Virus record (IMG/VR): IMGVR_UViG_3300046817_000745
Location: 8,873-72,872 of that record
DNA from: a virus
Length of the DNA: 64,000 nucleotides
Direction: 5' to 3' (one strand)
In this document: positions 1 through 64,000 of the stretch, piece by piece
Position numbering within the stretch: the first letter of the stretch is position 1
How the letters are laid out: each line of letters begins with the position of its first letter
Translations under genes and position numbers: made by a program
Notes under the pieces: generated by a model
Database searches by the model: none
What the model saw: the letters and a program-made list of their open reading frames with translations, nothing else
Told to the model about the DNA's origin: nothing

Positions 1-2
1 AG

Positions 3-185
3 CCCGGGCCAGTCGGAAAATACGGCGACCCGGTGCCGCGCTGCCTTGTGTGCCTGAGCGACCGGGCCGGGCGGCTGAGCGACGACTGGCAGGCGGACGT
101 GTACCCGTGCGCGACGATCCTGCTGGACGCCGCCGTCTATGCCGACCACATCGACTACCAGCAGAAATGGAGCGTCGATGACTGA
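3..185 (+). CDS. 5'-truncated DUF6221-like phage protein
   Basis: Frame 3 reads ...CLVC...YPCATILLDAAVYADHIDYQQKW..., resembling the actinophage CxxC...PCxT...YADHxDY motif. Stop at 183-185. Confidence 0.6.
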   Translation, partial: PGPVGKYGDPVPRCLVCLSDRAGRLSDDWQADVYPCATILLDAAVYADHIDYQQKWSVDD

Positions 186-483
186 GATCGACGCACGCAC
201 CCGGCTGCGGATGGAGCGGCACAGGGCCGCGAGGGATGATTTCGCCTTCTGGATCTACCGGCTGGCGACCGCAGCCCTGGCCGAACAGGACGCCGAGATC
301 GCCCGGCTCAAGGACGAGCTGGCGGACGCGCAGCACCGCCCGGTGCTGCACGCTACGGGGATGCAGTGCGAGAAGATCATCGCATCGGGCGAGGCCGACG
401 GCGAGCTGCCGGGCACACTGCTGCGCTCGACCGACGACACACGCAGCTGGGAGCGCACGGCGGTAGGCTGGCAAATACGGTGA
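178..483 (+). CDS. Hypothetical protein
   Basis: ATG at 178 overlaps the end of the upstream gene. GC3-rich codons and a short coiled coil. Confidence 0.7.
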   Translation: MTEIDARTRLRMERHRAARDDFAFWIYRLATAALAEQDAEIARLKDELADAQHRPVLHATGMQCEKIIASGEADGELPGTLLRSTDDTRSWERTAVGWQIR

Positions 484-495
484 GGTCGACGGTCA

Positions 496-530
496 AAGGC
501 CCGGGCTGCTCTCAAGAGCGCCCGGGCCTT
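496..530 (+). terminator. Intrinsic terminator-like hairpin
   Basis: AAGGCCCGGGC...GCCCGGGCCTT inverted repeat right after the stop at 483. Confidence 0.65.
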
Positions 531-618
531 CGCCGTGTCGTGCGCCTCTGGTATCCGCCACCTCGTCCGCAGTACGCTACCCGCGTATACCACTTGTCGT
601 CAGATATGGGGTTCGACC

Positions 619-897
619 ATGGGGTTCGGAAACGTTGTCAACGAGATCAAGCACATGCTCAGCGAGGTCACGGGCGAGGCGGCCCGTGCGGCGGAGGCGG
701 CACTGACCGGTCTGGAGGCCGAGGCCGGCAAGGTGCAGGCCACCGTCAGCGATCTGCTGGCGCAGGCCAAGGCCGACGCCGAGGCGGCTGTGGCGGCTGC
801 CGAGCCCGAGGTCAAGGCCGCCGTCAGCGAGCTGGTTACCAGGCTCGAGGCGGACATCCAGACCGCACTCGCCGCTCTGGCCGCGCACGGTCTCTGA
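619..897 (+). CDS. Small Ala/Glu-rich helical protein
   Basis: ATG at 619 (MGFGNVVNEIK...). Amphipathic helical composition, immediately upstream of the lysin. Confidence 0.75.
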   Translation: MGFGNVVNEIKHMLSEVTGEAARAAEAALTGLEAEAGKVQATVSDLLAQAKADAEAAVAAAEPEVKAAVSELVTRLEADIQTALAALAAHGL

Positions 898-903
898 GCT
901 GCG

Positions 904-1842
904 ATGCCTGTCTACGCACGCGGTATCGACTACGCGTGGCAGCACCCCAACATGCAAGCGATCAAGGACGCCGGGTACGACTACATCATCCGGTACTACT
1001 CACGTGATCCAAGCAAGAACCTGACCCGCGCCGAGGCCGATAGTGCAGCCAAGGTCGGCCTGTGGGTCGTCGGGAACTGGGAGCACACCGCGAACGACGC
1101 GCTCGGCGGCCACAGCGCAGGAGTCGCGAACGCACGCCTGGCCAGGTCGCTCGCCGATGCCTGCAGACAGCCGCTGACCCGGCCGATCTATGAGAGCGAC
1201 GACTTCGACGTCACCCCCGAGCAGGAAGCCATCGTCACCGAGTACCTGCGTGGCTGGGACTCAGTCATCGGCGTCGCCGAGGTCGGCGAATACGCGGGCT
1301 TCTACCCGCTGCGCGCGCAGCGCGACGCGGGCGTGACATCGTGGGAGTGGCAGCCGCGGGCGTGGTCCGGCGGCCAGTGGGAGCCGCGGGTGAACATCCG
1401 CCAGGTCGGCACCGCGATCGTCGGCGGCGTCGAGGTGGACGTCAATGAGGCGTGGACAGCGGATTATGGGCAGTGGCGCCCGAATGTGGATCCTTTCGCG
1501 CCGATCCCGGCTCCAATTACGTCGAAGGAGATTGATATGGCACGACTGTTCGACGTCCAAGCGGACCCGGCGAACGCCGCGAACGCCCCCGGCATCTGGG
1601 CCGCGGTGGAGGGTGTGGGCTACTTCCACGTGACGGACACGACCGAGCTGCCCACGTATCGGGCCGGGGGCACGCCGGAGGGGCCGGTGAGCTACGCGCA
1701 GCACCTGACGATGCTGGCAGCGTCAGCGAAGATCACCCTGTCGGATGCACAGGTCGCGACGCTGGGCGCGGCGATTGCGGCCGGGCTGCCGACACACATC
1801 ACCGGCACCCAGACCACAACGGTTTCCGAGACGCTGGACTAG
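904..1842 (+). CDS. Endolysin-like glycoside hydrolase (DUF1906/GH25-like) with C-terminal domain
   Basis: GIDY...YIIRYYS..KNLTRAEA...PIYESDD...W..RAWSGG...VDVN matches the Rv2525c/DUF1906-type TIM barrel. Confidence 0.8.
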   Translation: MPVYARGIDYAWQHPNMQAIKDAGYDYIIRYYSRDPSKNLTRAEADSAAKVGLWVVGNWEHTANDALGGHSAGVANARLARSLADACRQPLTRPIYESDDFDVTPEQEAIVTEYLRGWDSVIGVAEVGEYAGFYPLRAQRDAGVTSWEWQPRAWSGGQWEPRVNIRQVGTAIVGGVEVDVNEAWTADYGQWRPNVDPFAPIPAPITSKEIDMARLFDVQADPANAANAPGIWAAVEGVGYFHVTDTTELPTYRAGGTPEGPVSYAQHLTMLAASAKITLSDAQVATLGAAIAAGLPTHITGTQTTTVSETLD

Positions 1843-1894
1843 CAGCTGCGCGGTCTCGGACTGTCCCCCGATTACATGATCTGAGAGGGCTTCG

Positions 1895-2851
1895 ATGCCA
1901 CACACACCTCGGCACGGCATGTACGGACGGCTGCCGGGCGACCCGACCCGGCCGCGGATGCGCCTGTCCCGCTCATTGACCGGGGTCGTGCCCGCGTATC
2001 CGACCGCCGTCGACTACCTCGACCGGCTGCGCAACTGGCAGATGCTGGGAAACGACCAGTACGGGGACTGCGTAGCCGTCACGTGGAGCAACCTGCGCCG
2101 GCTGACCACCGCCTGGCTGGCCACCGAGACGTACCCGTCGCTGTCGCAGGTGGAATCGCTGTACAAGACGCAGAACCCCGGGTTCCCGTCGCAGGACGAC
2201 GGCATGGACATCCAGACGTGCTTGGAGTACCTGGCCAAGACGGGCGGCCCGGACGGTGTCAAGGCGCTCGGCTTCGCCGCGGTCGACCACACCAACCCGG
2301 CCGAGGTCAAGGCCGCCATCGCCCTGTTCGGTGCGGTGTGGGTCGGCTTCGACGTGCTCTCGGCCAACGAAACCGAGTTCGACAGCGGCCAGCCGTGGGA
2401 CTACGTGTCCGGATCGCCCGACGTCGGCGGCCACTCGGTGCTGGTCGGCGGGTACGGCGCGAGTGGGACAGGGCAGCTCGGAGGTGACGAGCGGTTCATC
2501 ACCTGGGCGCAGGAGACCAGTTTCACGGACAGGTTCTGGTCCAAGCAGGTCTCAGAGTGCTGGGCTGTCATCTGGCCCGAGCACCTGGGGTCGGCGGATT
2601 TCCTGGCCGGAGTCGACCTGCAGCAGCTCGCCACCGACTACACAGAGATCACCGGCCAGCCGTTCCCGGCACCGGTGCCGCCGGCCCCGGGGCCTCCCCC
2701 GCCCCCGCCCGCTCCGGGGCCGGCGCCCGGCCCCACGCCTCCGCCGGTGCCGCCGCAGCCTCCGGTCCCGGCACCCCCGGGTGCCATCGCGTGGCTGATC
2801 CAGCTCCTGGAGCACCTGATCAAGATTCTGAATCAGTGGGCCGGCCAGTGA
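1895..2851 (+). CDS. Papain-like (C1-type) cysteine peptidase with Pro-rich tail
   Basis: NDQYGDCV (catalytic Cys), GGHSVLVGGY (catalytic His), FITW. Poly-Pro linker then an amphipathic C-terminal helix. Confidence 0.75.
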   Translation: MPHTPRHGMYGRLPGDPTRPRMRLSRSLTGVVPAYPTAVDYLDRLRNWQMLGNDQYGDCVAVTWSNLRRLTTAWLATETYPSLSQVESLYKTQNPGFPSQDDGMDIQTCLEYLAKTGGPDGVKALGFAAVDHTNPAEVKAAIALFGAVWVGFDVLSANETEFDSGQPWDYVSGSPDVGGHSVLVGGYGASGTGQLGGDERFITWAQETSFTDRFWSKQVSECWAVIWPEHLGSADFLAGVDLQQLATDYTEITGQPFPAPVPPAPGPPPPPPAPGPAPGPTPPPVPPQPPVPAPPGAIAWLIQLLEHLIKILNQWAGQ

Positions 2852-3408
2852 CGATCCCGGTCTTCGCCCCCGGGGACGTCTGGGCGGTGGACGCACCCGG
2901 ATTCGGACGTATCCCGATCATCCTCGGGTCGTGGTTGACCGGGCACCCTGCACCCACCGATCACGTCGTCACCGTCCACCACCAGGACAAGAATGGCGTG
3001 TGGTGGGGCATCGAGGGGCGTCCGTCCGGCGTCGGCTGGGTCGACATGTCCAGCTACTTCGCCACCAGGGCGCAGTTGCGCGCAGCGCGCGGCAACGTCC
3101 GCCAGCCACGCACGGACGCGCAGCGAGCAGCCGTCTGCAAGCTGATGGAGGGCCTGCTCGGCACGAGCTACGACTGGGTCGGTGGGATCGTCGCCGACTT
3201 CGACACCGCGCTGCACGCCGGGGAACTGGCCAAGTTGATCGATCACTGGTGGGGGTGGGACAACGGCGCCGCACAGCCCGCCCACGTGGTCTGTTCCAGT
3301 GCGGCGGCGTGGGCATATCGGAACCTGGGGCTCGTATCCCCGCCGGTGGGGAACGCCGAGCTGGTCACGCCCGCCGACTGGTGGCGGTTCAACGGACAAT
3401 GGCAGTAG
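2848..3408 (+). CDS. Permuted NlpC/P60 (YiiX/YebB-like) hydrolase
   Basis: GTG overlaps the upstream TGA. PGD...DHV (His first), YDW, VVCSSAAAWAY (Cys last), VTPAD. Confidence 0.75.
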   Translation: MTIPVFAPGDVWAVDAPGFGRIPIILGSWLTGHPAPTDHVVTVHHQDKNGVWWGIEGRPSGVGWVDMSSYFATRAQLRAARGNVRQPRTDAQRAAVCKLMEGLLGTSYDWVGGIVADFDTALHAGELAKLIDHWWGWDNGAAQPAHVVCSSAAAWAYRNLGLVSPPVGNAELVTPADWWRFNGQWQ

Positions 3409-3424
3409 AGAGGGATCGAACACC

Positions 3425-3754
3425 ATGAGCGGGCAGTACACCGACGAGCAGCTCGAGGCGGACCACCTCGCGACCGGGCACACCGCACCGCGGATCACCC
3501 CCGAGCACGTGGACGAGATGATCGCCCACGTGCGTTTCTGGCAGCCCGAGGGCACCACGATGACCGTCTGCCTGTTGGAGCTGGTGAACGGGTTCCAGAC
3601 CATCGGGTACTCCGCCGCGGCCAGCTCGGACAACTTCGACGTGGAGATCGGCCGCAACCTTGCCCGCGAGCACGCCCGCAGTCAGATCTGGGTCCTCGAG
3701 GGCTACCTGCTGCGCCAGCAGCTGCACGACCAGGAAACTCAGCAGAAGGTGTAA
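3425..3754 (+). CDS. N4 Gp49/Sf6 gp66 family protein (possible nucleotide-signal sponge)
   Basis: APRITPEH...TTMTVCLLELVNGF..IGYSA.AS.DNFD.EIGR..A...A..QIW.LEGY is the family signature. Confidence 0.85.
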   Translation: MSGQYTDEQLEADHLATGHTAPRITPEHVDEMIAHVRFWQPEGTTMTVCLLELVNGFQTIGYSAAASSDNFDVEIGRNLAREHARSQIWVLEGYLLRQQLHDQETQQKV

Positions 3755-3757
3755 CCG

Positions 3758-4009
3758 GTGACGACGCTGAACGGCGAGATCGCGCGCAGTGAGCCCGGCA
3801 AGCTGAACGAGCAGCTGGCCGGGAAGGTCTGGCTCACGCAGAAACGGGGCGAGTGGCCTGTCACGCTGTGGACGAACGCCAGTGGCGTCCTTCACTGGCT
3901 GGCCGACAACCCCGACGGATCTGCGTGGGAGTACGAGATCACGCCGACCCGCCGGGTGCAGGCCGTTCGGCCGGAGCCCTATCTGCAGGAGGCAGTCAAT
4001 GACGGATGA
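3758..4009 (+). CDS. Hypothetical protein
   Basis: Tightly packed ORF in the operon. Confidence 0.65.
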   Translation: MTTLNGEIARSEPGKLNEQLAGKVWLTQKRGEWPVTLWTNASGVLHWLADNPDGSAWEYEITPTRRVQAVRPEPYLQEAVNDG

Positions 4010-4631
4010 CGCGCGCATCGCCGAGTTCGGTGCGTTCACGCCCGAGGGGCGGCTCACGCCCGGCTACGGCGACCACTACCTGTTCTTCGTCGGGCGCGAC
4101 GACGTGCACGGCATCCTACTCAAGATGCTCACCGCCGAGACCCTCGGGCTCAAGCTGAACATGTTCGGGTACGACGACGACGCGCTCAACGACGCGATCC
4201 TCACGCTGCTGCAGAACCCGAACGTGCGCGTGCAGGGCACCCTGGACAAGTCGCAGTCCGGTGGCGTGCACGAGCGCGCGATCCTCGAGCACGACGCGGC
4301 CAACGATCCTGCGTTCTTCAACTCGTTCGTGGTCGGCCAGTCGGCGACACACCAGATCAGCCATACCAAGGGCGGTGTCCTGCTCGGACAGGGACTCGGC
4401 TTCGAGGGATCCACCAACTGGTCGGCATCGGGTGAAGGCACCGGAATCAAGCTCGACCCGTCACAGAAGCCGGCTCCCGGCTTCAAGGCGCAGAACAACA
4501 CGCTGTTGGTGTCGGCCAACCCGGTGTTCCTGTCCCGGTTCGGCGCCCGGCTGGACACCGAACACATCGCGGCGGTGCAACAGCAGCACCTGAACATGCT
4601 AAACAAGGTGCTGTCCGATCGGGCACACTGA
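3999..4631 (+). CDS. Phospholipase D-superfamily enzyme (single HxK motif, Nuc-like)
   Basis: ISHTKGG...GFEGSTNWS...QNN and an LNMFGY strand. AGGAGG RBS upstream. Confidence 0.8.
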   Translation: MTDDARIAEFGAFTPEGRLTPGYGDHYLFFVGRDDVHGILLKMLTAETLGLKLNMFGYDDDALNDAILTLLQNPNVRVQGTLDKSQSGGVHERAILEHDAANDPAFFNSFVVGQSATHQISHTKGGVLLGQGLGFEGSTNWSASGEGTGIKLDPSQKPAPGFKAQNNTLLVSANPVFLSRFGARLDTEHIAAVQQQHLNMLNKVLSDRAH

Positions 4632-4861
4632 TGTTCCCTGAGCTGCACAGCGAGCTGAGCACCGATATCCCGCCCTACGACGTGCTCAGCCGGGCCCGGA
4701 TGGCGGTCCGGCTGGTCGAGCGGATCATGACGCAGCACGGAGACATCAGGTGCTGCCGGTGCTGGTTCTGCCTCGCGGCGCGCGACCTTGGCTGCCAGGT
4801 GCGCCCGGAGTTCGTCGGAGCCGAGCCGTTCGCACCACTCAGCACGCCCGTGGCACGCTGA
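4631..4861 (+). CDS. Hypothetical Cys-rich protein
   Basis: TGATG overlap. CCRCWFC cluster. Confidence 0.5.
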   Translation: MFPELHSELSTDIPPYDVLSRARMAVRLVERIMTQHGDIRCCRCWFCLAARDLGCQVRPEFVGAEPFAPLSTPVAR

Positions 4862-4865
4862 GTCC

Positions 4866-6584
4866 GTGACAAGCCTGCTGAAAGAGTGGGCACGGCGGAT
4901 GGACCCCGAGGTGGTCGTCGAATCCGCCTCGACCCGCTGGCGGCGCATCGCCCGCCCGGAGCAGCTGCTGCCCGAAGGCGACTGGCGGGTCATCTATTTT
5001 CAGGGCGGCCGGGGAAGCGGCAAGACGAGGTCGGGGTCCGCAGCCCTGGCAGAGCTGATCGAATCCGACCTTGAACTGGACCCGCCCGGGGAGTACGGCA
5101 TCATCGCTCCCACGTACCGGGACGCCTGGACGGTGTGCGTCGAAGGCGAGGCGGGGATCCTGCGGGCGCTGGGCACCACGGCCGGTGAGGTCAAGCACGG
5201 GCTCTCGCGCACGGTCGACTACGCATACCGCAGCTACGGGGAGATCGGCCTGCGCAGCGGGCACGTGATCTACGTCGACTCGGCCGACGACGGCGCACTG
5301 CGCGTGCAGGGCAAGAACCTGCGCGCGGCGTGGGGTGACGAGATCGGCCTGTGGAAACGCTGGCAGATCGCATGGGAGGAGTCGGTCCGGTTCGCCGTCC
5401 GCAAGGGCTCGTCGAAGATCATCGTCACGGGCACGCCGAAGGCGTCCCGCCCGGCACGCAAGCTGGTGCGACGGCTGATCCGCGCCGGACGCGGCGATGA
5501 CGAGTTCGGCGACGGTCCGGTGATCGTGCGTCGGTTGCGCACGATCGACAACATCCTCAACCTGTCCGAATCGTTCTTCCGATCGGTGGTCGGCGCGGCC
5601 AAAGGCACTCGGCTCGAACGCCAGGAGCTCGAGGGCGAGCTGCTCGACGACGTCGCCAATGCGTTGTGGACGCGCGAGATGCTCGAAGCCGCGCAGTGCC
5701 CCGGCGTCGGCGAGGAGGGCGGTCCCGAGTACCTGACATCGATCAAGATAGGCGTCGACCCGTCCGACGGCACCGAGGAGTCCGACGAACAGGCGTACAC
5801 CATCGCCGGCCTCGGGCCGATGCGTGATCAGGTCTACGTCATCGAGTCGTGGGGAGGGCAAGAGGCTCCGGCCCCGTTCGCCCGCCGGTTCCTGATCCGG
5901 GCGGCCGAGCTGGGCGCGACCGTCATCGTGGAGAAGAACCACGGCGGCAAGTGGATGATGCAGCTGATCGAGCAGATACAGCGCGCACTGCTCGAGGAGG
6001 GGGTCATCAAGAACCGGGTACCGGTGGAAGAGATCCACGCGAGCGAATCCAAACGCACTCGAGCCGAGCCGATATCCGGCCTGTACGAACGCGGCATCGT
6101 CAAGCACTGCCAGAAGGTGGCCCGGTTCCAGCTGGCGGATCCAGACACCGGCAAGCTGCAGTGGCGCGAAGAGGCGGAGCGGTTCACCGAACTCGAGGAC
6201 CAGCAGGCGACATTCATCGGGGCAGCCGGCGAGCGCTCCCCCGACCGGCTCGACTCCCTGGTGTGGGCGTGCAGCCCGTTCCTGTCTCTGAGCTTCGGCC
6301 CAGTGACGCGCGCCCGGGTGGCCCAGTGGGTCCGCAGCGGAGGACAACTGGCGGACAGCGTGCCACTGGATCGCGACCGCGGCGGCGACCCGATCGCCGC
6401 GCCGGACCCGCAGGATGAACGTGTCGCGGTGCCGAGGGCGTTGCGGCGCCAGCAGCTCCAGGGTGCGGCCGCGGCTGGTGGCTTCGGCGAGCTGGACGCG
6501 TGGGGTCCGCAGGATCCCGACGATGCACCTGAAAACGGCCGGCGCGGCAATGTGCACTCGTGGTCCGGATCGTCGCCGTTCTAG
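4866..6584 (+). CDS. terL: Terminase large subunit
   Basis: GGRGSGKT Walker A, AWGDE Walker B, TGTPK coupling motif, RNase H-like GVDP...SPDRLD. Start uncertain. Confidence 0.95.
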   Translation: MTSLLKEWARRMDPEVVVESASTRWRRIARPEQLLPEGDWRVIYFQGGRGSGKTRSGSAALAELIESDLELDPPGEYGIIAPTYRDAWTVCVEGEAGILRALGTTAGEVKHGLSRTVDYAYRSYGEIGLRSGHVIYVDSADDGALRVQGKNLRAAWGDEIGLWKRWQIAWEESVRFAVRKGSSKIIVTGTPKASRPARKLVRRLIRAGRGDDEFGDGPVIVRRLRTIDNILNLSESFFRSVVGAAKGTRLERQELEGELLDDVANALWTREMLEAAQCPGVGEEGGPEYLTSIKIGVDPSDGTEESDEQAYTIAGLGPMRDQVYVIESWGGQEAPAPFARRFLIRAAELGATVIVEKNHGGKWMMQLIEQIQRALLEEGVIKNRVPVEEIHASESKRTRAEPISGLYERGIVKHCQKVARFQLADPDTGKLQWREEAERFTELEDQQATFIGAAGERSPDRLDSLVWACSPFLSLSFGPVTRARVAQWVRSGGQLADSVPLDRDRGGDPIAAPDPQDERVAVPRALRRQQLQGAAAAGGFGELDAWGPQDPDDAPENGRRGNVHSWSGSSPF

Positions 6585-6813
6585 CCGGTCGGCGTTACCC
6601 TGCAGACAGACGTTCTGATCAACGACGGGTTGGAGCTGCAATGCCGTGGTGCGGGTTCGTCGGGATGCTTGGGCTTCCTGTGCTGGAGAAGAAGACGCCG
6701 CCGAGGGTCAACTGCGGGCGAAAGCGCGGAGTGACCAAGAGCGTGAAGTCTCGCCGGAAGCGGTGAGCCGACCAGCAATACTCTGCTGACAAGCGATCAC
6801 CTCGAGGAGAGCC

Positions 6814-8394
6814 GTGGCCAAGGCGCAGGGCAGTGAGGCGTCCGACATGGGGAAGGTCTACGCCTTCCCGGACATCAAGCCCGCATCCAAGCGTGAGCTG
6901 CTCGGCAAAGAGCTGGGGACTCAGTTCGACCTCGGCCAGCGGCTGTTCGCCTGGTACGGCGAGGGCGACGTCTTCGACTACGGCGAGTACACCGCGCGGG
7001 ACATGAAAGCGATGTTCCGCCGGGACGGCATCTGCTCGGCCGTCGAATCGGTGCTCACCCTGCCGATCCGCGAAGCCGACTTCTCGATCGAGCCCGCCAG
7101 GGGCGATCAGGGCGAGGCCGAGTTCGCGCGCGGCGTGCTGCTGACTCCGGACACCGACGGCGGCATGATGACCCCCGCGCACGAGCTGGTCGGGCAGGTC
7201 ACCAGCGCGCAGATATACCGCCGGGCGTTCTTCGAGAAGGTGTGGAAGGTCCGCGAGTCGGACGGAAAGATCGTGTACGACAAGATCGCGTTTCGCCCGC
7301 CCGCCACCTGCCAGGCACGGTACAACTCGCGCACCGCTGTCCCGAACGGCTTCCGCCAGCAGGTCTGGCTGTTCGGCGGCAACCTGATGCTCACCAAGGA
7401 ACAGAAGGTCCCCGGCTACGTCGACATCCCGAAGGTCCGTTCCTTCATCCACACACACGGTAAGCACCGCGAGCCGCTGATCGGCGTGTCGGAGATGGAC
7501 GTCAGCTACTGGGTGTATCAGACCAAGATGAAGCTGCTGTTCCTCTGGTACTACTTCCTGGAGAACCAGGCGATGCAGCGCATCGTCGCGTACGGCCCCG
7601 GCCAGCCCGAGGCCAACGCAGCCGCCGATGACATCTCCCAGCTCAAGGGTGCGGGCGTGGTCGGGCTCATCCACGCGCCCGACGGTAAGAAGGCGTTCGA
7701 GGTCATATCCCAGCCACCCGACGCCGGCAAGTTCTTCACCGAAGCCATGATGTTCCTGGAGGGCTGGCAGACGCAGAGCGTGCTGGCCGGATTCATGGGA
7801 CTGGTCGGTGGCGCGACGGCCGGCAAAGGTGCGTACTCGCTCTCTCAGGATCAGAGCGCGTTCTACCTCAAGTCTCGCCAGGCCGTCGCGAAGGAGATCG
7901 CTGAATCGATCTCCTTCGACGTCATGCGCCCGCTGGTGCTGCTCAACTACGGCCCTGGCGCTGCCTTCCCCAACTGGAAGTTCGGCCCGCTGCAGGATGA
8001 ACAGCTGCAAGCGCTGATCACCTTGTTCGGCACACTGGCGGCCGCGCCCGTGCTGCACATCCCCATGCCGGTGTTCGACCTGATCACCGAGCGGATGTCG
8101 ACGATCCTGCAGCTGGACATCGACCAGGTGCACACCGCGCTGGTGTCCACTGCGCAGCAGCGCGCCGAGCAGCTGGCGTCCCAACCGCCTCCGGGCATGC
8201 CGCCCGCGGCCGCGGCGGGGCTCGGGCAGGTGCAGGGTCTAGTCGGCGCGGCGCAGAATCTGACCCGCCAGGCTGCACAGAAACAGGGCGGTGTGCCCGA
8301 AGGACTGCGCGGTGTGCCGTCCGGTGCGCCCGCGCCACCCCCGGCGCCGTCTCGCCTCGGTGCGGGCGGGCAGAATCCGCCAGGGCCGGCATGA
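6814..8394 (+). CDS. Portal protein (Mu gp29/DUF935-like)
   Basis: Follows TerL, 526 aa. D..I.S......LPI, FFEKVW and GAYSLS..Q motifs. Confidence 0.85.
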   Translation: MAKAQGSEASDMGKVYAFPDIKPASKRELLGKELGTQFDLGQRLFAWYGEGDVFDYGEYTARDMKAMFRRDGICSAVESVLTLPIREADFSIEPARGDQGEAEFARGVLLTPDTDGGMMTPAHELVGQVTSAQIYRRAFFEKVWKVRESDGKIVYDKIAFRPPATCQARYNSRTAVPNGFRQQVWLFGGNLMLTKEQKVPGYVDIPKVRSFIHTHGKHREPLIGVSEMDVSYWVYQTKMKLLFLWYYFLENQAMQRIVAYGPGQPEANAAADDISQLKGAGVVGLIHAPDGKKAFEVISQPPDAGKFFTEAMMFLEGWQTQSVLAGFMGLVGGATAGKGAYSLSQDQSAFYLKSRQAVAKEIAESISFDVMRPLVLLNYGPGAAFPNWKFGPLQDEQLQALITLFGTLAAAPVLHIPMPVFDLITERMSTILQLDIDQVHTALVSTAQQRAEQLASQPPPGMPPAAAAGLGQVQGLVGAAQNLTRQAAQKQGGVPEGLRGVPSGAPAPPPAPSRLGAGGQNPPGPA

Positions 8395-9098
8395 CCACCC
8401 CGACGCAGCAGCCCGCCGCACAGCCGCCGCAGCAGACGGGTCCGAGCGATGCGGATCTGGCCGCCGCTGCTGCGGCGGCACTCGCGGCCGCGATCACCGT
8501 CCCGGCCGTCACCGCACTTCTCGCGGGGCTGTACGCCAAAGCGGGTTTCGAGCGGCCGGCGCTGCAGTCGGCGCTACAGATCATCATGGCGATGCCTCCC
8601 GAGGCGACCGGGATCGCTGGGCCGGCCACCGCGCAGGTCGCCTACCTCAACCAGGTCCGTCGCGGGCAGATGGTCGTGTCGATCGGCCGAAGGCTGACAG
8701 GTGACATACGCAGCGCACGGTCGGAGGGCCGCAGCGTGGTCACCGCACTGCTGAACGGCGTGACGCGCGAACGCCGCTACTTCGGGATGCACCGGGACGC
8801 GATCTGGTCCCGCGCGCAGGCGGCCATGGCCGTCGACATGGCGGCTCTGCAGTACGGTCTGCTGCTCGGCTGGCATACCCACCGGGATGACCGGACCACG
8901 CCGGAGTGCCTGGCGGCTGACGGGAAAAACTTCCGCGCCGACTCGATGCCGTTGATCGGCTTCCCGGGCGCGACGCACTCCAAGTGCCGCTGCAAGCCGG
9001 TCGCGCCATACCCCGGCGCGCCGCTGTTGCCGTCGGCGGGCAACACCCCGGCGCGCACTGTCCGGTTGCAGCGTCGGATGGCGCGCAGGATGTCGTAA
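8391..9098 (+). CDS. MuF-like minor head protein
   Basis: W....DDRTTPEC...DGK.F......PG..H..CRC motif directly after the portal. Confidence 0.8.
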   Translation: MTTPTQQPAAQPPQQTGPSDADLAAAAAAALAAAITVPAVTALLAGLYAKAGFERPALQSALQIIMAMPPEATGIAGPATAQVAYLNQVRRGQMVVSIGRRLTGDIRSARSEGRSVVTALLNGVTRERRYFGMHRDAIWSRAQAAMAVDMAALQYGLLLGWHTHRDDRTTPECLAADGKNFRADSMPLIGFPGATHSKCRCKPVAPYPGAPLLPSAGNTPARTVRLQRRMARRMS

Positions 9099-9108
9099 GG
9101 AGGCGGGC

Positions 9109-9558
9109 ATGGAAGATCAGATGCGCCAGTACGCACCCTACCCGGCAGAGCTGGCAGATCTCGTGGCAGGGCTGAAGTACAAGTCCGAGGACGGGTGGAC
9201 GTCCGGATTGGTCGACGTCGAACGCGACCACGCCGGGGTGCACACCGGCCCGGCCGGAGGGCTGACGCTGGTCATCGTCCGGGTGGGGCCGGACACCTAC
9301 GACCACGGGCGCATCCTGCGGGTCGGGCACTACTTCCCGGTCCCGGCCGCCACGTACGATCGCCGATCCTGGCAACGCTGGCTGTTCGAGCGCGTCCGGG
9401 ACGTGGAGACCCACGAGGCCATGGAGCACTTCGTCATCGACGGCAAGCGGCCTTACGCGCCCAGCCACGGCCCGGGCAACGACCCGTACATGGTCCGCGA
9501 GACGGGCACCGACATGGATCGCAGGACCGCGTACACCGGAGAGGTGAACCCGGCATGA
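9109..9558 (+). CDS. Hypothetical phage protein
   Basis: AAGGAGG RBS. HEAME motif. Confidence 0.75.
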   Translation: MEDQMRQYAPYPAELADLVAGLKYKSEDGWTSGLVDVERDHAGVHTGPAGGLTLVIVRVGPDTYDHGRILRVGHYFPVPAATYDRRSWQRWLFERVRDVETHEAMEHFVIDGKRPYAPSHGPGNDPYMVRETGTDMDRRTAYTGEVNPA

Positions 9559-10922
9559 CGTTCGCGCGCAAGACCGAGGTGCCGCTGGTCGCGCTCAAGC
9601 AGCGCACGGCCAGCGGCATGCGTGCTCTGGCAGGCAAGATCGATGAGGAGCTGCCCGGGATGGTCGCGCCGCAGCACCTGCGCGACGCGGCCCGTGCGCT
9701 GGAATCCGGCAACCATGTCGGTGCAAAACGCCATTTGCAGGCTGCAATGCACACCATGACACCGCTGTCCCTCACCCGGCACGGCGTGCTGGACGATCAC
9801 GGCCACTCCCTGGCCAAGGTCAACATGGACCTGATCAATCGGCACCACATGCTGGTCAGTGACCTGGAGGACGGCGAGAACCACAACCAGGGCGTCCGCG
9901 CCACTCCGGCAACCTTCACCCAGCCGAGCACCCTGCCGCTCGGCGGTTCGATGAACTCGCAGCAGGTCCGCGGTGCTGCGAGTGACGGCGGGCCCGGCGC
10001 ACCCAAGACGGTGCGGACCGCGATGGTGCCTGCTCCGCGGCAGAATACCGGCACTGACCGGGCGGTGGCCGGCGGCCCGAAGGCTCCGAGCCGGAAGGAG
10101 AACCAGCTTCCCGCACGTCCGACGCCGCAGGCGGTGTTGTCCTGGGCAGATCTCTACGATCTCATCGAACTATCCACGCAGACGGGCCGACTGGCAGCCA
10201 CACCCGCCCCTCGCGGTCGCCCGGGCGGACCGGGGCTGTACGACGTCAAGGGCATGGGCCACACCGCCTATCTCCAGCAGATCGTGAAGGCGCTGATCCG
10301 TAAGCGGGGAATGCCGCCGGACAAGGCATACGCGATTGCCCGGGGAGCGATTCGCCGCTGGGCGTCTGGCGGTGGCAAGGTGCATCCCGAAGTCCGGGCG
10401 GCTGCAACGGCTGCGGAGAGTGGAGAGCTCGCCCGCCAGAGGCAGGCAAAATCCGACCATGAACACACCGCTGACTCGTGGGCAGGTGTGTTCGACCTGG
10501 TCGGCACTGCGGCGGGTGCTGCTCTCGACCCCCGGACGGTCACAGGCCAGTTCGGGGCCGGAGGCCAGCAACCACCGCCCGCTGCGGCGCCCGCGGCATC
10601 TCCGGCTGAGAAGAAACGTCAACTGCTGGCCCAGGCGGCTGCGGACCGGCAGAAGGCAAGAGACCTGGCCAAGCAGCTGGCCGTGTTAGTGGCCGCAAGC
10701 AAGGCGACGACCAAGACGACTGCGCAAGCCACCAAGGCGGGGGCAACAGGGAAGACAGCCAGCTCAACCCCGGCAAAGAAGGCTGCCACGGCTCCGGCAG
10801 CACAGACTGCCGGAGCAGCCAGGAAACCGACGAAGAAGCAACAGGTTGCTGCACTCAAAACGCAGATAGCCGCACTGCTCGCCAAAGCTGCACAAGAGAC
10901 GGCACAGGCGGCGAAGCTGTGA
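9555..10922 (+). CDS. Modular head-region protein (His-rich N-terminus, small helical domain, Ala/Lys-rich C-terminus)
   Basis: ATGA overlap. Modules are separated by SW..xDL/IELS linkers. Confidence 0.75.
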   Translation: MTFARKTEVPLVALKQRTASGMRALAGKIDEELPGMVAPQHLRDAARALESGNHVGAKRHLQAAMHTMTPLSLTRHGVLDDHGHSLAKVNMDLINRHHMLVSDLEDGENHNQGVRATPATFTQPSTLPLGGSMNSQQVRGAASDGGPGAPKTVRTAMVPAPRQNTGTDRAVAGGPKAPSRKENQLPARPTPQAVLSWADLYDLIELSTQTGRLAATPAPRGRPGGPGLYDVKGMGHTAYLQQIVKALIRKRGMPPDKAYAIARGAIRRWASGGGKVHPEVRAAATAAESGELARQRQAKSDHEHTADSWAGVFDLVGTAAGAALDPRTVTGQFGAGGQQPPPAAAPAASPAEKKRQLLAQAAADRQKARDLAKQLAVLVAASKATTKTTAQATKAGATGKTASSTPAKKAATAPAAQTAGAARKPTKKQQVAALKTQIAALLAKAAQETAQAAKL

Positions 10923-13900
10923 CACGGCCGACTGAGACAGGAATCAGCAGCCAGGCGGCCGATCTGCTACCCGGTCCGGACGATCGAACTGCAGTGGCCA
11001 TGTTCACAGCACACCGGATCGACGACATGCTCACAGCCCTGGCGCACGCCGATGAGCGGATGCAGGCCATGCGCACGTCCGACGGCGAACTACGGCACTA
11101 CCACAGCCTGCACTTCGACGAGCACATCGCGAACGTCATGCAGGACGCAGGCCAGCTCAAGGACAACATGCTGGAGCACTACCCCGCCGAAGCCGCCGAG
11201 TGGCGGGCGCTGGTGCAGGTGATGGATCTGGTGTCGGGGTACAGCCTTAATCCGCGATCCGGCATGATCTCCCTTGACCTGCCGCCCGGTGCGCTGGCTC
11301 CGGTATCGGGTGGCGTGGACGACCACCACATCACGGTGGTCTACCTCGGGCCCGACGTGGATGACGAGGCGTTCGCGGAGGCGTGCCGCCGGGCACAGGA
11401 AGCGGCATCGGCGATGCCGGGGCCATTGACGGGCACAGTCGGCGGAATCGGCTCGTTCAAGCCGTCGGACGGCAGCGATGGGAAGACACCCGCATGGGCC
11501 GGTGTCGTGCTGCCCGGTGCCGACCGGATCCAGGACGCACTGAAAGATCTATCGGCCAGCCAGCACAAGGACTGGAAGCCACACGTCACCGTGGCGTACG
11601 TGGGTCCTGGCGAGTCACTTCCCGACCCGGTCCCGCAGACTCCCGTGACGTTCACACACCTGTCGGTGCACCGCGGCCGGGATGAAGTGGTCCGCTACCC
11701 GCTCGGCGGCGGCCCGGTGGACATGGCGAAGTCGGTGAGCTCGACAGCCAAGGCCGCATCGTTCGCGCACCTCCTGCAGTCGATCGCGTATGACGCATCA
11801 CACACCCAGCGGCACTCGAAGGCGATGCTCGCCGACACAGACGAGACGTGCTGGCAATTCGACGCAGACCACGCCGAGAAGCACATGCACGGCACCGCCG
11901 GGCACGTCCACAAACTCGCCGAGCTGATCCACGACAACTACCCCGCCGAAGAGAAGTGGCTGGGGAAACTGACGGCGAAGGAAGATCTGTCCACCGTCTC
12001 CGACGGGGCGCTGGAGCTCGGCATTGCAGGACAGCTCGGACACGCCGGCACCTCGATCGGCGGACAGGTGCTGCTCGCCGGCTGGGAGCAGCAGACTCGC
12101 GACGCGCAGGGGCGGTGGGTGAAAGGTCTGCGTTTCTCGGTCAAGCCCTACGGCGTGGTCGAGGACAGGTTCGCAGGCGGGAATGAGAAGGGCGAGATTT
12201 GGAACAAGGTCCCGACAGCGCACCGGATTACGGCGCACCACGGCAAGACCGAGGTCGGGCACCTGGACTGGAACGTCCACCACGGCGGCGTCGACATGGT
12301 GCACACCGAGGAGAAATTCCGCGGCCGCGGCGTGGCCATGAACCTGTTCGACCGGGCTCGGGAGTACGCCGCTGAAAACGGCCTGATACTGCCGAACACC
12401 GAGCACGCGATTCCGATCTCGCCCTCGGGGCTCGGCTTCCACGAGGCACTGTCACAGCGCAACCGTCCCGGCTCCGAGGTGACCGGTCAGGTGCCTCTGA
12501 TCCCCCGAAAGGGCGCCAACCGAACCACCGCGCTGTCACTCGAGCTGGGCAGCTGGCACGATGCCTGGGTCCACGAGATGCGCGGCGCGCACGGCGAGTG
12601 GATCCGCGGCGCGGAAGGACAGGGCCCTGCCCCGAGCGACCGCACCCCCTACCGGGTTCCGCCGCACAGCCGACTGGTCAACCTGCGCTCGCCGTACCCC
12701 GACCCGGCCGACCATCCGTTCTTCAAGGCACACCCGATGAGCAGCGCCAACATCGTGCACGCCTACTCGGTGGCCACTGAGCAGCAGAAGGCGCAGGGCA
12801 TGCGCTGGTATGCCGACGCCGGTCTGCTCGGCGCCGCAATCGCGCACGGCGATCACCATCTCGGGGCCGGGCTGCTCTCGGCCTACTCACCGCAGACGTC
12901 GTGGCCGATCAACATGTTCAACGCCGCGCGCTCGGTCGAGATGGGACGTCCGATCGGCCCGCACGAGGGCACGACCGTGATGACCAGTCACGCCAACGCC
13001 GCACGCAAGATCATGGATGGCGCCAGCTTTGATGAGGCACTGCCCGGCCCGAAGACCAACGCATTCGCCCGGCTGATCGAGACCGAGGGGAAAGACAAGC
13101 CGGATGATCCGTTCGGGGAGGTTGTGGTCGACAGACATGCTGTGTCCGTGGCGGCCGGAGAACGGCTCAGTGACAAGGAACCGGTTCCGATCGGTGATGA
13201 CAGGTACTACCAGGTGGTCGCCGACGAATATCGCAAGGCAGCGATCGATGCCAGCCGGCGGGAGGGCTACACGATCTCGCCCAGCCAGATGCAGGCGATC
13301 ACTTGGCTGGTGCAGCAGTCGGCGAATGAGGCACAGGACGCTCATACGCCGTCAAAGGGTTCAGCGGCGTCGATGGCGAAAGGCCGGGTCACGCGAACTG
13401 CCAACGCCTGGAAGAACTGGCTCGCTTACGCCCGGCTGCAGAACGTCGCTACCGCATCCGGCACTACAGCCCTTGCGACAGAGCTAGAGCTGCACAACGC
13501 CTGGATGACCGAGCTGCGGGATGAGCGCGGTCGATTCGCGACGTCGGGCGGTGTGATGTCCGAGCACGTCAACCCGGAAGGGTTCTCGCTGCACCAGCGC
13601 ACGGGACAACCGCCGCGCGGCGGATTCATGGTCTCCCTGCCGGGACACACGCACCAATACCCGGACTCGATCATGAAAGACAAGCACAAGCTCGCCGAGG
13701 CGCTCGACAAGATGCTGATGGACGAACGTGAGACCTTCAGCAAACCTGATGTCTACTTGGGTGGGTGGGTCAGCGACGGTATGCTGTGGTTGGACCCGTC
13801 GGAGAACGTCGCCGACCGTGATGAGGCGGTCAAGACGGGGCAGAGCCGGGATCAGGTCGCAATCTGGGACGTCGTAGGGGGTCGGGAAATTGACACCGGA

Positions 13901-14056
13901 GGAACAGGCGGGGCCACCACCGAGCACGCCACCCCGGGCATTTCTGGCAGTCCCCCCGGGCTACGCGGACTTACCCGAAGCCGAGCGCAAGGCCGAAGCC
14001 CTGAAGCTGGCGCAGGCATTGCAGGACAGGCAATTAGGGTCGATCTCGGGCGATAA
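10919..14056 (+). CDS. Multidomain head-region protein: His-rich repeats, 2H phosphoesterase, GNAT, HhH-GPD-like domain, unknown domain
   Basis: HITV/HVTV (2H), FRGRGVA (GNAT motif A), LPGPKT...VVDRH (Nth-like K/D), plus repeated linkers. Confidence 0.8.
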   Translation: MTRPTETGISSQAADLLPGPDDRTAVAMFTAHRIDDMLTALAHADERMQAMRTSDGELRHYHSLHFDEHIANVMQDAGQLKDNMLEHYPAEAAEWRALVQVMDLVSGYSLNPRSGMISLDLPPGALAPVSGGVDDHHITVVYLGPDVDDEAFAEACRRAQEAASAMPGPLTGTVGGIGSFKPSDGSDGKTPAWAGVVLPGADRIQDALKDLSASQHKDWKPHVTVAYVGPGESLPDPVPQTPVTFTHLSVHRGRDEVVRYPLGGGPVDMAKSVSSTAKAASFAHLLQSIAYDASHTQRHSKAMLADTDETCWQFDADHAEKHMHGTAGHVHKLAELIHDNYPAEEKWLGKLTAKEDLSTVSDGALELGIAGQLGHAGTSIGGQVLLAGWEQQTRDAQGRWVKGLRFSVKPYGVVEDRFAGGNEKGEIWNKVPTAHRITAHHGKTEVGHLDWNVHHGGVDMVHTEEKFRGRGVAMNLFDRAREYAAENGLILPNTEHAIPISPSGLGFHEALSQRNRPGSEVTGQVPLIPRKGANRTTALSLELGSWHDAWVHEMRGAHGEWIRGAEGQGPAPSDRTPYRVPPHSRLVNLRSPYPDPADHPFFKAHPMSSANIVHAYSVATEQQKAQGMRWYADAGLLGAAIAHGDHHLGAGLLSAYSPQTSWPINMFNAARSVEMGRPIGPHEGTTVMTSHANAARKIMDGASFDEALPGPKTNAFARLIETEGKDKPDDPFGEVVVDRHAVSVAAGERLSDKEPVPIGDDRYYQVVADEYRKAAIDASRREGYTISPSQMQAITWLVQQSANEAQDAHTPSKGSAASMAKGRVTRTANAWKNWLAYARLQNVATASGTTALATELELHNAWMTELRDERGRFATSGGVMSEHVNPEGFSLHQRTGQPPRGGFMVSLPGHTHQYPDSIMKDKHKLAEALDKMLMDERETFSKPDVYLGGWVSDGMLWLDPSENVADRDEAVKTGQSRDQVAIWDVVGGREIDTGGTGGATTEHATPGISGSPPGLRGLTRSRAQGRSPEAGAGIAGQAIRVDLGR

Positions 14057-14081
14057 CACAGGCTCAAGCAGCGCAGATTAA
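13890..14081 (+). CDS. Small out-of-frame ORF overlapping the 3' end of the multidomain gene
   Basis: RAFLAVPPGYADLPEAERKAEALKLAQALQ looks protein-like, while the main frame over this span is low complexity. Confidence 0.45.
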   Translation: MTPEEQAGPPPSTPPRAFLAVPPGYADLPEAERKAEALKLAQALQDRQLGSISGDNTGSSSAD

Positions 14082-14093
14082 CCCCCGATACGC

Positions 14094-14151
14094 CGCAGAG
14101 ATACGTTTCCGTTCGGCAAGCGCTATCATGCCCACAGAAACGATCTCTGCG
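14094..14151 (+). promoter_or_regulatory. Inverted repeat enclosing a TATCAT -10-like hexamer
   Basis: CGCAGAGATACGTTTC / GAAACGATCTCTGCG arms. TATCAT at 14124-14129, upstream of the capsid genes. Confidence 0.45.
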
Positions 14152-14177
14152 CAGGTGCGCACGGGAGGTTGGGCCAC

Positions 14178-15182
14178 ATGGCGACGTACGCCGGAACGCG
14201 GCCGGGTTCAGGCGACAACTTCAAGAAGTTGTCGGGAACCCTGGCAGCCCGCGGAGCGCACAATCCCGATGCCCTGGCGGCCTGGATCGGCCGGGGCAAG
14301 TACGGGCGCAAGGGCATGTCGAAACTGTCCGCCAAGGGCGGCCACCACGCACACAGCAACCCTCTCGGGCTCGCCTCGGAAGAAGGCGGCGAGCACAGCC
14401 ACGTCGTGACGCACAGCCACGAGTTCGCATCGCTCGCGCACACGCACGAGGACGCCGGGGCCGGATACGAGCCCGGCGGGAGTATGCGCGAGGGCCAGGG
14501 TTCGTCCGGCGGTGTGGGTGACTTCGAGAGCGGCTCGTCCAAGCTGCGCACGCCGCAGGAGGGTGACCAGCGCTCGACCGGCTTCCGCAGTCAGCGTCTC
14601 GGCGTCGGCGCGCGCGCCGGGAACTACGGATCCATGTCCAACACCGGCGGCCGGGCTGTGTCCCTGGCGCAGCGGCTGCCCGTGACCAGCCCGTGGGACG
14701 TGGTGATCAGCCGGGGCATCGACGGCAGCGCGCAGGTGAGGCACCGCCGCGGCGGTACGGGTATCGGATCGATCCGGCGTATAGACGGCGGCGGATGGAC
14801 TGCCACCCCCGACGGCGGCAGTCCGTTGCCGGGCCACCCGCACCAGAGGGCCGCGCTCATGGAGCTGCTCGGCACCTGGAACCGCAGTGCGACCACACCC
14901 GACCGGGCCGGGGTGCCATACGCCCAGCCGGCTCAGCAGACTCCCTTGATGGAGAAGTTCGGTGTTCCGGCGATCCGCGCGCTGGCCACTCCGACGGTGT
15001 CGGCCGGAGACGGTCCGCGGACCACCATGGCTGACGCCAGCTCCGGGTCCGACGACACGGACGGCCTGACGCCGAAGGGCAAGGCGATCTACGCCAAGCT
15101 GCGGAGCCGCGGCTTCCCGGCCGAGCGGGCACTCGCGTTCGCCAAGCGCGCGCAGAACATGGGTCCGAAGGCCGCAGCGTGA
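14178..15182 (+). CDS. Modular head-region protein
   Basis: GGGAGG RBS. Basic N-terminal module, His-rich patch, C-terminal YAKLRSRGFPAERALAFA helix pair. Confidence 0.75.
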   Translation: MATYAGTRPGSGDNFKKLSGTLAARGAHNPDALAAWIGRGKYGRKGMSKLSAKGGHHAHSNPLGLASEEGGEHSHVVTHSHEFASLAHTHEDAGAGYEPGGSMREGQGSSGGVGDFESGSSKLRTPQEGDQRSTGFRSQRLGVGARAGNYGSMSNTGGRAVSLAQRLPVTSPWDVVISRGIDGSAQVRHRRGGTGIGSIRRIDGGGWTATPDGGSPLPGHPHQRAALMELLGTWNRSATTPDRAGVPYAQPAQQTPLMEKFGVPAIRALATPTVSAGDGPRTTMADASSGSDDTDGLTPKGKAIYAKLRSRGFPAERALAFAKRAQNMGPKAAA

Positions 15183-16363
15183 CCACCGCCGTCCTCACCC
15201 CATTCACCGGCACACGGGCTGTGGAACTGGGCAACCGGGTGTGGCGCAAACGTGTCCTGCCCGTCGGCGATGTCGAGTACAAGGGCCGGATGCTGCACTT
15301 CACCCGCGAGTACCTGGCCGGGCTGGCGCAGGCGTTTCACGAGCGTGCCTATGATCAGGTGCCGTTCCAGCTGGCCGGGGATGACAACCGGCACACTAAC
15401 GACGTCGAGCGGTTCGGCGGCCAGATCACCTCTTTCGACCTGGAGAAGGACGGGCTGTATCTCAAGCTCGAGGCCACCGAGCGCGGTGAGAAGGTCTTGA
15501 AGGACAATCCGAATCTCGGAGTGTCCGCCAGGATCGTGGAGGACTACGCGCGCAGCGACGGCAAGTTTTTCACCGCAGCCGTACAGCACGTGCTCGGCAC
15601 GCTCGATCCGCGCATCCCCGCACTTGGCGGATGGCAGGCAGTCGAAGCGTCCAACGACGCCGACACAGTCTTGGATCTTTCAACATCGGTATTCGCGGGC
15701 GAGGAGAAGCCAGTGCCTGAATTCACCACCGAGGAGCGCGGGCGGCTCGCGAAGCTGCTGCAGATCCCCGAGGACAAGATCGATGCCTTGACGAAGCTGG
15801 CCGGCACGGACCTCGATCTGCTGGCCGGCGAGGGCCAGGGTGTGGGCAGCGCGGAGCTGAGTGACGAAGAGCTGGCGCAGCTGATCGCCGACATGCCCGA
15901 GGAAGAGCTGGCCGCACTGCAGGCCGAGTTCGAGAACGAGGTCGCGGCCGCGGCGCCCGGGCTGTCCAATCAGACCGCGATGGCGATCGAGATGGCGAAC
16001 GTGCGCGCCGACGAGAACGAGCGGCAGCTCTCGGTCATCACCGCTGAGCTGGACGCCCAGCGTTTCGCCGCGGAGAAGGCCCGGTTCGTGCGCGACTCCG
16101 GCGTACCGCCGTTCATCATGGACCTGGCGCAGCCGCTGCTGGAGGGGACCGGGCACACCGTCGACCTGTCGAATGGCAAGGCGGTCGACGCCGGGCAGAT
16201 CGTGCGCAAGATCCTCACCGAGTACGCCAAGGCCGCCCGGATGATGGACCTGTCGATCGAGATGGGTTCGCCGATGGACGAGCCCGACCAGCAGGGCGCC
16301 GCCGCGGAAGCGCGCGACGACATCGTGGGCCGGGCCCGTGAACAGATGTTCGGGATGCGGTAG
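15179..16363 (+). CDS. Prohead protease/scaffold fusion (Mu I-like)
   Basis: N-terminal H (NRHTND) and S (GVSARI) assemblin-like pattern. Acidic helical C-terminus. Upstream of the capsid genes. Confidence 0.8.
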   Translation: MTTAVLTPFTGTRAVELGNRVWRKRVLPVGDVEYKGRMLHFTREYLAGLAQAFHERAYDQVPFQLAGDDNRHTNDVERFGGQITSFDLEKDGLYLKLEATERGEKVLKDNPNLGVSARIVEDYARSDGKFFTAAVQHVLGTLDPRIPALGGWQAVEASNDADTVLDLSTSVFAGEEKPVPEFTTEERGRLAKLLQIPEDKIDALTKLAGTDLDLLAGEGQGVGSAELSDEELAQLIADMPEEELAALQAEFENEVAAAAPGLSNQTAMAIEMANVRADENERQLSVITAELDAQRFAAEKARFVRDSGVPPFIMDLAQPLLEGTGHTVDLSNGKAVDAGQIVRKILTEYAKAARMMDLSIEMGSPMDEPDQQGAAAEARDDIVGRAREQMFGMR

Positions 16364-16367
16364 TCCG

Positions 16368-16571
16368 ATGCCACGATACGTCGTGACCACGACGACCACA
16401 GTCGCCGGCAGCGGGTACAACCAGCCGCCGCGCACGGTGGTCACGCGCCAGGTGGTCGAGCTGAACGCAGCCGAGGTCACAGCGGTCGGAGCTGGCAACC
16501 TGCGCGCGGTGTCCGCGTCGAACACGCACGAGACGTCCGGCGAGGCGTTCGCCGTGAGCAACGGATTCTGA
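16368..16571 (+). CDS. Small virion-associated protein (TAxGxxNL family)
   Basis: Shares motifs with the genes at 19072 and 20320. Confidence 0.65.
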   Translation: MPRYVVTTTTTVAGSGYNQPPRTVVTRQVVELNAAEVTAVGAGNLRAVSASNTHETSGEAFAVSNGF

Positions 16572-16584
16572 GGAGGCAGGGCTG

Positions 16585-17088
16585 ATGTCTGCGGTTCTCC
16601 CGCACTACAAGCAAGGGCCGATCAACAAGCAGGTGTCCGCGCTGGTCATCGGCGGAATGATCGTGGCTCCGACGACCGCCGGCACGAACCCGAGCGCCGA
16701 TCTTTCCGTGGCCCCGTGTTCGGCCGCCAACACCCGGTACTACCTGGGCGTGGCCGGCAAGGACGCCAACGTCATCGCGGTGCAGACCGGCGCGGCCAAC
16801 ACGTACGGCCAGCCCGCGATCGACATCAGCGTGCTGGACGACTACACCGCCGTCTACTACGGCGGTGTGGACATCTGGGTCTGGTATCAGGGCGCGGTGG
16901 CGGAGGGTGATCTTCTGATCATCAGCGCCACCACGGCCGGAACGGTGATCACCAACGGCGCCGGCACCGACCCGACGAAGATCGTGGGCAAGTGCACACA
17001 CCCCGGCGGAGTCAGCGCCGGCATGCTCGTCGCCAACACGCTCATCGGCGGCAGCACATACTTCCTGGGCCGAGCCAGGATCTTCTGA
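16585..17088 (+). CDS. Capsid decoration/cement-like protein
   Basis: Immediately before the major capsid gene. LGVA..DA, V..GD.L...G.V and IVGK beta-tulip-like pattern. Confidence 0.65.
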   Translation: MSAVLPHYKQGPINKQVSALVIGGMIVAPTTAGTNPSADLSVAPCSAANTRYYLGVAGKDANVIAVQTGAANTYGQPAIDISVLDDYTAVYYGGVDIWVWYQGAVAEGDLLIISATTAGTVITNGAGTDPTKIVGKCTHPGGVSAGMLVANTLIGGSTYFLGRARIF

Positions 17089-17100
17089 GAGGGATGGCCG

Positions 17101-18012
17101 ATGCCGACAGGTGCACGCGGTTATTCGGATTCACCCCGGATAACCGTCAATGAGCTGCTGAAGGACCCGCTGGTCATCCCGGCGTTGATCCTGGACATCA
17201 CGCAGAACGAGTTCATCGTGGACTCGGTGCTGCGTAACGGCGGAGCGGCGCCGTCCGGCGCGGTCAGGTACTCCGAGTCGACGCCGCTGTACGCGGACGA
17301 CTACCCCGAGGTGCGAGCCGAGTTCGGCGAGGTCCCGGTCGTGCCGACCTCGATCGGCATCCCGCGCGTGGTGTTCACCCACGAGCGCGCGATGGCGATC
17401 ATGGTCTCGGACGAGATGCGCCGACGCCAGACCATCGACCCGGTGACCCGCCAGCTGCTGCAGGTCAAGAACACGATGGTCTACAGCTGGAACACGGCGT
17501 TCTACTCCGCCGTGGTGGCCAACGCCTCGATCCAGACCCTCGCGGTGTCCAATGCCTGGGCCAGCGCTTCGGCGACGATCCGCGCGGACATCGCGCAGGC
17601 GTGCTACCTGGTGGAGAACGCCAACATCGTCTCTCCGTCCGGCGTGACGCAGTGGCTGGGCTTCGAAGCCGACACGCTGATCATCAACCACGGCACCAAG
17701 AACTCGCTGCTGCAGAGCTCGACGTTCGCCGCGCCGTACATCGGCGACATCGCGTCGGAGAACCTGCTGTACACCGGCGTGTTGCCACAGAAGATCTTCA
17801 ACCTGGACGTGCTGGTCTCTCGGCAGGTCCCGGCCGGCAACGCGATCGTCATGCAGCGGCACCGGGCCGGCTTCTACGCCGATGAGCTGCCGTTCCTCGC
17901 GGGTCCGCTCTACCGGGACGAGCCGCGCAAGACCTGGCGCACGGACACCCAACGGGCCAGCGCCATCGGCCTGGACCAGCCTCTGGCCATCACGCTGCTG
18001 TCAGGAGTGTGA
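17101..18012 (+). CDS. Major capsid protein (HK97 fold)
   Basis: 303 aa, strong codon bias, VRAEFGEVP E-loop, DQP.AI..L C-terminus. Confidence 0.85.
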   Translation: MPTGARGYSDSPRITVNELLKDPLVIPALILDITQNEFIVDSVLRNGGAAPSGAVRYSESTPLYADDYPEVRAEFGEVPVVPTSIGIPRVVFTHERAMAIMVSDEMRRRQTIDPVTRQLLQVKNTMVYSWNTAFYSAVVANASIQTLAVSNAWASASATIRADIAQACYLVENANIVSPSGVTQWLGFEADTLIINHGTKNSLLQSSTFAAPYIGDIASENLLYTGVLPQKIFNLDVLVSRQVPAGNAIVMQRHRAGFYADELPFLAGPLYRDEPRKTWRTDTQRASAIGLDQPLAITLLSGV

Positions 18013-18013
18013 G

Positions 18014-18409
18014 ATGCCCCGCTACCAGGCGCTGATGAACCTCTCCCTGCCACGCAAGGGAGACGTCGAGAAGCAGACCGACCTGATCCCGCCTGGCGAC
18101 ACGTTCGAAGCGGACGAAGCCCGGGTGCAGAACCTGCTGAATCCGAGGTACGGACCGCCGCGGATCCGCAGGATCGAAGAGCAGGGCCAGGATATGCCGC
18201 TGATCCTGCCGCGGCACGTCTCCAACCCGCAGTTCGGGCCACCGGCGGGCACCCGGCCCGATCCCAAGGGGTCCAGCGCCATTCAGGTTCTGTCGAAGAT
18301 CCCGGAGCTCACCGAGCCGATGCCGGACAGCGAGCAGCAGCCGGCGGAAGAGGCGGTTGACCTGCCGCCGCGGCGTGTCCGCGCAGCAGCTCGAACCGCG
18401 GCAGGGTAA
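18014..18409 (+). CDS. Hypothetical protein after the capsid gene
   Basis: AGGAG RBS, MPRY start. Confidence 0.7.
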   Translation: MPRYQALMNLSLPRKGDVEKQTDLIPPGDTFEADEARVQNLLNPRYGPPRIRRIEEQGQDMPLILPRHVSNPQFGPPAGTRPDPKGSSAIQVLSKIPELTEPMPDSEQQPAEEAVDLPPRRVRAAARTAAG

Positions 18410-18412
18410 GCC

Positions 18413-19072
18413 ATGGCGTCATCGGGGATTCCAAGCGAGCCGGTGGCCGCCGTCGTGACGTGTCCGCGGTGTGGGAAGCCCGTGCGACGCAACATGATCA
18501 ATGTCAACGGCACGCTGTCCCGGTGCGCCGGCTGTGAGTGGCAGTTCATCCCCGGCCTGGTCACGGTCGGGGCAGCTCCCGGCGTCCCGACCAGCGGCAC
18601 AGCGACCACGAACCTGGTGACCAACACCAAGGGCTCGATCGTCATCGTCACCCTGAGCGGGTTCACGCTGACCTTCGTGTACGTCAACGGCATCCAGGTC
18701 GGCACGACCAACGCGGCCTATGCGGTACCGGCCGGCGGCACGATCTCGGTCACGTACTCTGTGGCCGGTACCTGGACATGGGTGTTGCCGGCCAGCAACG
18801 GCGCGGTGACGGCCGGCGCAGTGGCGCTCCCGATCGCCGCAGGCGGCGCAGCGTTCTCAGCCGGCGAGCAGATCTACTACAGCGATGCAGCGGCGTCGGA
18901 GATCGTGGTCGTCGGCCCGGGTTCGATCGCGACGTCGATCGTGATCGCAGCTCCTGGATTCGCGAACGCCCACGGCAGTGCGAAGACCTTCGGCGACCTG
19001 GTGCTCGCACCCGCCTACTCCGGCGTAGGGGTCGGCGAGGCTGTCCCGTCGGCACCGGGGTGGGGGTTCTGA
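18413..19072 (+). CDS. Virion protein with N-terminal Zn ribbon and a beta-rich module
   Basis: CPRC...CAGC. The beta module is paralogous to the 20549 gene. Confidence 0.7.
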   Translation: MASSGIPSEPVAAVVTCPRCGKPVRRNMINVNGTLSRCAGCEWQFIPGLVTVGAAPGVPTSGTATTNLVTNTKGSIVIVTLSGFTLTFVYVNGIQVGTTNAAYAVPAGGTISVTYSVAGTWTWVLPASNGAVTAGAVALPIAAGGAAFSAGEQIYYSDAAASEIVVVGPGSIATSIVIAAPGFANAHGSAKTFGDLVLAPAYSGVGVGEAVPSAPGWGF

Positions 19073-19389
19073 TGGCGATCAACCGCTACCGCCTGAACTC
19101 GAAGGTCACCCTCGCAGCTGGGACGTACGCACCCGACGTGGAGACGGGCGCGGCGTCAACCACTCCGCTCGGCGTCGGGTCGCCCGCCAACTTCGGCACC
19201 GGCAGCTACGGCCAGGGAGTGGGCAAGTGGGGCAGCGGAGCCGGCGCGGCCGGAGGCTCGACCACCTGGCTGGCCGGAATGGAGCTGCTGCTCGACCCGG
19301 CGGGGTCGCTCTACACCGCGATCGGCGGCAGCAACCTGACGCAGATCACCTCGGCCGACAACATCGGCCACTCCGGCTTGAGCAACTGA
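19072..19389 (+). CDS. Small Gly-rich virion-associated protein
   Basis: TGATG overlap. TAIGGSNL motif, ends GLSN. Confidence 0.7.
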   Translation: MAINRYRLNSKVTLAAGTYAPDVETGAASTTPLGVGSPANFGTGSYGQGVGKWGSGAGAAGGSTTWLAGMELLLDPAGSLYTAIGGSNLTQITSADNIGHSGLSN

Positions 19390-19400
19390 GGGGAGCGGAT

Positions 19401-19697
19401 ATGCCGACGGCAGGAAACAAGCAGCCGGACAGCCCGGACACTGCGGCTGACAAGCCGGACCCCCGTGATGCGCGGATCGTCGAGCTGGAGCAGCAGCTGG
19501 CCGCGATCCAGCGTCCGACGATCACGATCCAGGGCCTTCCAGTGCGCCTCAAGGTCGAGCCGCCCCACTCGGAGCTGCACTACGCCGGGCGGATCATCGG
19601 TACCGATTACACCGAGGTCCCCGCGAACATGGCGTCCGCGTACATGGAAGCCGCAGCCGACGCGGGCGTGACCCTCACCCAGGATCAGGAGGGCTGA
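19401..19697 (+). CDS. Hypothetical protein
   Basis: GGGGAG RBS, short coiled coil. Confidence 0.7.
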   Translation: MPTAGNKQPDSPDTAADKPDPRDARIVELEQQLAAIQRPTITIQGLPVRLKVEPPHSELHYAGRIIGTDYTEVPANMASAYMEAAADAGVTLTQDQEG

Positions 19698-19698
19698 C

Positions 19699-20307
19699 AT
19701 GCCCGGGGCGCCTCTTCTCTACACACCGCCGAACTACACCACCACCAATGTGGTGTACGGGACCGGCATCCTGTTCACCGCAGCGACCGGCACCGCGGTT
19801 CCGTCCGATCAGAACCTCGGCGTGGGAAGTGCATGGACCGGCCTGGGGTGGGCGTACGTCGGCTCAACCGAGGCCGGTGTCACGGTCACGTTCAACCCGA
19901 CCACGCAGAACATCTCGGTCGAGGAGCAGCCCACACCGGTCGGTGTGGCCGTCAACACCGCCGAGCTGCAGGTCACCACCTCCATGTCGGAGGAGACCCT
20001 GTCCAACGTCAACCTCGCGTACGGCAACTGCGGCACGGTCGCGATCACTCCGCCCGGGGCGGGACAGCCGGGTAAGTCGGTGCTGACGCTGTCGACCAAC
20101 TTCACCAGCGTGGCGGTCGCAGTGGTCGGCAAGAACCTGTACGGCTTCGCCCGGGTGGTCTTCGTCCCGGTCGTCGTCTCCGCCGGCCAGGTGCAGACCG
20201 CGTACCGCCGCGCCGCGCAGCAGCGGCTCTACCCGCTGACCCTCTCGGCGATCTGCCCGTTCAACCAGATCACCTACACCGACCTGACGGCAATCGCGAC
20301 CTCGTAA
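19699..20307 (+). CDS. Major tail (tube) protein
   Basis: G.G.LF.A..GT..P, W.YVGSTE.GV.VTF.P....I.VEE pattern of actinophage tail tubes. Confidence 0.8.
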   Translation: MPGAPLLYTPPNYTTTNVVYGTGILFTAATGTAVPSDQNLGVGSAWTGLGWAYVGSTEAGVTVTFNPTTQNISVEEQPTPVGVAVNTAELQVTTSMSEETLSNVNLAYGNCGTVAITPPGAGQPGKSVLTLSTNFTSVAVAVVGKNLYGFARVVFVPVVVSAGQVQTAYRRAAQQRLYPLTLSAICPFNQITYTDLTAIATS

Positions 20308-20319
20308 GGAGACCGGACG

Positions 20320-20547
20320 ATGGGCGCCAACGTGCGGATCGTCAAGGCGGACACGACGTTCACCTATGACGGCGTGAGCCAGTCGGTTGCGATGGGGACG
20401 ATCATCGACATCCCCGCCGGCTCCGCACTGGAGACCGCGATCGGAGCGGGCAACCTGGCCGCGCTCGGCGCCGCGGGCACACCGACCGCAACGTCCATCG
20501 CGATGGGCGGAGCCATGCTGATGGACGCCCAAGACGCAGGGAGCTGA
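20320..20547 (+). CDS. Small virion-associated protein (TAIGAGNL)
   Basis: AAGGAG RBS, shared motif. Confidence 0.7.
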   Translation: MGANVRIVKADTTFTYDGVSQSVAMGTIIDIPAGSALETAIGAGNLAALGAAGTPTATSIAMGGAMLMDAQDAGS

Positions 20548-20548
20548 T

Positions 20549-20971
20549 ATGTCCGTCCCGACCCCGACCTTCCCGGCGACCACCGTCAAGGTCGCCAACA
20601 CCACCGGACAGAACGTGCGAGTCGCGCTCACAGGCGGCACGTCGACCTTCATCTACACGTACGACCAGCTCGGTACCCAGGTGCAGGTCGGGACCACCAC
20701 ACCTCAGAACGTCCTGCTGCCGCCGGGATACTCGATCTCGGCCACGTTCTCGGTCGCACCGACCTGGGCGTGGACCGACCCGTACGACGTGTCGGACTAC
20801 CCTCCCGTCTACTCGCAGCCGAACCAGATCACCGCGCAGGTATCCCCGAACAACCTGCTGCAGCAGCTTCCCGGCAACGTCTACGCACCGACCCGCAACC
20901 TGGGGGGCGGCACCGGGTGCTGGGCGGGCGTCGCATCCGCGGCCGGGCTGTCGGTGGGAGTGAGCAACTGA
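20549..20971 (+). CDS. Beta-rich virion protein
   Basis: Paralogous module to 18413. Ends GVSN. Confidence 0.7.
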   Translation: MSVPTPTFPATTVKVANTTGQNVRVALTGGTSTFIYTYDQLGTQVQVGTTTPQNVLLPPGYSISATFSVAPTWAWTDPYDVSDYPPVYSQPNQITAQVSPNNLLQQLPGNVYAPTRNLGGGTGCWAGVASAAGLSVGVSN

Positions 20972-21022
20972 CATGGTGACGCGTACGGTCGGCAGCACCG
21001 CGCCTTTGTGCACAGGTGCGCC

Positions 21023-21571
21023 GTGACCACTATGTACGCCTCGCTGGCAGACCTGAAGCTGGTCATGGACAGCACCGACACGGGCACCGGCACCGCGGCG
21101 CAGCTGTCCGACGCACAACTCACCCTCGCGCTGCAGGCGGCGTCCAACCGGGTCAGCGTGTACGCCGGCAACGTCTATGACAGCTCTACGCCGCAGTCCG
21201 TACCACCGGACATCTTCCATGATCTGACCCTCGACCTGGCTGCGTTCTGGGCGACCGTCACGTACCTCAAGAACAAGGAAATGCCGCAGAACCACCCGGT
21301 GCTGCTGCGGTACAAGGACGCGCAAGGCGTTCTGAACGCCGTGCGCGACGGCAAGCTGCGGCTCGACGTCACGGCACCCGGCGGGGTCGGGCAGGAAACC
21401 GGCGTAGTGATCAACAGGATCCCGCGGATCTTCACCGGAGACGACTCGAACACCACGATCAACCCGATGACCGGCTCGCTGCAGGCTGACGTTCCCTCCG
21501 ACATGTGGCGGCCCGGGTACGCGGACATCGCCGAGCAGCTCGGCGAGGGAAGCGCCTGGTACCAGGGATGA
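21023..21571 (+). CDS. Head-tail adaptor (Mu gp36/DUF1320-like)
   Basis: YASLADL...A...AS..V..Y...Y....P......DLA...RY.DA...L..VRDGK..L. Confidence 0.8.
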   Translation: MTTMYASLADLKLVMDSTDTGTGTAAQLSDAQLTLALQAASNRVSVYAGNVYDSSTPQSVPPDIFHDLTLDLAAFWATVTYLKNKEMPQNHPVLLRYKDAQGVLNAVRDGKLRLDVTAPGGVGQETGVVINRIPRIFTGDDSNTTINPMTGSLQADVPSDMWRPGYADIAEQLGEGSAWYQG

Positions 21572-22098
21572 CCGCAGCGTTCGCCGACCGGATCGCACAG
21601 CTGCGGGAGATGGTCGGCAGCCGTGAAGGAGAGATCCGCGCCAGTGTCGTTGTCGACCAGGTGTACGCCCATTTCCAGCATGAGCACCTGGAGCTGCACC
21701 ATCCCCGCGGTGGAAAGGCGAAGTTCCTCGAGCAGCCGCTGTTCGCGCACCACAAGGACTACCTGGCCGACTACGCGCACACCGTGCTGCGTGACGGCGG
21801 CCGCGCGGCAATGGTGCGCTCGGCCGATCACCTGTCCGACCAGGTCGAGATCCACGCACCGCGCGAGTGGGGCGATCTGATGAAGTCCGGACACCCGCAG
21901 GTGCATCTCGGAGATCATGAGATCTACGACAAGCCGCCGAGAGTGCACCGGCTCACCAAGGCGGAGCTGCGTGTCAAGAGCCGTGCCATCCTGCGGGCAC
22001 GGCTGGCGGCGGGCCTCACGGTGTACTTCATGCGGGGCGGCAAAGTCGTGCGCATCCCGGGCAAGAACGAGCCGCACGAGCTGCGGGGGCGGCTGTGA
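21568..22098 (+). CDS. Neck/tail-completion protein (HK97 gp10-like)
   Basis: YAHFQHE.L...HP.GG.AKFLE.P and AP...G.L..SG motifs. Confidence 0.65.
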   Translation: MTAAFADRIAQLREMVGSREGEIRASVVVDQVYAHFQHEHLELHHPRGGKAKFLEQPLFAHHKDYLADYAHTVLRDGGRAAMVRSADHLSDQVEIHAPREWGDLMKSGHPQVHLGDHEIYDKPPRVHRLTKAELRVKSRAILRARLAAGLTVYFMRGGKVVRIPGKNEPHELRGRL

Positions 22099-22505
22099 CC
22101 GCGCAGACAAAGCTGGTCATAGACTGGATCTCATCTCTGGGGTGGGACACCCGCCAGGAGGCGGGCTACCCTCTGCTGCCCGGTCCGGAGATCCTGGCCG
22201 AGCCGGACAAGGCGGTGCACATCACGTGCACCGGTGGTCCCGGGTACACCACCGAGGAACCCGCCACCGACGGCTTCAGCTTTCAGGCGCGCGTCCGCGG
22301 GCCGTCCGACGACCCGCTCGCCGCCGACACGGCCGCCGGACTGCTCGACTCGATGATCCTGGGCGCGAGCTTCCCGGCCAATGTGGACGGCACGCACATC
22401 CACCACGTGCACCGGATGGGCTCCGGCCCGTCGCCGCTACCCCTCGACCCGGCGGATCGCCGCTTCGAGTATGCCTGCAGCTACATAATGATCGCGGGAG
22501 TGTGA
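22095..22505 (+). CDS. Tail terminator-like protein
   Basis: PD.AV.I...GG.G, FQ.RVRG, P..L..D..R..Y. Confidence 0.7.
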   Translation: MTAQTKLVIDWISSLGWDTRQEAGYPLLPGPEILAEPDKAVHITCTGGPGYTTEEPATDGFSFQARVRGPSDDPLAADTAAGLLDSMILGASFPANVDGTHIHHVHRMGSGPSPLPLDPADRRFEYACSYIMIAGV

Positions 22506-22508
22506 AGC

Positions 22509-23006
22509 ATGGCCACTGGACCACGGACGCTGATCCAGCCGATCCCGTTCAACCTGTACCCCAATCTGCAGGCGTCTTCGGTCTTCTCGCCGTCGGGCAA
22601 CGGCTTCGACACCGGGTCGCCGGGTGGGTCGTTCACCGCCTGGACCGTGGCGTCCACACTGGGTGTGATCATCCCGAACAACGGGTCGGTCCTGCTGTGG
22701 TACGTCAACGGAGCCACGGCCGCCGTGCCATACCAGGTGCTGGTCGGGGACGTGATCGGCAACACCGGGCAGGTGGCCCCGGCCACCACGATCGCCGGCA
22801 CGATCACCGCCAGCTCCTCCGGCTGGCTGGGCCCCTGGTCGCCCGCCACGTACAACCAGCAGGCCCCGGCGAGTGTGACCTACGCAGGAGCGACCAACAC
22901 GCAGGCACTGACGGCTGCCGCGCAGGGCTGCGTCGTGGTCGACTTCACCACCCCCACCATCACGTTCGCCGTGCGCGCGTACACGCTGACCCCCGTCTCG
23001 CCGTAA
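22509..23006 (+). CDS. Beta-rich virion protein
   Basis: Lies in the tail module. Thr/Ala/Gly-rich. Confidence 0.7.
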   Translation: MATGPRTLIQPIPFNLYPNLQASSVFSPSGNGFDTGSPGGSFTAWTVASTLGVIIPNNGSVLLWYVNGATAAVPYQVLVGDVIGNTGQVAPATTIAGTITASSSGWLGPWSPATYNQQAPASVTYAGATNTQALTAAAQGCVVVDFTTPTITFAVRAYTLTPVSP

Positions 23007-23016
23007 GGAGCCGCCC

Positions 23017-23469
23017 ATGCCGAAATTCGACGCCGGGACCGTGGTCGAGCCACTCGACTACGATTTCACCACCGTGAAGGGGTACCCGCACCACAAGGCC
23101 AAGGGACTGATCCCCGAGCCCAGCGAGAAGCAGATCGCGTCATTCATCGGAAGCCTGCGCGACTTGATGAAGGACGCGGGGGCGATGGTCGACGGTGGCG
23201 ACGCCGAGGACATCGCCAATCCGATGGCGTTCCTCAAGCAGCTCGACTCGTACGACCCGGCGAAGTTCCTCGATCTGTACGCAGGCATGAGCACCGCCTA
23301 CGCCGATCTGTGTTCAGGCAACCCCTCAGTCGAGGAGATCTCGGCACTTCCGCTGCGTGTGCGGCTGCGGTTCTTCGCCTGGCTGATGGAAGAGGTGGTC
23401 TCCCCGGAAGCCGGACCCGGCGCTGGGATAGCGGTGGTGACACCGCTGCGGTCCGCAGCCGCCGGGTAA
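23017..23469 (+). CDS. Tail assembly chaperone (gpG-like)
   Basis: Two ORFs before the tape measure gene. Slippery site near its end. Confidence 0.75.
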   Translation: MPKFDAGTVVEPLDYDFTTVKGYPHHKAKGLIPEPSEKQIASFIGSLRDLMKDAGAMVDGGDAEDIANPMAFLKQLDSYDPAKFLDLYAGMSTAYADLCSGNPSVEEISALPLRVRLRFFAWLMEEVVSPEAGPGAGIAVVTPLRSAAAG

Positions 23470-23738
23470 TCCTCTGCATTGTCCGCCGGCACCTGCACAT
23501 CGGACCGGCCGAGTGGGACGCGCTGAGCTGGGACTACCAGCGGATGTACCTAGAGCACCTGGACGAGGATGAGGAGATCCCGTTCAGCCTGGGCACTGCG
23601 GACCCCGTCGAGTCACCAGGACACGGCGCCGGGCCGTCGGTCAGAGAGAACGTGGACACCGGCGCGTCCGTGCTGGATATCAGCGCCATGCGGGCCGAGC
23701 TCGAGGAGGCGCGGCGTGTGCGGAAAGGCGGTTCCTGA
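23403..23738 (+). CDS. Tail assembly chaperone gpT-like part, expressed by -1 frameshift
   Basis: The -1 frame is open from C CCG GAA (23403-23409) to 23738 and has no good own start. AEWDALSW motif. Confidence 0.65.
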   Translation, partial: PGSRTRRWDSGGDTAAVRSRRVILCIVRRHLHIGPAEWDALSWDYQRMYLEHLDEDEEIPFSLGTADPVESPGHGAGPSVRENVDTGASVLDISAMRAELEEARRVRKGGS

Positions 23739-26700
23739 TGTTTGACGCGGGCGCCATCGAAGCCACGCTTACTGTCCACCTCGATCAGTTCAACCGTGAC
23801 CTGGACAAGGCCGAGGAGCGGATCCGCCGGATCGAGGCGGAGAAGCACATCGTCAAGATCTCCGCCGTCTTCGACACCGCCTCGATGACCCGTGCCCGCA
23901 AGATGTTCGCCGACCTGGACATGCAGATATCCCGGGATGCGGCGATGCGGCTCAAGACCAGCCCGCAGGGGTCGGTGCTCGGCTCGCTCAACGCGCTGTT
24001 CTCCCCGCACCCGGTGGCTGGATCTCCGACCGCGCAGCAGTCCGGTCAGCAGGGCCTGCTCGGCAAGATGTTCAACACACCCGGCGGAGGCGCAGGCCGG
24101 CCGGGGCCGGCTGCTGGGCCGCAACAGCAGCCTCCCGGCCGCACCACGGGCCCTGCACCGGGCCCGGGCGGCGTGGGGCCCGCTATGACCGTCCCGGGCC
24201 AGCAGAGGGACTCCAAGGGCAGATTCACGTCCGGAGGCGGCGGCGGAGGCAGTAGCAACAGCCTGCTGTTCAAGCTGCTCTCTCAGATGCTGGGCGGTGA
24301 TAAGAGGGCGCAGGACGTCGTCTCGGCGTTGACGCCGAACACCAAGGCACTTACAGGATTCATCAACAAGCTCGGGTCGGCGGCCGGCCCCGGCATTCTG
24401 GGCATCAGCGCGAAGAGAGCCAGCCAGGTGGGGGTTGGCGGATCACTGCTGGGCGCGCTGCCCGCGCTGCTGGGGCCGTTGGCCGCGCTCGGTGTCGGCG
24501 GGGCGGGCGCGGGCGTGCTCGCACTCGGGGCCAAGACACTGATCGGGACCAAGCAGGACCCCGGCCAGCTCTACAACCCGGCGCAGAAGGCCGGCGCGGC
24601 GCTGCAGGGCGGTCTGAAGACCGCGGCGCAGCCGCTGGTCAAACCACTCGAACAGGCGTTTTCACAGATTCCGTCCTTGATCAAAAGCATCACCCCGGCG
24701 TTGACTCAGCTGTTCGCCGGGGCATCGACCTTGATCCAGCCATTCCTCCAGGGAATCACCGCGCTGGCCAAAGACGTGCTGCCGGGGCTCGGTCAGGCGT
24801 TCCGGGTCGTGGCCCCGCTGATGGAGCCGTTCCTGTCCTCGATCGGCCAGCTTTTCAAGAACCTGCTACCCGGGCTCTTGTCAATGTTAAAGGCCGTACA
24901 ACCGATTCTTGGTGTGCTAGAGGGAGTCGTCGGCCGGGTCGGAACCGCACTAGGCGGCTTGTTTTCCGCAATAGCGCCGGTCATGCAACCGGCAAGTGTG
25001 CTGCTCAAGGCCGTCTTAGACCTCGTCCTATCTCTACTGCCGATCATAGGTCAGTTGGCAGCAATTTTCGCGTCAGCCTTGGCGCCCGCTTTTCAGATGT
25101 TCGCCGGCCTGCTCAACCAGCTCGTGCCGGTGCTGATCCCGATCGGCAAGATCCTCGCCCAGCTGGCCGGGGCCGTGCTCGTCGACCTGGTCGGAATTCT
25201 CCAGCCGCTGGTCCAGCTGATCGGCGCACTGGCGCCATCCTTCGGCATCCTGGCCAAGGTGCTCGGCGACGTCTTCAACGCGCTGGAGAACACCGGCATC
25301 TTCCAGGTGCTCGCCTCTGCGCTGGAAAGCGTCGTCGGACCGCTGGCCAGCTTTATCAACATGTTGGTGGCACAGCTCGCACCTTTCATCCCGCCGCTGC
25401 TGCAGATCTTCCAGTCGCTGGTCAACGCCGGTATCAACGTCTTCGTCACCGCGATCCTCACGCTACTGCCGATACTCACCCAGCTCGTTCAGGCACTGCT
25501 GCCGCCACTGCTCAAGATCATCGTTGCGCTCACTCCGACCATTGCCCAGCTGGCCCAGCTGATGGCTCGGGGGCTGGGAGACGCGATCGTGGCCATAGCC
25601 AATGTCCTGGCGCCGCTGCTGGTGCTGATCGTGAAGTTGATCGTCGGTGTGGTCAACTGGCTGAACAGCACACACCTGCTCCTGCCGGTTCTCGGCCTGC
25701 TGATGCTGGCTATCGCACCCATACCCACGGCGATCGGCCTGATTGCCCTGGCGATCGGATACCTGGCGGAGCACTGGCAACGCATTTGGGGTGACATCAA
25801 ACAGTGGGCAAAAGACGCCTGGGACTTCATCTACAACGGATTCGGGAAGTATCTGCTGCCACTGCTCGGTCCGGTCGGCCTGATCGCGCTGGGTGTGATC
25901 GAGCTGCTCAAGCACTGGAAACAGGTATGGGGCGACATCAAGCAAGTCGGTCTCGACTTCTACCAGTGGATCTGGAAAGACTTCGGTGCCAAGATCTCAA
26001 ACTTCATCACCAAGACCGTACCCAGCTGGTTCGACACCGCGGTCGGCGCGATCAAGACCGCCTGGAACAAGGTCGAGGACGTTTTCAAAGTCCCGGTGAA
26101 TTTCTTGATCAACACCGTGTACGACGGTGGGATCCGCCGGTTCTGGAACGACGTGATGGGCGCGATCGGGCTCGGGTCGCTCGACCTGCCGCTCATCAAG
26201 GGACTGGCATCAGGTGGGAAGATCCACAATGGCACCGGGCCGCGCGCCGACGATGTGCTCATTCGGGCCAGCCGTGGGGAAACCGTCGTGTCGGCCGCGC
26301 ACTCGGCCATGCTCGCGCCGCTGTTCGCAGCCGTCGGTGTTCCTGGGTACGCAGGCGGCGGGGTCGTCGGTGACGTCGGCGGGGTCGTCGCAGCCCTGCT
26401 GACGGGCAACACCGGCGCATTGACCAACTCGCTCATGGATCTGGTCGGTGTGTCCAAGGGCACGTCGGGCGATCTGGCCCAGATGGTCACCGGCATCCCA
26501 AAGAAGATCATTGGTGACGCCGTGCACTGGGTCTCCGGGTCGATCGGCGGGATCATCAGTGCACTCTTCGGCACGAAGTCGGCAGGCAGTGCCCTCGCCG
26601 GGATAGCAGGCGTTGTGCCGGGCATAGCGAACGCCCGGCTGGCTCAGCTGATGTACCCGAAGTGGGCCAGTGGGTCCGACTGGGCCGCGTGGAACTACGT

Positions 26701-27199
26701 CGCGATGCGGGAATCCGGATGGTCCAACACCGCGAACAACCCGTCATCCGGCGCGTACGGCATCGCGCAGGCCCTGCCGTACACCAAGATGCCGAAAGCG
26801 GCCTGGCCGCCGTCCGCAGGCGGCAGCGCCGACCCGGCCACACAGATCATGTGGATGATCAGTTACATGCTCGGACGGTACGGTGGGCCGGTCGGCGCGG
26901 CCGCGCACGAGCAGCAGTTCAACTGGTACGGCGGCGGATTGGACGCGGTCTTCAGCCACCCCACCGTGATCGGTGTCGGCGAGCGCGGGCCCGAGGCGGT
27001 TAGCGTCACACCACTCGCGTCGTACGGGCTGCGCGGTAAAGACCGCCTCGATCAGCTCATCGCGGCGCTCGGCAACGACCGGCCGATGATCGGCACGTAT
27101 CAGACGGCGTTCTACGGCACCGGAGACACCGCGTACGCCATGCGCGAGCTGGCTCGCACACTGCGCGTGTCCCGGCTGCAGGCGGTGGTGGGAAGATGA
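23738..27199 (+). CDS. Tape measure protein with C-terminal lytic transglycosylase-like domain
   Basis: 1153 aa of periodic Pro/Leu and Trp repeats. RESGW...A.NPSSGAYGIAQ lysozyme-like motif. Confidence 0.95.
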   Translation: MFDAGAIEATLTVHLDQFNRDLDKAEERIRRIEAEKHIVKISAVFDTASMTRARKMFADLDMQISRDAAMRLKTSPQGSVLGSLNALFSPHPVAGSPTAQQSGQQGLLGKMFNTPGGGAGRPGPAAGPQQQPPGRTTGPAPGPGGVGPAMTVPGQQRDSKGRFTSGGGGGGSSNSLLFKLLSQMLGGDKRAQDVVSALTPNTKALTGFINKLGSAAGPGILGISAKRASQVGVGGSLLGALPALLGPLAALGVGGAGAGVLALGAKTLIGTKQDPGQLYNPAQKAGAALQGGLKTAAQPLVKPLEQAFSQIPSLIKSITPALTQLFAGASTLIQPFLQGITALAKDVLPGLGQAFRVVAPLMEPFLSSIGQLFKNLLPGLLSMLKAVQPILGVLEGVVGRVGTALGGLFSAIAPVMQPASVLLKAVLDLVLSLLPIIGQLAAIFASALAPAFQMFAGLLNQLVPVLIPIGKILAQLAGAVLVDLVGILQPLVQLIGALAPSFGILAKVLGDVFNALENTGIFQVLASALESVVGPLASFINMLVAQLAPFIPPLLQIFQSLVNAGINVFVTAILTLLPILTQLVQALLPPLLKIIVALTPTIAQLAQLMARGLGDAIVAIANVLAPLLVLIVKLIVGVVNWLNSTHLLLPVLGLLMLAIAPIPTAIGLIALAIGYLAEHWQRIWGDIKQWAKDAWDFIYNGFGKYLLPLLGPVGLIALGVIELLKHWKQVWGDIKQVGLDFYQWIWKDFGAKISNFITKTVPSWFDTAVGAIKTAWNKVEDVFKVPVNFLINTVYDGGIRRFWNDVMGAIGLGSLDLPLIKGLASGGKIHNGTGPRADDVLIRASRGETVVSAAHSAMLAPLFAAVGVPGYAGGGVVGDVGGVVAALLTGNTGALTNSLMDLVGVSKGTSGDLAQMVTGIPKKIIGDAVHWVSGSIGGIISALFGTKSAGSALAGIAGVVPGIANARLAQLMYPKWASGSDWAAWNYVAMRESGWSNTANNPSSGAYGIAQALPYTKMPKAAWPPSAGGSADPATQIMWMISYMLGRYGGPVGAAAHEQQFNWYGGGLDAVFSHPTVIGVGERGPEAVSVTPLASYGLRGKDRLDQLIAALGNDRPMIGTYQTAFYGTGDTAYAMRELARTLRVSRLQAVVGR

Positions 27200-28611
27200 C
27201 CGATCCGGTGCTGAGCGCAGGCCAGTACTCCATCGACGGACTGGTGTTCGGGTCCGGTCAGATGATCTCGATAGCCAAGACGGAGATCAGCCCCGGTGCC
27301 GCAGTGACACAGGACACCCAGCTGATCGCCAACGACGGAAGACGATTCGGCTTCGACGTGCTGCCCGGGATGGCGGTCATCTTCACCGGGCAGGCGTTCC
27401 AGCAGGGCGATACCGGCCTGGCCCAGATGAACGCGTACGACACCTTCGCCGCCACCTGGGGAAGGAAAGCCGTCCGGCGGACACCCGGGGCGGTCAGCAC
27501 CCTGCGGATGTACTACCGGGGCAGCTCGGTGACCCGGCGGGTGTACGGCAGGGGGCGGGCATGTACGCCGGTCCTCGGCCTGGCCAGCCAGGGGTACATT
27601 CCGTTCACCGCCGAATTCGACTGCGCCGACAGTGTGTTCTACGGAGACGTGCTCAACTCCTTCACCCTGGGCACCGCCTACGCGTTCACCGGTGGCGGCG
27701 TCGCACCGCCGCTCACCCCTCCGGTGGCGCTGGCCGCGGTCCAGACCGCGAACAACATGATTCCCGCGGCGGACAGCGACTTCGAACTGCCCTGGACGGG
27801 GAGCTGGACACCGCAGACGCTGATCTCATCCCTCGGCCAGTCGACCGACTGGGCCGCGATCGGCACGCACTCGATGAAGGCAGCGGTCACCGGAGCGGGC
27901 ACCGCGATCGTCAACTATGCAAATCTGTCGGTGCTTGCCGGGCTGTCCTACGGAGCGGGGCTGCGCGTCCGGGTCAGCTCGGGCAGCGGGACGGCGACGT
28001 TGACCGGGCAATGGCTCAACGGCGCGCTGGGCGTCATCGGGTCCCCGGTCACCTTCGGCACGGCGACGGCGACCACCAGCGGCACGGGGGTCCAAGTCGG
28101 CGGACTGCAGAGTGCCCCGGCCGGGGCGGCATGGCTCACCCTATCCCTCAGCTACGCGGCGGCCGGCGCCGTCAGCTTCTACGCGGACACGGTCATCGTC
28201 ACCCAGGGCGTATATCAGAACAATGCGATCCTGAACTCTGGAACCACTGACACCTGGCCGGTTATCACGATCACGGGTCCGTGCACTAATCCATCGATCA
28301 TCTACCAGGGCAGTTCGACATCGCTTACGCTGCAGACCGCCCTGGCCGCGAATCAGACGGCTGTGATATCCACCGTGCCGTGGAACCGGTACGTCGGAAT
28401 CACCAGCTCGATCGGAGCCGATCCGTACGGATCCGTCGCGGTCGCCGCGTCGCTGTCCGGAGTGGTGCGCGGCAGCCCGCTGGACGCTTTGATGATCCCG
28501 GCCGGATCCTTGACACCGGTCACATACTCAGCTCAAGACCTGACAGGGACATCGCGCTGCACCGTGTCTTGGCGCAATGCTTTCAAGATGCTAGGAGGCT
28601 CGACTCCGTGA
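27196..28611 (+). CDS. Distal tail (Dit-like) protein with inserted carbohydrate-binding-like module
   Basis: Follows the tape measure gene. NMI..ADSDFE...W insertion, then N.GT..TWP.I.I.GP..NP. Confidence 0.7.
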   Translation: MTDPVLSAGQYSIDGLVFGSGQMISIAKTEISPGAAVTQDTQLIANDGRRFGFDVLPGMAVIFTGQAFQQGDTGLAQMNAYDTFAATWGRKAVRRTPGAVSTLRMYYRGSSVTRRVYGRGRACTPVLGLASQGYIPFTAEFDCADSVFYGDVLNSFTLGTAYAFTGGGVAPPLTPPVALAAVQTANNMIPAADSDFELPWTGSWTPQTLISSLGQSTDWAAIGTHSMKAAVTGAGTAIVNYANLSVLAGLSYGAGLRVRVSSGSGTATLTGQWLNGALGVIGSPVTFGTATATTSGTGVQVGGLQSAPAGAAWLTLSLSYAAAGAVSFYADTVIVTQGVYQNNAILNSGTTDTWPVITITGPCTNPSIIYQGSSTSLTLQTALAANQTAVISTVPWNRYVGITSSIGADPYGSVAVAASLSGVVRGSPLDALMIPAGSLTPVTYSAQDLTGTSRCTVSWRNAFKMLGGSTP

Positions 28612-29582
28612 GCTGGGTTCAAGGACTGTGGGCCGTCGATGGGAACACCCTGGACGCATCGCTGTGGCGCCAGCAGCTGTTCGCGTCCACTCTCAAGAGA
28701 TCCGGGATCATGGCCCCCGCGGATCTCAAGGTCACGGCGTTCAGCACACCCGGAGCGGGTGTGAACGTGGCCGGCGGCTCCTGCGTCATCGCCGGCCAGG
28801 AGCTCTCCGGCGGTCAGCAGGGCAGTTACTACGGCTTCAACAACGGGGTGGACGTGGTGACCGTGGCGGCCACCGGAGGATCACCCCGTTCCGACCTGAT
28901 CATCGCCAGGGTCGAAGACCCTACGTTCAGCGGATCATCCTGGCCGTGGAACCCGGCGACACAGAACCTGATCTATTCGCGCGATCTCTCAGGTGTGTCG
29001 TCCAGCGCGACGACCGTACCGGGAGGTACGACCGGCATCCCGCTTGCCCGTATCGACGTACCCGCCAGCACCTCGGCGATCACCAACGCCATGATCACGG
29101 ATCTGCGGGCACTGGCCAACCCGGCTCGGCAGAACGACCTCTACGTCCTGACACCGGTGGCGACGGACGCGATGTCTGCAGCCACGGACAGCAAGACCGT
29201 GATGCGCAACTGGGGGCCGGCGTTCCCCACCGTCTACATCCCGACGTGGGCCGTGCTGATGCGCATGGTCTTCACCGTCTCGGCAAGCCTGGTCGGGGGC
29301 GGCACCTTTGGATGCGCCATCGTGCTGCAGGTGAAGGTCGGACCGTCGATCACGTCGCAGATCAGCGGGATGGGTGACTCGGCGGTGGGTACGAACACCA
29401 TCGGATTCCAGTCGGTCGGTCTTCTCGGCGACACCGTCAACGTGTCCTCGCTGCAGGGACAGACCGTGACAGTGCAGCCGCAGGCCCGGATCATCAACAG
29501 CGCCAGCGTGCAGGGATCGGTGACGATCAACGGAGCCTCTACGGAGACCCTGCAGTGCTACTTCCTCGAAGCGCCACAGTAG
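28608..29582 (+). CDS. Minor tail protein
   Basis: DLKV....PG..V.V..G, R.DLI.ARV.DP and IPLA.I.VP....IT..MI.DLR actinophage minor-tail motifs. Confidence 0.75.
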   Translation: MSWVQGLWAVDGNTLDASLWRQQLFASTLKRSGIMAPADLKVTAFSTPGAGVNVAGGSCVIAGQELSGGQQGSYYGFNNGVDVVTVAATGGSPRSDLIIARVEDPTFSGSSWPWNPATQNLIYSRDLSGVSSSATTVPGGTTGIPLARIDVPASTSAITNAMITDLRALANPARQNDLYVLTPVATDAMSAATDSKTVMRNWGPAFPTVYIPTWAVLMRMVFTVSASLVGGGTFGCAIVLQVKVGPSITSQISGMGDSAVGTNTIGFQSVGLLGDTVNVSSLQGQTVTVQPQARIINSASVQGSVTINGASTETLQCYFLEAPQ

Positions 29583-30878
29583 ATGGCAGAGCAGTGGCAG
29601 TACTTCGCACAGCGCATCCTGGATGGCACGTGGCTGGACCGGGTCGGTGCGCAGATGACGTCCGTCACGATGACCTGGGACCTGGCGACCGACCAGTTCC
29701 AAGGAACGATCACTCCGCAGGACAGGGACCGCACCGCGAGCGACGGGCGTCCGCTCTTCGACGAATGGTCGACTGCGATCTACGCCGTCGAGTCCGGGAT
29801 CATCCGCTGGGGCGGTCTGCTGATCGACTCTGAGTTCACCGGTCCCGGGTGGGTCCTGGGCGCCGTCGGGTTCCGGGGGTACCCGAACGGCAACATGTAC
29901 AACGGGGCCGTCTGGACACAGAACGCCATTGATCCGCTGGACGTGGTCCGCTACATCTGGTCGTACCTACAGACGCAGCCGGGAGGAAATCTCGGACTGG
30001 TCGCGGACACCACAGCCAGCACAGCACGGGTCGGCGCGGCCACCTACGTCACCGCACCGGGGAACCAGAGCCTGACCCAGATCGCGACGGCTGCCAACCT
30101 GACTCTGGCGCAGATCCAGGCACTGAACTCGACAGCGAACCGGAGCGCTAACGGGTACACATACCAGTCGTTGCCCGCAACAGGCAACGTGCCGGCCGGG
30201 GTGCCAGTCATCACCGCGCTCAGTCCGTACACCCTCGCCTGGTACAACGGCACCGACTGCGGGCAAGAGCTGTCCAACCTTGCGCAGAGCGCGCCGTTCG
30301 GCATGTCGGAGTCGCACGCGTGGGCCGACGCGGGCCAGAACACCGTGTCCCACAGGCTGGTACTCGGATACCCGCGGATCGGCACGCGGCAGCAGAACCT
30401 GCGCTTCGTCGAGGGCGAGAACATCACCGCGCTGGTCGACGTATCCCGCAACGGGGTCGACTACGCCAACGAACTGCTCGGGATCGGCGCAGGCACTGGC
30501 TCGGCCGCGGTCCGGACCACAGTCGGGTCACCGGATCCGTACCGGCTCAGGCGGTGCGGATCAGTCGTCAACCAGATGATCACCGACGCAGGCCAGCTCT
30601 CGTCCCTCGCCCAGCGGATGCTGACGACGCTGCAGGCCCCCCTGGCAGGCCAGATCGGTAGCTGCACCTGGCTGAACCATCCGAACGCGCCGCTCGGAAG
30701 CTTCGCCCAGGGAGACGACGTCCTGATCTCGGTGAAGAACGGATGGTTGGCCGGACAGGACATCTGGCACCGGATCACGTCGTACACGTACAACCCGGCG
30801 ACCATGACCGGGACACTCACCATGGCCCGCAGTGATTCCTTCACCTATGAGCCGTCCGCGACTACGGTGACAGCATGA
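29583..30878 (+). CDS. Tail hub/Tal-like protein with LysM-like insertion
   Basis: IRWGG, R.G.....LRF.EGENI, N...G.GAG.G. LysM-like YVT.PG..SL..IA....L.L..IQ.LN. Confidence 0.75.
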   Translation: MAEQWQYFAQRILDGTWLDRVGAQMTSVTMTWDLATDQFQGTITPQDRDRTASDGRPLFDEWSTAIYAVESGIIRWGGLLIDSEFTGPGWVLGAVGFRGYPNGNMYNGAVWTQNAIDPLDVVRYIWSYLQTQPGGNLGLVADTTASTARVGAATYVTAPGNQSLTQIATAANLTLAQIQALNSTANRSANGYTYQSLPATGNVPAGVPVITALSPYTLAWYNGTDCGQELSNLAQSAPFGMSESHAWADAGQNTVSHRLVLGYPRIGTRQQNLRFVEGENITALVDVSRNGVDYANELLGIGAGTGSAAVRTTVGSPDPYRLRRCGSVVNQMITDAGQLSSLAQRMLTTLQAPLAGQIGSCTWLNHPNAPLGSFAQGDDVLISVKNGWLAGQDIWHRITSYTYNPATMTGTLTMARSDSFTYEPSATTVTA

Positions 30879-33800
30879 TCGACAGCCAGCTAGCCGCGGC
30901 GGTCGCTTCGCTCATGGACGAAGTGAAGAGACTGCAGGGACAGGTCAAGGGGATGCAGCTGTCCCAGACCCGCAGCCAGCTGGGCCATTCCAGCATCGAC
31001 GACGGGTCACTCGCCGTCATCAGCGGCGGGTCGGTCCGACAGATCATCGGCCTGCAGAGCGACGGCACGGTCACCACCGTCGACCAGAACGCGCCTGCCC
31101 CGCCGGTGCCTTCGACGCCGACCGTCACACCCGCGCCAGGGGGGCTGACGGTCGCATGGGACGGCTTGTTCTCCGGCGGCTCGGCGCGGCCGCTCGATTT
31201 CGCCGACGTCGAGGTGCACGTCTCCATCACCCCGGCTTTCACTCCGAACAGCACCACGCTGCGCGGCACGATGATCAAGGCCGGACAGGTCACCGTGCAA
31301 CCGCTGGCATCCACCACCACCTACTACGCCGGCTTGGTCGCGGTCAACACCTCGGGCAACAAGAGCACGGTGAGCACTGAGGTAGCAGGGGTACCTCAGA
31401 CGGCTCTGATCTCACCGGTCACCGCCAGTGAGATCGGGTACATCGGCGTTCTGAACGCCAATCCGTACCTGACGGGCGGCGACGGCACCGGCTGGGCATC
31501 AGGCGGCGGGACACCGGGATCCGCCATCATCGTCACGAGCCCGTCCGCTGAACCGCCGTACACGTACACACAGCGTCCGGTTTCGCACATCGCCGGTGCT
31601 TCCGCCGCGTCACGTGTCGTCGGGACGCCGGTACAGCCGCCTCCCGTACTCATGACCATCTCGCCGACGGTGGTGCCCCTGGCAGGGGCAGGCGTCCCGG
31701 GAGTATCCGGCACGGTCAGCGTCGTCACCAGTCAGCCCGCCGGATCGCCCTACACGTATGCGCTGCAGCTGGTCTCCAACACTGCGGGCGGGGGCACCGC
31801 CTACGAGCCGGGGCCGCCTGCGTTCCCTGCGATCCCCGGGCAGCAGTACCTGGTAACCGGCCTGTTCTACACACCGGCAACGTCCGTCTCTCTCGGGTTG
31901 TCGTTCTTCCTCAATGGTGTGTGGATCTGTGACGTCACCCAGGTGACACCCGTCTCCGCGAACACCTGGACGCAGGTTGCGGCGGTGGTCACCGCACCGT
32001 CCGGATCCAACTCGGCGGGCCCCGTATTCTTCACCCCGGGCCAATTCAGCCAGTACACCATGTACGGCCAGGCAGTCACCGCACTGCCACAAGTCCCCGG
32101 CGCGCTGATCCAGGCGGGGACAGTCTCCGCAATACAGATCGCGGCCGGGACAGTGGTCGCCGGGATCATCGACGGAACCACGGTCGAAACCGCCACGCTT
32201 GTTCTGGACACATCGGGCGTAGGCACGGGCGAGTTCGTCTACAACGGCGTGGGCACCTTCGGCAACTTGATCGGGTCGTGGGCGGCCGCGGCCGGCATCG
32301 ACGCGTTCGGGAACCCGTACCCTGCCGGGTTGACTGCGACTCAGGGGCAGTTGACGGGTATCGGAGTCGTCCAGGCAGACATCATCCAAAGCATCCTCGA
32401 GGCATGCACCGTCAACAATGCCCTGATCAACGGTCCCAGTGTCGTGGGCGGAACCTCTCTGGAGACCGCCATCGTCTTCGACACGATCGGCGGAAACCTG
32501 CTGATCTACGCGAAGAGCACTGCGTCGACCACGCTCACTGGCGAGGGGACGTGGACTGCTCCGGCCGGGTCATCCGGAACCGCCAAAATCGAGTGTTGGG
32601 GCGCGGGAGGCGGAGCCGGAAACAACGCCTCGGGCGCGGGAGGCGGTGGCGGCGGAGGCGGGGAATACGCCTGCGAGCCCACCTACCCGGTCGTAGCGGG
32701 ACAGGTATACACGTACAACACGGGGGTGGGCGGTAGCGGAACCACCAACGGGGCAGGCGGCAACGGAAACGACACCTGGTTCGACGCAGGGAACGTATAT
32801 GCACACGGCGGCCATGGCGGCGGCACGAACCCGACCGGTTTCTGGGTCGGGTCCCCGGGAGGGACCGGCTCTGCCAACACCACCCGTTTCAACGGCGGCA
32901 ACGGCGGCAACGGCTTCGGGCCCAACGGAGGCGGTGGCGGCGGAGGCAGCAGCGCGGGCCCGGCTGCAGTCGGAGGATCCGGGCACGACGCGAGCGGGGG
33001 GACAGGAGGAGCCGGCGGGACGGCGCCCACAGGCGGTGGCACCGGCGGGGCTGCGGGGAACAACACCGCAGCAGGAAACGCCGGCACCGTTCCCGGCGGC
33101 GGTGGCGGCGGGTCGGGCACCAACGGAGGATCCAGCAGCAGAACCGATGTGTTCCACCCCACGGGGACATACTCCTACTACGGTGCCGACAACACCGAGG
33201 GATTCCCCCGAACCCTAAGCAACACCAACGGGAACATGCAGCAGGGGTGCCCCAACGACTCCAACCTCGGGACGTTCTTCAGCTTCGCGCATTACAACTC
33301 ATCGAATATCGTGAGCACGCTGAGTGGCAGAACGATCGACGCGGTGAGTATCACCGTTGACTGTCTGCATTCTTGGTACAACTCGGGAATGACCGTGTAC
33401 CTGGACTATTCAGGCGTCAGCTCATTCCCGTCACCTATCTCAATCCCCGGCTCGACACACATCGGAAGCTACGGGATCGGAGAGGGACAAACAGAGACGA
33501 TCTCCGTTCCGAACAGCGTCGGAGCAGCGTTCCAGAGCGGCGCAGCCCAGAGCCTGTACTTCCACGGGCCCAACCAGGGCTTGGCATACTCCGGATTCTT
33601 CCAGGGCGGCACCGGAGGGAATGCACCACACCTGAACGTCGCCAGCCATGCGGGGTCGAGCCCGGTTCCGTCAGGTAACGGCGCAGACGGGCAGCTGAAG
33701 ATCACCTACGTCAACTCGGTGGTCCTGGTGGCATCGTTCTCCGGAGTGGCGTTCACCGACGCATACGGGAACTCGATCCCGGTCGGCATGATGGTGAACA

Positions 33801-34186
33801 CGGTCAAGGCGATCCAGCCGGGGTCGAGCCCGGCCGTGGCGGAGACCTGGCACACCTTGACCCTCAAGGCCGGATTCTCCAGCAACGGGTCCCCGGCGCC
33901 ACCGTGCAGCTACCAGTTCGAACCCGCCGGAGGCGGGCGGGTGCGCCTGAGAGGCAGAGTGAATCTCACGGCCAATCAAGTAGCCGGCGCACCGTTCGCC
34001 GATATCCCGGCGAACTATACCCCGGTGTTCAACCATGAGATGCAGTGCAGCAACACCCTCAGCGGAATCACGGCGGGTAGAGGACCGATATACACGGACT
34101 CAGCATCCAATCAATTGAAGCTGACCGTGGCTGGAACCAGTGGTAATTTCATTTACCTGGACGGCGTCGTCTTCGACATCGACTAA
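30875..34186 (+). CDS. Tail fibre/receptor-binding protein (FN3, CBM-like, Gly-rich)
   Basis: FN3-like P..P.V......L.V.WDG...YY..LVAVN.SGN.S. Long Gly-rich domain beginning IECWGAGGG. Confidence 0.8.
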   Translation: MIDSQLAAAVASLMDEVKRLQGQVKGMQLSQTRSQLGHSSIDDGSLAVISGGSVRQIIGLQSDGTVTTVDQNAPAPPVPSTPTVTPAPGGLTVAWDGLFSGGSARPLDFADVEVHVSITPAFTPNSTTLRGTMIKAGQVTVQPLASTTTYYAGLVAVNTSGNKSTVSTEVAGVPQTALISPVTASEIGYIGVLNANPYLTGGDGTGWASGGGTPGSAIIVTSPSAEPPYTYTQRPVSHIAGASAASRVVGTPVQPPPVLMTISPTVVPLAGAGVPGVSGTVSVVTSQPAGSPYTYALQLVSNTAGGGTAYEPGPPAFPAIPGQQYLVTGLFYTPATSVSLGLSFFLNGVWICDVTQVTPVSANTWTQVAAVVTAPSGSNSAGPVFFTPGQFSQYTMYGQAVTALPQVPGALIQAGTVSAIQIAAGTVVAGIIDGTTVETATLVLDTSGVGTGEFVYNGVGTFGNLIGSWAAAAGIDAFGNPYPAGLTATQGQLTGIGVVQADIIQSILEACTVNNALINGPSVVGGTSLETAIVFDTIGGNLLIYAKSTASTTLTGEGTWTAPAGSSGTAKIECWGAGGGAGNNASGAGGGGGGGGEYACEPTYPVVAGQVYTYNTGVGGSGTTNGAGGNGNDTWFDAGNVYAHGGHGGGTNPTGFWVGSPGGTGSANTTRFNGGNGGNGFGPNGGGGGGGSSAGPAAVGGSGHDASGGTGGAGGTAPTGGGTGGAAGNNTAAGNAGTVPGGGGGGSGTNGGSSSRTDVFHPTGTYSYYGADNTEGFPRTLSNTNGNMQQGCPNDSNLGTFFSFAHYNSSNIVSTLSGRTIDAVSITVDCLHSWYNSGMTVYLDYSGVSSFPSPISIPGSTHIGSYGIGEGQTETISVPNSVGAAFQSGAAQSLYFHGPNQGLAYSGFFQGGTGGNAPHLNVASHAGSSPVPSGNGADGQLKITYVNSVVLVASFSGVAFTDAYGNSIPVGMMVNTVKAIQPGSSPAVAETWHTLTLKAGFSSNGSPAPPCSYQFEPAGGGRVRLRGRVNLTANQVAGAPFADIPANYTPVFNHEMQCSNTLSGITAGRGPIYTDSASNQLKLTVAGTSGNFIYLDGVVFDID

Positions 34187-34214
34187 GCCAGACAAGACAA
34201 CACGAGGAGTCCGC

Positions 34215-34499
34215 ATGACGATAAACCCGCCCAACTTCGGGGCGTTCCAGCTGCAGCTGACGCAGGCCGTTCTGGATGTCAGGAACGCGATGGACCAGGC
34301 GAACAACCTGAACGACTACATCGTCTCGGAAGGTGGAGGCACCTTCCTGACCGGCCTCGGGTTCAGCACTGCCGACGCCGCAGTCGTCACCAGCACCTTC
34401 GCCAACCTCGCATCTCTGACCGCCGTCTACAAGGGCGGTACGCCAGGCGCGGCATTCAACTACCGGGCCAACGGAAACCTGCTCTGGTCGGGCAACTAA
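34215..34499 (+). CDS. Hypothetical protein
   Basis: GAGGAG RBS. Confidence 0.75.
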   Translation: MTINPPNFGAFQLQLTQAVLDVRNAMDQANNLNDYIVSEGGGTFLTGLGFSTADAAVVTSTFANLASLTAVYKGGTPGAAFNYRANGNLLWSGN

Positions 34500-34548
34500 G
34501 CGCAGCCGCTCGACGGCTACGCTCGGCTCTACGTAAGGAGAGACGACA

Positions 34549-35019
34549 ATGGCTGAGCATCTATACGAAGTCGGCTGGACGTACACGTCCGGCGCGGCTG
34601 CCCATGCGATCGGAGAGATCATCCCGGCGACGCTCGCCACGAATAAGCGTCCTCCGGAGATCCGCGAAATCGGGATGTTCATCAACACGCCCGGGGCGGG
34701 TGTCGCCCAGATCGGTATCGGCCAGCCCGCGGCCATCGGTATCACCCCGGGCACGCTGGCCACCGCCCAGGCCACCGCCACCTACGACACGATCGCGGGC
34801 AACACCACGGTTGCGGGAAGTTGGGGCACCGCGCCGACTGTGCCGGGCACATTTCGGCGCCGGGCAGATCTTCAGGCCGTGGCCGGGGCCGGGCTCATCT
34901 GGACCTGGAACCCGGGTGAGTTCGTCCTGTGGTCTGGAGCCGCCATCAACACGATCGTTCTGTGGCAATTGTCCGCACAGGTCGTCATCTACGACTTGTA
35001 CATCAAGGTCGCCGAGTAG
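34549..35019 (+). CDS. Hypothetical, possibly virion protein
   Basis: AAGGAG RBS, beta-rich. Confidence 0.75.
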   Translation: MAEHLYEVGWTYTSGAAAHAIGEIIPATLATNKRPPEIREIGMFINTPGAGVAQIGIGQPAAIGITPGTLATAQATATYDTIAGNTTVAGSWGTAPTVPGTFRRRADLQAVAGAGLIWTWNPGEFVLWSGAAINTIVLWQLSAQVVIYDLYIKVAE

Positions 35020-35071
35020 CTGCAGATGTGCTGAGTGGAACTAGTCGCACCTCCGAGAGAGAAGGCAAGGA

Positions 35072-35362
35072 GTGGGATGGCTGACTGGATTGACTCGCTT
35101 CTGGCGCGAGCTGCTGCGCGACATTCTGCTTACCGGATCGGGCCTGGCAGTGGTGGGAAGCCAGGTCGTATCGGCCCAGCCGAGCCCGCTGCTCATCGGG
35201 GCCGGCCTCAGCCTCACGTTCCCGTCTACGTTCGTGAAGATCCGCGAGATCCTGATCTCCCCCTCTGGTACCGAGGGTGTATCTGGGCCACCATCGGAGC
35301 CGCCTGGGCCGGCGCCGTCGTCGGTGCCGTCCGGGCCACGGTCGGGGGGCGCTGGTGAATAG
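35072..35362 (+). CDS. Membrane protein, holin candidate
   Basis: Two hydrophobic segments at the end of the late operon. Confidence 0.55.
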   Translation: MGWLTGLTRFWRELLRDILLTGSGLAVVGSQVVSAQPSPLLIGAGLSLTFPSTFVKIREILISPSGTEGVSGPPSEPPGPAPSSVPSGPRSGGAGE

Positions 35363-35705
35363 GCTCTGGGAGCACTTACGACTCGGGCCGATGACCGGTG
35401 GCGCGAAAAAAGGACTGCTCTACATCGTGGGGCTGGGCATTCTCATCAACGCCGGGGTGTACTTCCTGTCCGTCAGATCGGTGAACTCCCTGGCGGTGCA
35501 GCAACACGCACAGTGCAAGTTCTACGACGACCTCGGCAGTTCACCGATCACAGCCGTGCCGGGTGCCAAGGCGTCGATCCTCGGCGTGTCGCTTGTGTCG
35601 GATGCCAGGGTGGCGTGGCACCGGCTCGGCTGTTCCGGCACGCAACAGCCTGCCGCGCCATCGTTCCTGCAGTGGGCCGCATACTACAAATTGCCCGCTG
35701 ATTGA
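35355..35705 (+). CDS. Single-TM membrane protein (lysis accessory candidate)
   Basis: TM helix, then a C...LGC extracellular domain, typical of actinophage lysis cassettes. Confidence 0.6.
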   Translation: MNRLWEHLRLGPMTGGAKKGLLYIVGLGILINAGVYFLSVRSVNSLAVQQHAQCKFYDDLGSSPITAVPGAKASILGVSLVSDARVAWHRLGCSGTQQPAAPSFLQWAAYYKLPAD

Positions 35706-35717
35706 TAGCGTGAGCAT

Positions 35718-35990
35718 ATGAGCAGGCAGGACAGCCGAGTAGTCGAACGCACCGTCGCGGCGCTGGAGACGCTACTGGCTTCCGGCGTCCGGCAGGTGGA
35801 CGTGCGCCGCGTGCTCGTGCTGCTCGGCCGGCCCGCGCCAGAGCCGAACGGCGCGCCCGAGCCGCGCCCGCAACTCGACCCGCGTGCAGATCCGCTGACC
35901 GGCTGCCTGCCGGTGACCGCACAGGGAGGACACAGTGACAGCTCAGACGAGAAAAAGCCCCGCACCCGCCAAGTCGGCTTCCGCGGCTGA
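35718..35990 (+). CDS. Hypothetical protein
   Basis: ORF only. Confidence 0.45.
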   Translation: MSRQDSRVVERTVAALETLLASGVRQVDVRRVLVLLGRPAPEPNGAPEPRPQLDPRADPLTGCLPVTAQGGHSDSSDEKKPRTRQVGFRG

Positions 35991-36204
35991 ATCCAAGGCC
36001 GCTAAGAAGCACACGCGAGCTGCGGACCCCGAGCCCACACACCGGGTGGTCCGGGAGATCGTGATCGGCGGCACGTCGCGCGCCGTCGGAGATCTGGTGC
36101 ACCTGGACGGGCTGAACGCGGCCGAGCTGGAGAGTCACGGGTACGTGGTCAAGGCGCAAACGGCGGAGCCGGGCGACGGGAACGACCCGACACCCGGCTC
36201 CTAG
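35935..36204 (+). CDS. Hypothetical protein
   Basis: GGAGGA RBS before GTG. VGD.V.L....A.EL...GYV motif. Confidence 0.65.
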   Translation: MTAQTRKSPAPAKSASAAESKAAKKHTRAADPEPTHRVVREIVIGGTSRAVGDLVHLDGLNAAELESHGYVVKAQTAEPGDGNDPTPGS

Positions 36205-36212
36205 TGGGTTGA

Positions 36213-36407
36213 TCAGAGGACGAATTCGTCGAAGTCGCCGCGGCGGACGCCCTCGATGAACGCCGCGAGCTTCTCCGGCGTGGTCGCCACGATCGCGTTC
36301 GGCTCGTCGGACTCCCGGATCAGGATGATCCCGGCGTCCTGCCGGGCCATCTCCAGGCAGTTGCCCTGCGAGTTGCTCGCGCTCGACTTCTTCCACTCAA
36401 TGACCAT
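36213..36407 (-). CDS. DUF397 family protein
   Basis: WKKSSAS...GNCLEMA......IRES..P.......PE..AAFI.GVR.GDFD. Confidence 0.9.
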   Translation of the reverse strand: MVIEWKKSSASNSQGNCLEMARQDAGIILIRESDEPNAIVATTPEKLAAFIEGVRRGDFDEFVL

Positions 36408-36454
36408 GCGTGTTCCCTTCCTCAGCCGGCCGGGGCTCTCCCGGCCGGACGCTC

Positions 36455-36748
36455 TCACCCGTACCGGCTGCGGGCACGGTCGATGCCCCGCTGCACCGTC
36501 TTGACGTCTTTGCGCAGCGCGGCCGCCAGCGGGAGGGCAGCCGTGCGTGAGCCGCCCTCGGCCAGGATGTACGCCAGCGTCACATCCGACATGGTGTGCG
36601 GGGTCGGGACGCCCGCGAGCAGTCGCATGGCCACCACTTCATCGGCAGGGCCGTGCACGGTGTCGACGGTCAGTCCGTCCGATGGGATGCGGCGGGCGGA
36701 CTTGAGCCGGGCCGCGCTGATCCGGCCGGTATCCGTGTCGATGCTCAT
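36455..36748 (-). CDS. Hypothetical protein with C-terminal HTH-like segment
   Basis: LAAALRKDVKTVQRGI. Confidence 0.6.
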   Translation of the reverse strand: MSIDTDTGRISAARLKSARRIPSDGLTVDTVHGPADEVVAMRLLAGVPTPHTMSDVTLAYILAEGGSRTAALPLAAALRKDVKTVQRGIDRARSRYG

Positions 36749-37233
36749 GCGGCACCGCCGCTGAGTCTGCGGTCCGACACGGACAGCTTGCGCCGGGTGT
36801 TGCTCTCCAGTTCGTCGATCTCCGAGGAGTACAGCCCCTCGTGGTGCCCGCGGTCGAGGTGGACCGGCTGCTCGGGAAAGGCGCGCTCCCACGCCCGGAA
36901 GTACAGCCCGCCCAGGGCTCCGTGCAGCGGGATTTTGATGCTGACCCCGTAGCAGATGCAGACGATCTCCGCCCAGGTCCCGGGCCGGGTGTCCTGTCCG
37001 GCCGCCACTCGCTCGAGCAGTTCGCGGGCGTGCGACCGGTAGACGAACTCGGTGTCCATCAGCGCGTGCGTCGGGATCACCAGCCGGAAACCACGCCAGA
37101 GCTGCGCGGCACACTCCGGATGCCGCTCCTGCGCGGCGGCGATCTCCTCCTCGGCCCACACCAGCTGGCCAAGCGGACCGCGCAAATCAGAAATCGTGCC
37201 TTTGACCAGTTCGTCGAGTTCGGTGTCAGCCAT
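36745..37233 (-). CDS. Hypothetical phage protein
   Basis: VYRSH.RELL.RV..G.DTRP.T.AE motif, operon packing. Confidence 0.75.
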   Translation of the reverse strand: MADTELDELVKGTISDLRGPLGQLVWAEEEIAAAQERHPECAAQLWRGFRLVIPTHALMDTEFVYRSHARELLERVAAGQDTRPGTWAEIVCICYGVSIKIPLHGALGGLYFRAWERAFPEQPVHLDRGHHEGLYSSEIDELESNTRRKLSVSDRRLSGGAA

Positions 37234-37234
37234 C

Positions 37235-37717
37235 TCAGGCTCCGATCAGGTCGGTCAGGTGCACGCGCGGGGCCTTGCGGCTCTTGGGCGCGCGGGGGTC
37301 GGGCATCTGGTAGACGTCGATCACGGCGTCGAGCAGTTCACGGTCCTCGGCGCGGTAGCCGGACACGCGCAGCAGCTGCAGCCCGCGGCGTCCTGCGGCG
37401 GCCAGGCCGATCTGCGCCGGGCCGGCGCCGTCGTGCGTCTCGCGCCACACGGCGGCCGTCTTGCGCCCGACCGGACTGGCGTAGCGGCGCACCAGGTCGC
37501 CGTCGGCTCCGCGCTCGCGCAGCTGCTCGGCGACGGTCAGGACGCCTTCGGCGGCGTTGACGCGGTTGGCCAGTCGGAGCAGGACATCACGGCGACGGGC
37601 CGGGGAGTCGAAGGATCCGACCCGGGCGCGCGCGGCGCGGCCGGTGCGTGCGGGTGCGGCCTTGGCCTGGCGGTCGCGCGGAGGGCAGATGTTGCGGGCG
37701 ATGTCACTGTACGACAT
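37235..37717 (-). CDS. Hypothetical basic protein
   Basis: Preceded by the TCAGGGAAGA motif. Confidence 0.7.
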   Translation of the reverse strand: MSYSDIARNICPPRDRQAKAAPARTGRAARARVGSFDSPARRRDVLLRLANRVNAAEGVLTVAEQLRERGADGDLVRRYASPVGRKTAAVWRETHDGAGPAQIGLAAAGRRGLQLLRVSGYRAEDRELLDAVIDVYQMPDPRAPKSRKAPRVHLTDLIGA

Positions 37718-37746
37718 TTCGATCTTCTTCCCTGATCTGTCTCGGA

Positions 37747-38046
37747 CTAGCTGTGCTGGCTGCGACGGGTCACGTGGATCTGCTCGGTCGGGGCGGGCTC
37801 TTCGGTCTGCTCGACCTGCAGACCCTCGCAGATCTGCGTGCTGTACCAGCCGAAGTGCTCGTTGAGGTCGTCAATCGCCTCATCGCGCGAGCGGTGCGAG
37901 GACTGGATCGCGAACCCCTGCCGGCCGTCGTAGTAGGACACGACACTCCAGCCGAAGTGGGCGATCTCCTCGACACCGTGCCACTGGCGGCCGCCGTAGA
38001 ACGGCCAGAGGTGCGAGTAGAGCGTGATGCGCTGGCTTTTACTCAT
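37747..38046 (-). CDS. Hypothetical protein
   Basis: First gene after the promoter/operator at about 38074-38090. Confidence 0.7.
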   Translation of the reverse strand: MSKSQRITLYSHLWPFYGGRQWHGVEEIAHFGWSVVSYYDGRQGFAIQSSHRSRDEAIDDLNEHFGWYSTQICEGLQVEQTEEPAPTEQIHVTRRSQHS

Positions 38047-38083
38047 CTTGATCTTCCCTGATCTGGCCCTTAACTGATGACAA

Positions 38084-38413
38084 CTACAGCTTAGCAGATT
38101 CCTCCGCCGCAGGAAACTTCCACCCGGATCCGCAAGGGCCGGGAATCCCCCGGCGCAGCCAGGCATCGACCTGCTCGATGTCGAACCACCGGTACGCGCG
38201 CTTCGAGTCGTCGACCTTGTGCGTGGTGTCCGCCGGCTGCGGGAACGGCTCGCCGGCTGCGTTCCGCGTGCCGCGGTGCCACCAGTCCCGGATCCGGCGC
38301 CGGTCCAGCGGCGGATCGATTGCGTAGCGCTCCGACAGGATGGCCGCGAGCCCCTGGAACCCGGCCATGCCGTTCTCGGTCTTCCACAACGGCTTGCCGG
38401 TCTTCGGTGCCAT
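38084..38413 (-). CDS. AlpA/excisionase-like DNA-binding protein
   Basis: G...LA..L......RRRIRDWW.R......FPQP........WF....V.AW winged-helix pattern. Confidence 0.6.
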   Translation of the reverse strand: MAPKTGKPLWKTENGMAGFQGLAAILSERYAIDPPLDRRRIRDWWHRGTRNAAGEPFPQPADTTHKVDDSKRAYRWFDIEQVDAWLRRGIPGPCGSGWKFPAAEESAKL

Positions 38414-38486
38414 CGTCATCTCCTCCCACGCGCTGGGCAGTGCCGCCGCCTCGTGGGGAGGCGACGGCACTGCGGTCAACTACAGG

Positions 38487-39743
38487 TTACCGCCGGACGG
38501 ACACGGCCTCCAGAGCGGGCACTGCGAGGCGCTCGACCTCGTAGGCCCGGTCCGGGTCCTCGAGCGTCTGGGCGTACGCGGTCAGCGCGTTGGCGACGCC
38601 GCCCGCCGTGGGCTGGCCGGACAGGATGAAGAAGTCCAGGACGCTCTTGGACTCCTCGGCGCTCAGGCCGAGCCCGGCGCAGACCTTCGGCACGACCTCG
38701 GTCGGGCTGGCGATCTGGACGGCGGCCTTCTCCTCGAACCCGGTGATCAGGCTGGCCAGGTACTCGGGAGTCAGCCACTGGGTGACTGCGTCGGTGGTCT
38801 CCGACTTGACCAGCGCACCGGCCGCCCGGACCGTGGCCAGTGACGGGCGGATGACGCCCTCGGACAGGACTCGGCCGAGGTGGACCTTGCGGATGCCCTG
38901 GCGCACGTCCGTCCAGCCGTTGGAGCAGCGCACCAGGCAGACCACCGGGGTCAGGTTGTAGGCGCCGGACCCGGTCTCGGAGTTGTCGAAGTCCAGACCC
39001 ATGTAGGCGACCGGCTCTTCGCCGTGGTTGAAGATGTGGTGCTCGCCGTACTGCGCGCGCAGTGCGGCCATGTCGCGGTGCCCGGCGCGACGCGGGCCGC
39101 GGTCGGTGCCGCCGTTGCCGTCGAACGGGCTGCGGTAGCCCTCGAGCAGGCCCTCGGCGCGTGCGTAGACCTCGGGAAACTCGAACCGCACGCGCATCCG
39201 GGTCTCGGACAGGTCCGAGACGTTGACGATCGGCGCGACGCCGGCCGCCTGGATGCCCTGGGTCACGGCCATCAGCATGTCAAGGTTGTCCATCGACAGG
39301 TTGAACCGGTCGGACAGGACCGCGCGGGCCACGCCCGGGGCTCCGTCGTCGCCGCGGAAGAGCCGTAGCAGGAAGCTGCGGGCGTCGGGCGCGTGCAGCT
39401 CGGTGCCGTCGCCGCCCTTGCGGCCGTGCAGCCATCCGTTGACGTTGCCGTCGATCAGGTCGTTGCGGCCCGCCTCGCGCATCCTGCGGAAGTAGGTCTG
39501 GCCGACGCCCAGCTTGTCCGCCAGGCCGCGATCGGCGATCTCGGTCAGCGCGTAGGTCCCGGCCGCGGAGGTGACGCCGTCCTCGGTGATCTCGGCGACG
39601 GTGTTGGCGACCACGAGCTGACCGTCACGGCTCCAAACCTGGCGGGCCGGCGCGACGACGTCGAGCTTGTGCGCGTTCTGCGAGTTGAGGATGTCCAGCA
39701 GTTCCTGTGCGCTGGCGTTCCTCGCGGTGAGCTGAACGGTCAT
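38487..39743 (-). CDS. DUF932-like protein
   Basis: RA.LSDRF...DN, NSETG.GA..L.P....V.CSNG, R..HLG motifs. Confidence 0.75.
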   Translation of the reverse strand: MTVQLTARNASAQELLDILNSQNAHKLDVVAPARQVWSRDGQLVVANTVAEITEDGVTSAAGTYALTEIADRGLADKLGVGQTYFRRMREAGRNDLIDGNVNGWLHGRKGGDGTELHAPDARSFLLRLFRGDDGAPGVARAVLSDRFNLSMDNLDMLMAVTQGIQAAGVAPIVNVSDLSETRMRVRFEFPEVYARAEGLLEGYRSPFDGNGGTDRGPRRAGHRDMAALRAQYGEHHIFNHGEEPVAYMGLDFDNSETGSGAYNLTPVVCLVRCSNGWTDVRQGIRKVHLGRVLSEGVIRPSLATVRAAGALVKSETTDAVTQWLTPEYLASLITGFEEKAAVQIASPTEVVPKVCAGLGLSAEESKSVLDFFILSGQPTAGGVANALTAYAQTLEDPDRAYEVERLAVPALEAVSVRR

Positions 39744-39842
39744 CTTCCCTGATCCCTTCGCCTGAGTCCGCCTGCGGCGGTCTCACTGATGACAACATTA
39801 GCAGTTCCCCGGCCACACCACAAGTCGGGGGCGGACACGGAA

Positions 39843-39872
39843 GAGGGCCCTTCGTTGGCGCGAAGGGCCCTC
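39843..39872 (-). terminator. Terminator-like hairpin
   Basis: Perfect 12-bp inverted repeat GAGGGCCCTTCG / CGAAGGGCCCTC. Confidence 0.7.
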
Positions 39873-39889
39873 GCAAACCGGATGCTGCA

Positions 39890-40013
39890 CCTGGCGTGAG
39901 AAGCGGTGTTTCCTGTGCTCCGACTCCAGTAGAGGAGTCGAAGTGTGCACCTCGGCCGCGCGGCTCCGGGGGGATGGAGAGCTCACGCGCGGCCGAGGGC
40001 GTCTTTCACCAGG
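39890..40013 (-). ncRNA. Putative structured RNA or ssDNA element (three-way junction)
   Basis: Closing stem plus a 13-bp perfect hairpin and a 10-bp hairpin whose G-U pair favours the minus strand. Confidence 0.4.
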
Positions 40014-40018
40014 CCAGC

Positions 40019-41065
40019 CTACTGGGCCCACGGCGGGGGCGGGGCCCCCTGCTGACCGGCGGGCTCGGGCTGCGCCGCCGGGGGTGCGGCCTGCTGGCCG
40101 TTCCACGGAGGCGGCTGCGGCCCGTTCACGGGCGGCATGGCCGGCTGCTGCGGCTGCGGCTGCGGCTGCTGGAACGGAGCCGGCGCCGCGCCGTAGCCGG
40201 GGGCGGGCGCGTACTGCTGCGGCTGCGGCGGCTGGCCGTTCATCGGCTGCGCGTATCCCTGGCCCTGCTGCGCGGGGTCGTACCCGCCTGCGGCAGGTGC
40301 GGGCGGCTGCGCCCACGGCGGCATGCCCGTACCGGGCCCGGGCTGGCCACCGGCCGGGGCCATGGCGGGCGCCGGAGTCTGCCAGGGGTCAGCGGCCACG
40401 GGCATCGCGGCAGGCTGCTGGGGACCGCCGTACGGCGCCTGCGCCGGGTACCCGGGCTGCGGCGGGAACGGCGGCTGTCCGTATCCCTGCGGCTGGCCGT
40501 ATCCCTGCTGCGGTGGGTACTGCTGCTGCTGCGGGTACTGCGGTTGGCCGTATCCCGGCTGTGCGCCGTAGCCGGGCATCTGCGCCGGCTGCTGCGACTG
40601 GAACGTTGGCCAGGTCGTCGGAGCGCCGGGCCTCGCCGGACGCACGTCGCGCACCTTGTTGCGGGTGACACCCTCGTACTCCTCCTGAATGATCTTCAGG
40701 AGCACCGGCCGCCCGATCATCGCCTGGGCCACCTGCTCGGGAGTCCAGCCCAACACCCAAAACGGCTGCTGCTGCGGGTTGGCCGGGTCCGGGACCGGGA
40801 TGCCCAGGGCCGCCAGGTGCTTGAACATGATCCCGAGCGCCTCCGGCTTGTCGGCGGTGATCGTTACCGGCTGCTTGATCTGCGTGCGCCCGGCGTTGGG
40901 GCCGGTCGACACGCGGTACCGCACGTCCCACTGACCTTTGTCGCCCGCCCTGGTGCGGCCCCACGTGCTCGCCTCGACCACGGCGTCGACCTCACCGGCG
41001 TCGTAGACGAAGATCGAGCTGTCGGCCTGCCCGTACAGCGTTCCGAAGTCATACTGCTGGCTCAT
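40019..41065 (-). CDS. SSB-like (DUF669-like OB fold) protein with long P/Q/G tail
   Basis: G.V.A.V......T..G..Q..V.Y.V..GP..GR, then EEYEG..RNKV. Sits next to the Sak4-like ATPase. Confidence 0.7.
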   Translation of the reverse strand: MSQQYDFGTLYGQADSSIFVYDAGEVDAVVEASTWGRTRAGDKGQWDVRYRVSTGPNAGRTQIKQPVTITADKPEALGIMFKHLAALGIPVPDPANPQQQPFWVLGWTPEQVAQAMIGRPVLLKIIQEEYEGVTRNKVRDVRPARPGAPTTWPTFQSQQPAQMPGYGAQPGYGQPQYPQQQQYPPQQGYGQPQGYGQPPFPPQPGYPAQAPYGGPQQPAAMPVAADPWQTPAPAMAPAGGQPGPGTGMPPWAQPPAPAAGGYDPAQQGQGYAQPMNGQPPQPQQYAPAPGYGAAPAPFQQPQPQPQQPAMPPVNGPQPPPWNGQQAAPPAAQPEPAGQQGAPPPPWAQ

Positions 41066-41068
41066 GAT

Positions 41069-41866
41069 CTACTTCCTTCTTCCCTGGAGAACCTGCGCGA
41101 GCATGCTCTCAGCGGTGTACCCGGGGTGGGTTGGATCCCCGATCCTCATGGTGTATGGCAGGCGCCCTCCCAGGCGCTCGCCGGTCTCGTACTGCGGATG
41201 CGGCCCGATGAACATCAGGCGGCTGCCGTCCCGCTCGGCCCCGAGATATCCGAGCACATCCACGTAGTAGGGCAGGAAGTCCTGCGCCTGGCCCTGCACC
41301 ATCGGGCGCCAGCGGCCGTCCTTCAGGTGCGTACCGGCCACGAAGGTCATCGACCACAGCGGCTTGACCGGGTGTGTGATCAGGTCGCGATAGGCCCGGA
41401 CCATCTGGTTGACCTGCCGCAGCAGAGCTCCCCACTTGTCCCGGTCCATCTGGTTGCCCTTGGTCAGATCGTCGATGATCCGCTGCTGGACCTCGGTGAC
41501 CGAGTCCATCCCGCCGGAGTTGAACGGATGCTGGCCGGAGTTGAGCACGCTGTACGTCGCGGTGACCGTCCGCGCATCACGCACCAGCACGATCGCGGTG
41601 TCCCAGCTGCCGTCAGCCTGCGGCGGCGGCTCGCGCATCGGGTCCCACTCGATTTTGCGCGACGGGGTCCAGTAGGAGGAGCCTTCGACGTCGAGCACGA
41701 AGCGCGGAGCCGGCCCCGAGTCGGCGAAGGTGCTCTTGCCCGCCTTCGGCAGGCCGTGTACGAGGAACGAGAGGCCCTGGACACGGCGGCGGTGCTGCGG
41801 TGGCGACTGCATCTGCGGCTGCCGGACGAACGCCGCGGGCACGTACTGCTGCGGCTGGACGCTCAC
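41069..41866 (-). CDS. Sak4/AAA_24-like ATPase (recombinase)
   Basis: HGLPKAGKST Walker A, VLDVEG, MDSVTE, YYVDVLGYL. Confidence 0.85.
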   Translation of the reverse strand: MSVQPQQYVPAAFVRQPQMQSPPQHRRRVQGLSFLVHGLPKAGKSTFADSGPAPRFVLDVEGSSYWTPSRKIEWDPMREPPPQADGSWDTAIVLVRDARTVTATYSVLNSGQHPFNSGGMDSVTEVQQRIIDDLTKGNQMDRDKWGALLRQVNQMVRAYRDLITHPVKPLWSMTFVAGTHLKDGRWRPMVQGQAQDFLPYYVDVLGYLGAERDGSRLMFIGPHPQYETGERLGGRLPYTMRIGDPTHPGYTAESMLAQVLQGRRK

Positions 41867-42105
41867 CCGAGGACCGCGTTCCACATCGCGACGCAGCCCA
41901 GCACCAGGCCGAACATGGCGGCCAGGACGAACAACACGTAGAAGACCGTCCCCGCCATGTCTTTGATCCTGGTACGCCGCGCATCCTCGGCAGCACTGCG
42001 CAGTGCGAGCTCTGCGGCCTTCTCCTGGTAGTGGGCGGTTTGCTCGCCGAGGATGGCCTCGAGCACACTCTTGGGGGTGGGTTTGCCTGTCGGTTCGGTC
42101 GTCAT
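41863..42105 (-). CDS. Small membrane protein
   Basis: C-terminal TM helix. Confidence 0.7.
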   Translation of the reverse strand: MTTEPTGKPTPKSVLEAILGEQTAHYQEKAAELALRSAAEDARRTRIKDMAGTVFYVLFVLAAMFGLVLGCVAMWNAVLG

Positions 42106-43079
42106 ATCTTCGCCATCTCTTCCCTGATCGTGCGGAGCGCGTCGTCCCGGTAGTACTCGTAGGGGTCCGCCTGCCGGAACCGTCCACTGCGGACAAGACT
42201 AGCAGACCAGTCGCTCCCGTCGTCCATCATCGGGCAGATTTCCCGGAAGGTGCACCACCACTTGCAGTCCGTCGGGATCTGCGTGGGGTACATCTGCGAG
42301 CGCTGCACCTGGTCGATCACAGACAGGTCGCCGCCACTGCGCTGGTATGCGTCGTCGAGCATCGAGCGGGCCCACATGATCTGCTGCGCCACGCTCTGCA
42401 CCCGCAGCAGCGTCGCGTCGATCTCCTGCGGAGTGTAGGTGAACGGGTCACGGCGGTAGTAGGGCGGCTGCGCACTGCCGGTGCGCTTCACCCGGCGCAG
42501 CGTGTCGATCGTGCCACCCGCGATCTTCGGGCCGTCTGCCGCGCTGGCAAGGTGCTGTACCAGCGTGTAGAGCTTCATCTGCGGGTCAAGGCGTAGTTGC
42601 TCGGCGCGCTCGAAGGTGGCCCCGGTCTTGTAGTCGCGGAACATCAGCGCGCCGTCGGAGATCCGCAGGGCCACCTGATCCAACCGGGCGCGCAGCTGCA
42701 CTCCGGGCACTCCGGGCAGGTCGACCCGCAGATCGGTCTCGGTGGCCACGATCTTGAAGTCTGCGTCCTCGCCGCTCTCGACCAGCCACTCCAGGTAGCC
42801 GGACACCATCGCCTCGGCCAGGTCCGCCTCCTTCGCCAAGTCCGCCGCGAAGTCGGGATGTTTGGCGGCCTCGGCCTTGTACAGCAGTGCGAGCACCGCG
42901 ACCGGGTCGAGCTGGTATCCGAAATGGCCCTCGAGCGCGGTGTGCACCCGCTTGCCGAGCTCCCTGTTGCCGACGGGCGACTCATCGGTGGGCACGAATC
43001 CTAGGTAGTATGTCAAGTACCAATTACGTCGGCACCTGAGCCACGCATAGATCTCCGACTGCGAGATCAGCATCGTCAT
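42102..43079 (-). CDS. PD-(D/E)xK exonuclease (RecB/Cas4-like)
   Basis: S.S.....C.R.W, G..VH..LE, RLD...DYKT, Q...Y, C.WC...C. Confidence 0.9.
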   Translation of the reverse strand: MTMLISQSEIYAWLRCRRNWYLTYYLGFVPTDESPVGNRELGKRVHTALEGHFGYQLDPVAVLALLYKAEAAKHPDFAADLAKEADLAEAMVSGYLEWLVESGEDADFKIVATETDLRVDLPGVPGVQLRARLDQVALRISDGALMFRDYKTGATFERAEQLRLDPQMKLYTLVQHLASAADGPKIAGGTIDTLRRVKRTGSAQPPYYRRDPFTYTPQEIDATLLRVQSVAQQIMWARSMLDDAYQRSGGDLSVIDQVQRSQMYPTQIPTDCKWWCTFREICPMMDDGSDWSASLVRSGRFRQADPYEYYRDDALRTIREEMAKI

Positions 43080-43291
43080 CCTCCCTGCTTTCCTTCCAGT
43101 ATTTCTCCGGTGATCACCCGATACTGAGGGCGAACGAACGACTGCATCTCATCGAACGCACTGTGTGCAGACTGCTCGGTGGCGAACGGAATCCTGACCA
43201 CCAGGCCGCCGTTCCGTCTCTCGATCTCAACGCCGTCATACGGATGCAGGAATGCGATCTCCACGTACCAGTCGCCTTCTGCCTCACTCAT
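43076..43291 (-). CDS. Hypothetical protein
   Basis: Overlapping start and stop junctions. Confidence 0.65.
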   Translation of the reverse strand: MSEAEGDWYVEIAFLHPYDGVEIERRNGGLVVRIPFATEQSAHSAFDEMQSFVRPQYRVITGEILEGKQGG

Positions 43292-45143
43292 CGTCGCCTG
43301 CGATCAGCCAGCGCAGCAGGTCGGCATCGCGGGTGAGCTCGGCCGCGCGCTCGCCCTTCTGCTCGCCGAGCTGGAACAGCCGCTCCTCGACCGTGCCGGG
43401 GGTGATGGAGTAGACGATGCGGACACCGCCCTGCGCCGTGCCCTGCTGCCCGATCCGGTCGATGCGGCAGATCTTCTGATCGCGCGAGCGCCAGCTCGGG
43501 TCCGGCTGCATGAAGAAGATCGTGTGAGCCGCGGTGAGCGTGATCGACTCCGCGCCGGCCGCGGTGATGAAGATGACCTGGCAGTCGCCGCGCTGGAACC
43601 AGGTCACCGCCTGGTCCATGGCGTCCGCGGTCATCCCGCCGACGATCTTGCAGTGTGTGATCTTCTTAGCGGCCAGGGCCTTCTCGGCGAGCGCGACCAG
43701 CTGCGGCGAGTTGGCGGATACGACCAGCTGGCCTTCCTCGTCCTCGAGGAAGTCGAGCAGGTCGGCCACCTTCGATGACGGCATGATCATTCGGGGCCGC
43801 AGCACCGTGAACCCGTCACCGTCCTCGCCCTCGGTGACCTCGAGCATGGACGATGCCAGCTGGCACAGGCGGGTGAACGCCACCAGATCGTTCGACGCAA
43901 CGACCAGCCTGCCCTCGAGCTCGACCAGTGCCTGCTTGGCGATCTCTTTGTACGTGCGCTTCTGCGCCGGGGACATCTGCGGATAGCGGAACACCGGCTC
44001 GAGGCGGGTCGGCAGGAACGGCAGCGCGACCTTGCGCGGGATCCGCCGGATCAGCGGCTGGACGAAGGAGTGGAAGGTCTCCGCGGTGTCCGGCCGGATG
44101 CCGAGCACGGTGGTCCCGCCGTGGAAATTGATCTCTTTGACGGCGAACAGGTCCAGGTAGCGACTGCGGGACGGCGCGGTGGCGACGTCCAGGCCGTGCA
44201 GCAGCGGCCAGAGCTGGCCGATGTGGTCGGCGACCGGCGTGCCGGTGGCCAGCCAACGGTATTCCGCCTGGTGCAGCATCCACCACAGCGCGCGGGTCTG
44301 CTTCGAGCGTGCGTCCTGCATTCGGTGCGCCTCGTCGGCGATCACCGTGCGCCAGGGTGTTCCCGTCAAGTTTAGATCCTTCGGGTGCACCTCACACCGG
44401 GCCGCGGCGATGCCTTCGTCGATGCCGCCGCACGCCTTGCACCGGATGAACCGGACGCCGGGGTACGCCTCGAGCCGCGTGTGCGCGCGTACGTTCGGCC
44501 AGCCGATGATCCACACATCTCCGTCGTCCCGCTCGATCGCCTGGCGGCGGCGAAGCGCCGTGCCGTCGACCACGACCGTGCGCAGCTCCGGCGCCCAGTG
44601 CGCAAACTCGCGCTCCCAGTTGCGGATCGCCGCGACCGAGCAGACGACCAGCGCCGGCAGCGGGTCGGGGCCGAGCTCCTTCGCCAGCTGCAGTGCGCGG
44701 ATCAGCTGAGGCGTCTTGCCGTTGCCCTGCTCATCGCCGAGGATCGCATGGCGCCGGTCGTATAGGTATACAGCTCCGCCGCACTGGAACGGGTAGAGCT
44801 TGCGCGGCCGCCCGTCTGGGAACGGCAGGCTGAGCTCGTCCAGCTCATCGAGGCACGGCGAGATGCCGTCGTACTCGCCGTCGTCCAGGGCGCTGCGCAG
44901 CTTCCAGGCGTACACCACGTCGTCGTATGCGTTCTTGGACCACGCTTGCAAATCGGGGCCGACGTCCAGCGGCTGGCCGGACCATAGCATGTGCAGCGTG
45001 ACGACGGTCGCCCACGACAGCGGGGCGTGCCAGGTCCCTGCGTTCTTGTCGAAGTTGCAGCCGGGCATCTGGGCAGTGAGGTGGTTCTCCACCGTGCTGC
45101 ACCCGATCACTATCTTGCGGTCGATGATCTCAGCCCATGCCAT
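43284..45143 (-). CDS. SNF2-family helicase
   Basis: DEQGNGKT, DEAH, ATGTP, ESITLTAA, Q...RIDRIGQ. Confidence 0.93.
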   Translation of the reverse strand: MAWAEIIDRKIVIGCSTVENHLTAQMPGCNFDKNAGTWHAPLSWATVVTLHMLWSGQPLDVGPDLQAWSKNAYDDVVYAWKLRSALDDGEYDGISPCLDELDELSLPFPDGRPRKLYPFQCGGAVYLYDRRHAILGDEQGNGKTPQLIRALQLAKELGPDPLPALVVCSVAAIRNWEREFAHWAPELRTVVVDGTALRRRQAIERDDGDVWIIGWPNVRAHTRLEAYPGVRFIRCKACGGIDEGIAAARCEVHPKDLNLTGTPWRTVIADEAHRMQDARSKQTRALWWMLHQAEYRWLATGTPVADHIGQLWPLLHGLDVATAPSRSRYLDLFAVKEINFHGGTTVLGIRPDTAETFHSFVQPLIRRIPRKVALPFLPTRLEPVFRYPQMSPAQKRTYKEIAKQALVELEGRLVVASNDLVAFTRLCQLASSMLEVTEGEDGDGFTVLRPRMIMPSSKVADLLDFLEDEEGQLVVSANSPQLVALAEKALAAKKITHCKIVGGMTADAMDQAVTWFQRGDCQVIFITAAGAESITLTAAHTIFFMQPDPSWRSRDQKICRIDRIGQQGTAQGGVRIVYSITPGTVEERLFQLGEQKGERAAELTRDADLLRWLIAGDDE

Positions 45144-45447
45144 GGCCGGCCTGCTTCTGTCGCAGGAGCAGCTGGTGTCCTGCCTCGGTCAAAGACGACG
45201 GTGACTTGAAGAGTTTGATCAGTTCTCGACCGACAATCGTGAGCCGCACCGGGTCACCGTGGCCGTTGCCGACGTCGATCAGACCGTACTGTCCGAGTAC
45301 GCGGAATGTCTCGCTGTTCACGGTGTAGTTCGTGCCAGGCAAAGTCCAACGACTGCGCGGAGCGACGATGAAGACCACACCATCGCCTTGGTCCTGCGTG
45401 TCAATCGTGCGGAGTAGGACCAAAGATGCACGTGTAAGGGGTTGCAT
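45130..45447 (-). CDS. Hypothetical, winged-helix-like protein
   Basis: TCAGGGAGGA RBS. L...GLI......V.LT..GR. Confidence 0.6.
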   Translation of the reverse strand: MQPLTRASLVLLRTIDTQDQGDGVVFIVAPRSRWTLPGTNYTVNSETFRVLGQYGLIDVGNGHGDPVRLTIVGRELIKLFKSPSSLTEAGHQLLLRQKQAGHGMG

Positions 45448-45474
45448 TCTTCCTCCCTGATCTCGCTGCCGACC

Positions 45475-45939
45475 CTACAAGATGTCAGCAGTATGGAGAC
45501 TAGCACGCCAGTGGGCCGGCAGGTTGCCGGTCCGTAGGCACCACGCCACGAGGTGCTGGGCTGCGCTCTGCGCGTCGTCTTTCCCGGCCGGCCAGATGCC
45601 CAGGGACCGCAGCACGGTCGGGTTGGCGACCTTGCGGTCGTCGGGCGCGGCGGGGGTCAGGATCCGCACGTGGCGGGATGTGGCCAGATACCGGGCCACG
45701 CCGATCATCTCGATCGTCTGGTGCACCGGCTCCTGCGTGAGCTTGTGCGTCTGCGGGCCGATGTGGAATCGCTCCCATCCGACCACACCGCCGTAGTTCC
45801 ACCGTGTGCAGAACAGATCGATCATGTCTGCGGCGCGCTGTGGCGGGAACTCGTCGGTCCAGAAGTCTTGACCGCCGATCAGCGTCGCCAGGCCGGTCAT
45901 CCCGCCGGGGTCGATCCACATCACAGCCGGAGGCAGCAT
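45475..45939 (-). CDS. RuvC-like Holliday junction resolvase
   Basis: IDPG..TGLA, V.WE.F, E.IG, DDA.SAA.H. Confidence 0.75.
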   Translation of the reverse strand: MLPPAVMWIDPGGMTGLATLIGGQDFWTDEFPPQRAADMIDLFCTRWNYGGVVGWERFHIGPQTHKLTQEPVHQTIEMIGVARYLATSRHVRILTPAAPDDRKVANPTVLRSLGIWPAGKDDAQSAAQHLVAWCLRTGNLPAHWRASLHTADIL

Positions 45940-45950
45940 TTTGATCCTCT

Positions 45951-46241
45951 CTACACCAGTCGTTTCGGGACCTTGCGCAGCGGAGCGCGGTCAGTCATCG
46001 GTCGGATGAAGGGGTTCAGACCGCCATCACGCCCGCGCGACCACAGCCGCTTCCAGCAGTAGGAACAGTTCTCGAAGTGCACGTCGCAATGGTGCGGCAC
46101 GTGGTACCCGCGCAGCCAACACGCCGGGCGCCACAGCCACGCGTATCCGCGGTCGGTGCAGTGCCACCAGACGGCATGGATGCGGTTGCCTCCGTTGAGT
46201 TTGCGACGGTACCAGCGGTCGAAACGGCTGCGGAGGCTCAC
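45951..46241 (-). CDS. Hypothetical Cys/His-rich protein
   Basis: C..RG.H.....C.YC.K. Confidence 0.6.
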   Translation of the reverse strand: MSLRSRFDRWYRRKLNGGNRIHAVWWHCTDRGYAWLWRPACWLRGYHVPHHCDVHFENCSYCWKRLWSRGRDGGLNPFIRPMTDRAPLRKVPKRLV

Positions 46242-46244
46242 CGG

Positions 46245-46556
46245 TCAGTCCCTCGCGTCGATGAGCAGCGGCGTGAGAGATCCGCCGTCGAAGCCGTGTG
46301 TCGGCGGGATCTTGGTCCACACTCGGCCCTTCTGGTCCAGCCAGCCGACCCGCCGCAGCGTCGCGAAGTGCAGGGCGGCCGCGTCCCACGCCAGCTCCAT
46401 CAACTCCAGGTCTTTGACCGCGGTCGGCGTGACGCCGCCGGACTCCTGGCGCGCCGCCTCCCACTCGCTGAACGAGATGTGACGCGGGTCGACGGGTGTC
46501 TTCCACTCCTCGCCTCGGTACGTGTGCATGTCGGTCTGCGCTCCGGGGTACCTCAC
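46245..46556 (-). CDS. Hypothetical protein
   Basis: GTG overlaps the polymerase stop. Confidence 0.6.
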   Translation of the reverse strand: MRYPGAQTDMHTYRGEEWKTPVDPRHISFSEWEAARQESGGVTPTAVKDLELMELAWDAAALHFATLRRVGWLDQKGRVWTKIPPTHGFDGGSLTPLLIDARD

Positions 46557-48346
46557 GACTTCACCCATCTCTCTGTCAATACCTTCCCATCCCACGTGAT
46601 CGGGACTTGGTACGTGTCGCGATCGGTCAGGATCCTGGTCATCGTAGCCAGGGCGTCCTCAGCGTGCTCGGCCGGGAACTCGGCCAGTACTTCGTCATGG
46701 ATGGTAAGACGCAGATAAGGACTGAACCCGGCCGCATCCAGCGCGATCACGCCCTTTTTCAAGATCTCGGCGGCGTGGCCCTGGATCTTGTAGTTCAGCC
46801 CTGCATAGCTTTTGCCGCGGTCGGTGTACAGCACCCGCCCGGTGGGCGTGGTCACGAATCCGCGGCGGCCGGCGTTCTCCTCGGCCCGGCACCGCGCGGT
46901 GATCTGTGACATCAGCCGGTCAAGGCCGGGGTAGAGCCGGCCGAATGCGGTATACACCGGCCGGGCCTGCTCGACTGGCACGCCCGCGGTCACCGCCATT
47001 TTCTCCAGCCCGGATCCGTAGATCTTCGCGTAGGTGGCGTTTTTGGTCACCTGGCGGCGGGTGTCCTTCTTATCGATCTGCTCGGGGTCGGTCTGGAAGA
47101 TCTGCCCTGCCATCAGCCGGAAGAAGTCGACACCGCTCGCGTCGGCGCGGTGGAACATCTCGATCATGCCGGGGTCGGCCGAGAAGTGCGCGGCCAGGCG
47201 TGCCTCGATCTGGTCGGCGTCGATCGTCACGAACGCGTTTCCGGGCCGCGGCCGGTACGCTCCGCGGATCATCGGCACGTCCCGGTCGAAGGTCTGCATC
47301 GGCGGGTCGGTGACGCTCTGGCGTGAGGTGCGCGCCTGGATCGTGTTGATCGAGGCGTGGATGACGTCGTCGGCGTCGCGCAGGTCGAGGAATTTGCGCA
47401 GGTGCGTGTTCACGATCTTGTCGGCCTTGCGGGCGCCGGTGATCGTCTCAATCAGCCGGCGGTGTGCAGGGTACTCGGCTGCGTACATCCGCAGCGTGTC
47501 CTTGTCCATCGACGGCTGGCCGGTCTTCGTCCACGACAGCGTCGGGATCCCGACGGCATTGAGCACCCGCTCGAGCTGGGCGGAGGAGTTGACCGAGGTG
47601 ACGCCGTGCTCCCCGCGCAGCCATGCCTTCGCGTCGTGCTCCCACGCCGTGACCTGCTCGATCGAGCGCTCGATGTACGGCACGTCGAGCATCATCCCGG
47701 TGTCCATCATCTGCGCCGCGATACGAGCGGTGGCCCGTTCCAGGTCGTACGCCTCCCGGTACTTGGCGAGCACCTCGGGGCCGATCTTGTTCCAGATGTG
47801 CGCGGTCAAGACCGGGTCGAGCGCGGAGTACGCGGTGTATCCGGGGTACTCGATCGGCACAGTCGCCCACGTCCAGTGGTTGGTGGCCATCGCGTCGTGC
47901 AGCACCTGCTCGCCGATCATGGCGCGCGGGTCGATCATCTTCGCGGAGACGGGCTTGAGCCCGTGCAGGGCGATCGAGTCGTGCAGATGGCAGGCGATCA
48001 GCGTGTCGTGGATTTTCGACCAGTCGAGTTTCAGCCCGAGCTGGGCGAGCACCCGCCAGTCGTACGCGCTCTGATGCGCGGCCAGCTCGCCGCGGTACTT
48101 GCGCAGGATCTCCAGCAGACCGCCGCCCCACAGGTGCGCGGGGGCAGCCCATCCGGTGCGCATGTCGCCGATCTGGACCATGCGGCACACGTCCCGGTAC
48201 GGGGAGAGACCCGCCGACTCCGTGTCGAAGCACAGCGGACCCTGCCGACGTTCCCCGGCCCATCGCTGGCACTCGGCCAGCTCATCGATCGACATGATCG
48301 TGCGCAGGCTGACGCCGTCCAGCGCGCCGGCCATCAGACGGTCCAA
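46553..48346 (-). CDS. polA: Family A DNA polymerase with 3'-5' exonuclease
   Basis: FDTE (ExoI), YD (ExoII), YSALD (ExoIII), DADQIEAR (A), RQVTKNATYAKIYG (B), IHDE (C). Confidence 0.95.
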   Translation of the reverse strand: MDRLMAGALDGVSLRTIMSIDELAECQRWAGERRQGPLCFDTESAGLSPYRDVCRMVQIGDMRTGWAAPAHLWGGGLLEILRKYRGELAAHQSAYDWRVLAQLGLKLDWSKIHDTLIACHLHDSIALHGLKPVSAKMIDPRAMIGEQVLHDAMATNHWTWATVPIEYPGYTAYSALDPVLTAHIWNKIGPEVLAKYREAYDLERATARIAAQMMDTGMMLDVPYIERSIEQVTAWEHDAKAWLRGEHGVTSVNSSAQLERVLNAVGIPTLSWTKTGQPSMDKDTLRMYAAEYPAHRRLIETITGARKADKIVNTHLRKFLDLRDADDVIHASINTIQARTSRQSVTDPPMQTFDRDVPMIRGAYRPRPGNAFVTIDADQIEARLAAHFSADPGMIEMFHRADASGVDFFRLMAGQIFQTDPEQIDKKDTRRQVTKNATYAKIYGSGLEKMAVTAGVPVEQARPVYTAFGRLYPGLDRLMSQITARCRAEENAGRRGFVTTPTGRVLYTDRGKSYAGLNYKIQGHAAEILKKGVIALDAAGFSPYLRLTIHDEVLAEFPAEHAEDALATMTRILTDRDTYQVPITWDGKVLTERWVKS

Positions 48347-48457
48347 TGCTTGGACCAGTCCAGATTACAGGTCGAGCAGTAGTACCCCTTGTAGTAAAGC
48401 TCTTTGTATGATGACACGTCATGTCTCAACAGCTTGTGCAGCAACGCTCGGATCATG

Positions 48458-48601
48458 TCACGCCGTCCAGTGCTTGCCAGCCCGGAAGAACAGACCGTTC
48501 CAGCCTTTGCCACACGTCCAGCAGTGGTAGAAGTTCGCGTAGCCGCGGCCGGGGATGGACGTGCGGTGCAGCATCAGCTCATGCGCCCAGAGCCGGATCA
48601 T
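48458..48601 (-). CDS. Small Zn-finger-like protein
   Basis: MIRLWAHEL...YHCWTCGK. ATGA overlap. Confidence 0.5.
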   Translation of the reverse strand: MIRLWAHELMLHRTSIPGRGYANFYHCWTCGKGWNGLFFRAGKHWTA

Positions 48602-49101
48602 CGCGTGACACCCGACCTCGGGATCAGCGCGAGGAAATGCGGGTGCTCCTGCGCGACCGCGCCGAGTAGCTCGATGACCGGCTTCGACCAGAACGCCTTG
48701 CCGGTGCGGTGGTCGATCACGAGGTTGTCCACGACCTGCTGCTCCGTGTCCAGGAACCACACGTTGTGGCGCGGGATCTCCATCCGCACCGGATCGCCGG
48801 GACGCATGGCGCTCAGCTCGGGCGGGCGGCACTGCCCGCACGGCTCGGACCCCTCGAGCAGGTCGGCGGCAGTGGCCGGCTGGCCGGGGCGCGCCTGCTT
48901 CGGCGTGCGGCAGGTGGTGTCCTGGCGGTGGTAGAGAGTCGAGTCCGAGAGCCGGTGGATCACCCATCCGCCACCTTCGCGCTGGTACAGCGCGATCTCG
49001 ATCCATCGCGCCCGCTCGCCGTCGTCGGTGGTCACCTCGGCGGCGAGAACCCCCTCGAACTGCGAGACCACGGCTCCGCGGTGGTCCTTAATAATGATCA
49101 T
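48598..49101 (-). CDS. Hypothetical phage protein
   Basis: RW.EI.LY...GG.WV.HR...S..YH...C...C..C.P. TCAGGGAGGA RBS. Confidence 0.75.
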   Translation of the reverse strand: MIIIKDHRGAVVSQFEGVLAAEVTTDDGERARWIEIALYQREGGGWVIHRLSDSTLYHRQDTTCRTPKQARPGQPATAADLLEGSEPCGQCRPPELSAMRPGDPVRMEIPRHNVWFLDTEQQVVDNLVIDHRTGKAFWSKPVIELLGAVAQEHPHFLALIPRSGVTR

Positions 49102-49173
49102 GTGTTCCTCCCTGAACTAGTCCGCAGTTGAGTCTACAATAGGATCGGCACGAACGTTCAGGGAGGATTTGGC

Positions 49174-50104
49174 AATGGGCTGTCTTCATCAGGATTTCGC
49201 AGGAAGCGACCCCGTCGTACGCCAGCTCGGGATCGGCGCGGCCGCCTTGCGGTACCAGGGCCAGGGCTACGCGGTGCTCGCCCTGGCACGCGGCCGCAAA
49301 CGCCCGCACCGGATTCTGGGTGACTCCGGCGGCGTGCACTGGGCGAGCATCGACCCGCAGGCCGCGAAGTGGAGCTGGAGCAGGGACCGCGCGGCCAACC
49401 TCGGCGTCGCGTGCGGGTCCCCATCTCGGCTGATCGTGGTCGACCTGGACGTCAAGGGCGGCCGCGACGGACCCGGGGAACTGACCCGGTTCATGGCGCA
49501 GTACCAGCTGGGCATCCGTGACGCCGCGGTGGCGGCCACCCCCTCGGGTGGCACGCACCTGTGGCTGCGCACCCCCGACGGGATGCGGGTACAGGGACGT
49601 CCCGGGATCCTGCCCGGCGTCGACATCCTCGGTGACGGCAACCTCGTGGTCGCCGCGCCCTCGATGGCGATGGTGTCCGGGCGCGGCGGCGAGCAGGTCC
49701 CGATCCCGTACCGGTGGACCGCCGGATGCTACTGCGCCGCCGGCCCGGTCCCGCCCTGGATGCTGGCGTGGATTGCCTCGGCCGGGCCGGGTATGGGCAG
49801 CGCCGGATCGGGCAGTGGCGGCGGCGGGGAGGAGGACGTCGACCTGGACGCGCTGCGCGAGCGCGGCGCGGCGGCCGGCACACGCAACCGCGAGCTGTAC
49901 CGGGCCGCGTGCAAGCTGCACCGCACACTGGCGCCGCAGGACGTGCTCGCGCAGCTCGAGGTGATGTGGCGGGCCGGAGACACGTCGGGGCTGCCGTGGC
50001 GCGAGGTGCTGACCCTCAACGAGAGCGCCCGCAAGTTCATCGACGGACAGCAGCAGCGCGAACGGGCGCTACGCGATGCGTGGGTCAGGAGTGGTATGCG
50101 ATGA
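49174..50104 (+). CDS. Bifunctional DNA primase/polymerase (Prim-Pol)
   Basis: NLGVACG....VVDLD, TPSGGTHLW, GVDI.G.G..VVA.PS. PriCT-like G.RN..LY..A. Confidence 0.92.
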
Positions 50105-50344
50105 ACGCATCCGAGCGGTCCGGGCAGTGGCGAGGGGCCCGGCGCCTTCCCGTGCCGAGCCCCTCGTGAGTCCCGGATGTCCGCACTAGGCTGGCGGGAT
50201 CCCCCTGGACCCGAGGATGAACCGCCGCACACGAGACCGTCTTGACCCGGTCTTCCCGCGAAACACCGTGAGCACCCGATCGAAAAGGAACGCTCAGATG
50301 CGCATCCTACCGCAAGCACCTGCAAACACGACAAGGTCACGGCC

Positions 50345-51748
50345 GTGACCGGCGCACCGGCCGCGCCCGCAGCCGTCGGCGTGCTGATGGACATCCTGCA
50401 CCGCGACTACTACGTGTCGGCCACCACGGACGGGCGCCTGTTCGCCGTGCGCCTGGACACGCCCTCGGTCATGATCCCGATGCGCGGATCCTCCGGCATG
50501 CGCCAGCGCCTGGCCGTGGACATGTACGTGCAGACCGGCCGGGCCGCGAACAGTGACGCGCTCACCTCGGTCCTGAACCTCGCCGAAGGCGCGGCCATGA
50601 GCCGCAAGCGGGTCACCCCGAATCTGCGGATCGCGCCCTGGCACGGGGCGGTGTACATCGACCTGGGCCGCACGGACGGCAAGGCGGTGGAGCTGAAGCC
50701 GGGAGCGTGGCGCGTGGTGGACCGCCCGCCCGTCCTGTTCACCCGCACGGCGCTCACCGCCGAGCTGCCGCTGCCGGCCGAGGAAGGCCGGATGGAAGAG
50801 GCACGGGACCTGATCAACGTGCGCTCGCCGGACGACTGGGCGCTGTACATCGCCTGCCGGGTCGCGTCCCTCTTCCCCGGCATCACGCACCCGATCGAGG
50901 TGATCTCGGGTCCGCCCGGGTCGGCGAAGACCGCGGCCACCAAGGTCACCTCCAACTGGATCGACGCCTCCCCCGCCATGCTCCCGGTCCCGCGGGACGG
51001 GCGCACCTGGGCGGCCATGGCCGGCGGGCGGTACGTGCTGCCGCTGGACAACGTGAGCGGTGTGGCGCGCTGGTGGTCGGACGCTCTGTGCAAGGCGGCG
51101 TCCGGGGACGGCTGGGTGGACCGCGCGCTGTACACCGACGGAGACCTGTACGTCGCCGCGTTCCAGTCTGTGATCATCCTGAACGGGATCACGCTGGGCG
51201 GGCTACAGGGCGACCTGGCCGACCGGCTCGCGGCGCACCACCTGTCCCGGATCACGGCGTACCGCTCCGATGATGAGGTCGCGGCCACCTGGGCGCTGGC
51301 GCATCCCGGGGCGCTGGCCTGGCTGCTGGACCGCGCCGCGGAGATCCTCGGAGACATGCAGTCCCTGCCGCAGATGACCGGGCCGGACCGCCTGATCCGC
51401 TTCTCACAGATCGTGCAGCTGATCGACCGGCGGTGGCACACCAACGCGCTGGGCGCCTGGCGGGCGGGGCGCATCGGCGTGCTCGAGGACATCGCCGAGG
51501 GCGACCTGGTCGCCGTCGCGCTGCGCCAGGCGGTGCACGCACCGTGGTACGGCACCTCGACCGAGCTGCTGCACCACCTGATGATGCACGGCGGTCTGCA
51601 GGACGAGGGCGGGAAGCGGTGGACGCCGCAGATGCTCAGTGAGCGGTTGGAGCGCACCGGCCAGGCTCTGGCGGCCATCGGCTGGCGGGTCGAGCGGGGT
51701 CGCGCGCACGGGGGCAAGCGCATGATCTGGGTCAACCCGCCGCAATGA
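50345..51748 (+). CDS. Replicative ATPase/helicase partner of Prim-Pol
   Basis: GPPGSAKT Walker A, LDNVS Walker B, RALYTD, LNGI, DL.DR. Confidence 0.8.
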   Translation: MTGAPAAPAAVGVLMDILHRDYYVSATTDGRLFAVRLDTPSVMIPMRGSSGMRQRLAVDMYVQTGRAANSDALTSVLNLAEGAAMSRKRVTPNLRIAPWHGAVYIDLGRTDGKAVELKPGAWRVVDRPPVLFTRTALTAELPLPAEEGRMEEARDLINVRSPDDWALYIACRVASLFPGITHPIEVISGPPGSAKTAATKVTSNWIDASPAMLPVPRDGRTWAAMAGGRYVLPLDNVSGVARWWSDALCKAASGDGWVDRALYTDGDLYVAAFQSVIILNGITLGGLQGDLADRLAAHHLSRITAYRSDDEVAATWALAHPGALAWLLDRAAEILGDMQSLPQMTGPDRLIRFSQIVQLIDRRWHTNALGAWRAGRIGVLEDIAEGDLVAVALRQAVHAPWYGTSTELLHHLMMHGGLQDEGGKRWTPQMLSERLERTGQALAAIGWRVERGRAHGGKRMIWVNPPQ

Positions 51749-51767
51749 GTCAAGACGTTGAGTAAGT

Positions 51768-51882
51768 GGTGACGCGGTGACGAGGGTGACGGCTTTTTCT
51801 ACTACCATCTGCTTCCCCCTCTTAAAATCCTAGGGACAGATAGTAGTAGGGAGAGGCGTCACCAGCGTCACCGCTCGTCACC
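51768..51882. repeat. Candidate replication origin: 3x GGTGACG and 3x CGTCACC around an AT-richer core
   Basis: Repeats at 51768, 51776, 51785 and inverted copies at 51857, 51866, 51876, directly after the helicase stop. Confidence 0.65.
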
Positions 51883-51918
51883 TAACGATCTTGGAAACAG
51901 ATGCGGCATGCGAGAGAA

Positions 51919-51965
51919 GCGCCACCGACAGATGTGGAACGCCAAAAGTGCGCCACCGACAGATG
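51919..51965. repeat. 16-bp direct repeat GCGCCACCGACAGATG, two copies
   Basis: Copies at 51919 and 51950. Confidence 0.8.
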
Positions 51966-52138
51966 ATGCTGTGTTGGACCTCGCCACCGGGTGACGCCTA
52001 TTTGTAGATCCACATCTGCCCCGAACTGAGTTTCAGATGATCTCTGCGGGAACTGCGTCGTTGCAGGTCGTGGAGTTGCGTTGTTCGGTTCTTTGAATAT
52101 GATCTTGAAACCCTATGGAAGGGTGATCTTGCGGACGT

Positions 52139-52783
52139 ATGATGACCGACATGGACGTACCCCCACGTGCGATGGACGAGATCATGGCCGCCATGATCGG
52201 ACCGGCACCGGATCACCAGTGCCGCGGGACCAACCGGGGCGGAGGGCCATGCGGCAGGGGTCCGGTGCCCGGCGCGACGGTGTGCGCGATGCACGGGGGC
52301 AAGGCGCCCGCCGTGGTCGCCAAGGCCGAGATACGCCTGGCGGAGCGCGAGGCGGTGATGGTCGCGAGGCGCGCCGTGCTCGACCTGACCGACGCCGAGT
52401 TGATCGAGCAGTTCGGCAATCCCGGCGAGACGCTGCAGTGGATCATCGCCATGAGCCGGGCCCTGGCGTCCCGGCTGCACGTCGCGGTCGCCGATCTGTC
52501 CGACCTGGTGTATACCGACGCGTTCGGCAACATTCACGTGCGCGGAGAAGTCAATGCGCTGATGAAGGCGATAGCCCTGGCCGGCTCGCACGCGGAGCGG
52601 GCCCTGCGCCTGAACCTGGATCACCGCGGTCTGCAGGTGCAGGAGCGGCAGCTGGCGCTGCTCGACCGCGCGCTGGACACCGCCCTGGCGCAGGCCGGGC
52701 TGGACGCCGACACCCAGCGCACCGTGCGCCGCGTGCTGCGCACCGAGATCCTGGCCGCAGACGAGACAGCAGACGCGAATTGA
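52139..52783 (+). CDS. HGGxSTG-like protein, terminase small subunit candidate
   Basis: C....R.G.PC.......VC.MHGG..P followed by a helical region. Confidence 0.6.
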   Translation: MMTDMDVPPRAMDEIMAAMIGPAPDHQCRGTNRGGGPCGRGPVPGATVCAMHGGKAPAVVAKAEIRLAEREAVMVARRAVLDLTDAELIEQFGNPGETLQWIIAMSRALASRLHVAVADLSDLVYTDAFGNIHVRGEVNALMKAIALAGSHAERALRLNLDHRGLQVQERQLALLDRALDTALAQAGLDADTQRTVRRVLRTEILAADETADAN

Positions 52784-52887
52784 TCGGCCGCCCGGGACAG
52801 GCCGAGCCTTTCGCGTGACGTTGCACTACTCAGTGAGACCGTGGCAGGGTAGACTGCTGACAAGTGATGGTTCAGGGAGGAAACGCA

Positions 52888-53358
52888 GTGAAGATCAGCG
52901 TCCGGGGTGTCGATTACACCCCCGTGCACGTCAGCGAAGTAGGGATCTTCAGCATCATCGTCCGCGGTGTGCGGTACGAGTCGGACACCCTGGCGGGCCT
53001 ACGCAGCAAGGTGTTCCTGCGTGCGCGCGGGCACGGCGTCAAGGTCACGATCCCGTTCACGGCCATCGAAAACGGTGTGATCCGCAACGGCGTCGCCACC
53101 GGATTCCACGAGGTCGACGGCTCGATCCTGGTGCACTGGGAAGAGACCCCGTACCGCGCCGAGACGCTCGGATGGAGCTGCACCACCCTGGCTCCGCTCA
53201 CCGAGCACGGCGCCGACCTGTACCGGCAGCTGTCCGCCGACTACTGGGCGGCGCGCAGCGTCGTCGAGAAATTCGAGCAGCGCCATGCAATCGACCTGAG
53301 AAGCAGGATCATCGCGGCGATCTCCGTCGCGGTCGAGAAGGAGGACAAAGAACTGTGA
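52888..53358 (+). CDS. Hypothetical protein
   Basis: Promoter/operator and TCAGGGAGGA upstream. Confidence 0.7.
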   Translation: MKISVRGVDYTPVHVSEVGIFSIIVRGVRYESDTLAGLRSKVFLRARGHGVKVTIPFTAIENGVIRNGVATGFHEVDGSILVHWEETPYRAETLGWSCTTLAPLTEHGADLYRQLSADYWAARSVVEKFEQRHAIDLRSRIIAAISVAVEKEDKEL

Positions 53359-54059
53359 GCGATCAGACGTTCGGCGCGTGGCTGATGGAGCAGCACGAGC
53401 GCCAAGACGCCACGGGCGCGCTTTCGCGTGCGTGGACACATCTGCGCGAGGCACGCGGGTACAACCGCACCCACACGGCGAAGTCCATCGGCCAGCTGCT
53501 CTCCGCCCAGCTCGGCGAGGACTGGCAGAAGTTGCGCGGAGACGAGTCGATCACCGCGGCCGAGGCCGAGTGGAAGACCGGCACGACGCTGGAGCGGCAG
53601 GGAGATCACGGGATGGTGTTGCCACCGGATGGGCACCAGCCCCAAGGCATCCCTGAGCCGTGGAAGACCCCGGCCGGTGGCGAGCAGTTGCAGTTGCCCG
53701 GCATGCCGTCCGGGTACGCGGTCACCGGTCCGGATCTCGAGTCGATGATTGCGGCTGTGCCCGTGCCCGCGCCCGCACCGCCCATGGCCATCCTCGTGGT
53801 CGACGGATACGAGTACGAGTTGACCCCCGGCCGCCGCTATGTGCTGGACCTGCGCCCGGTCCTGCGCCAGGACAGCGACAACCCGGCTCCGGCACGTGCG
53901 AACACGGCCACCCATGTGGACACAGACATCTTCGCGCCGGCTCCGCAGCTGATCGACGACCAGGGCCGGCTCAACTTCGCGGTGCTGTATGCCCTGGCCG
54001 ACCACACCCTGCCCGAAGGCGCCGACCTGGCGTCGCTCGGCCTGGCCGGTGATGAGTGA
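53355..54059 (+). CDS. Protein with N-terminal YozE/SAM-like domain
   Basis: TF..WL..Q..R.D..G.L...W...A..EW. Confidence 0.55.
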   Translation: MSDQTFGAWLMEQHERQDATGALSRAWTHLREARGYNRTHTAKSIGQLLSAQLGEDWQKLRGDESITAAEAEWKTGTTLERQGDHGMVLPPDGHQPQGIPEPWKTPAGGEQLQLPGMPSGYAVTGPDLESMIAAVPVPAPAPPMAILVVDGYEYELTPGRRYVLDLRPVLRQDSDNPAPARANTATHVDTDIFAPAPQLIDDQGRLNFAVLYALADHTLPEGADLASLGLAGDE

Positions 54060-54265
54060 TCGTGAGCGGATCCGCCAGGACCGCGCTGATCCGGATCGAG
54101 CTGGAGTTCACCGTCACCGACATGGCGAGCGAGGGTGAGATGCTCGACGCCGTGACCCGCGCGATCGTGGTGGCCAAGCCCGAGCTGGAGTCGCCCAATG
54201 GTCAGTGCTCGGTGCGCGTGGTCGCCTCGCACGTCACGACGAAGCACACAGGAGGATCGCTGTGA
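54056..54265 (+). CDS. Hypothetical protein
   Basis: GTGA overlaps at both ends. Confidence 0.6.
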   Translation: MIVSGSARTALIRIELEFTVTDMASEGEMLDAVTRAIVVAKPELESPNGQCSVRVVASHVTTKHTGGSL

Positions 54266-54465
54266 GCATGCCCGAGCAGTTCCGGCCGATCGGCGAGCTG
54301 GACGACGGAGTCACCGGCGTCGTGATCGAACGGCGCGACCCGGCGCGCTGGCAGGGCGCCTTGGCCGACGCGGTCGACCTCGCCATCGACGACGCCGAGC
54401 CGGTGTACCTGGTCGAGGACGGCAAGCGCGTCGCCGTCATCACACCGGTTGCCGACCCGCAGTGA
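54262..54465 (+). CDS. Small protein with Phd/YefM-like motif
   Basis: L...VD.A.....PVYL..DGK.VAVI.P. Confidence 0.55.
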   Translation: MSMPEQFRPIGELDDGVTGVVIERRDPARWQGALADAVDLAIDDAEPVYLVEDGKRVAVITPVADPQ

Positions 54466-54665
54466 GTGAGAGCTCGCTCGACGACCTGGCCCGACGCGCG
54501 ATCGACGCGGTCGCGGCCGGCCAGAAAACCATCACGGTGACGCCGGCTGATCACCGGTGCCTCCGGTCGGCCACCGACGAAGACTGGAACAGTGCACTGA
54601 TCCGCAACGGCTCGGGGCCGATCTACGGCGTCGGCCTGGATGTGGTGGTGGTGGCAGATGCGTAA
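54462..54665 (+). CDS. Hypothetical protein
   Basis: GTGA overlap. Confidence 0.55.
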   Translation: MSESSLDDLARRAIDAVAAGQKTITVTPADHRCLRSATDEDWNSALIRNGSGPIYGVGLDVVVVADA

Positions 54666-54849
54666 ACCGCAGCGCGCCCGCGCGACGTGGTTCGCCCTGT
54701 ACAGGGCGGGCTACCGGCTGCACCGCGACCGCGTCAACCGGTGTTGGTGGTTGGAGATGCCCGACAAGTGCATCGGGTGGGCAGGGATCCGCACGCGCGA
54801 GCTCAGAAGAGTGCCCGAGACGGCTGCCAGGACGTGGCGGCCGGTGTAG
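54658..54849 (+). CDS. Hypothetical basic protein
   Basis: Overlapping junction. Confidence 0.5.
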   Translation: MRKPQRARATWFALYRAGYRLHRDRVNRCWWLEMPDKCIGWAGIRTRELRRVPETAARTWRPV

Positions 54850-54879
54850 TCTGCAGGTGAGGACAAGTTCAGGGAGGAA

Positions 54880-55182
54880 ATGCAGATGGTTCTAGATCAT
54901 GAAACAGCGGCGGAGCTGCTGTTCATCGCCGTGACGGCGGTCCCCGCCAGCGTGTCAGAGGCAATGCGTGTGGCTGCCGAGGAGTACACGCGGATCCACG
55001 GCGATCTGACGGTCGTCGCAACGCAGATGGCGAGCCAGTTCGGCGATCACCCGGAGAGTGCCACCGCGCGGATGCGCCGCTGCCTCGCCGTGGCACCCCT
55101 GCACATGGTGGCGCCTGAGCCCAGCGACACGCAGGAGTTCGCCGACCTCGGTACCTTCGAGCGGCTCACGGGTGACTGGTGA
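54880..55182 (+). CDS. Hypothetical actinobacterial protein
   Basis: MA..FGDHPE.A..RMR.C motif. TCAGGGAGGA upstream. Confidence 0.7.
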
Positions 55183-55445
55183 TGACCGCCGCTCTCACGC
55201 CTCTTGGCAATGACCGGGACCTGCTGATCCAGGTCGCCGAGCTGGTGGTCTCCACGCAGTTCGGATCCCATTCGATGCTGCAGCGCAAGCTGCGGGTCGG
55301 ATTCGCCAAGGTCGGTCGGCTGTTGGACATGCTGGAGGAGCGTGGCATCGTCGGTCCATCCGACGGCGCCCGCGCACGCGACGTGCTCGTGCCACGCGAG
55401 CAGCTGGCCACCGTGGTTGACGCGATCCGGAACGAGGCCCGCTAA
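55179..55445 (+). CDS. Stand-alone FtsK gamma (winged-helix) domain protein
   Basis: [40 protein letters not shown]...RDVLV closely matches the actinobacterial FtsK C-terminus. Confidence 0.9.
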
Positions 55446-55933
55446 TGCCCGCCCGCTACGCCGCCGGAACGGATGTGCCCACGGACCGGTCGATCGCCGA
55501 GGTCCGCCGAATCCTGCGCAACTACGGCGCGACCGGATTCGTGTTCGCCGAAGATGAGACCCGGGCCGTGATCGGCTTCGTCATGCGCGACCGGCAGGTG
55601 CGGTTCGCGCTGCCGATGCCGGATCCGAAGGACCGCGAGTTCACGCACACTCCGTTGAAGCAGGAAAAGCGCACTCCGGCCGGTGCGGCTGCCGAGTATG
55701 AGAAGGCCGTTCGCCAGGCGTACCGGGTGTTCGTGGTCGTCATCAAGGCGAAGCTGGCGGCCGTCCAGTCGAAGCTGATCAGCTTCGATGACGAGTTCCT
55801 CGCGTTCCTGGTGCTGCCCGGCGGCCAGACCGTCGGCGATGTGACACGGCCCGGAATTGCCGAGGCGTACACGACTGGTCAGGTTCCGGCGCTGCTGCCG
55901 GACTACCCGCGCGCAATCGAGGCGGGCCGCTGA
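55445..55933 (+). CDS. Conserved phage protein
   Basis: YA..T.V...RS..E....L..YGA..F...IKAKL.AV......F..EFLA..VLP.G.TV. Confidence 0.8.
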   Translation: MPARYAAGTDVPTDRSIAEVRRILRNYGATGFVFAEDETRAVIGFVMRDRQVRFALPMPDPKDREFTHTPLKQEKRTPAGAAAEYEKAVRQAYRVFVVVIKAKLAAVQSKLISFDDEFLAFLVLPGGQTVGDVTRPGIAEAYTTGQVPALLPDYPRAIEAGR

Positions 55934-56217
55934 TGGACACGGCGGAGGACTGGGGTGTGTACGTCAACGAGGTCTCGATCAACGCGACCCGGCAGGGCAT
56001 CGAGTGGTGGACCGCGTTCAGCGCCCGATTCGAGGGCACGGGCCGCATGACGTGCCTGACCCCGAGCATTGCCGGGTCCGCCTGGCACGTGGCCTGCGAC
56101 AACGAGCTGGACGCCGGCTGGCTGGCCTGGGAGATGGTCGAGGAGCACGGCATCCCGAAGCGCGCGGTCAAGGTCAAGCGCCTTTCGCAGTGCCAGCACC
56201 TGACGGGGAAGAGCTGA
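55933..56217 (+). CDS. Hypothetical protein
   Basis: TGATG overlap. Confidence 0.65.
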   Translation: MDTAEDWGVYVNEVSINATRQGIEWWTAFSARFEGTGRMTCLTPSIAGSAWHVACDNELDAGWLAWEMVEEHGIPKRAVKVKRLSQCQHLTGKS

Positions 56218-56399
56218 TGGACGGACTCGGCTGGCACATCGCCACCGCGCACCACCTGCTCGGGCACGACAAGGCCGCGGCCGTGCTGGGCGTGGATCCG
56301 GGCGACAAGTCCGCGTGCCTGATCTGCGCCTACGAGCGCGAACCGACGGATGAGAACAAGCGCGCGGTCGAGGCCGCCCTGGCGCCGAAAGAGGACTGA
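56217..56399 (+). CDS. Hypothetical protein
   Basis: TGATG overlap. H...HH...CxxC. Confidence 0.6.
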   Translation: MDGLGWHIATAHHLLGHDKAAAVLGVDPGDKSACLICAYEREPTDENKRAVEAALAPKED

Positions 56400-56401
56400 C
56401 C

Positions 56402-56629
56402 TTGGTGTATGCCGACCACAACCCCGCCACATACGACCTACGTGGCATGACCGAGCAGCAGTTCACCACGCTGCGTGAAGCACTCGTACTCATCCACAAT
56501 GTGCCATCCCCGGCTGATCCGTACTCCAATGAGTTTGAGACGGCTCGTCTCAACTACATCGCAGCTAGCGAACTGATCGACGCCACCAACATCGCCGTCC
56601 GTCAGGCCAAGGGTCTGGCCGAAAACTGA
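56402..56629 (+). CDS. Hypothetical protein
   Basis: GAGGA RBS before TTG. Confidence 0.6.
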   Translation: MVYADHNPATYDLRGMTEQQFTTLREALVLIHNVPSPADPYSNEFETARLNYIAASELIDATNIAVRQAKGLAEN

Positions 56630-56643
56630 CAGGAGTCAACCAC

Positions 56644-57009
56644 ATGACAGCTGAAGTGATCTACAAGGGTCCGCAGCCCGCGCTCGGGCAGAAGTGGTGC
56701 ACGGTCTGCGCGTTCACCTGGAAGTTGGCCGCCAATGACCGGCACGCGCAGGAGATCGAGGATGCCGGCAAGGCGTCCGACGGTGTGATCGTGGTCATCG
56801 ACGCCACGGCCGACGAAGAGCTGCCGCCGGTGGCGCCCGCCGTTGCCATCGGGATCTATCTGCCCCTGCAGCAGTGGGGGCCGCTCGAGCTGTGCTGGAC
56901 GCACCTGACCGCCGTCCGGCTGCAGTCGACCGGCGGCCTGCACCTGCCCCCGCCCGGCATGCCGGGGGTCCCGGGCGGGATGGGGCTGAACGGAGGTGGC
57001 CGGGGATGA
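56644..57009 (+). CDS. Hypothetical Zn-binding-like protein
   Basis: AGGAG RBS. CxxC...CxxH. Confidence 0.7.
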   Translation: MTAEVIYKGPQPALGQKWCTVCAFTWKLAANDRHAQEIEDAGKASDGVIVVIDATADEELPPVAPAVAIGIYLPLQQWGPLELCWTHLTAVRLQSTGGLHLPPPGMPGVPGGMGLNGGGRG

Positions 57010-57530
57010 GGACGACGGCAGAGGCGCGGTTGGGTAAATTCGCCAAAGAACTGCGCGCGCAGTACGGCGAGGACATTTCCGACGAAGTCATCATGCTCAG
57101 TCCCTATGCAGAGGACGTGTCTGTGGCGGATGTCCTCGCGGTGGTTGCTGACAACGTCGCGCTGCGCGCACAGGTCTACCCGCTGCGCGCCGAGAACGAG
57201 CAGTTGGCCGCGGATCTCGGGAAGCTGCGCGCGGCGTTCGAGGCCCTCAAGCCGTGGGTGGCGCCGATGCTGAACGACTTCCTGCGCAACACCGTGATGC
57301 CGCTGTGGCGCGCGATCGAGCCGATCCTCGAAGCACAGGGCTTCGAGGGCTCCGTGGATGAGGTCGCTGGTCAGCCGAGCCACGGCGACTCCGGCACGTG
57401 CTCGGTCTGCGGTGGTGTGATCGAGTTCTACGAAGAGACCGCAGGGAACGGCGATGTGCTCAACTCCTGGTGGTCGCACGTAGGGCATCCGCGTGACGAG
57501 CACGACGCACAGCTCGGAGGCCCGGCGTGA
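57006..57530 (+). CDS. Hypothetical protein (coiled coil plus CxxC/His domain)
   Basis: ATGA overlap, GGAGG RBS. Confidence 0.65.
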   Translation: MRTTAEARLGKFAKELRAQYGEDISDEVIMLSPYAEDVSVADVLAVVADNVALRAQVYPLRAENEQLAADLGKLRAAFEALKPWVAPMLNDFLRNTVMPLWRAIEPILEAQGFEGSVDEVAGQPSHGDSGTCSVCGGVIEFYEETAGNGDVLNSWWSHVGHPRDEHDAQLGGPA

Positions 57531-57643
57531 GCACCTTCCTGGCCGGGCTTATCGCCGTCCTGAGCGTGTACGGCGCGGTCACCGTCGCACTGTTGGCGCT
57601 CTCCGTCCGGTCCATGCGGCGCGGGGGCGGTGTGTCCTCGTGA
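57527..57643 (+). CDS. Small membrane peptide
   Basis: GGAGG RBS. Single TM, 38 aa, not in the ORF track. Confidence 0.55.
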   Translation: MSTFLAGLIAVLSVYGAVTVALLALSVRSMRRGGGVSS

Positions 57644-58089
57644 CCGTCTACGTGGATGACGCGCGCATCCCGGCCCGGGTCGCCGGACTGTCCGGCCGGT
57701 GGTCACACCTGATCGCGGATACACCGGAGGAGCTGCACGCGTTCGCCGAGCGCCTTGGCTTCAAACGCGCCTGGTTCCAGGACCCGACCGTGAACGGCAA
57801 GCCGGTCCCCGCACGCCCTGGAACACGGGCCGCGGAGAACTGGCACTACGACGTCACCGACTTCAAACGCCAGCAGGCGATCATGCTGGGCGCGGTTCCG
57901 GTGACGATGCGCGAGCTGCCGGGCATCATCGAAGCCCGGTGGCAGGCGCAGCGTGCCGTGTCCGTCGACCCGCCGTTCGCGATGGGCGCACACCGTCGCA
58001 GTCGCGATGCCGGGCTGCGTGTGACGCCGCTCGCATACGCCGCCGAACCCCTGCCCGGGCGGCATGCAGGAGGGGCGGGGCCGGCATGA
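57640..58089 (+). CDS. DUF4031 family protein
   Basis: TVYVDD.......WSHL.ADT.EELHAFA.RLG..R.WFQ...HYD.T...R..A...GA. Confidence 0.88.
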   Translation: MTVYVDDARIPARVAGLSGRWSHLIADTPEELHAFAERLGFKRAWFQDPTVNGKPVPARPGTRAAENWHYDVTDFKRQQAIMLGAVPVTMRELPGIIEARWQAQRAVSVDPPFAMGAHRRSRDAGLRVTPLAYAAEPLPGRHAGGAGPA

Positions 58090-58442
58090 CCGAATCCGAC
58101 CGCATCACCCAAGCTGCTGAGAGCTACGAAGAGATCCCCGCGATCCAGGTCGGCAAGCGCTGTGGAGTGCAGTGGACACCCTGGATGGGTGACTACTTCA
58201 CCAGCTGGTCGCCGCGCAACGCCAACAGCAACGCCGAAGGGCCGTGGGATCACTGGGTCGACCTGGCCATCGAGATCCTGCGCGACCCGCTCACGGCGAT
58301 CGTGCGGCCCGAGGCGCACCAGCTCGCGCAGCAGCTGGCGACGCTTGGCTTCTACGACGAATCGAACCGTGCTCTGACCGACGGCGAGCTGCGCGAGCGG
58401 TTCTCGCGCAAGCCGCCTCCTGCCGCAGAGCCGGGCCGGTGA
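58086..58442 (+). CDS. Hypothetical protein
   Basis: ATGA overlap. Confidence 0.65.
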   Translation: MTESDRITQAAESYEEIPAIQVGKRCGVQWTPWMGDYFTSWSPRNANSNAEGPWDHWVDLAIEILRDPLTAIVRPEAHQLAQQLATLGFYDESNRALTDGELRERFSRKPPPAAEPGR

Positions 58443-58624
58443 ACAGCGAGCAGTTCCTGCTGGACGCCCTGGCGGACACCCGGCCGGTCCGGGGCAGGAT
58501 CCGGCGGATGCGGTACAAGCGGCACCGCCGCAATCTGGAAGCCAGTCTGTTCTGCGTGGGCGCACTCGGCCCCTGGCGCCGGGTGTACGACGAAAACGAG
58601 CTGATGGGGGTATGGAAGAGATGA
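58439..58624 (+). CDS. Hypothetical protein
   Basis: GTGA overlap. Confidence 0.5.
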   Translation: MNSEQFLLDALADTRPVRGRIRRMRYKRHRRNLEASLFCVGALGPWRRVYDENELMGVWKR

Positions 58625-59349
58625 CACCTGCCGAGATGGTGCGCGAGTTTCACACCGTGTTCCGCCTGCCGATCGCCGACACGCCCGCCTTGGTCAGCGC
58701 GAATCTGGCCCGGGCCCGTCACCAGTTGCTGCTGTCTGAGATCACGGAGGTGTACACGGCTGTACTGCGAGACGACCTGCCCGGAGTCGCGCAGGAGCTC
58801 GCCGACTGCGTGTACGTGCTCTACGGGACGGCCCTGGTGTACGGGATCGGCCTGGACGCGGTGCTCGCCGCAGTGCACGCGGCGAACATGACGAAGCTGG
58901 ACGAGAACGGCCAGCCGATCATGCGCGAGGACGGGAAAGTCCTCAAGTCGGCGCTGTACCACAAGCCGGATGTGGCCGCCGTGCTGGCGGGCCAGGCGCA
59001 GGGCCCGGTCGAGCAGGGGCGCGGCAACGGGCCGGAGCACAAGCTCTTCATCACCATGGTCAAAAGCTGCCCGGTAAACCACAGCGATGACGACGAGGAA
59101 TGCACGGGGACGTCCTGGTACGAGCTGGAGCATCCTGCCGAGTGTGACCGACTGCGGTACGGGGTGCGATGCGCGCTGGACCAGCCCGGCGACGACCGGT
59201 TCTGCTGGCCCGAAAAGGAAGGCGAGTACACCATCTCGGCGTGGTCGTCGAAGTCCTGGACCGACATGGGCTGGGAGTACGACGCGGGCGTCGACTGGGA
59301 GCCCGTGCCCGTGCCCAAGAGCGCCGTGACATGCCGTGAATCGTCGTAA
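58612..59349 (+). CDS. MazG-like NTP pyrophosphohydrolase with extra C-terminal Cys-rich domain
   Basis: V.EFH, E..E, ELAD..YV.YG, VH.ANMTK..NG.PI.REDGKVLK. Confidence 0.85.
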   Translation: MEEMTPAEMVREFHTVFRLPIADTPALVSANLARARHQLLLSEITEVYTAVLRDDLPGVAQELADCVYVLYGTALVYGIGLDAVLAAVHAANMTKLDENGQPIMREDGKVLKSALYHKPDVAAVLAGQAQGPVEQGRGNGPEHKLFITMVKSCPVNHSDDDEECTGTSWYELEHPAECDRLRYGVRCALDQPGDDRFCWPEKEGEYTISAWSSKSWTDMGWEYDAGVDWEPVPVPKSAVTCRESS

Positions 59350-59470
59350 GAAGCGCTGGCATCCGCCGTGGCCGGTAGCCCTCATCGGGTTGCCGGCCGC
59401 ACTCGTCTCTGTCGCGGTCCTGTGGACCGAGGCGGTCAAACTGCTGCTGCGGTTTGCGGCCGGGTGGTAG
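59336..59470 (+). CDS. Small membrane peptide
   Basis: Basic N-terminus plus TM helix, 44 aa, not in the ORF track. Confidence 0.45.
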   Translation: MNRRKKRWHPPWPVALIGLPAALVSVAVLWTEAVKLLLRFAAGW

Positions 59471-59476
59471 ACGCGC

Positions 59477-59491
59477 TATAGTTGTCATCAG
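59477..59491 (+). promoter_or_regulatory. Promoter -10 (TATAGT) overlapping the repeated TTGTCATCAG box
   Basis: The same box, or a one-base variant, occurs at 594, 6783, 38074, 39786 and 52854, with a two-base variant at 45482. Confidence 0.65.
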
Positions 59492-59532
59492 TGGGCTTCG
59501 CGCCCGCCAGTCGTTCAGGGAGGATCAAGACA

Positions 59533-59886
59533 GTGACCGACATGCGGATCGGAACCGACGTCATCACCCCCGGCACTCGCGTCCGCGTCATCAAGGACAT
59601 CCTGGCTGTCGCCCCGTCCGAGAGCAAGTTCATCGGCCGCGAGGGCACTGTCGAGCTCGGCAGCAAGAACATCGACGTGTACGTGAAGCTCGACGGCAGC
59701 AAGAACCCGCTCGTGTTCGCGCTGGGCGAGCTGCAGATCATCGAGTCCTGCGGGTACAACACCGCGCCCGCCGGCCAGCCGCCTGAGTACTGCGAGCAGG
59801 ACACCGCAGAGGACTCAGACTACTGCCTCGAGCACCGGTACGCGACCGGCGAAACCGACAACAGCGACGAACCGTACGGAGAGTGA
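59533..59886 (+). CDS. Hypothetical protein (SH3/KOW-like N-terminus)
   Basis: PGTRVRV....G.EGTV.....V.V.LD. Confidence 0.7.
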   Translation: MTDMRIGTDVITPGTRVRVIKDILAVAPSESKFIGREGTVELGSKNIDVYVKLDGSKNPLVFALGELQIIESCGYNTAPAGQPPEYCEQDTAEDSDYCLEHRYATGETDNSDEPYGE

Positions 59887-59887
59887 C

Positions 59888-60070
59888 ATGTACAAGATCA
59901 CTGTTCGCCTCTACTGGGACGAGTGCCCCGGACTCGGCACTGTCGAGTCGCACAAGGACTTGGTGCTCCGCGTCGCCTCGATTGAGATGGCCGAAGACCG
60001 CGCGGAGGAGCTGACGGAGAAGTACAGCGCCGTCAGCTACAAGATCGTCGGAGACGGGGTGCTTGCCTGA
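59888..60070 (+). CDS. Hypothetical protein
   Basis: Starts within the 20-bp repeated leader. Confidence 0.7.
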   Translation: MYKITVRLYWDECPGLGTVESHKDLVLRVASIEMAEDRAEELTEKYSAVSYKIVGDGVLA

Positions 60071-60148
60071 CGTACTGCCCGGCCGTGCGTGCGCTCACAG
60101 ATCGGCGCACGGCTGCTCACCGCTTGACTCGACCGTACGGAGAGTGAC

Positions 60149-60379
60149 ATGAGCCCCTACAAGGAAGCCCTCGCCGCAGCGCACAAGACCGGCGTCTCCA
60201 AGTGCACCGACGCCCAGCTCATGGCCACCTTCTGCGAGTCCAGCATCCAGATCGCCGTCGGCGCGGTCTCGCCCGAGCTGGTGTGGGACGGCGCGCAGAA
60301 GACCGGCCTGACCACGCTGGAGCTGGCCCGCCTCGCCTCGACCGACAAGAACGCCGTCGAGGCGCTGATGTGGCTGTGA
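60149..60379 (+). CDS. Hypothetical protein
   Basis: Starts within the second copy of the 20-bp leader. Confidence 0.75.
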   Translation: MSPYKEALAAAHKTGVSKCTDAQLMATFCESSIQIAVGAVSPELVWDGAQKTGLTTLELARLASTDKNAVEALMWL

Positions 60380-60624
60380 CGCGCCAGTTCAGGCCCGGCG
60401 ATCTCGCAGTGGTCACCCGCACCTCGTCTGACGGGCGCGTCGCGACCTGGATCGGGGCCATCGACAGGTTTGACACCGACCCCGCGGCGGAGGGATTCCG
60501 GCTGACCGGACACAAGGTCGGCGGCGACTCGATGGTCTCCTACTTCGCCGCATCCGCGGTGCTCGCGGCCGACCCGGGTTGCCCGATCATCCAGACGATC
60601 GAACCGCTATCGGAGGGATCATGA
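60376..60624 (+). CDS. Hypothetical protein
   Basis: GTGA overlap. Confidence 0.6.
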   Translation: MTRQFRPGDLAVVTRTSSDGRVATWIGAIDRFDTDPAAEGFRLTGHKVGGDSMVSYFAASAVLAADPGCPIIQTIEPLSEGS

Positions 60625-61157
60625 CCATGGCCGTCACCGAAGACAACGCCTCTGAGGCCGCCCGCATCCTGCACGAGAACCAGGTCTCCGCGAACGTCAC
60701 CAGCGTCCACAGGCAGATGAACAGCAAGCTGTGGATCCTGCACTACGCCCACGACTACCTGCTCGGTGCTCTGATCCTGCTCGAGCAGGCGCACCTGCTG
60801 CGCGACGTCGAGCAGGAGCAGGTCGACAAAGAACGTGACCAGCAGATGGCGGCCGTGATCGGCCCGCGCCGTACCCCGCGCGAGAAGGCGTACGGCCGGC
60901 TGCTCCGGCTGGTCATCGACGTCCTGCCGGCGAGCTTCGGCGCCGCGGTGGACACCGCCGCCGAGGTGACCACCGACGACGGATATGAGGCTGCGAAGCC
61001 CCGTCCGATCATCGCCGCGAGCTGGCGGCACCGCGGCTCGACTGCGGACGCCCTGGCTCTGGCCCGGGTGCGCAAGCTGGCAAGCGACAACTGGCGCCTC
61101 AAGACGATCAAGCGCGCCGACCTGCTCGAGGCGCTCGGCATCACGGACGAGCGATGA
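60621..61157 (+). CDS. Hypothetical protein
   Basis: GGAGG RBS, ATGA overlap. Confidence 0.65.
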   Translation: MTMAVTEDNASEAARILHENQVSANVTSVHRQMNSKLWILHYAHDYLLGALILLEQAHLLRDVEQEQVDKERDQQMAAVIGPRRTPREKAYGRLLRLVIDVLPASFGAAVDTAAEVTTDDGYEAAKPRPIIAASWRHRGSTADALALARVRKLASDNWRLKTIKRADLLEALGITDER

Positions 61158-61630
61158 GCGCCTTGACCCCCGCTGAGCGCGACCTCCTGCGAGCTGTCGC
61201 GGACGCTCCGGACGTCGCGCGTCCGTTGAATACGGAGTTGAAGGTCGGAGACACTGTCGTGACCAGCGGCGAGCGCAGCGCTAGTACGAGGACGGTCAAG
61301 ACGGTCGGACGGACGTGGATCACGGTGACCGGCTTCCGGTTCCGGTTCCGCCGTGACACCTGGCGGTCGGCGATCGGCCACGGTCCGGAGTGCCGGCTGA
61401 TGACGGTCGAGCAGCGGGACTACGACCTGCGACTGCGCGTAGCCCGCGACACCCTGCGCGACGCCGGAGTGTCGGTGTCATACGTATCCCCTCCGCCCGA
61501 CGGCCGGATCCTCGCCATCGCCGCACTGCTCGACCTGCTCGACGGAAGCGGTCCGTCCGGCGCCGACCGCGAGGCCGCACTGGACGCGAAGGCGCAGGAC
61601 GACCGGATCGAAGTGGAGCGCACACGATGA
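61154..61630 (+). CDS. Hypothetical protein (beta-barrel-like core)
   Basis: LKVGD.V.......TV..VGR.W..V....F. Confidence 0.65.
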   Translation: MSALTPAERDLLRAVADAPDVARPLNTELKVGDTVVTSGERSASTRTVKTVGRTWITVTGFRFRFRRDTWRSAIGHGPECRLMTVEQRDYDLRLRVARDTLRDAGVSVSYVSPPPDGRILAIAALLDLLDGSGPSGADREAALDAKAQDDRIEVERTR

Positions 61631-61848
61631 TGCGTCAGCCCAGACACCGCGTCGCAATCCTGATCACCACGGTATTCGACACCGCCGCAATGATCGGTCT
61701 CCTCACCTCGAGCATCCTCGGTGTCACCTCGCCCGCATGGCTGTTGATCGTCATCGGCCTGTGCGCGGTCGCGTCACTGGTCCTGTGCCTCATCCTCACA
61801 GTGACCAGCGAAGAGCCGAGCAACCGACACACCAAAGAAGGGAACTGA
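61627..61848 (+). CDS. Two-TM membrane protein
   Basis: Two hydrophobic helices. Confidence 0.65.
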   Translation: MMRQPRHRVAILITTVFDTAAMIGLLTSSILGVTSPAWLLIVIGLCAVASLVLCLILTVTSEEPSNRHTKEGN

Positions 61849-61849
61849 C

Positions 61850-62197
61850 ATGCCAGGCACCAAGCCCAAAGCCGAGCCGGCCACCATCTCCGTCAAGGTC
61901 ATCGAAGCCGACTTCGAGCTCGTCTCCTACCGCTGGTTCGACGGCTCCTGGCACGGCGCCGTCTTCGAGAAGACCGGCGGCTACGAGATCCGGGTCATGA
62001 TGACGCGCAGCATCACCAACTTCGGCCGTGACAAGGCGGAGACGTACGACTACTTCGAGCTGGACGCCGACGGCGTGATCACCAAGTCGCCGCGCGGCTA
62101 CGCCAGGGGTTACAACAAGCTGCGCGTGCGGGACATCGCCGACGCGGTGACGAAGTACGCGGTCGAGGACCCCGCCGTCCCGGCGATGCGGGTCTGA
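61850..62197 (+). CDS. Hypothetical protein
   Basis: Strong codon bias, RBS present. Confidence 0.75.
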   Translation: MPGTKPKAEPATISVKVIEADFELVSYRWFDGSWHGAVFEKTGGYEIRVMMTRSITNFGRDKAETYDYFELDADGVITKSPRGYARGYNKLRVRDIADAVTKYAVEDPAVPAMRV

Positions 62198-62242
62198 GCG
62201 TCCACCCGACCACCGCATCGACCAATCCGGAAGGCCATTGAC

Positions 62243-62644
62243 ATGCCCGAGCTCACCAAGCAGGAACGCGCCATGGCCAGCTGGCGCAGGCTCACCCCCG
62301 AGCAGCGCGACTACGACCGGTTCGTCGCAGGCCAGATCCCCCCGGGCGCGTCGTGGACACCCGAGACCACCTGGGGCATCCTCCAGGGCCGCGCGCGCCT
62401 CGAGGCAATGGTGGCCTACGGCGACAAGTGCCAGGGATGCGCCTGCCACCACAACCCGCCGTGCTTCCACTGCGAGGGCAACCACCGCGACCACGAGGCC
62501 GACGACCACGAGCCGGTCGACGGGTGGGTGCTCGAAGTCCTCGAGGCCGAGGCTTACGAGGAGGCCGCCGCGCGTGAGCGCAGCGAGCAGTGGCGCGCTT
62601 ACGCCGCGGCCCACCCGAACACCGTCACTTTGATCGAGATCTGA
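62243..62644 (+). CDS. Hypothetical protein with GCxCHxxPPCxxC motif
   Basis: CQGCACHHNPPCFHC. Confidence 0.7.
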   Translation: MPELTKQERAMASWRRLTPEQRDYDRFVAGQIPPGASWTPETTWGILQGRARLEAMVAYGDKCQGCACHHNPPCFHCEGNHRDHEADDHEPVDGWVLEVLEAEAYEEAAARERSEQWRAYAAAHPNTVTLIEI

Positions 62645-62653
62645 AGGAGAACC

Positions 62654-62914
62654 ATGTCCGACACAGACACCGACACCCTGCAGAGCGCCGGGCTCAGCCC
62701 GCTGGCCGCCCGCTTCTACGCGGCACGCAGCGCGGTGCTCCGCGGACGCAACGCGCGGATCAAAGCCGTCGAGGAGCAGTGCCAGGCGGAGCTTGCTGAG
62801 CTGCGCAGGCAGTACGACGCCGACCGGGCCGAGCTGCAGCTTGACTACACGATCACCGACATCGGCGTGGACTACCTGGCCAGCCGACGCCAGCAGTATC
62901 CGCGCAGCCGGTAG
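62654..62914 (+). CDS. Hypothetical coiled-coil protein
   Basis: AAGGAG RBS. Confidence 0.7.
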   Translation: MSDTDTDTLQSAGLSPLAARFYAARSAVLRGRNARIKAVEEQCQAELAELRRQYDADRAELQLDYTITDIGVDYLASRRQQYPRSR

Positions 62915-62956
62915 ACACGGACGCGAGACCGACCCGACAACCCCGAAAGGAACAGC

Positions 62957-63133
62957 ATGTCGAACCGCGGCGAGAACATCCGGCGGGCACGGTCCGCCAA
63001 CGAGGGCTGGACGGCCCTGTTCGGCGGCAACTCGACCGAGGAAGAGATGGACGAGGCCGTGGCGTATGTCGTGGCTGACGCGTCCGAGCGGCGGGCCGTC
63101 CAGAAGGCGCGGACCATCCTGCGCAGCAAGTAG
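62957..63133 (+). CDS. Hypothetical protein (58 aa)
   Basis: AAAGGA RBS. MSNRGENIRR..., followed by a hairpin. Confidence 0.65.
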   Translation: MSNRGENIRRARSANEGWTALFGGNSTEEEMDEAVAYVVADASERRAVQKARTILRSK

Positions 63134-63148
63134 CGCTGACCGGGCCAG

Positions 63149-63178
63149 CCGCCCGGCGAGCTTCGGCACGCCGGGCGG
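63149..63178 (+). terminator. Terminator-like hairpin
   Basis: CCGCCCGGCG / CGCCGGGCGG arms with a TTCG-containing loop. Confidence 0.55.
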
Positions 63179-63220
63179 AGCTAGTCCAGTCAGCATCCGC
63201 CAGCCCGAGAGGAACACGTC

Positions 63221-63508
63221 ATGCACGCCATCACCGCAGGTCTGATCACCGCCGGGCTGCTGCTCGGTCTCGCCGCCACGCTCTTCGCGCTGATCACCCG
63301 CGCCACCGCGGCCGTTGAGGACCGGGCGTTCACCCGCACCCTGGCCCTGGCCGGACAGGGCTGCACCGCCCTGGCCCTGGTGGCGCTGGCTCATTACGGA
63401 TACCGCCCGCCCGCGCTCGCGCTCGACTGCGTGTACGCCGCCATGGCCGCCACGATCCTCGCGTTCGCCACCTGGCTGCCCGAGCCGCGCCGTGCCGCGC
63501 GTTCATAA
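63221..63508 (+). CDS. Three-TM membrane protein
   Basis: GAGGA RBS, hydrophobic helices. Confidence 0.7.
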   Translation: MHAITAGLITAGLLLGLAATLFALITRATAAVEDRAFTRTLALAGQGCTALALVALAHYGYRPPALALDCVYAAMAATILAFATWLPEPRRAARS

Positions 63509-63619
63509 CTGGAATCGTTCAAGTTAGTACCGCAACTCTCTGTCACGATGCGTCATCTTCGGTGTACCTTGGAGCTATAACGCTATAGCGCCATAGTTGC
63601 TGAAGGATGTGCCGCTGCC

Positions 63620-64000
63620 ATGTCGGATTGGGAGTCCGTACCCGCCTATGTGCGGGTGCTGCACGACTTGCGTGGAAAGATCGAATCCGGCGAGATCCCG
63701 CCCGGGGACGCGATCCCCTCGGTCAGCGCACTGGCACAGCAGTACGACGTGTCGGCCACCACCGTGCAGAAGGCCGTGCGTGCACTGAAGGCGGCCGGGC
63801 TGGTCGACGCGCAGCCGGGCAAGGGCGTGTACGTACGCGCGGTCAAACGCCGCATCAGTCGCTCGGCAGACTTCGTCACCCCGGTCCCCGACGGCACACC
63901 GATTCCGCACGGCCGGTCCACACCGCCGCAGGTCGGCCAGGTGGTGCCTGCGGACGACGTCGCCGAGAAGCTGGAGACCGAGCCGGGCGAGCATGTCGTG
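63620..64000 (+). CDS. GntR-family regulator (probably HutC/UTRA type), 3'-truncated
   Basis: PAY..V...LR..I.SG...PGD.IPS...LA..YDVS..TV.KA...L...GLV....GKGVYV. Not in the ORF track because it runs off the end. Confidence 0.9.
   Translation, partial: MSDWESVPAYVRVLHDLRGKIESGEIPPGDAIPSVSALAQQYDVSATTVQKAVRALKAAGLVDAQPGKGVYVRAVKRRISRSADFVTPVPDGTPIPHGRSTPPQVGQVVPADDVAEKLETEPGEHVV

Follow-up and report, generated by a model that had tools for sequence, protein, structure and literature searches.

Locus and head-module context

The window analysed here is a stretch of 64,000 nucleotides (positions 8,873 to 72,872 of IMG/VR record IMGVR_UViG_3300046817_000745) from a complete phage genome of 72.9 kb and high GC content; the phage is a siphophage of actinobacterial type, and its head module is Mu-like. 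The gene under study (10919..14056, + strand) encodes a polyvalent head-module protein of 1045 aa (112.8 kDa, pI 5.9) in an open reading frame with a GTG start and no internal stops. The collection's own gene call begins at M28 and yields 1018 aa; the GTG start at 10919 was favoured because the N-terminal motif GISSQAADLL (residues 8-17, 10940..10969, +), which on inspection of the sequence looks like the linker's first half (described below), is also conserved upstream of M28 in two related loci (L002 and L003).

Upstream of this gene lie TerL (4788-6584), a Mu-type portal (6814-8394), a MuF-like head protein (8391..9098, +; Pfam Phage_Mu_F, 29.7 bits for a cut-off of 29.6) and a basic protein of 456 aa (pI 10.5; 9552..10922, +). 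Downstream are a second basic protein of 337 aa (pI 10.2; 14169..15182, +), a candidate prohead protease with an acidic, scaffold-like C-terminal half (15179..16363, +) and the major head protein (MCP, 17101-18012). Gene order is the same in the window and in 11 viral loci related to it (TerL, portal, MuF, basic protein, variable island, basic protein, protease/scaffold candidate, 167-aa gene, MCP), with 87-96% identity of the MCP across them. The two basic proteins mark the 5' and 3' edges of the island, whose size ranges from ~1.2 kb (L003) to ~9.5 kb (L005, where a protein of 2127 aa has 6 linkers). Degenerate linker-like elements (LIELS... and VFDLVG...DPRTVTGQF) occur in the 456-aa basic protein, and full linkers are present in its homologues from related loci. 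The open reading frame, its head-gene neighbours and its separate module families agree with the original prediction of a 1045-aa head-operon gene made of unrelated enzyme-like modules.

Modules of the 1045-aa protein

All modules are given on the + strand. The protein begins with a His-rich region (residues 28-110, 11000..11248) that matches no family and that we guess to be helical, followed by a 2H phosphoesterase module (residues 111-270, 11249..11728) and a second His-rich region (residues 271-360, 11729..11998) with a weak likeness to the first (BLASTP E 0.08); residues 28-360 form one shuffling unit, found in 7 proteins and always in first position. The predicted 2H assignment was upheld by a Pfam 2_5_RNA_ligase2 match on residues 137-234, just above the cut-off (27.2 bits for 27), and by HITV at 137 and HVTV at 222, the only two H-x-T-[VIL] motifs of the whole protein. 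The module shares 66% identity, across 166 aa, with the 2H domain of a portal fusion in which the portal domain comes first. The analogy drawn with T4 Acb1 proved weak, as the Pfam Acb1 model (PF23474) had no match in the 1045-aa protein at E<=1; the same model matches a different linker-bearing protein (E 3e-39).

The next module (residues 404-535, 12128..12523) is GNAT-like: the predicted GNAT was recovered as an Acetyltransf_CG match on residues 438-489 together with a single RGRGVA motif at residue 468, at a Pfam score below the cut-off (25.8 bits for 30), and the module is a singleton among inter-linker segments. It is followed by an all-alpha DUF7178 module (residues 563-845, 12605..13453; Pfam DUF7178 on residues 609-800, E 3.9e-37), in which the family's invariant Lys and Asp are held by PGPKT at 709 and VVVDRH at 735. 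The domain had been described as HhH-GPD-like, and the AlphaFold model used in a fold search bears out this glycosylase fold: the top 22 rows were all of HhH-GPD type (Z 10.1 to 5.3), beyond which Z falls to 4.0 or less. The model superposes on the HhH-GPD DNA glycosylases Ogg, AGOG, EndoIII and MagIII and on the DUF2419 queuine-salvage enzyme, and the PGPKT Lys and VVVDRH Asp occupy what we take to be the catalytic Lys/Asp positions of EndoIII. DUF7178 differs from these glycosylases in lacking sequence-level membership of their family: the PF00730 model had no match in the phage genome, hhalign of DUF7178 against HhH-GPD gave E 0.06 over 21 columns, and Foldseek with the model returned no match at E<=1e-3.

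The C-terminal module (residues 875-1000, 13541..13918), a putative alpha/beta domain in the original prediction, matches phrog_17808 on residues 929-987; it is found again in 20 of 163 proteins with linkers, where its ordinal position ranges from 1 to 4. The Gly/Arg-rich tail behind it (13919..14053) ends in IAGQAIRVDLGR, which resembles the linker first half; such a linker-like C-terminal end is restricted to close relatives and was seen in 1 of 150 class representatives (P0001).

A tag-linker at the head of shuffling cargo units

Every module after the first is opened by a bipartite peptide of ~30 aa, which constitutes the main result of the analysis. Its first half reads (T)IS(G/E)Q-x-(L/V)-(E/D)-L-(G/A) and its second half W-x-H-E-x-R-(D/G)-x-x-G-(R/E)-W. 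Linker 1 (residues 361-403, 11999..12127, +) consists of ALELG, two degenerate first-half repeats and WEQQTRDAQGRW; linker 2 (residues 536-562, 12524..12604, +) is TTALSLELGSWHDAWVHEMRGAHGEW and linker 3 (residues 846-874, 13454..13540, +) is TTALATELELHNAWMTELRDERGRF. The linkers are probably disordered, given the low pLDDT in the AlphaFold model (<50, as for linker 2; low for linker 3). The prediction that each of the last three modules stands behind a two-part linker was borne out, its three quoted strings being found exactly. A strict linker regex applied to the six frames of the window gave exactly 3 matches, all in 10919-14056, and a linker HMM scored the three copies at 35.8-37.8 bits, whereas the runner-up among 47 window proteins reached 6.5. 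Compared as DNA, the three linkers are not repeats of one another, so their likeness is maintained at the protein level.

Linkers were aligned as 42 copies from 19 close homologues, and a profile was built from 25 copies of 5 phage loci, in which Arg and Gly are invariant and Trp nearly so. A search of 1.84e9 proteins with this profile yielded 441 cluster representatives (clusters of 50% identity) at E<=1e-3, 80 of them at E<=1e-10. The best 150 of the 441 have a median length of 1088 aa; 145 carry at least 2 copies, mostly 2-8, at a median spacing of 239 aa (interquartile range 167-303). A linker lies within the first 45 residues in 81 of these 150, in keeping with the expected RDxxGRF-type peptide on the modules (here RDxxGRW-type), and in many proteins the first-half motif is 2-3 residues from the initiator Met.

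The 595 inter-linker segments of 163 proteins fell into 307 clusters. DUF7178 is present in 60 of the 163 proteins, with ordinal positions from 1 to 8 and 45 different neighbour contexts, so that the proposed pattern of conserved linkers and swapping modules was recovered; the linker Arg precedes the start of the Pfam DUF7178 match by 44-61 residues in 10 of 10 proteins compared. Relatives also carry the same modules as separate genes, and in L002 a gene is split at the linker itself, one open reading frame ending in ...QAVELNITGQLGHGR and the next, an ADP-ribosyltransferase (ART), starting with MADDSISGQVEFASWEHQARDAHGRW. The tag-linker is thus a module-autonomous element with which shuffling cargo units begin across hundreds of related proteins. 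Cargo was sampled in 44 representatives (every third of ids P0127-P0267), and comprised DUF7178 (17), Abhydrolase_8 (5), Zeta_toxin (4), ADPrib_exo_Tox (4), ART-PolyVal (3), Arr-ms (2), ParB_N (2), Acb1 (1) and NUDIX (1).

The tag also heads stand-alone head-module proteins: a linker is found at residue 18 in the open frame of L022 that contains a MuF homologue, and at residue 39 in the L018 frame that contains a homologue of the 337-aa downstream basic protein. Among the same 44 representatives, a MuF domain was present in 3, a portal in 1 and Peptidase_S78 in 1, and in one protein (P0147) the MuF domain sits between linkers.

Proposed loading, processing and function

The overall concept is already known: the product of 10919-14056 belongs to the polyvalent proteins as defined by Iyer et al. 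2017 (PMC5512222). In the main text of that work, Iyer, Burroughs, Anand, de Souza and Aravind describe such proteins of phages and conjugative elements, catalogue 2H and GNAT domains and 2H fusions to MuF or portal, predict packaging and injection, and propose that 2H domains degrade defence-signalling nucleotides (PMC5512222). As in the polyvalent proteins described there, several unrelated effector domains share one polypeptide among virion genes; processing is attributed mainly to zincin-like or assemblin-like peptidase domains within the polypeptide, whereas the 1045-aa protein has no internal peptidase domain, and the main text makes no mention of a repeated bipartite tag-linker (PMC5512222). 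Capsid loading, part of the original prediction, is well supported by comparison and strongly suggested by the same head-gene slot in the 11 loci, the linker-headed MuF and the portal-fused 2H. The protein is very probably polyvalent, virion-associated and modular, and we lean slightly towards the tag being the loading signal.

The diverse cargo and conserved targeting peptide recall the T4 internal proteins IPI, IPII, IPIII and Alt, whose capsid targeting sequence (CTS) contains an LxE site and is cut by the gp21 prohead protease. According to PMC3012670, their short conserved N-terminal peptide loads diverse cargo into the prohead core. N-termini such as MTSISEQVELAAW... are similar to the CTS in length and hydrophobic-acidic end; unlike the CTS, which it does not resemble in sequence, the tag occurs several times along a single chain and includes a second conserved half (RDxxGRW) that would remain on the cargo; its head module is Mu-like rather than T4-like, and its cleavage is putative. 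In giant phages (SPN3US gp245, phiKZ gp175), short motifs direct cleavage after Glu in many internal head proteins, some of which have several such sites (PMC10052503). These phages and their proteases are unrelated to the window phage, and their cuts take off N-terminal propeptides, whereas separation of enzyme modules is proposed here. MuF polymorphic toxins combine a head-morphogenesis domain with variable C-terminal effector/toxin domains in (pro)phages (Jamet et al. 2017, PMC5576092, whose main text makes no mention of a junction motif); in contrast, the window encodes MuF in a gene of its own and strings several modules together in the cargo chain.

The protease predicted at 15179 remains a lead only. 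The best ESM-atlas cluster for 15179-16363 is 80% PF10123 Mu-like_Pro (score 0.95), the candidate protease part being the N-terminal ~165 aa, and His72 and Ser116 are invariant across 24 sequences; searches of Pfam, NCBIfam and PDB sequences gave no match, and Pfam domains were found in 0 of the 120 homologues listed. The protease-scaffold fusion layout is presumably that of Mu I/Z. A first-half-like regex, chosen after both the linker protein and the protease candidate had been seen, had 12 matches in 79 window ORFs, 5 of them in the candidate; with a PSSM from linkers outside the window only, the enrichment was modest (4 of the top 30 sites fall in the candidate, and scores as high occur in unrelated genes). 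In the L005 protease homologue the corresponding N-terminal motif is AESVG, not ELG. Since the first half often lies near the initiator Met, where it is unneeded for module separation, a binding tag fits as well as a cleavage site, and proteolytic separation at the tag is put forward tentatively, with some doubt.

The best explanation as a whole, at a probability of roughly 0.5 (a compromise between the odds of its steps), is tag-led loading, cleavage, ejection and action in the host. The tag would carry cargo into the prohead, where the Mu gpI-like protease-scaffold protein (15179-16363) would cut within the first half, at the conserved acidic residue or directly beside it; the released modules would keep the RDxxGRW peptide as a new N-terminus, remain with the DNA and be ejected into the host cell, to work early in host takeover or counter-defence.

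It is unlikely, although a serious reading, that the protein is packaged and ejected uncleaved as a single 113-kDa chain with linkers as flexible spacers, the linker peptide binding a head component (scaffold, portal, basic internal proteins or DNA) and its multiple copies giving avidity for loading or tail threading. Precedents for packaging or ejection as one chain are N4 vRNAP and certain polyvalent proteins of plasmids. The modelled disorder of the linkers fits this reading, as do the 81 of 150 proteins with the bipartite element at the extreme N-terminus and no upstream module to remove, the electrostatic co-packing that very basic neighbours would offer an acidic polyprotein, and several polyvalent proteins transferred or packaged unprocessed according to the main text of PMC5512222. 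It is opposed by the relatives with the same modules as separate genes, which imply that physical linkage is not required for function. The first half ends in a conserved hydrophobic-acidic-Leu-small pattern resembling the Glu-directed sites of prohead proteases in T4 and giant phages (PMC10052503), which also argues against an uncleaved chain.

An improbable alternative is that the linkers are recombination joints only, i.e. in-frame, structurally neutral junctions for cassette exchange that take part in neither loading nor processing. Comparable junctions are known from polymorphic toxins as pre-toxin motifs, and the extreme shuffling of DUF7178 and an island hypervariable amid nearly identical head genes would be expected; this account is compatible with the other readings, but the lack of common DNA repeats among the window's three linkers and the peptide-level conservation over 441 clusters speak against it, and tags at the N-termini of stand-alone genes point to selection on the peptide itself. 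Still less probable is a late-expressed cytoplasmic multi-enzyme that, for example, protects progeny or excludes other phages, the linker then serving some other process, for instance as a self-cleavage or chaperone-binding signal: the module enzymes could work in the producing cell, but the slot, which in every related locus lies between MuF and the protease/scaffold candidate, the tag on MuF homologues, the MuF, portal and S78 domains inside tagged polypeptides and the 2H-portal fusions argue against it.

Under tag-led loading, cleavage and ejection, 2H might target, e.g., nucleotide or RNA 2',3'/2',5' phosphodiester substrates, and DUF7178, e.g., an N-glycosidic bond in DNA or a nucleotide. 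Overall, the original prediction was partly supported: it held for the observation itself, the shuffling and the linkers, and capsid association is strongly suggested. By Pfam, the 2H module is not a member of the Acb1 family. That at least one module is anti-defence is possible, at slightly less than an even chance; most of the cargo families seen (ART, Zeta toxin, hydrolases) would suit toxin roles or host takeover just as well as counter-defence.

Gene and head-gene neighbourhood

The viral record is complete (72,872 bp, with direct terminal repeats); the window, bases 8873-72872 of it, has a G+C content of 67% and contains 0 tRNA genes. The gene of the 1045-aa polyprotein (P0001; 10919-14056, + strand; 1045 open codons) starts with a GTG overlapping the stop codon of the gene before it. 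The collection's own gene call starts this protein at M28; the long form was retained because its residues 8-17 (GISSQAADLL) are paralleled by GITGQLHKL and VSISSQATT in two related viral loci, L002 and L003 respectively. On the upstream side, the gene is preceded by those of the terminase large subunit (4788-6584), a Mu-type portal (6814-8394), a MuF-like protein (8391-9098), a small ORF and, immediately before it, a 456-aa basic protein (9552-10922). It is followed by the genes of a 337-aa basic protein (14169-15182), a 394-aa acidic protein that is a protease/scaffold candidate (15179-16363), a 167-aa protein (16585-17088) and the major head protein (MCP; 17101-18012), the tape measure protein (23738-27199) being encoded farther downstream of the head genes.

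Among cultured phages, the closest are the Araceli group of Streptomyces phages. They have distant homologues (the 394-aa protein is 39% identical, the MCP 35%), and in them the slot of the 1045-aa gene is filled by a 1169-aa protein annotated as ADP-ribosyltransferase. Megablast of the 1045-aa gene against 50,697 phage records returned no match. The products of 9552-10922, 14169-15182 and 8391-9098 are strongly basic (net charges +29, +14 and +13; pI 10.2-10.8); acidic net charges are found for the polyprotein (-27) and for the protease/scaffold candidate (-28). With an Ala/Lys-rich tail at its end, the 456-aa protein resembles a DNA-binding internal protein. The 167-aa protein, beta-rich by eye, is without family match; the gene at its position in phage Araceli is annotated "scaffolding protein", and it may be a decoration protein instead.

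A tag-linker between exchangeable modules

Each of the last three modules of the polyprotein is preceded by a bipartite peptide, hereafter the linker, with a first half close to IS-x-Q-x-L-E-L-G and a second half close to W-x-H-E-x-R-D-x-x-G-R-W. The three copies reported in the original prediction are real as quoted and, within the window, confined to ORF 10919-14056. They are not DNA repeats of one another. An internal repeat formed by the two His-rich regions was not established (BLASTP E 0.08). Both linkers flanking the DUF7178 module have pLDDT <50 in the AlphaFold model.

A linker profile (25 copies from five phage loci) was searched in 1.84 billion representative proteins and gave 441 matches at E<=1e-3, 80 at E<=1e-10 and 3 at E<=1e-30. 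The best 150 of the 441 have a median length of 1088 aa, and at least two copies are present in 145 of them (maximum 8 at the threshold used), with a median spacing of 239 aa between consecutive linkers. The linker forms the protein start in 81 of these 150, typically as MTxISEQxELAAWEHExRxxxGxW, so that, as in T4-type internal proteins, a short N-terminal peptide is common to otherwise unrelated cargo. A linker-like C-terminal end was rejected as a general feature (1/150). Remote members carry the second half alone, as (K)YS(D/E)DQPRDxHGRW(T/S)xGGG, in up to 9 copies in proteins of 2770-3849 aa. Searching linker 2 by tblastn against phages at E<=1 gave no match, and a degenerate DNA pattern encoding WEHExR..G.W was found in only 2 contigs of the species genomes (a Solirubrobacterales MAG and a Bryobacteraceae MAG) and in 9 stretches of the viral data. 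Within the tape measure gene (23738-27199), positions 24200-24250 (residues ~155-170) encode 'QQRDSKGRFTSGGGGGG', which is similar to the linker's second half and to its remote form PRDxxGRW-T/S-x-GGG; within the window, the tape measure protein is the next-best match to the linker HMM, at 6.5 bits.

The likeness of close homologues to the 1045-aa protein is limited to parts of it. They carry other modules (Zeta toxin, ADP-ribosyltransferase, Abhydrolase_8, PI3/PI4-kinase-like), each with the same linker before it. Cutting 163 proteins at their linkers yielded 595 segments, which were grouped into 307 clusters under strict mutual coverage, looser coverage having chained unrelated modules. The DUF7178 cluster is present in 60 of the 163 proteins, at ordinal positions 1-8 and in 45 neighbour contexts; the C-terminal module of the window is found in 20, at positions 1-4; the unit formed by the N-terminus and the 2H domain is found in 7, always first; and the GNAT-like unit is a singleton among the 595 segments. 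In all 10 proteins compared, the DUF7178 match starts 44-61 residues past the linker Arg, wherever the module lies (from residue 74 to residue 1029). Modules are thus exchanged while linkers are conserved, and on this point the original prediction passes its own check clearly.

A hypervariable island lies within the same head-gene frame in the window and in 11 IMG/VR loci related to it (MCP identity 87-96%). The smallest island, in L003, encodes one 370-aa protein ending in '...TISSQAIELSSGTSPLYG'; that of L005 contains extra ORFs beside the one for a 2127-aa protein, which bears six linkers; and in L002 the chain is divided at a linker into two genes. Linkers also lie near the start of frames encoding a MuF homologue (L022) and a homologue of the 337-aa protein (L018), occur internally in homologues of the 456-aa protein, and flank a MuF domain in another protein (P0147). 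Among 44 sampled linker-bearing representatives, Phage_Mu_F was found in 3, a portal domain in 1 and Peptidase_S78 in 1. Their cargo comprises, among other families, ART-PolyVal, Arr-ms, ParB_N and NUDIX, and a true Acb1 domain was found once (E 3e-39). As judged from these gene arrangements, an association of the 1045-aa protein with the virion is probable and well supported.

The protein combines at least two unrelated effector-type domains (2H, GNAT-like, DUF7178 with a predicted HhH-GPD fold, and a phrog_17808 module), and its gene stands beside virion-packaging genes, between MuF and MCP in a complete viral record. It belongs to the polyvalent or internal head proteins, an already known class. 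The polyvalent-protein paper (PMC5512222) deals with head proteins that contain several enzymes, with cargo of the 2H and GNAT types and with the degradation of nucleotide signals, and a T4 review (PMC3012670) describes internal proteins as diverse defence proteins that share only a capsid targeting sequence. The linker was found neither in the main text of PMC5512222 nor in that of the MuF-toxin paper (PMC5576092), and a full-text literature search retrieved no RDxxGRF-type string. A widespread tag-linker that delimits cargo modules appears to be undescribed.

Cargo modules of the polyprotein

A PDB sequence search with the whole 1045-aa protein gave nothing useful. For the 2H phosphoesterase, Pfam 2_5_RNA_ligase2 (PF13563) matches residues 137-234 at 27.2 bits against a cut-off of 27, a borderline score, and the only two H-x-T-[VIL] motifs of the protein (HITV at 137 and HVTV at 222) are both present, as expected of the 2H superfamily. 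LigT_PEase matches more weakly, PHROG "RNA ligase" families also match, and the sole NCBIfam match is a weak 2',5'-ligase. In relatives, the PF13563 score of the 2H domain reaches 32.9 bits; a 2H domain located behind a portal domain (P0036) is 66% identical to that of the window over 166 residues, and the domain recurs in portal-2H-MuF (P0031) and portal-2H-NUDIX (P0022) chains. Fusions of exactly this kind, of 2H to portal or MuF, are described by Iyer et al. 2017 (PMC5512222). The module proposed in the original prediction was recovered. The Pfam Acb1 model (PF23474) does not match P0001 at E<=1, and this model was in the searched library since it matches another linker-bearing protein at E 3e-39.

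Pfam DUF7178 matches residues 609-800 (E 3.9e-37), where an HhH-GPD-like domain had been proposed. The AlphaFold2 model of this module, built with a 36-sequence alignment, is confident (core pLDDT >90, mean 82.7, pTM 0.79), with an all-alpha core. Foldseek gave no significant match in the PDB at E<=1e-3, and the fold was seen only with the wide VIA-align search (48,161 PDB representatives). Its top 22 rows all belong to the HhH-GPD superfamily, which is defined by a two-lobed all-alpha fold containing a helix-hairpin-helix, from Z 10.1 (3n0u, rmsd 4.0, 178 aligned; Tm1821 Ogg) through 8.9 (MagIII and the DUF2419 queuine-salvage enzyme) down to 5.3 in rows that include OGG1, EndoIII, AGOG, MutY and AlkA. 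Such Z values can be reached by chance for helical models; the fold was accepted because a single uniform family fills the top rows and Z then falls to 4.0 or less.

At the sequence level, PF00730 (HhH-GPD) has no match at E<=0.01 anywhere in the phage genome, compared with matches in 14 of 14 control genomes, and searching the DUF7178 profile against PDB sequences gave nothing useful. HhH-GPD enzymes have a catalytic Asp behind the hairpin, and the bifunctional ones a Lys as well. Candidates for these are the Lys of PGPKT (709) and the Asp of VVVDRH (735), which are invariant in the DUF7178 alignment; visually, they can be paired with PGAARKTAN...VVVDTH in an Nth-like protein, over a short stretch (hhalign E 0.06). 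The HhH-GPD-like assignment therefore holds for the modelled fold, despite failing as sequence membership. "DUF7178" was absent from the literature in a full-text search, and the predicted HhH-GPD fold of this commonest cargo module appears to be undescribed. DUF7178 is also encoded by stand-alone genes, in marine podoviruses and Streptomyces phages (matches in Prochlorococcus, Synechococcus, Roseobacter, Anabaena and Streptomyces phages), and a few depositors call them glycosylases, in agreement with the HhH-GPD fold.

The unit proposed as a GNAT stays below Pfam cut-offs (PF14542, 25.8 vs 30 bits; PF00583, 15.6 vs 20.7), but it contains one acetyl-CoA-loop motif (Q/R-x-x-G-x-G/A), RGRGVA at 468, on which PDB phmmer finds a weak match to arylalkylamine N-acetyltransferases (E 0.44); it is probably GNAT-like. 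The C-terminal module (875-1000) matches phrog_17808, its ESM atlas matches being only unnamed viral clusters.

Proposed processing and a candidate load-and-release signal

The N-terminal domain of the 394-aa protein (15179-16363) is very conserved: 874 clusters match it, His72 and Ser116 are invariant and, among the matches listed (120 of the 874 clusters), identity is 65-100% and none has a Pfam domain. The C-terminal half is acidic and scaffold-like. Searches of the protein against Pfam (E<=10) gave nothing except an unrelated DUF, and those against NCBIfam and PDB sequences no useful match; its best ESM atlas cluster is 80% PF10123 (Mu-like_Pro), with a score of 0.95 and 178 shared features. 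Matches to a first-half-like motif, with a regular expression chosen after the sequences had been seen, number 12 in the 79 ORFs of the window; 5 fall in the 394-aa protein, and conservation of 3 of these extends to phage Araceli. With a PSSM derived solely from linkers that lie outside the window, 4 of the top 30 sites fall in this protein, a modest signal.

The cleavage motifs of T4 gp21 and of giant-phage prohead proteases are Glu-directed. At its hydrophobic-acidic end, the linker's first half recalls such sites (PMC10052503), and we infer that processing would take place at the linker. In many proteins the first half is also located 2-3 residues from the initiator Met, which argues against its being purely a cutting site; this position fits either a T4-like targeting peptide, removed by cleavage, or a binding tag that would stay in place. 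We hypothesize, in line with the original prediction, that the 1045-aa protein is cleaved, that the 394-aa protein may be the protease, and that the modules may have an anti-defence role.

Polyvalent proteins are predicted to be a main phage route for delivering ready-made effectors, and to our knowledge the loading, separation and release of multi-enzyme chains are known only for T4 and a few giant phages. Tentatively, with a probability of about 0.3, the bipartite peptide would be a portable "load and release" signal, as yet undescribed, for cargo of phage capsids, in a plug-and-play system used by hundreds of phage lineages. The first half would combine prohead targeting with a protease site, and the second would be retained at the N-terminus of the freed enzyme, either holding it to the DNA or directing its passage through the tail, an idea into which the weak second-half copy of the tape measure protein would fit. 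If so, the peptide could serve as a tool for loading phage heads with proteins of choice. A conserved tag at every module, also heading MuF and other head proteins, offers a concrete and testable handle, and the linkers provide a simple rule for dividing hundreds of huge hypothetical proteins into cargo units, among them DUF7178, the commonest, with its modelled DNA-glycosylase fold, and a bona fide Acb1 domain.

Elsewhere in the genome, an endolysin-like gene (904-1842) lies upstream of the terminase, and a leftward block (38487-51748) contains replication genes (family A DNA polymerase, helicase, Sak4-like annealing protein), adjoined by a primase-like gene on the + strand. In L003, the terminase gene (2944-5586) encodes ~880 aa and is matched by the terminase large subunit of the window in two pieces; the ~900 nt between them look like an inserted element, possibly an intein.
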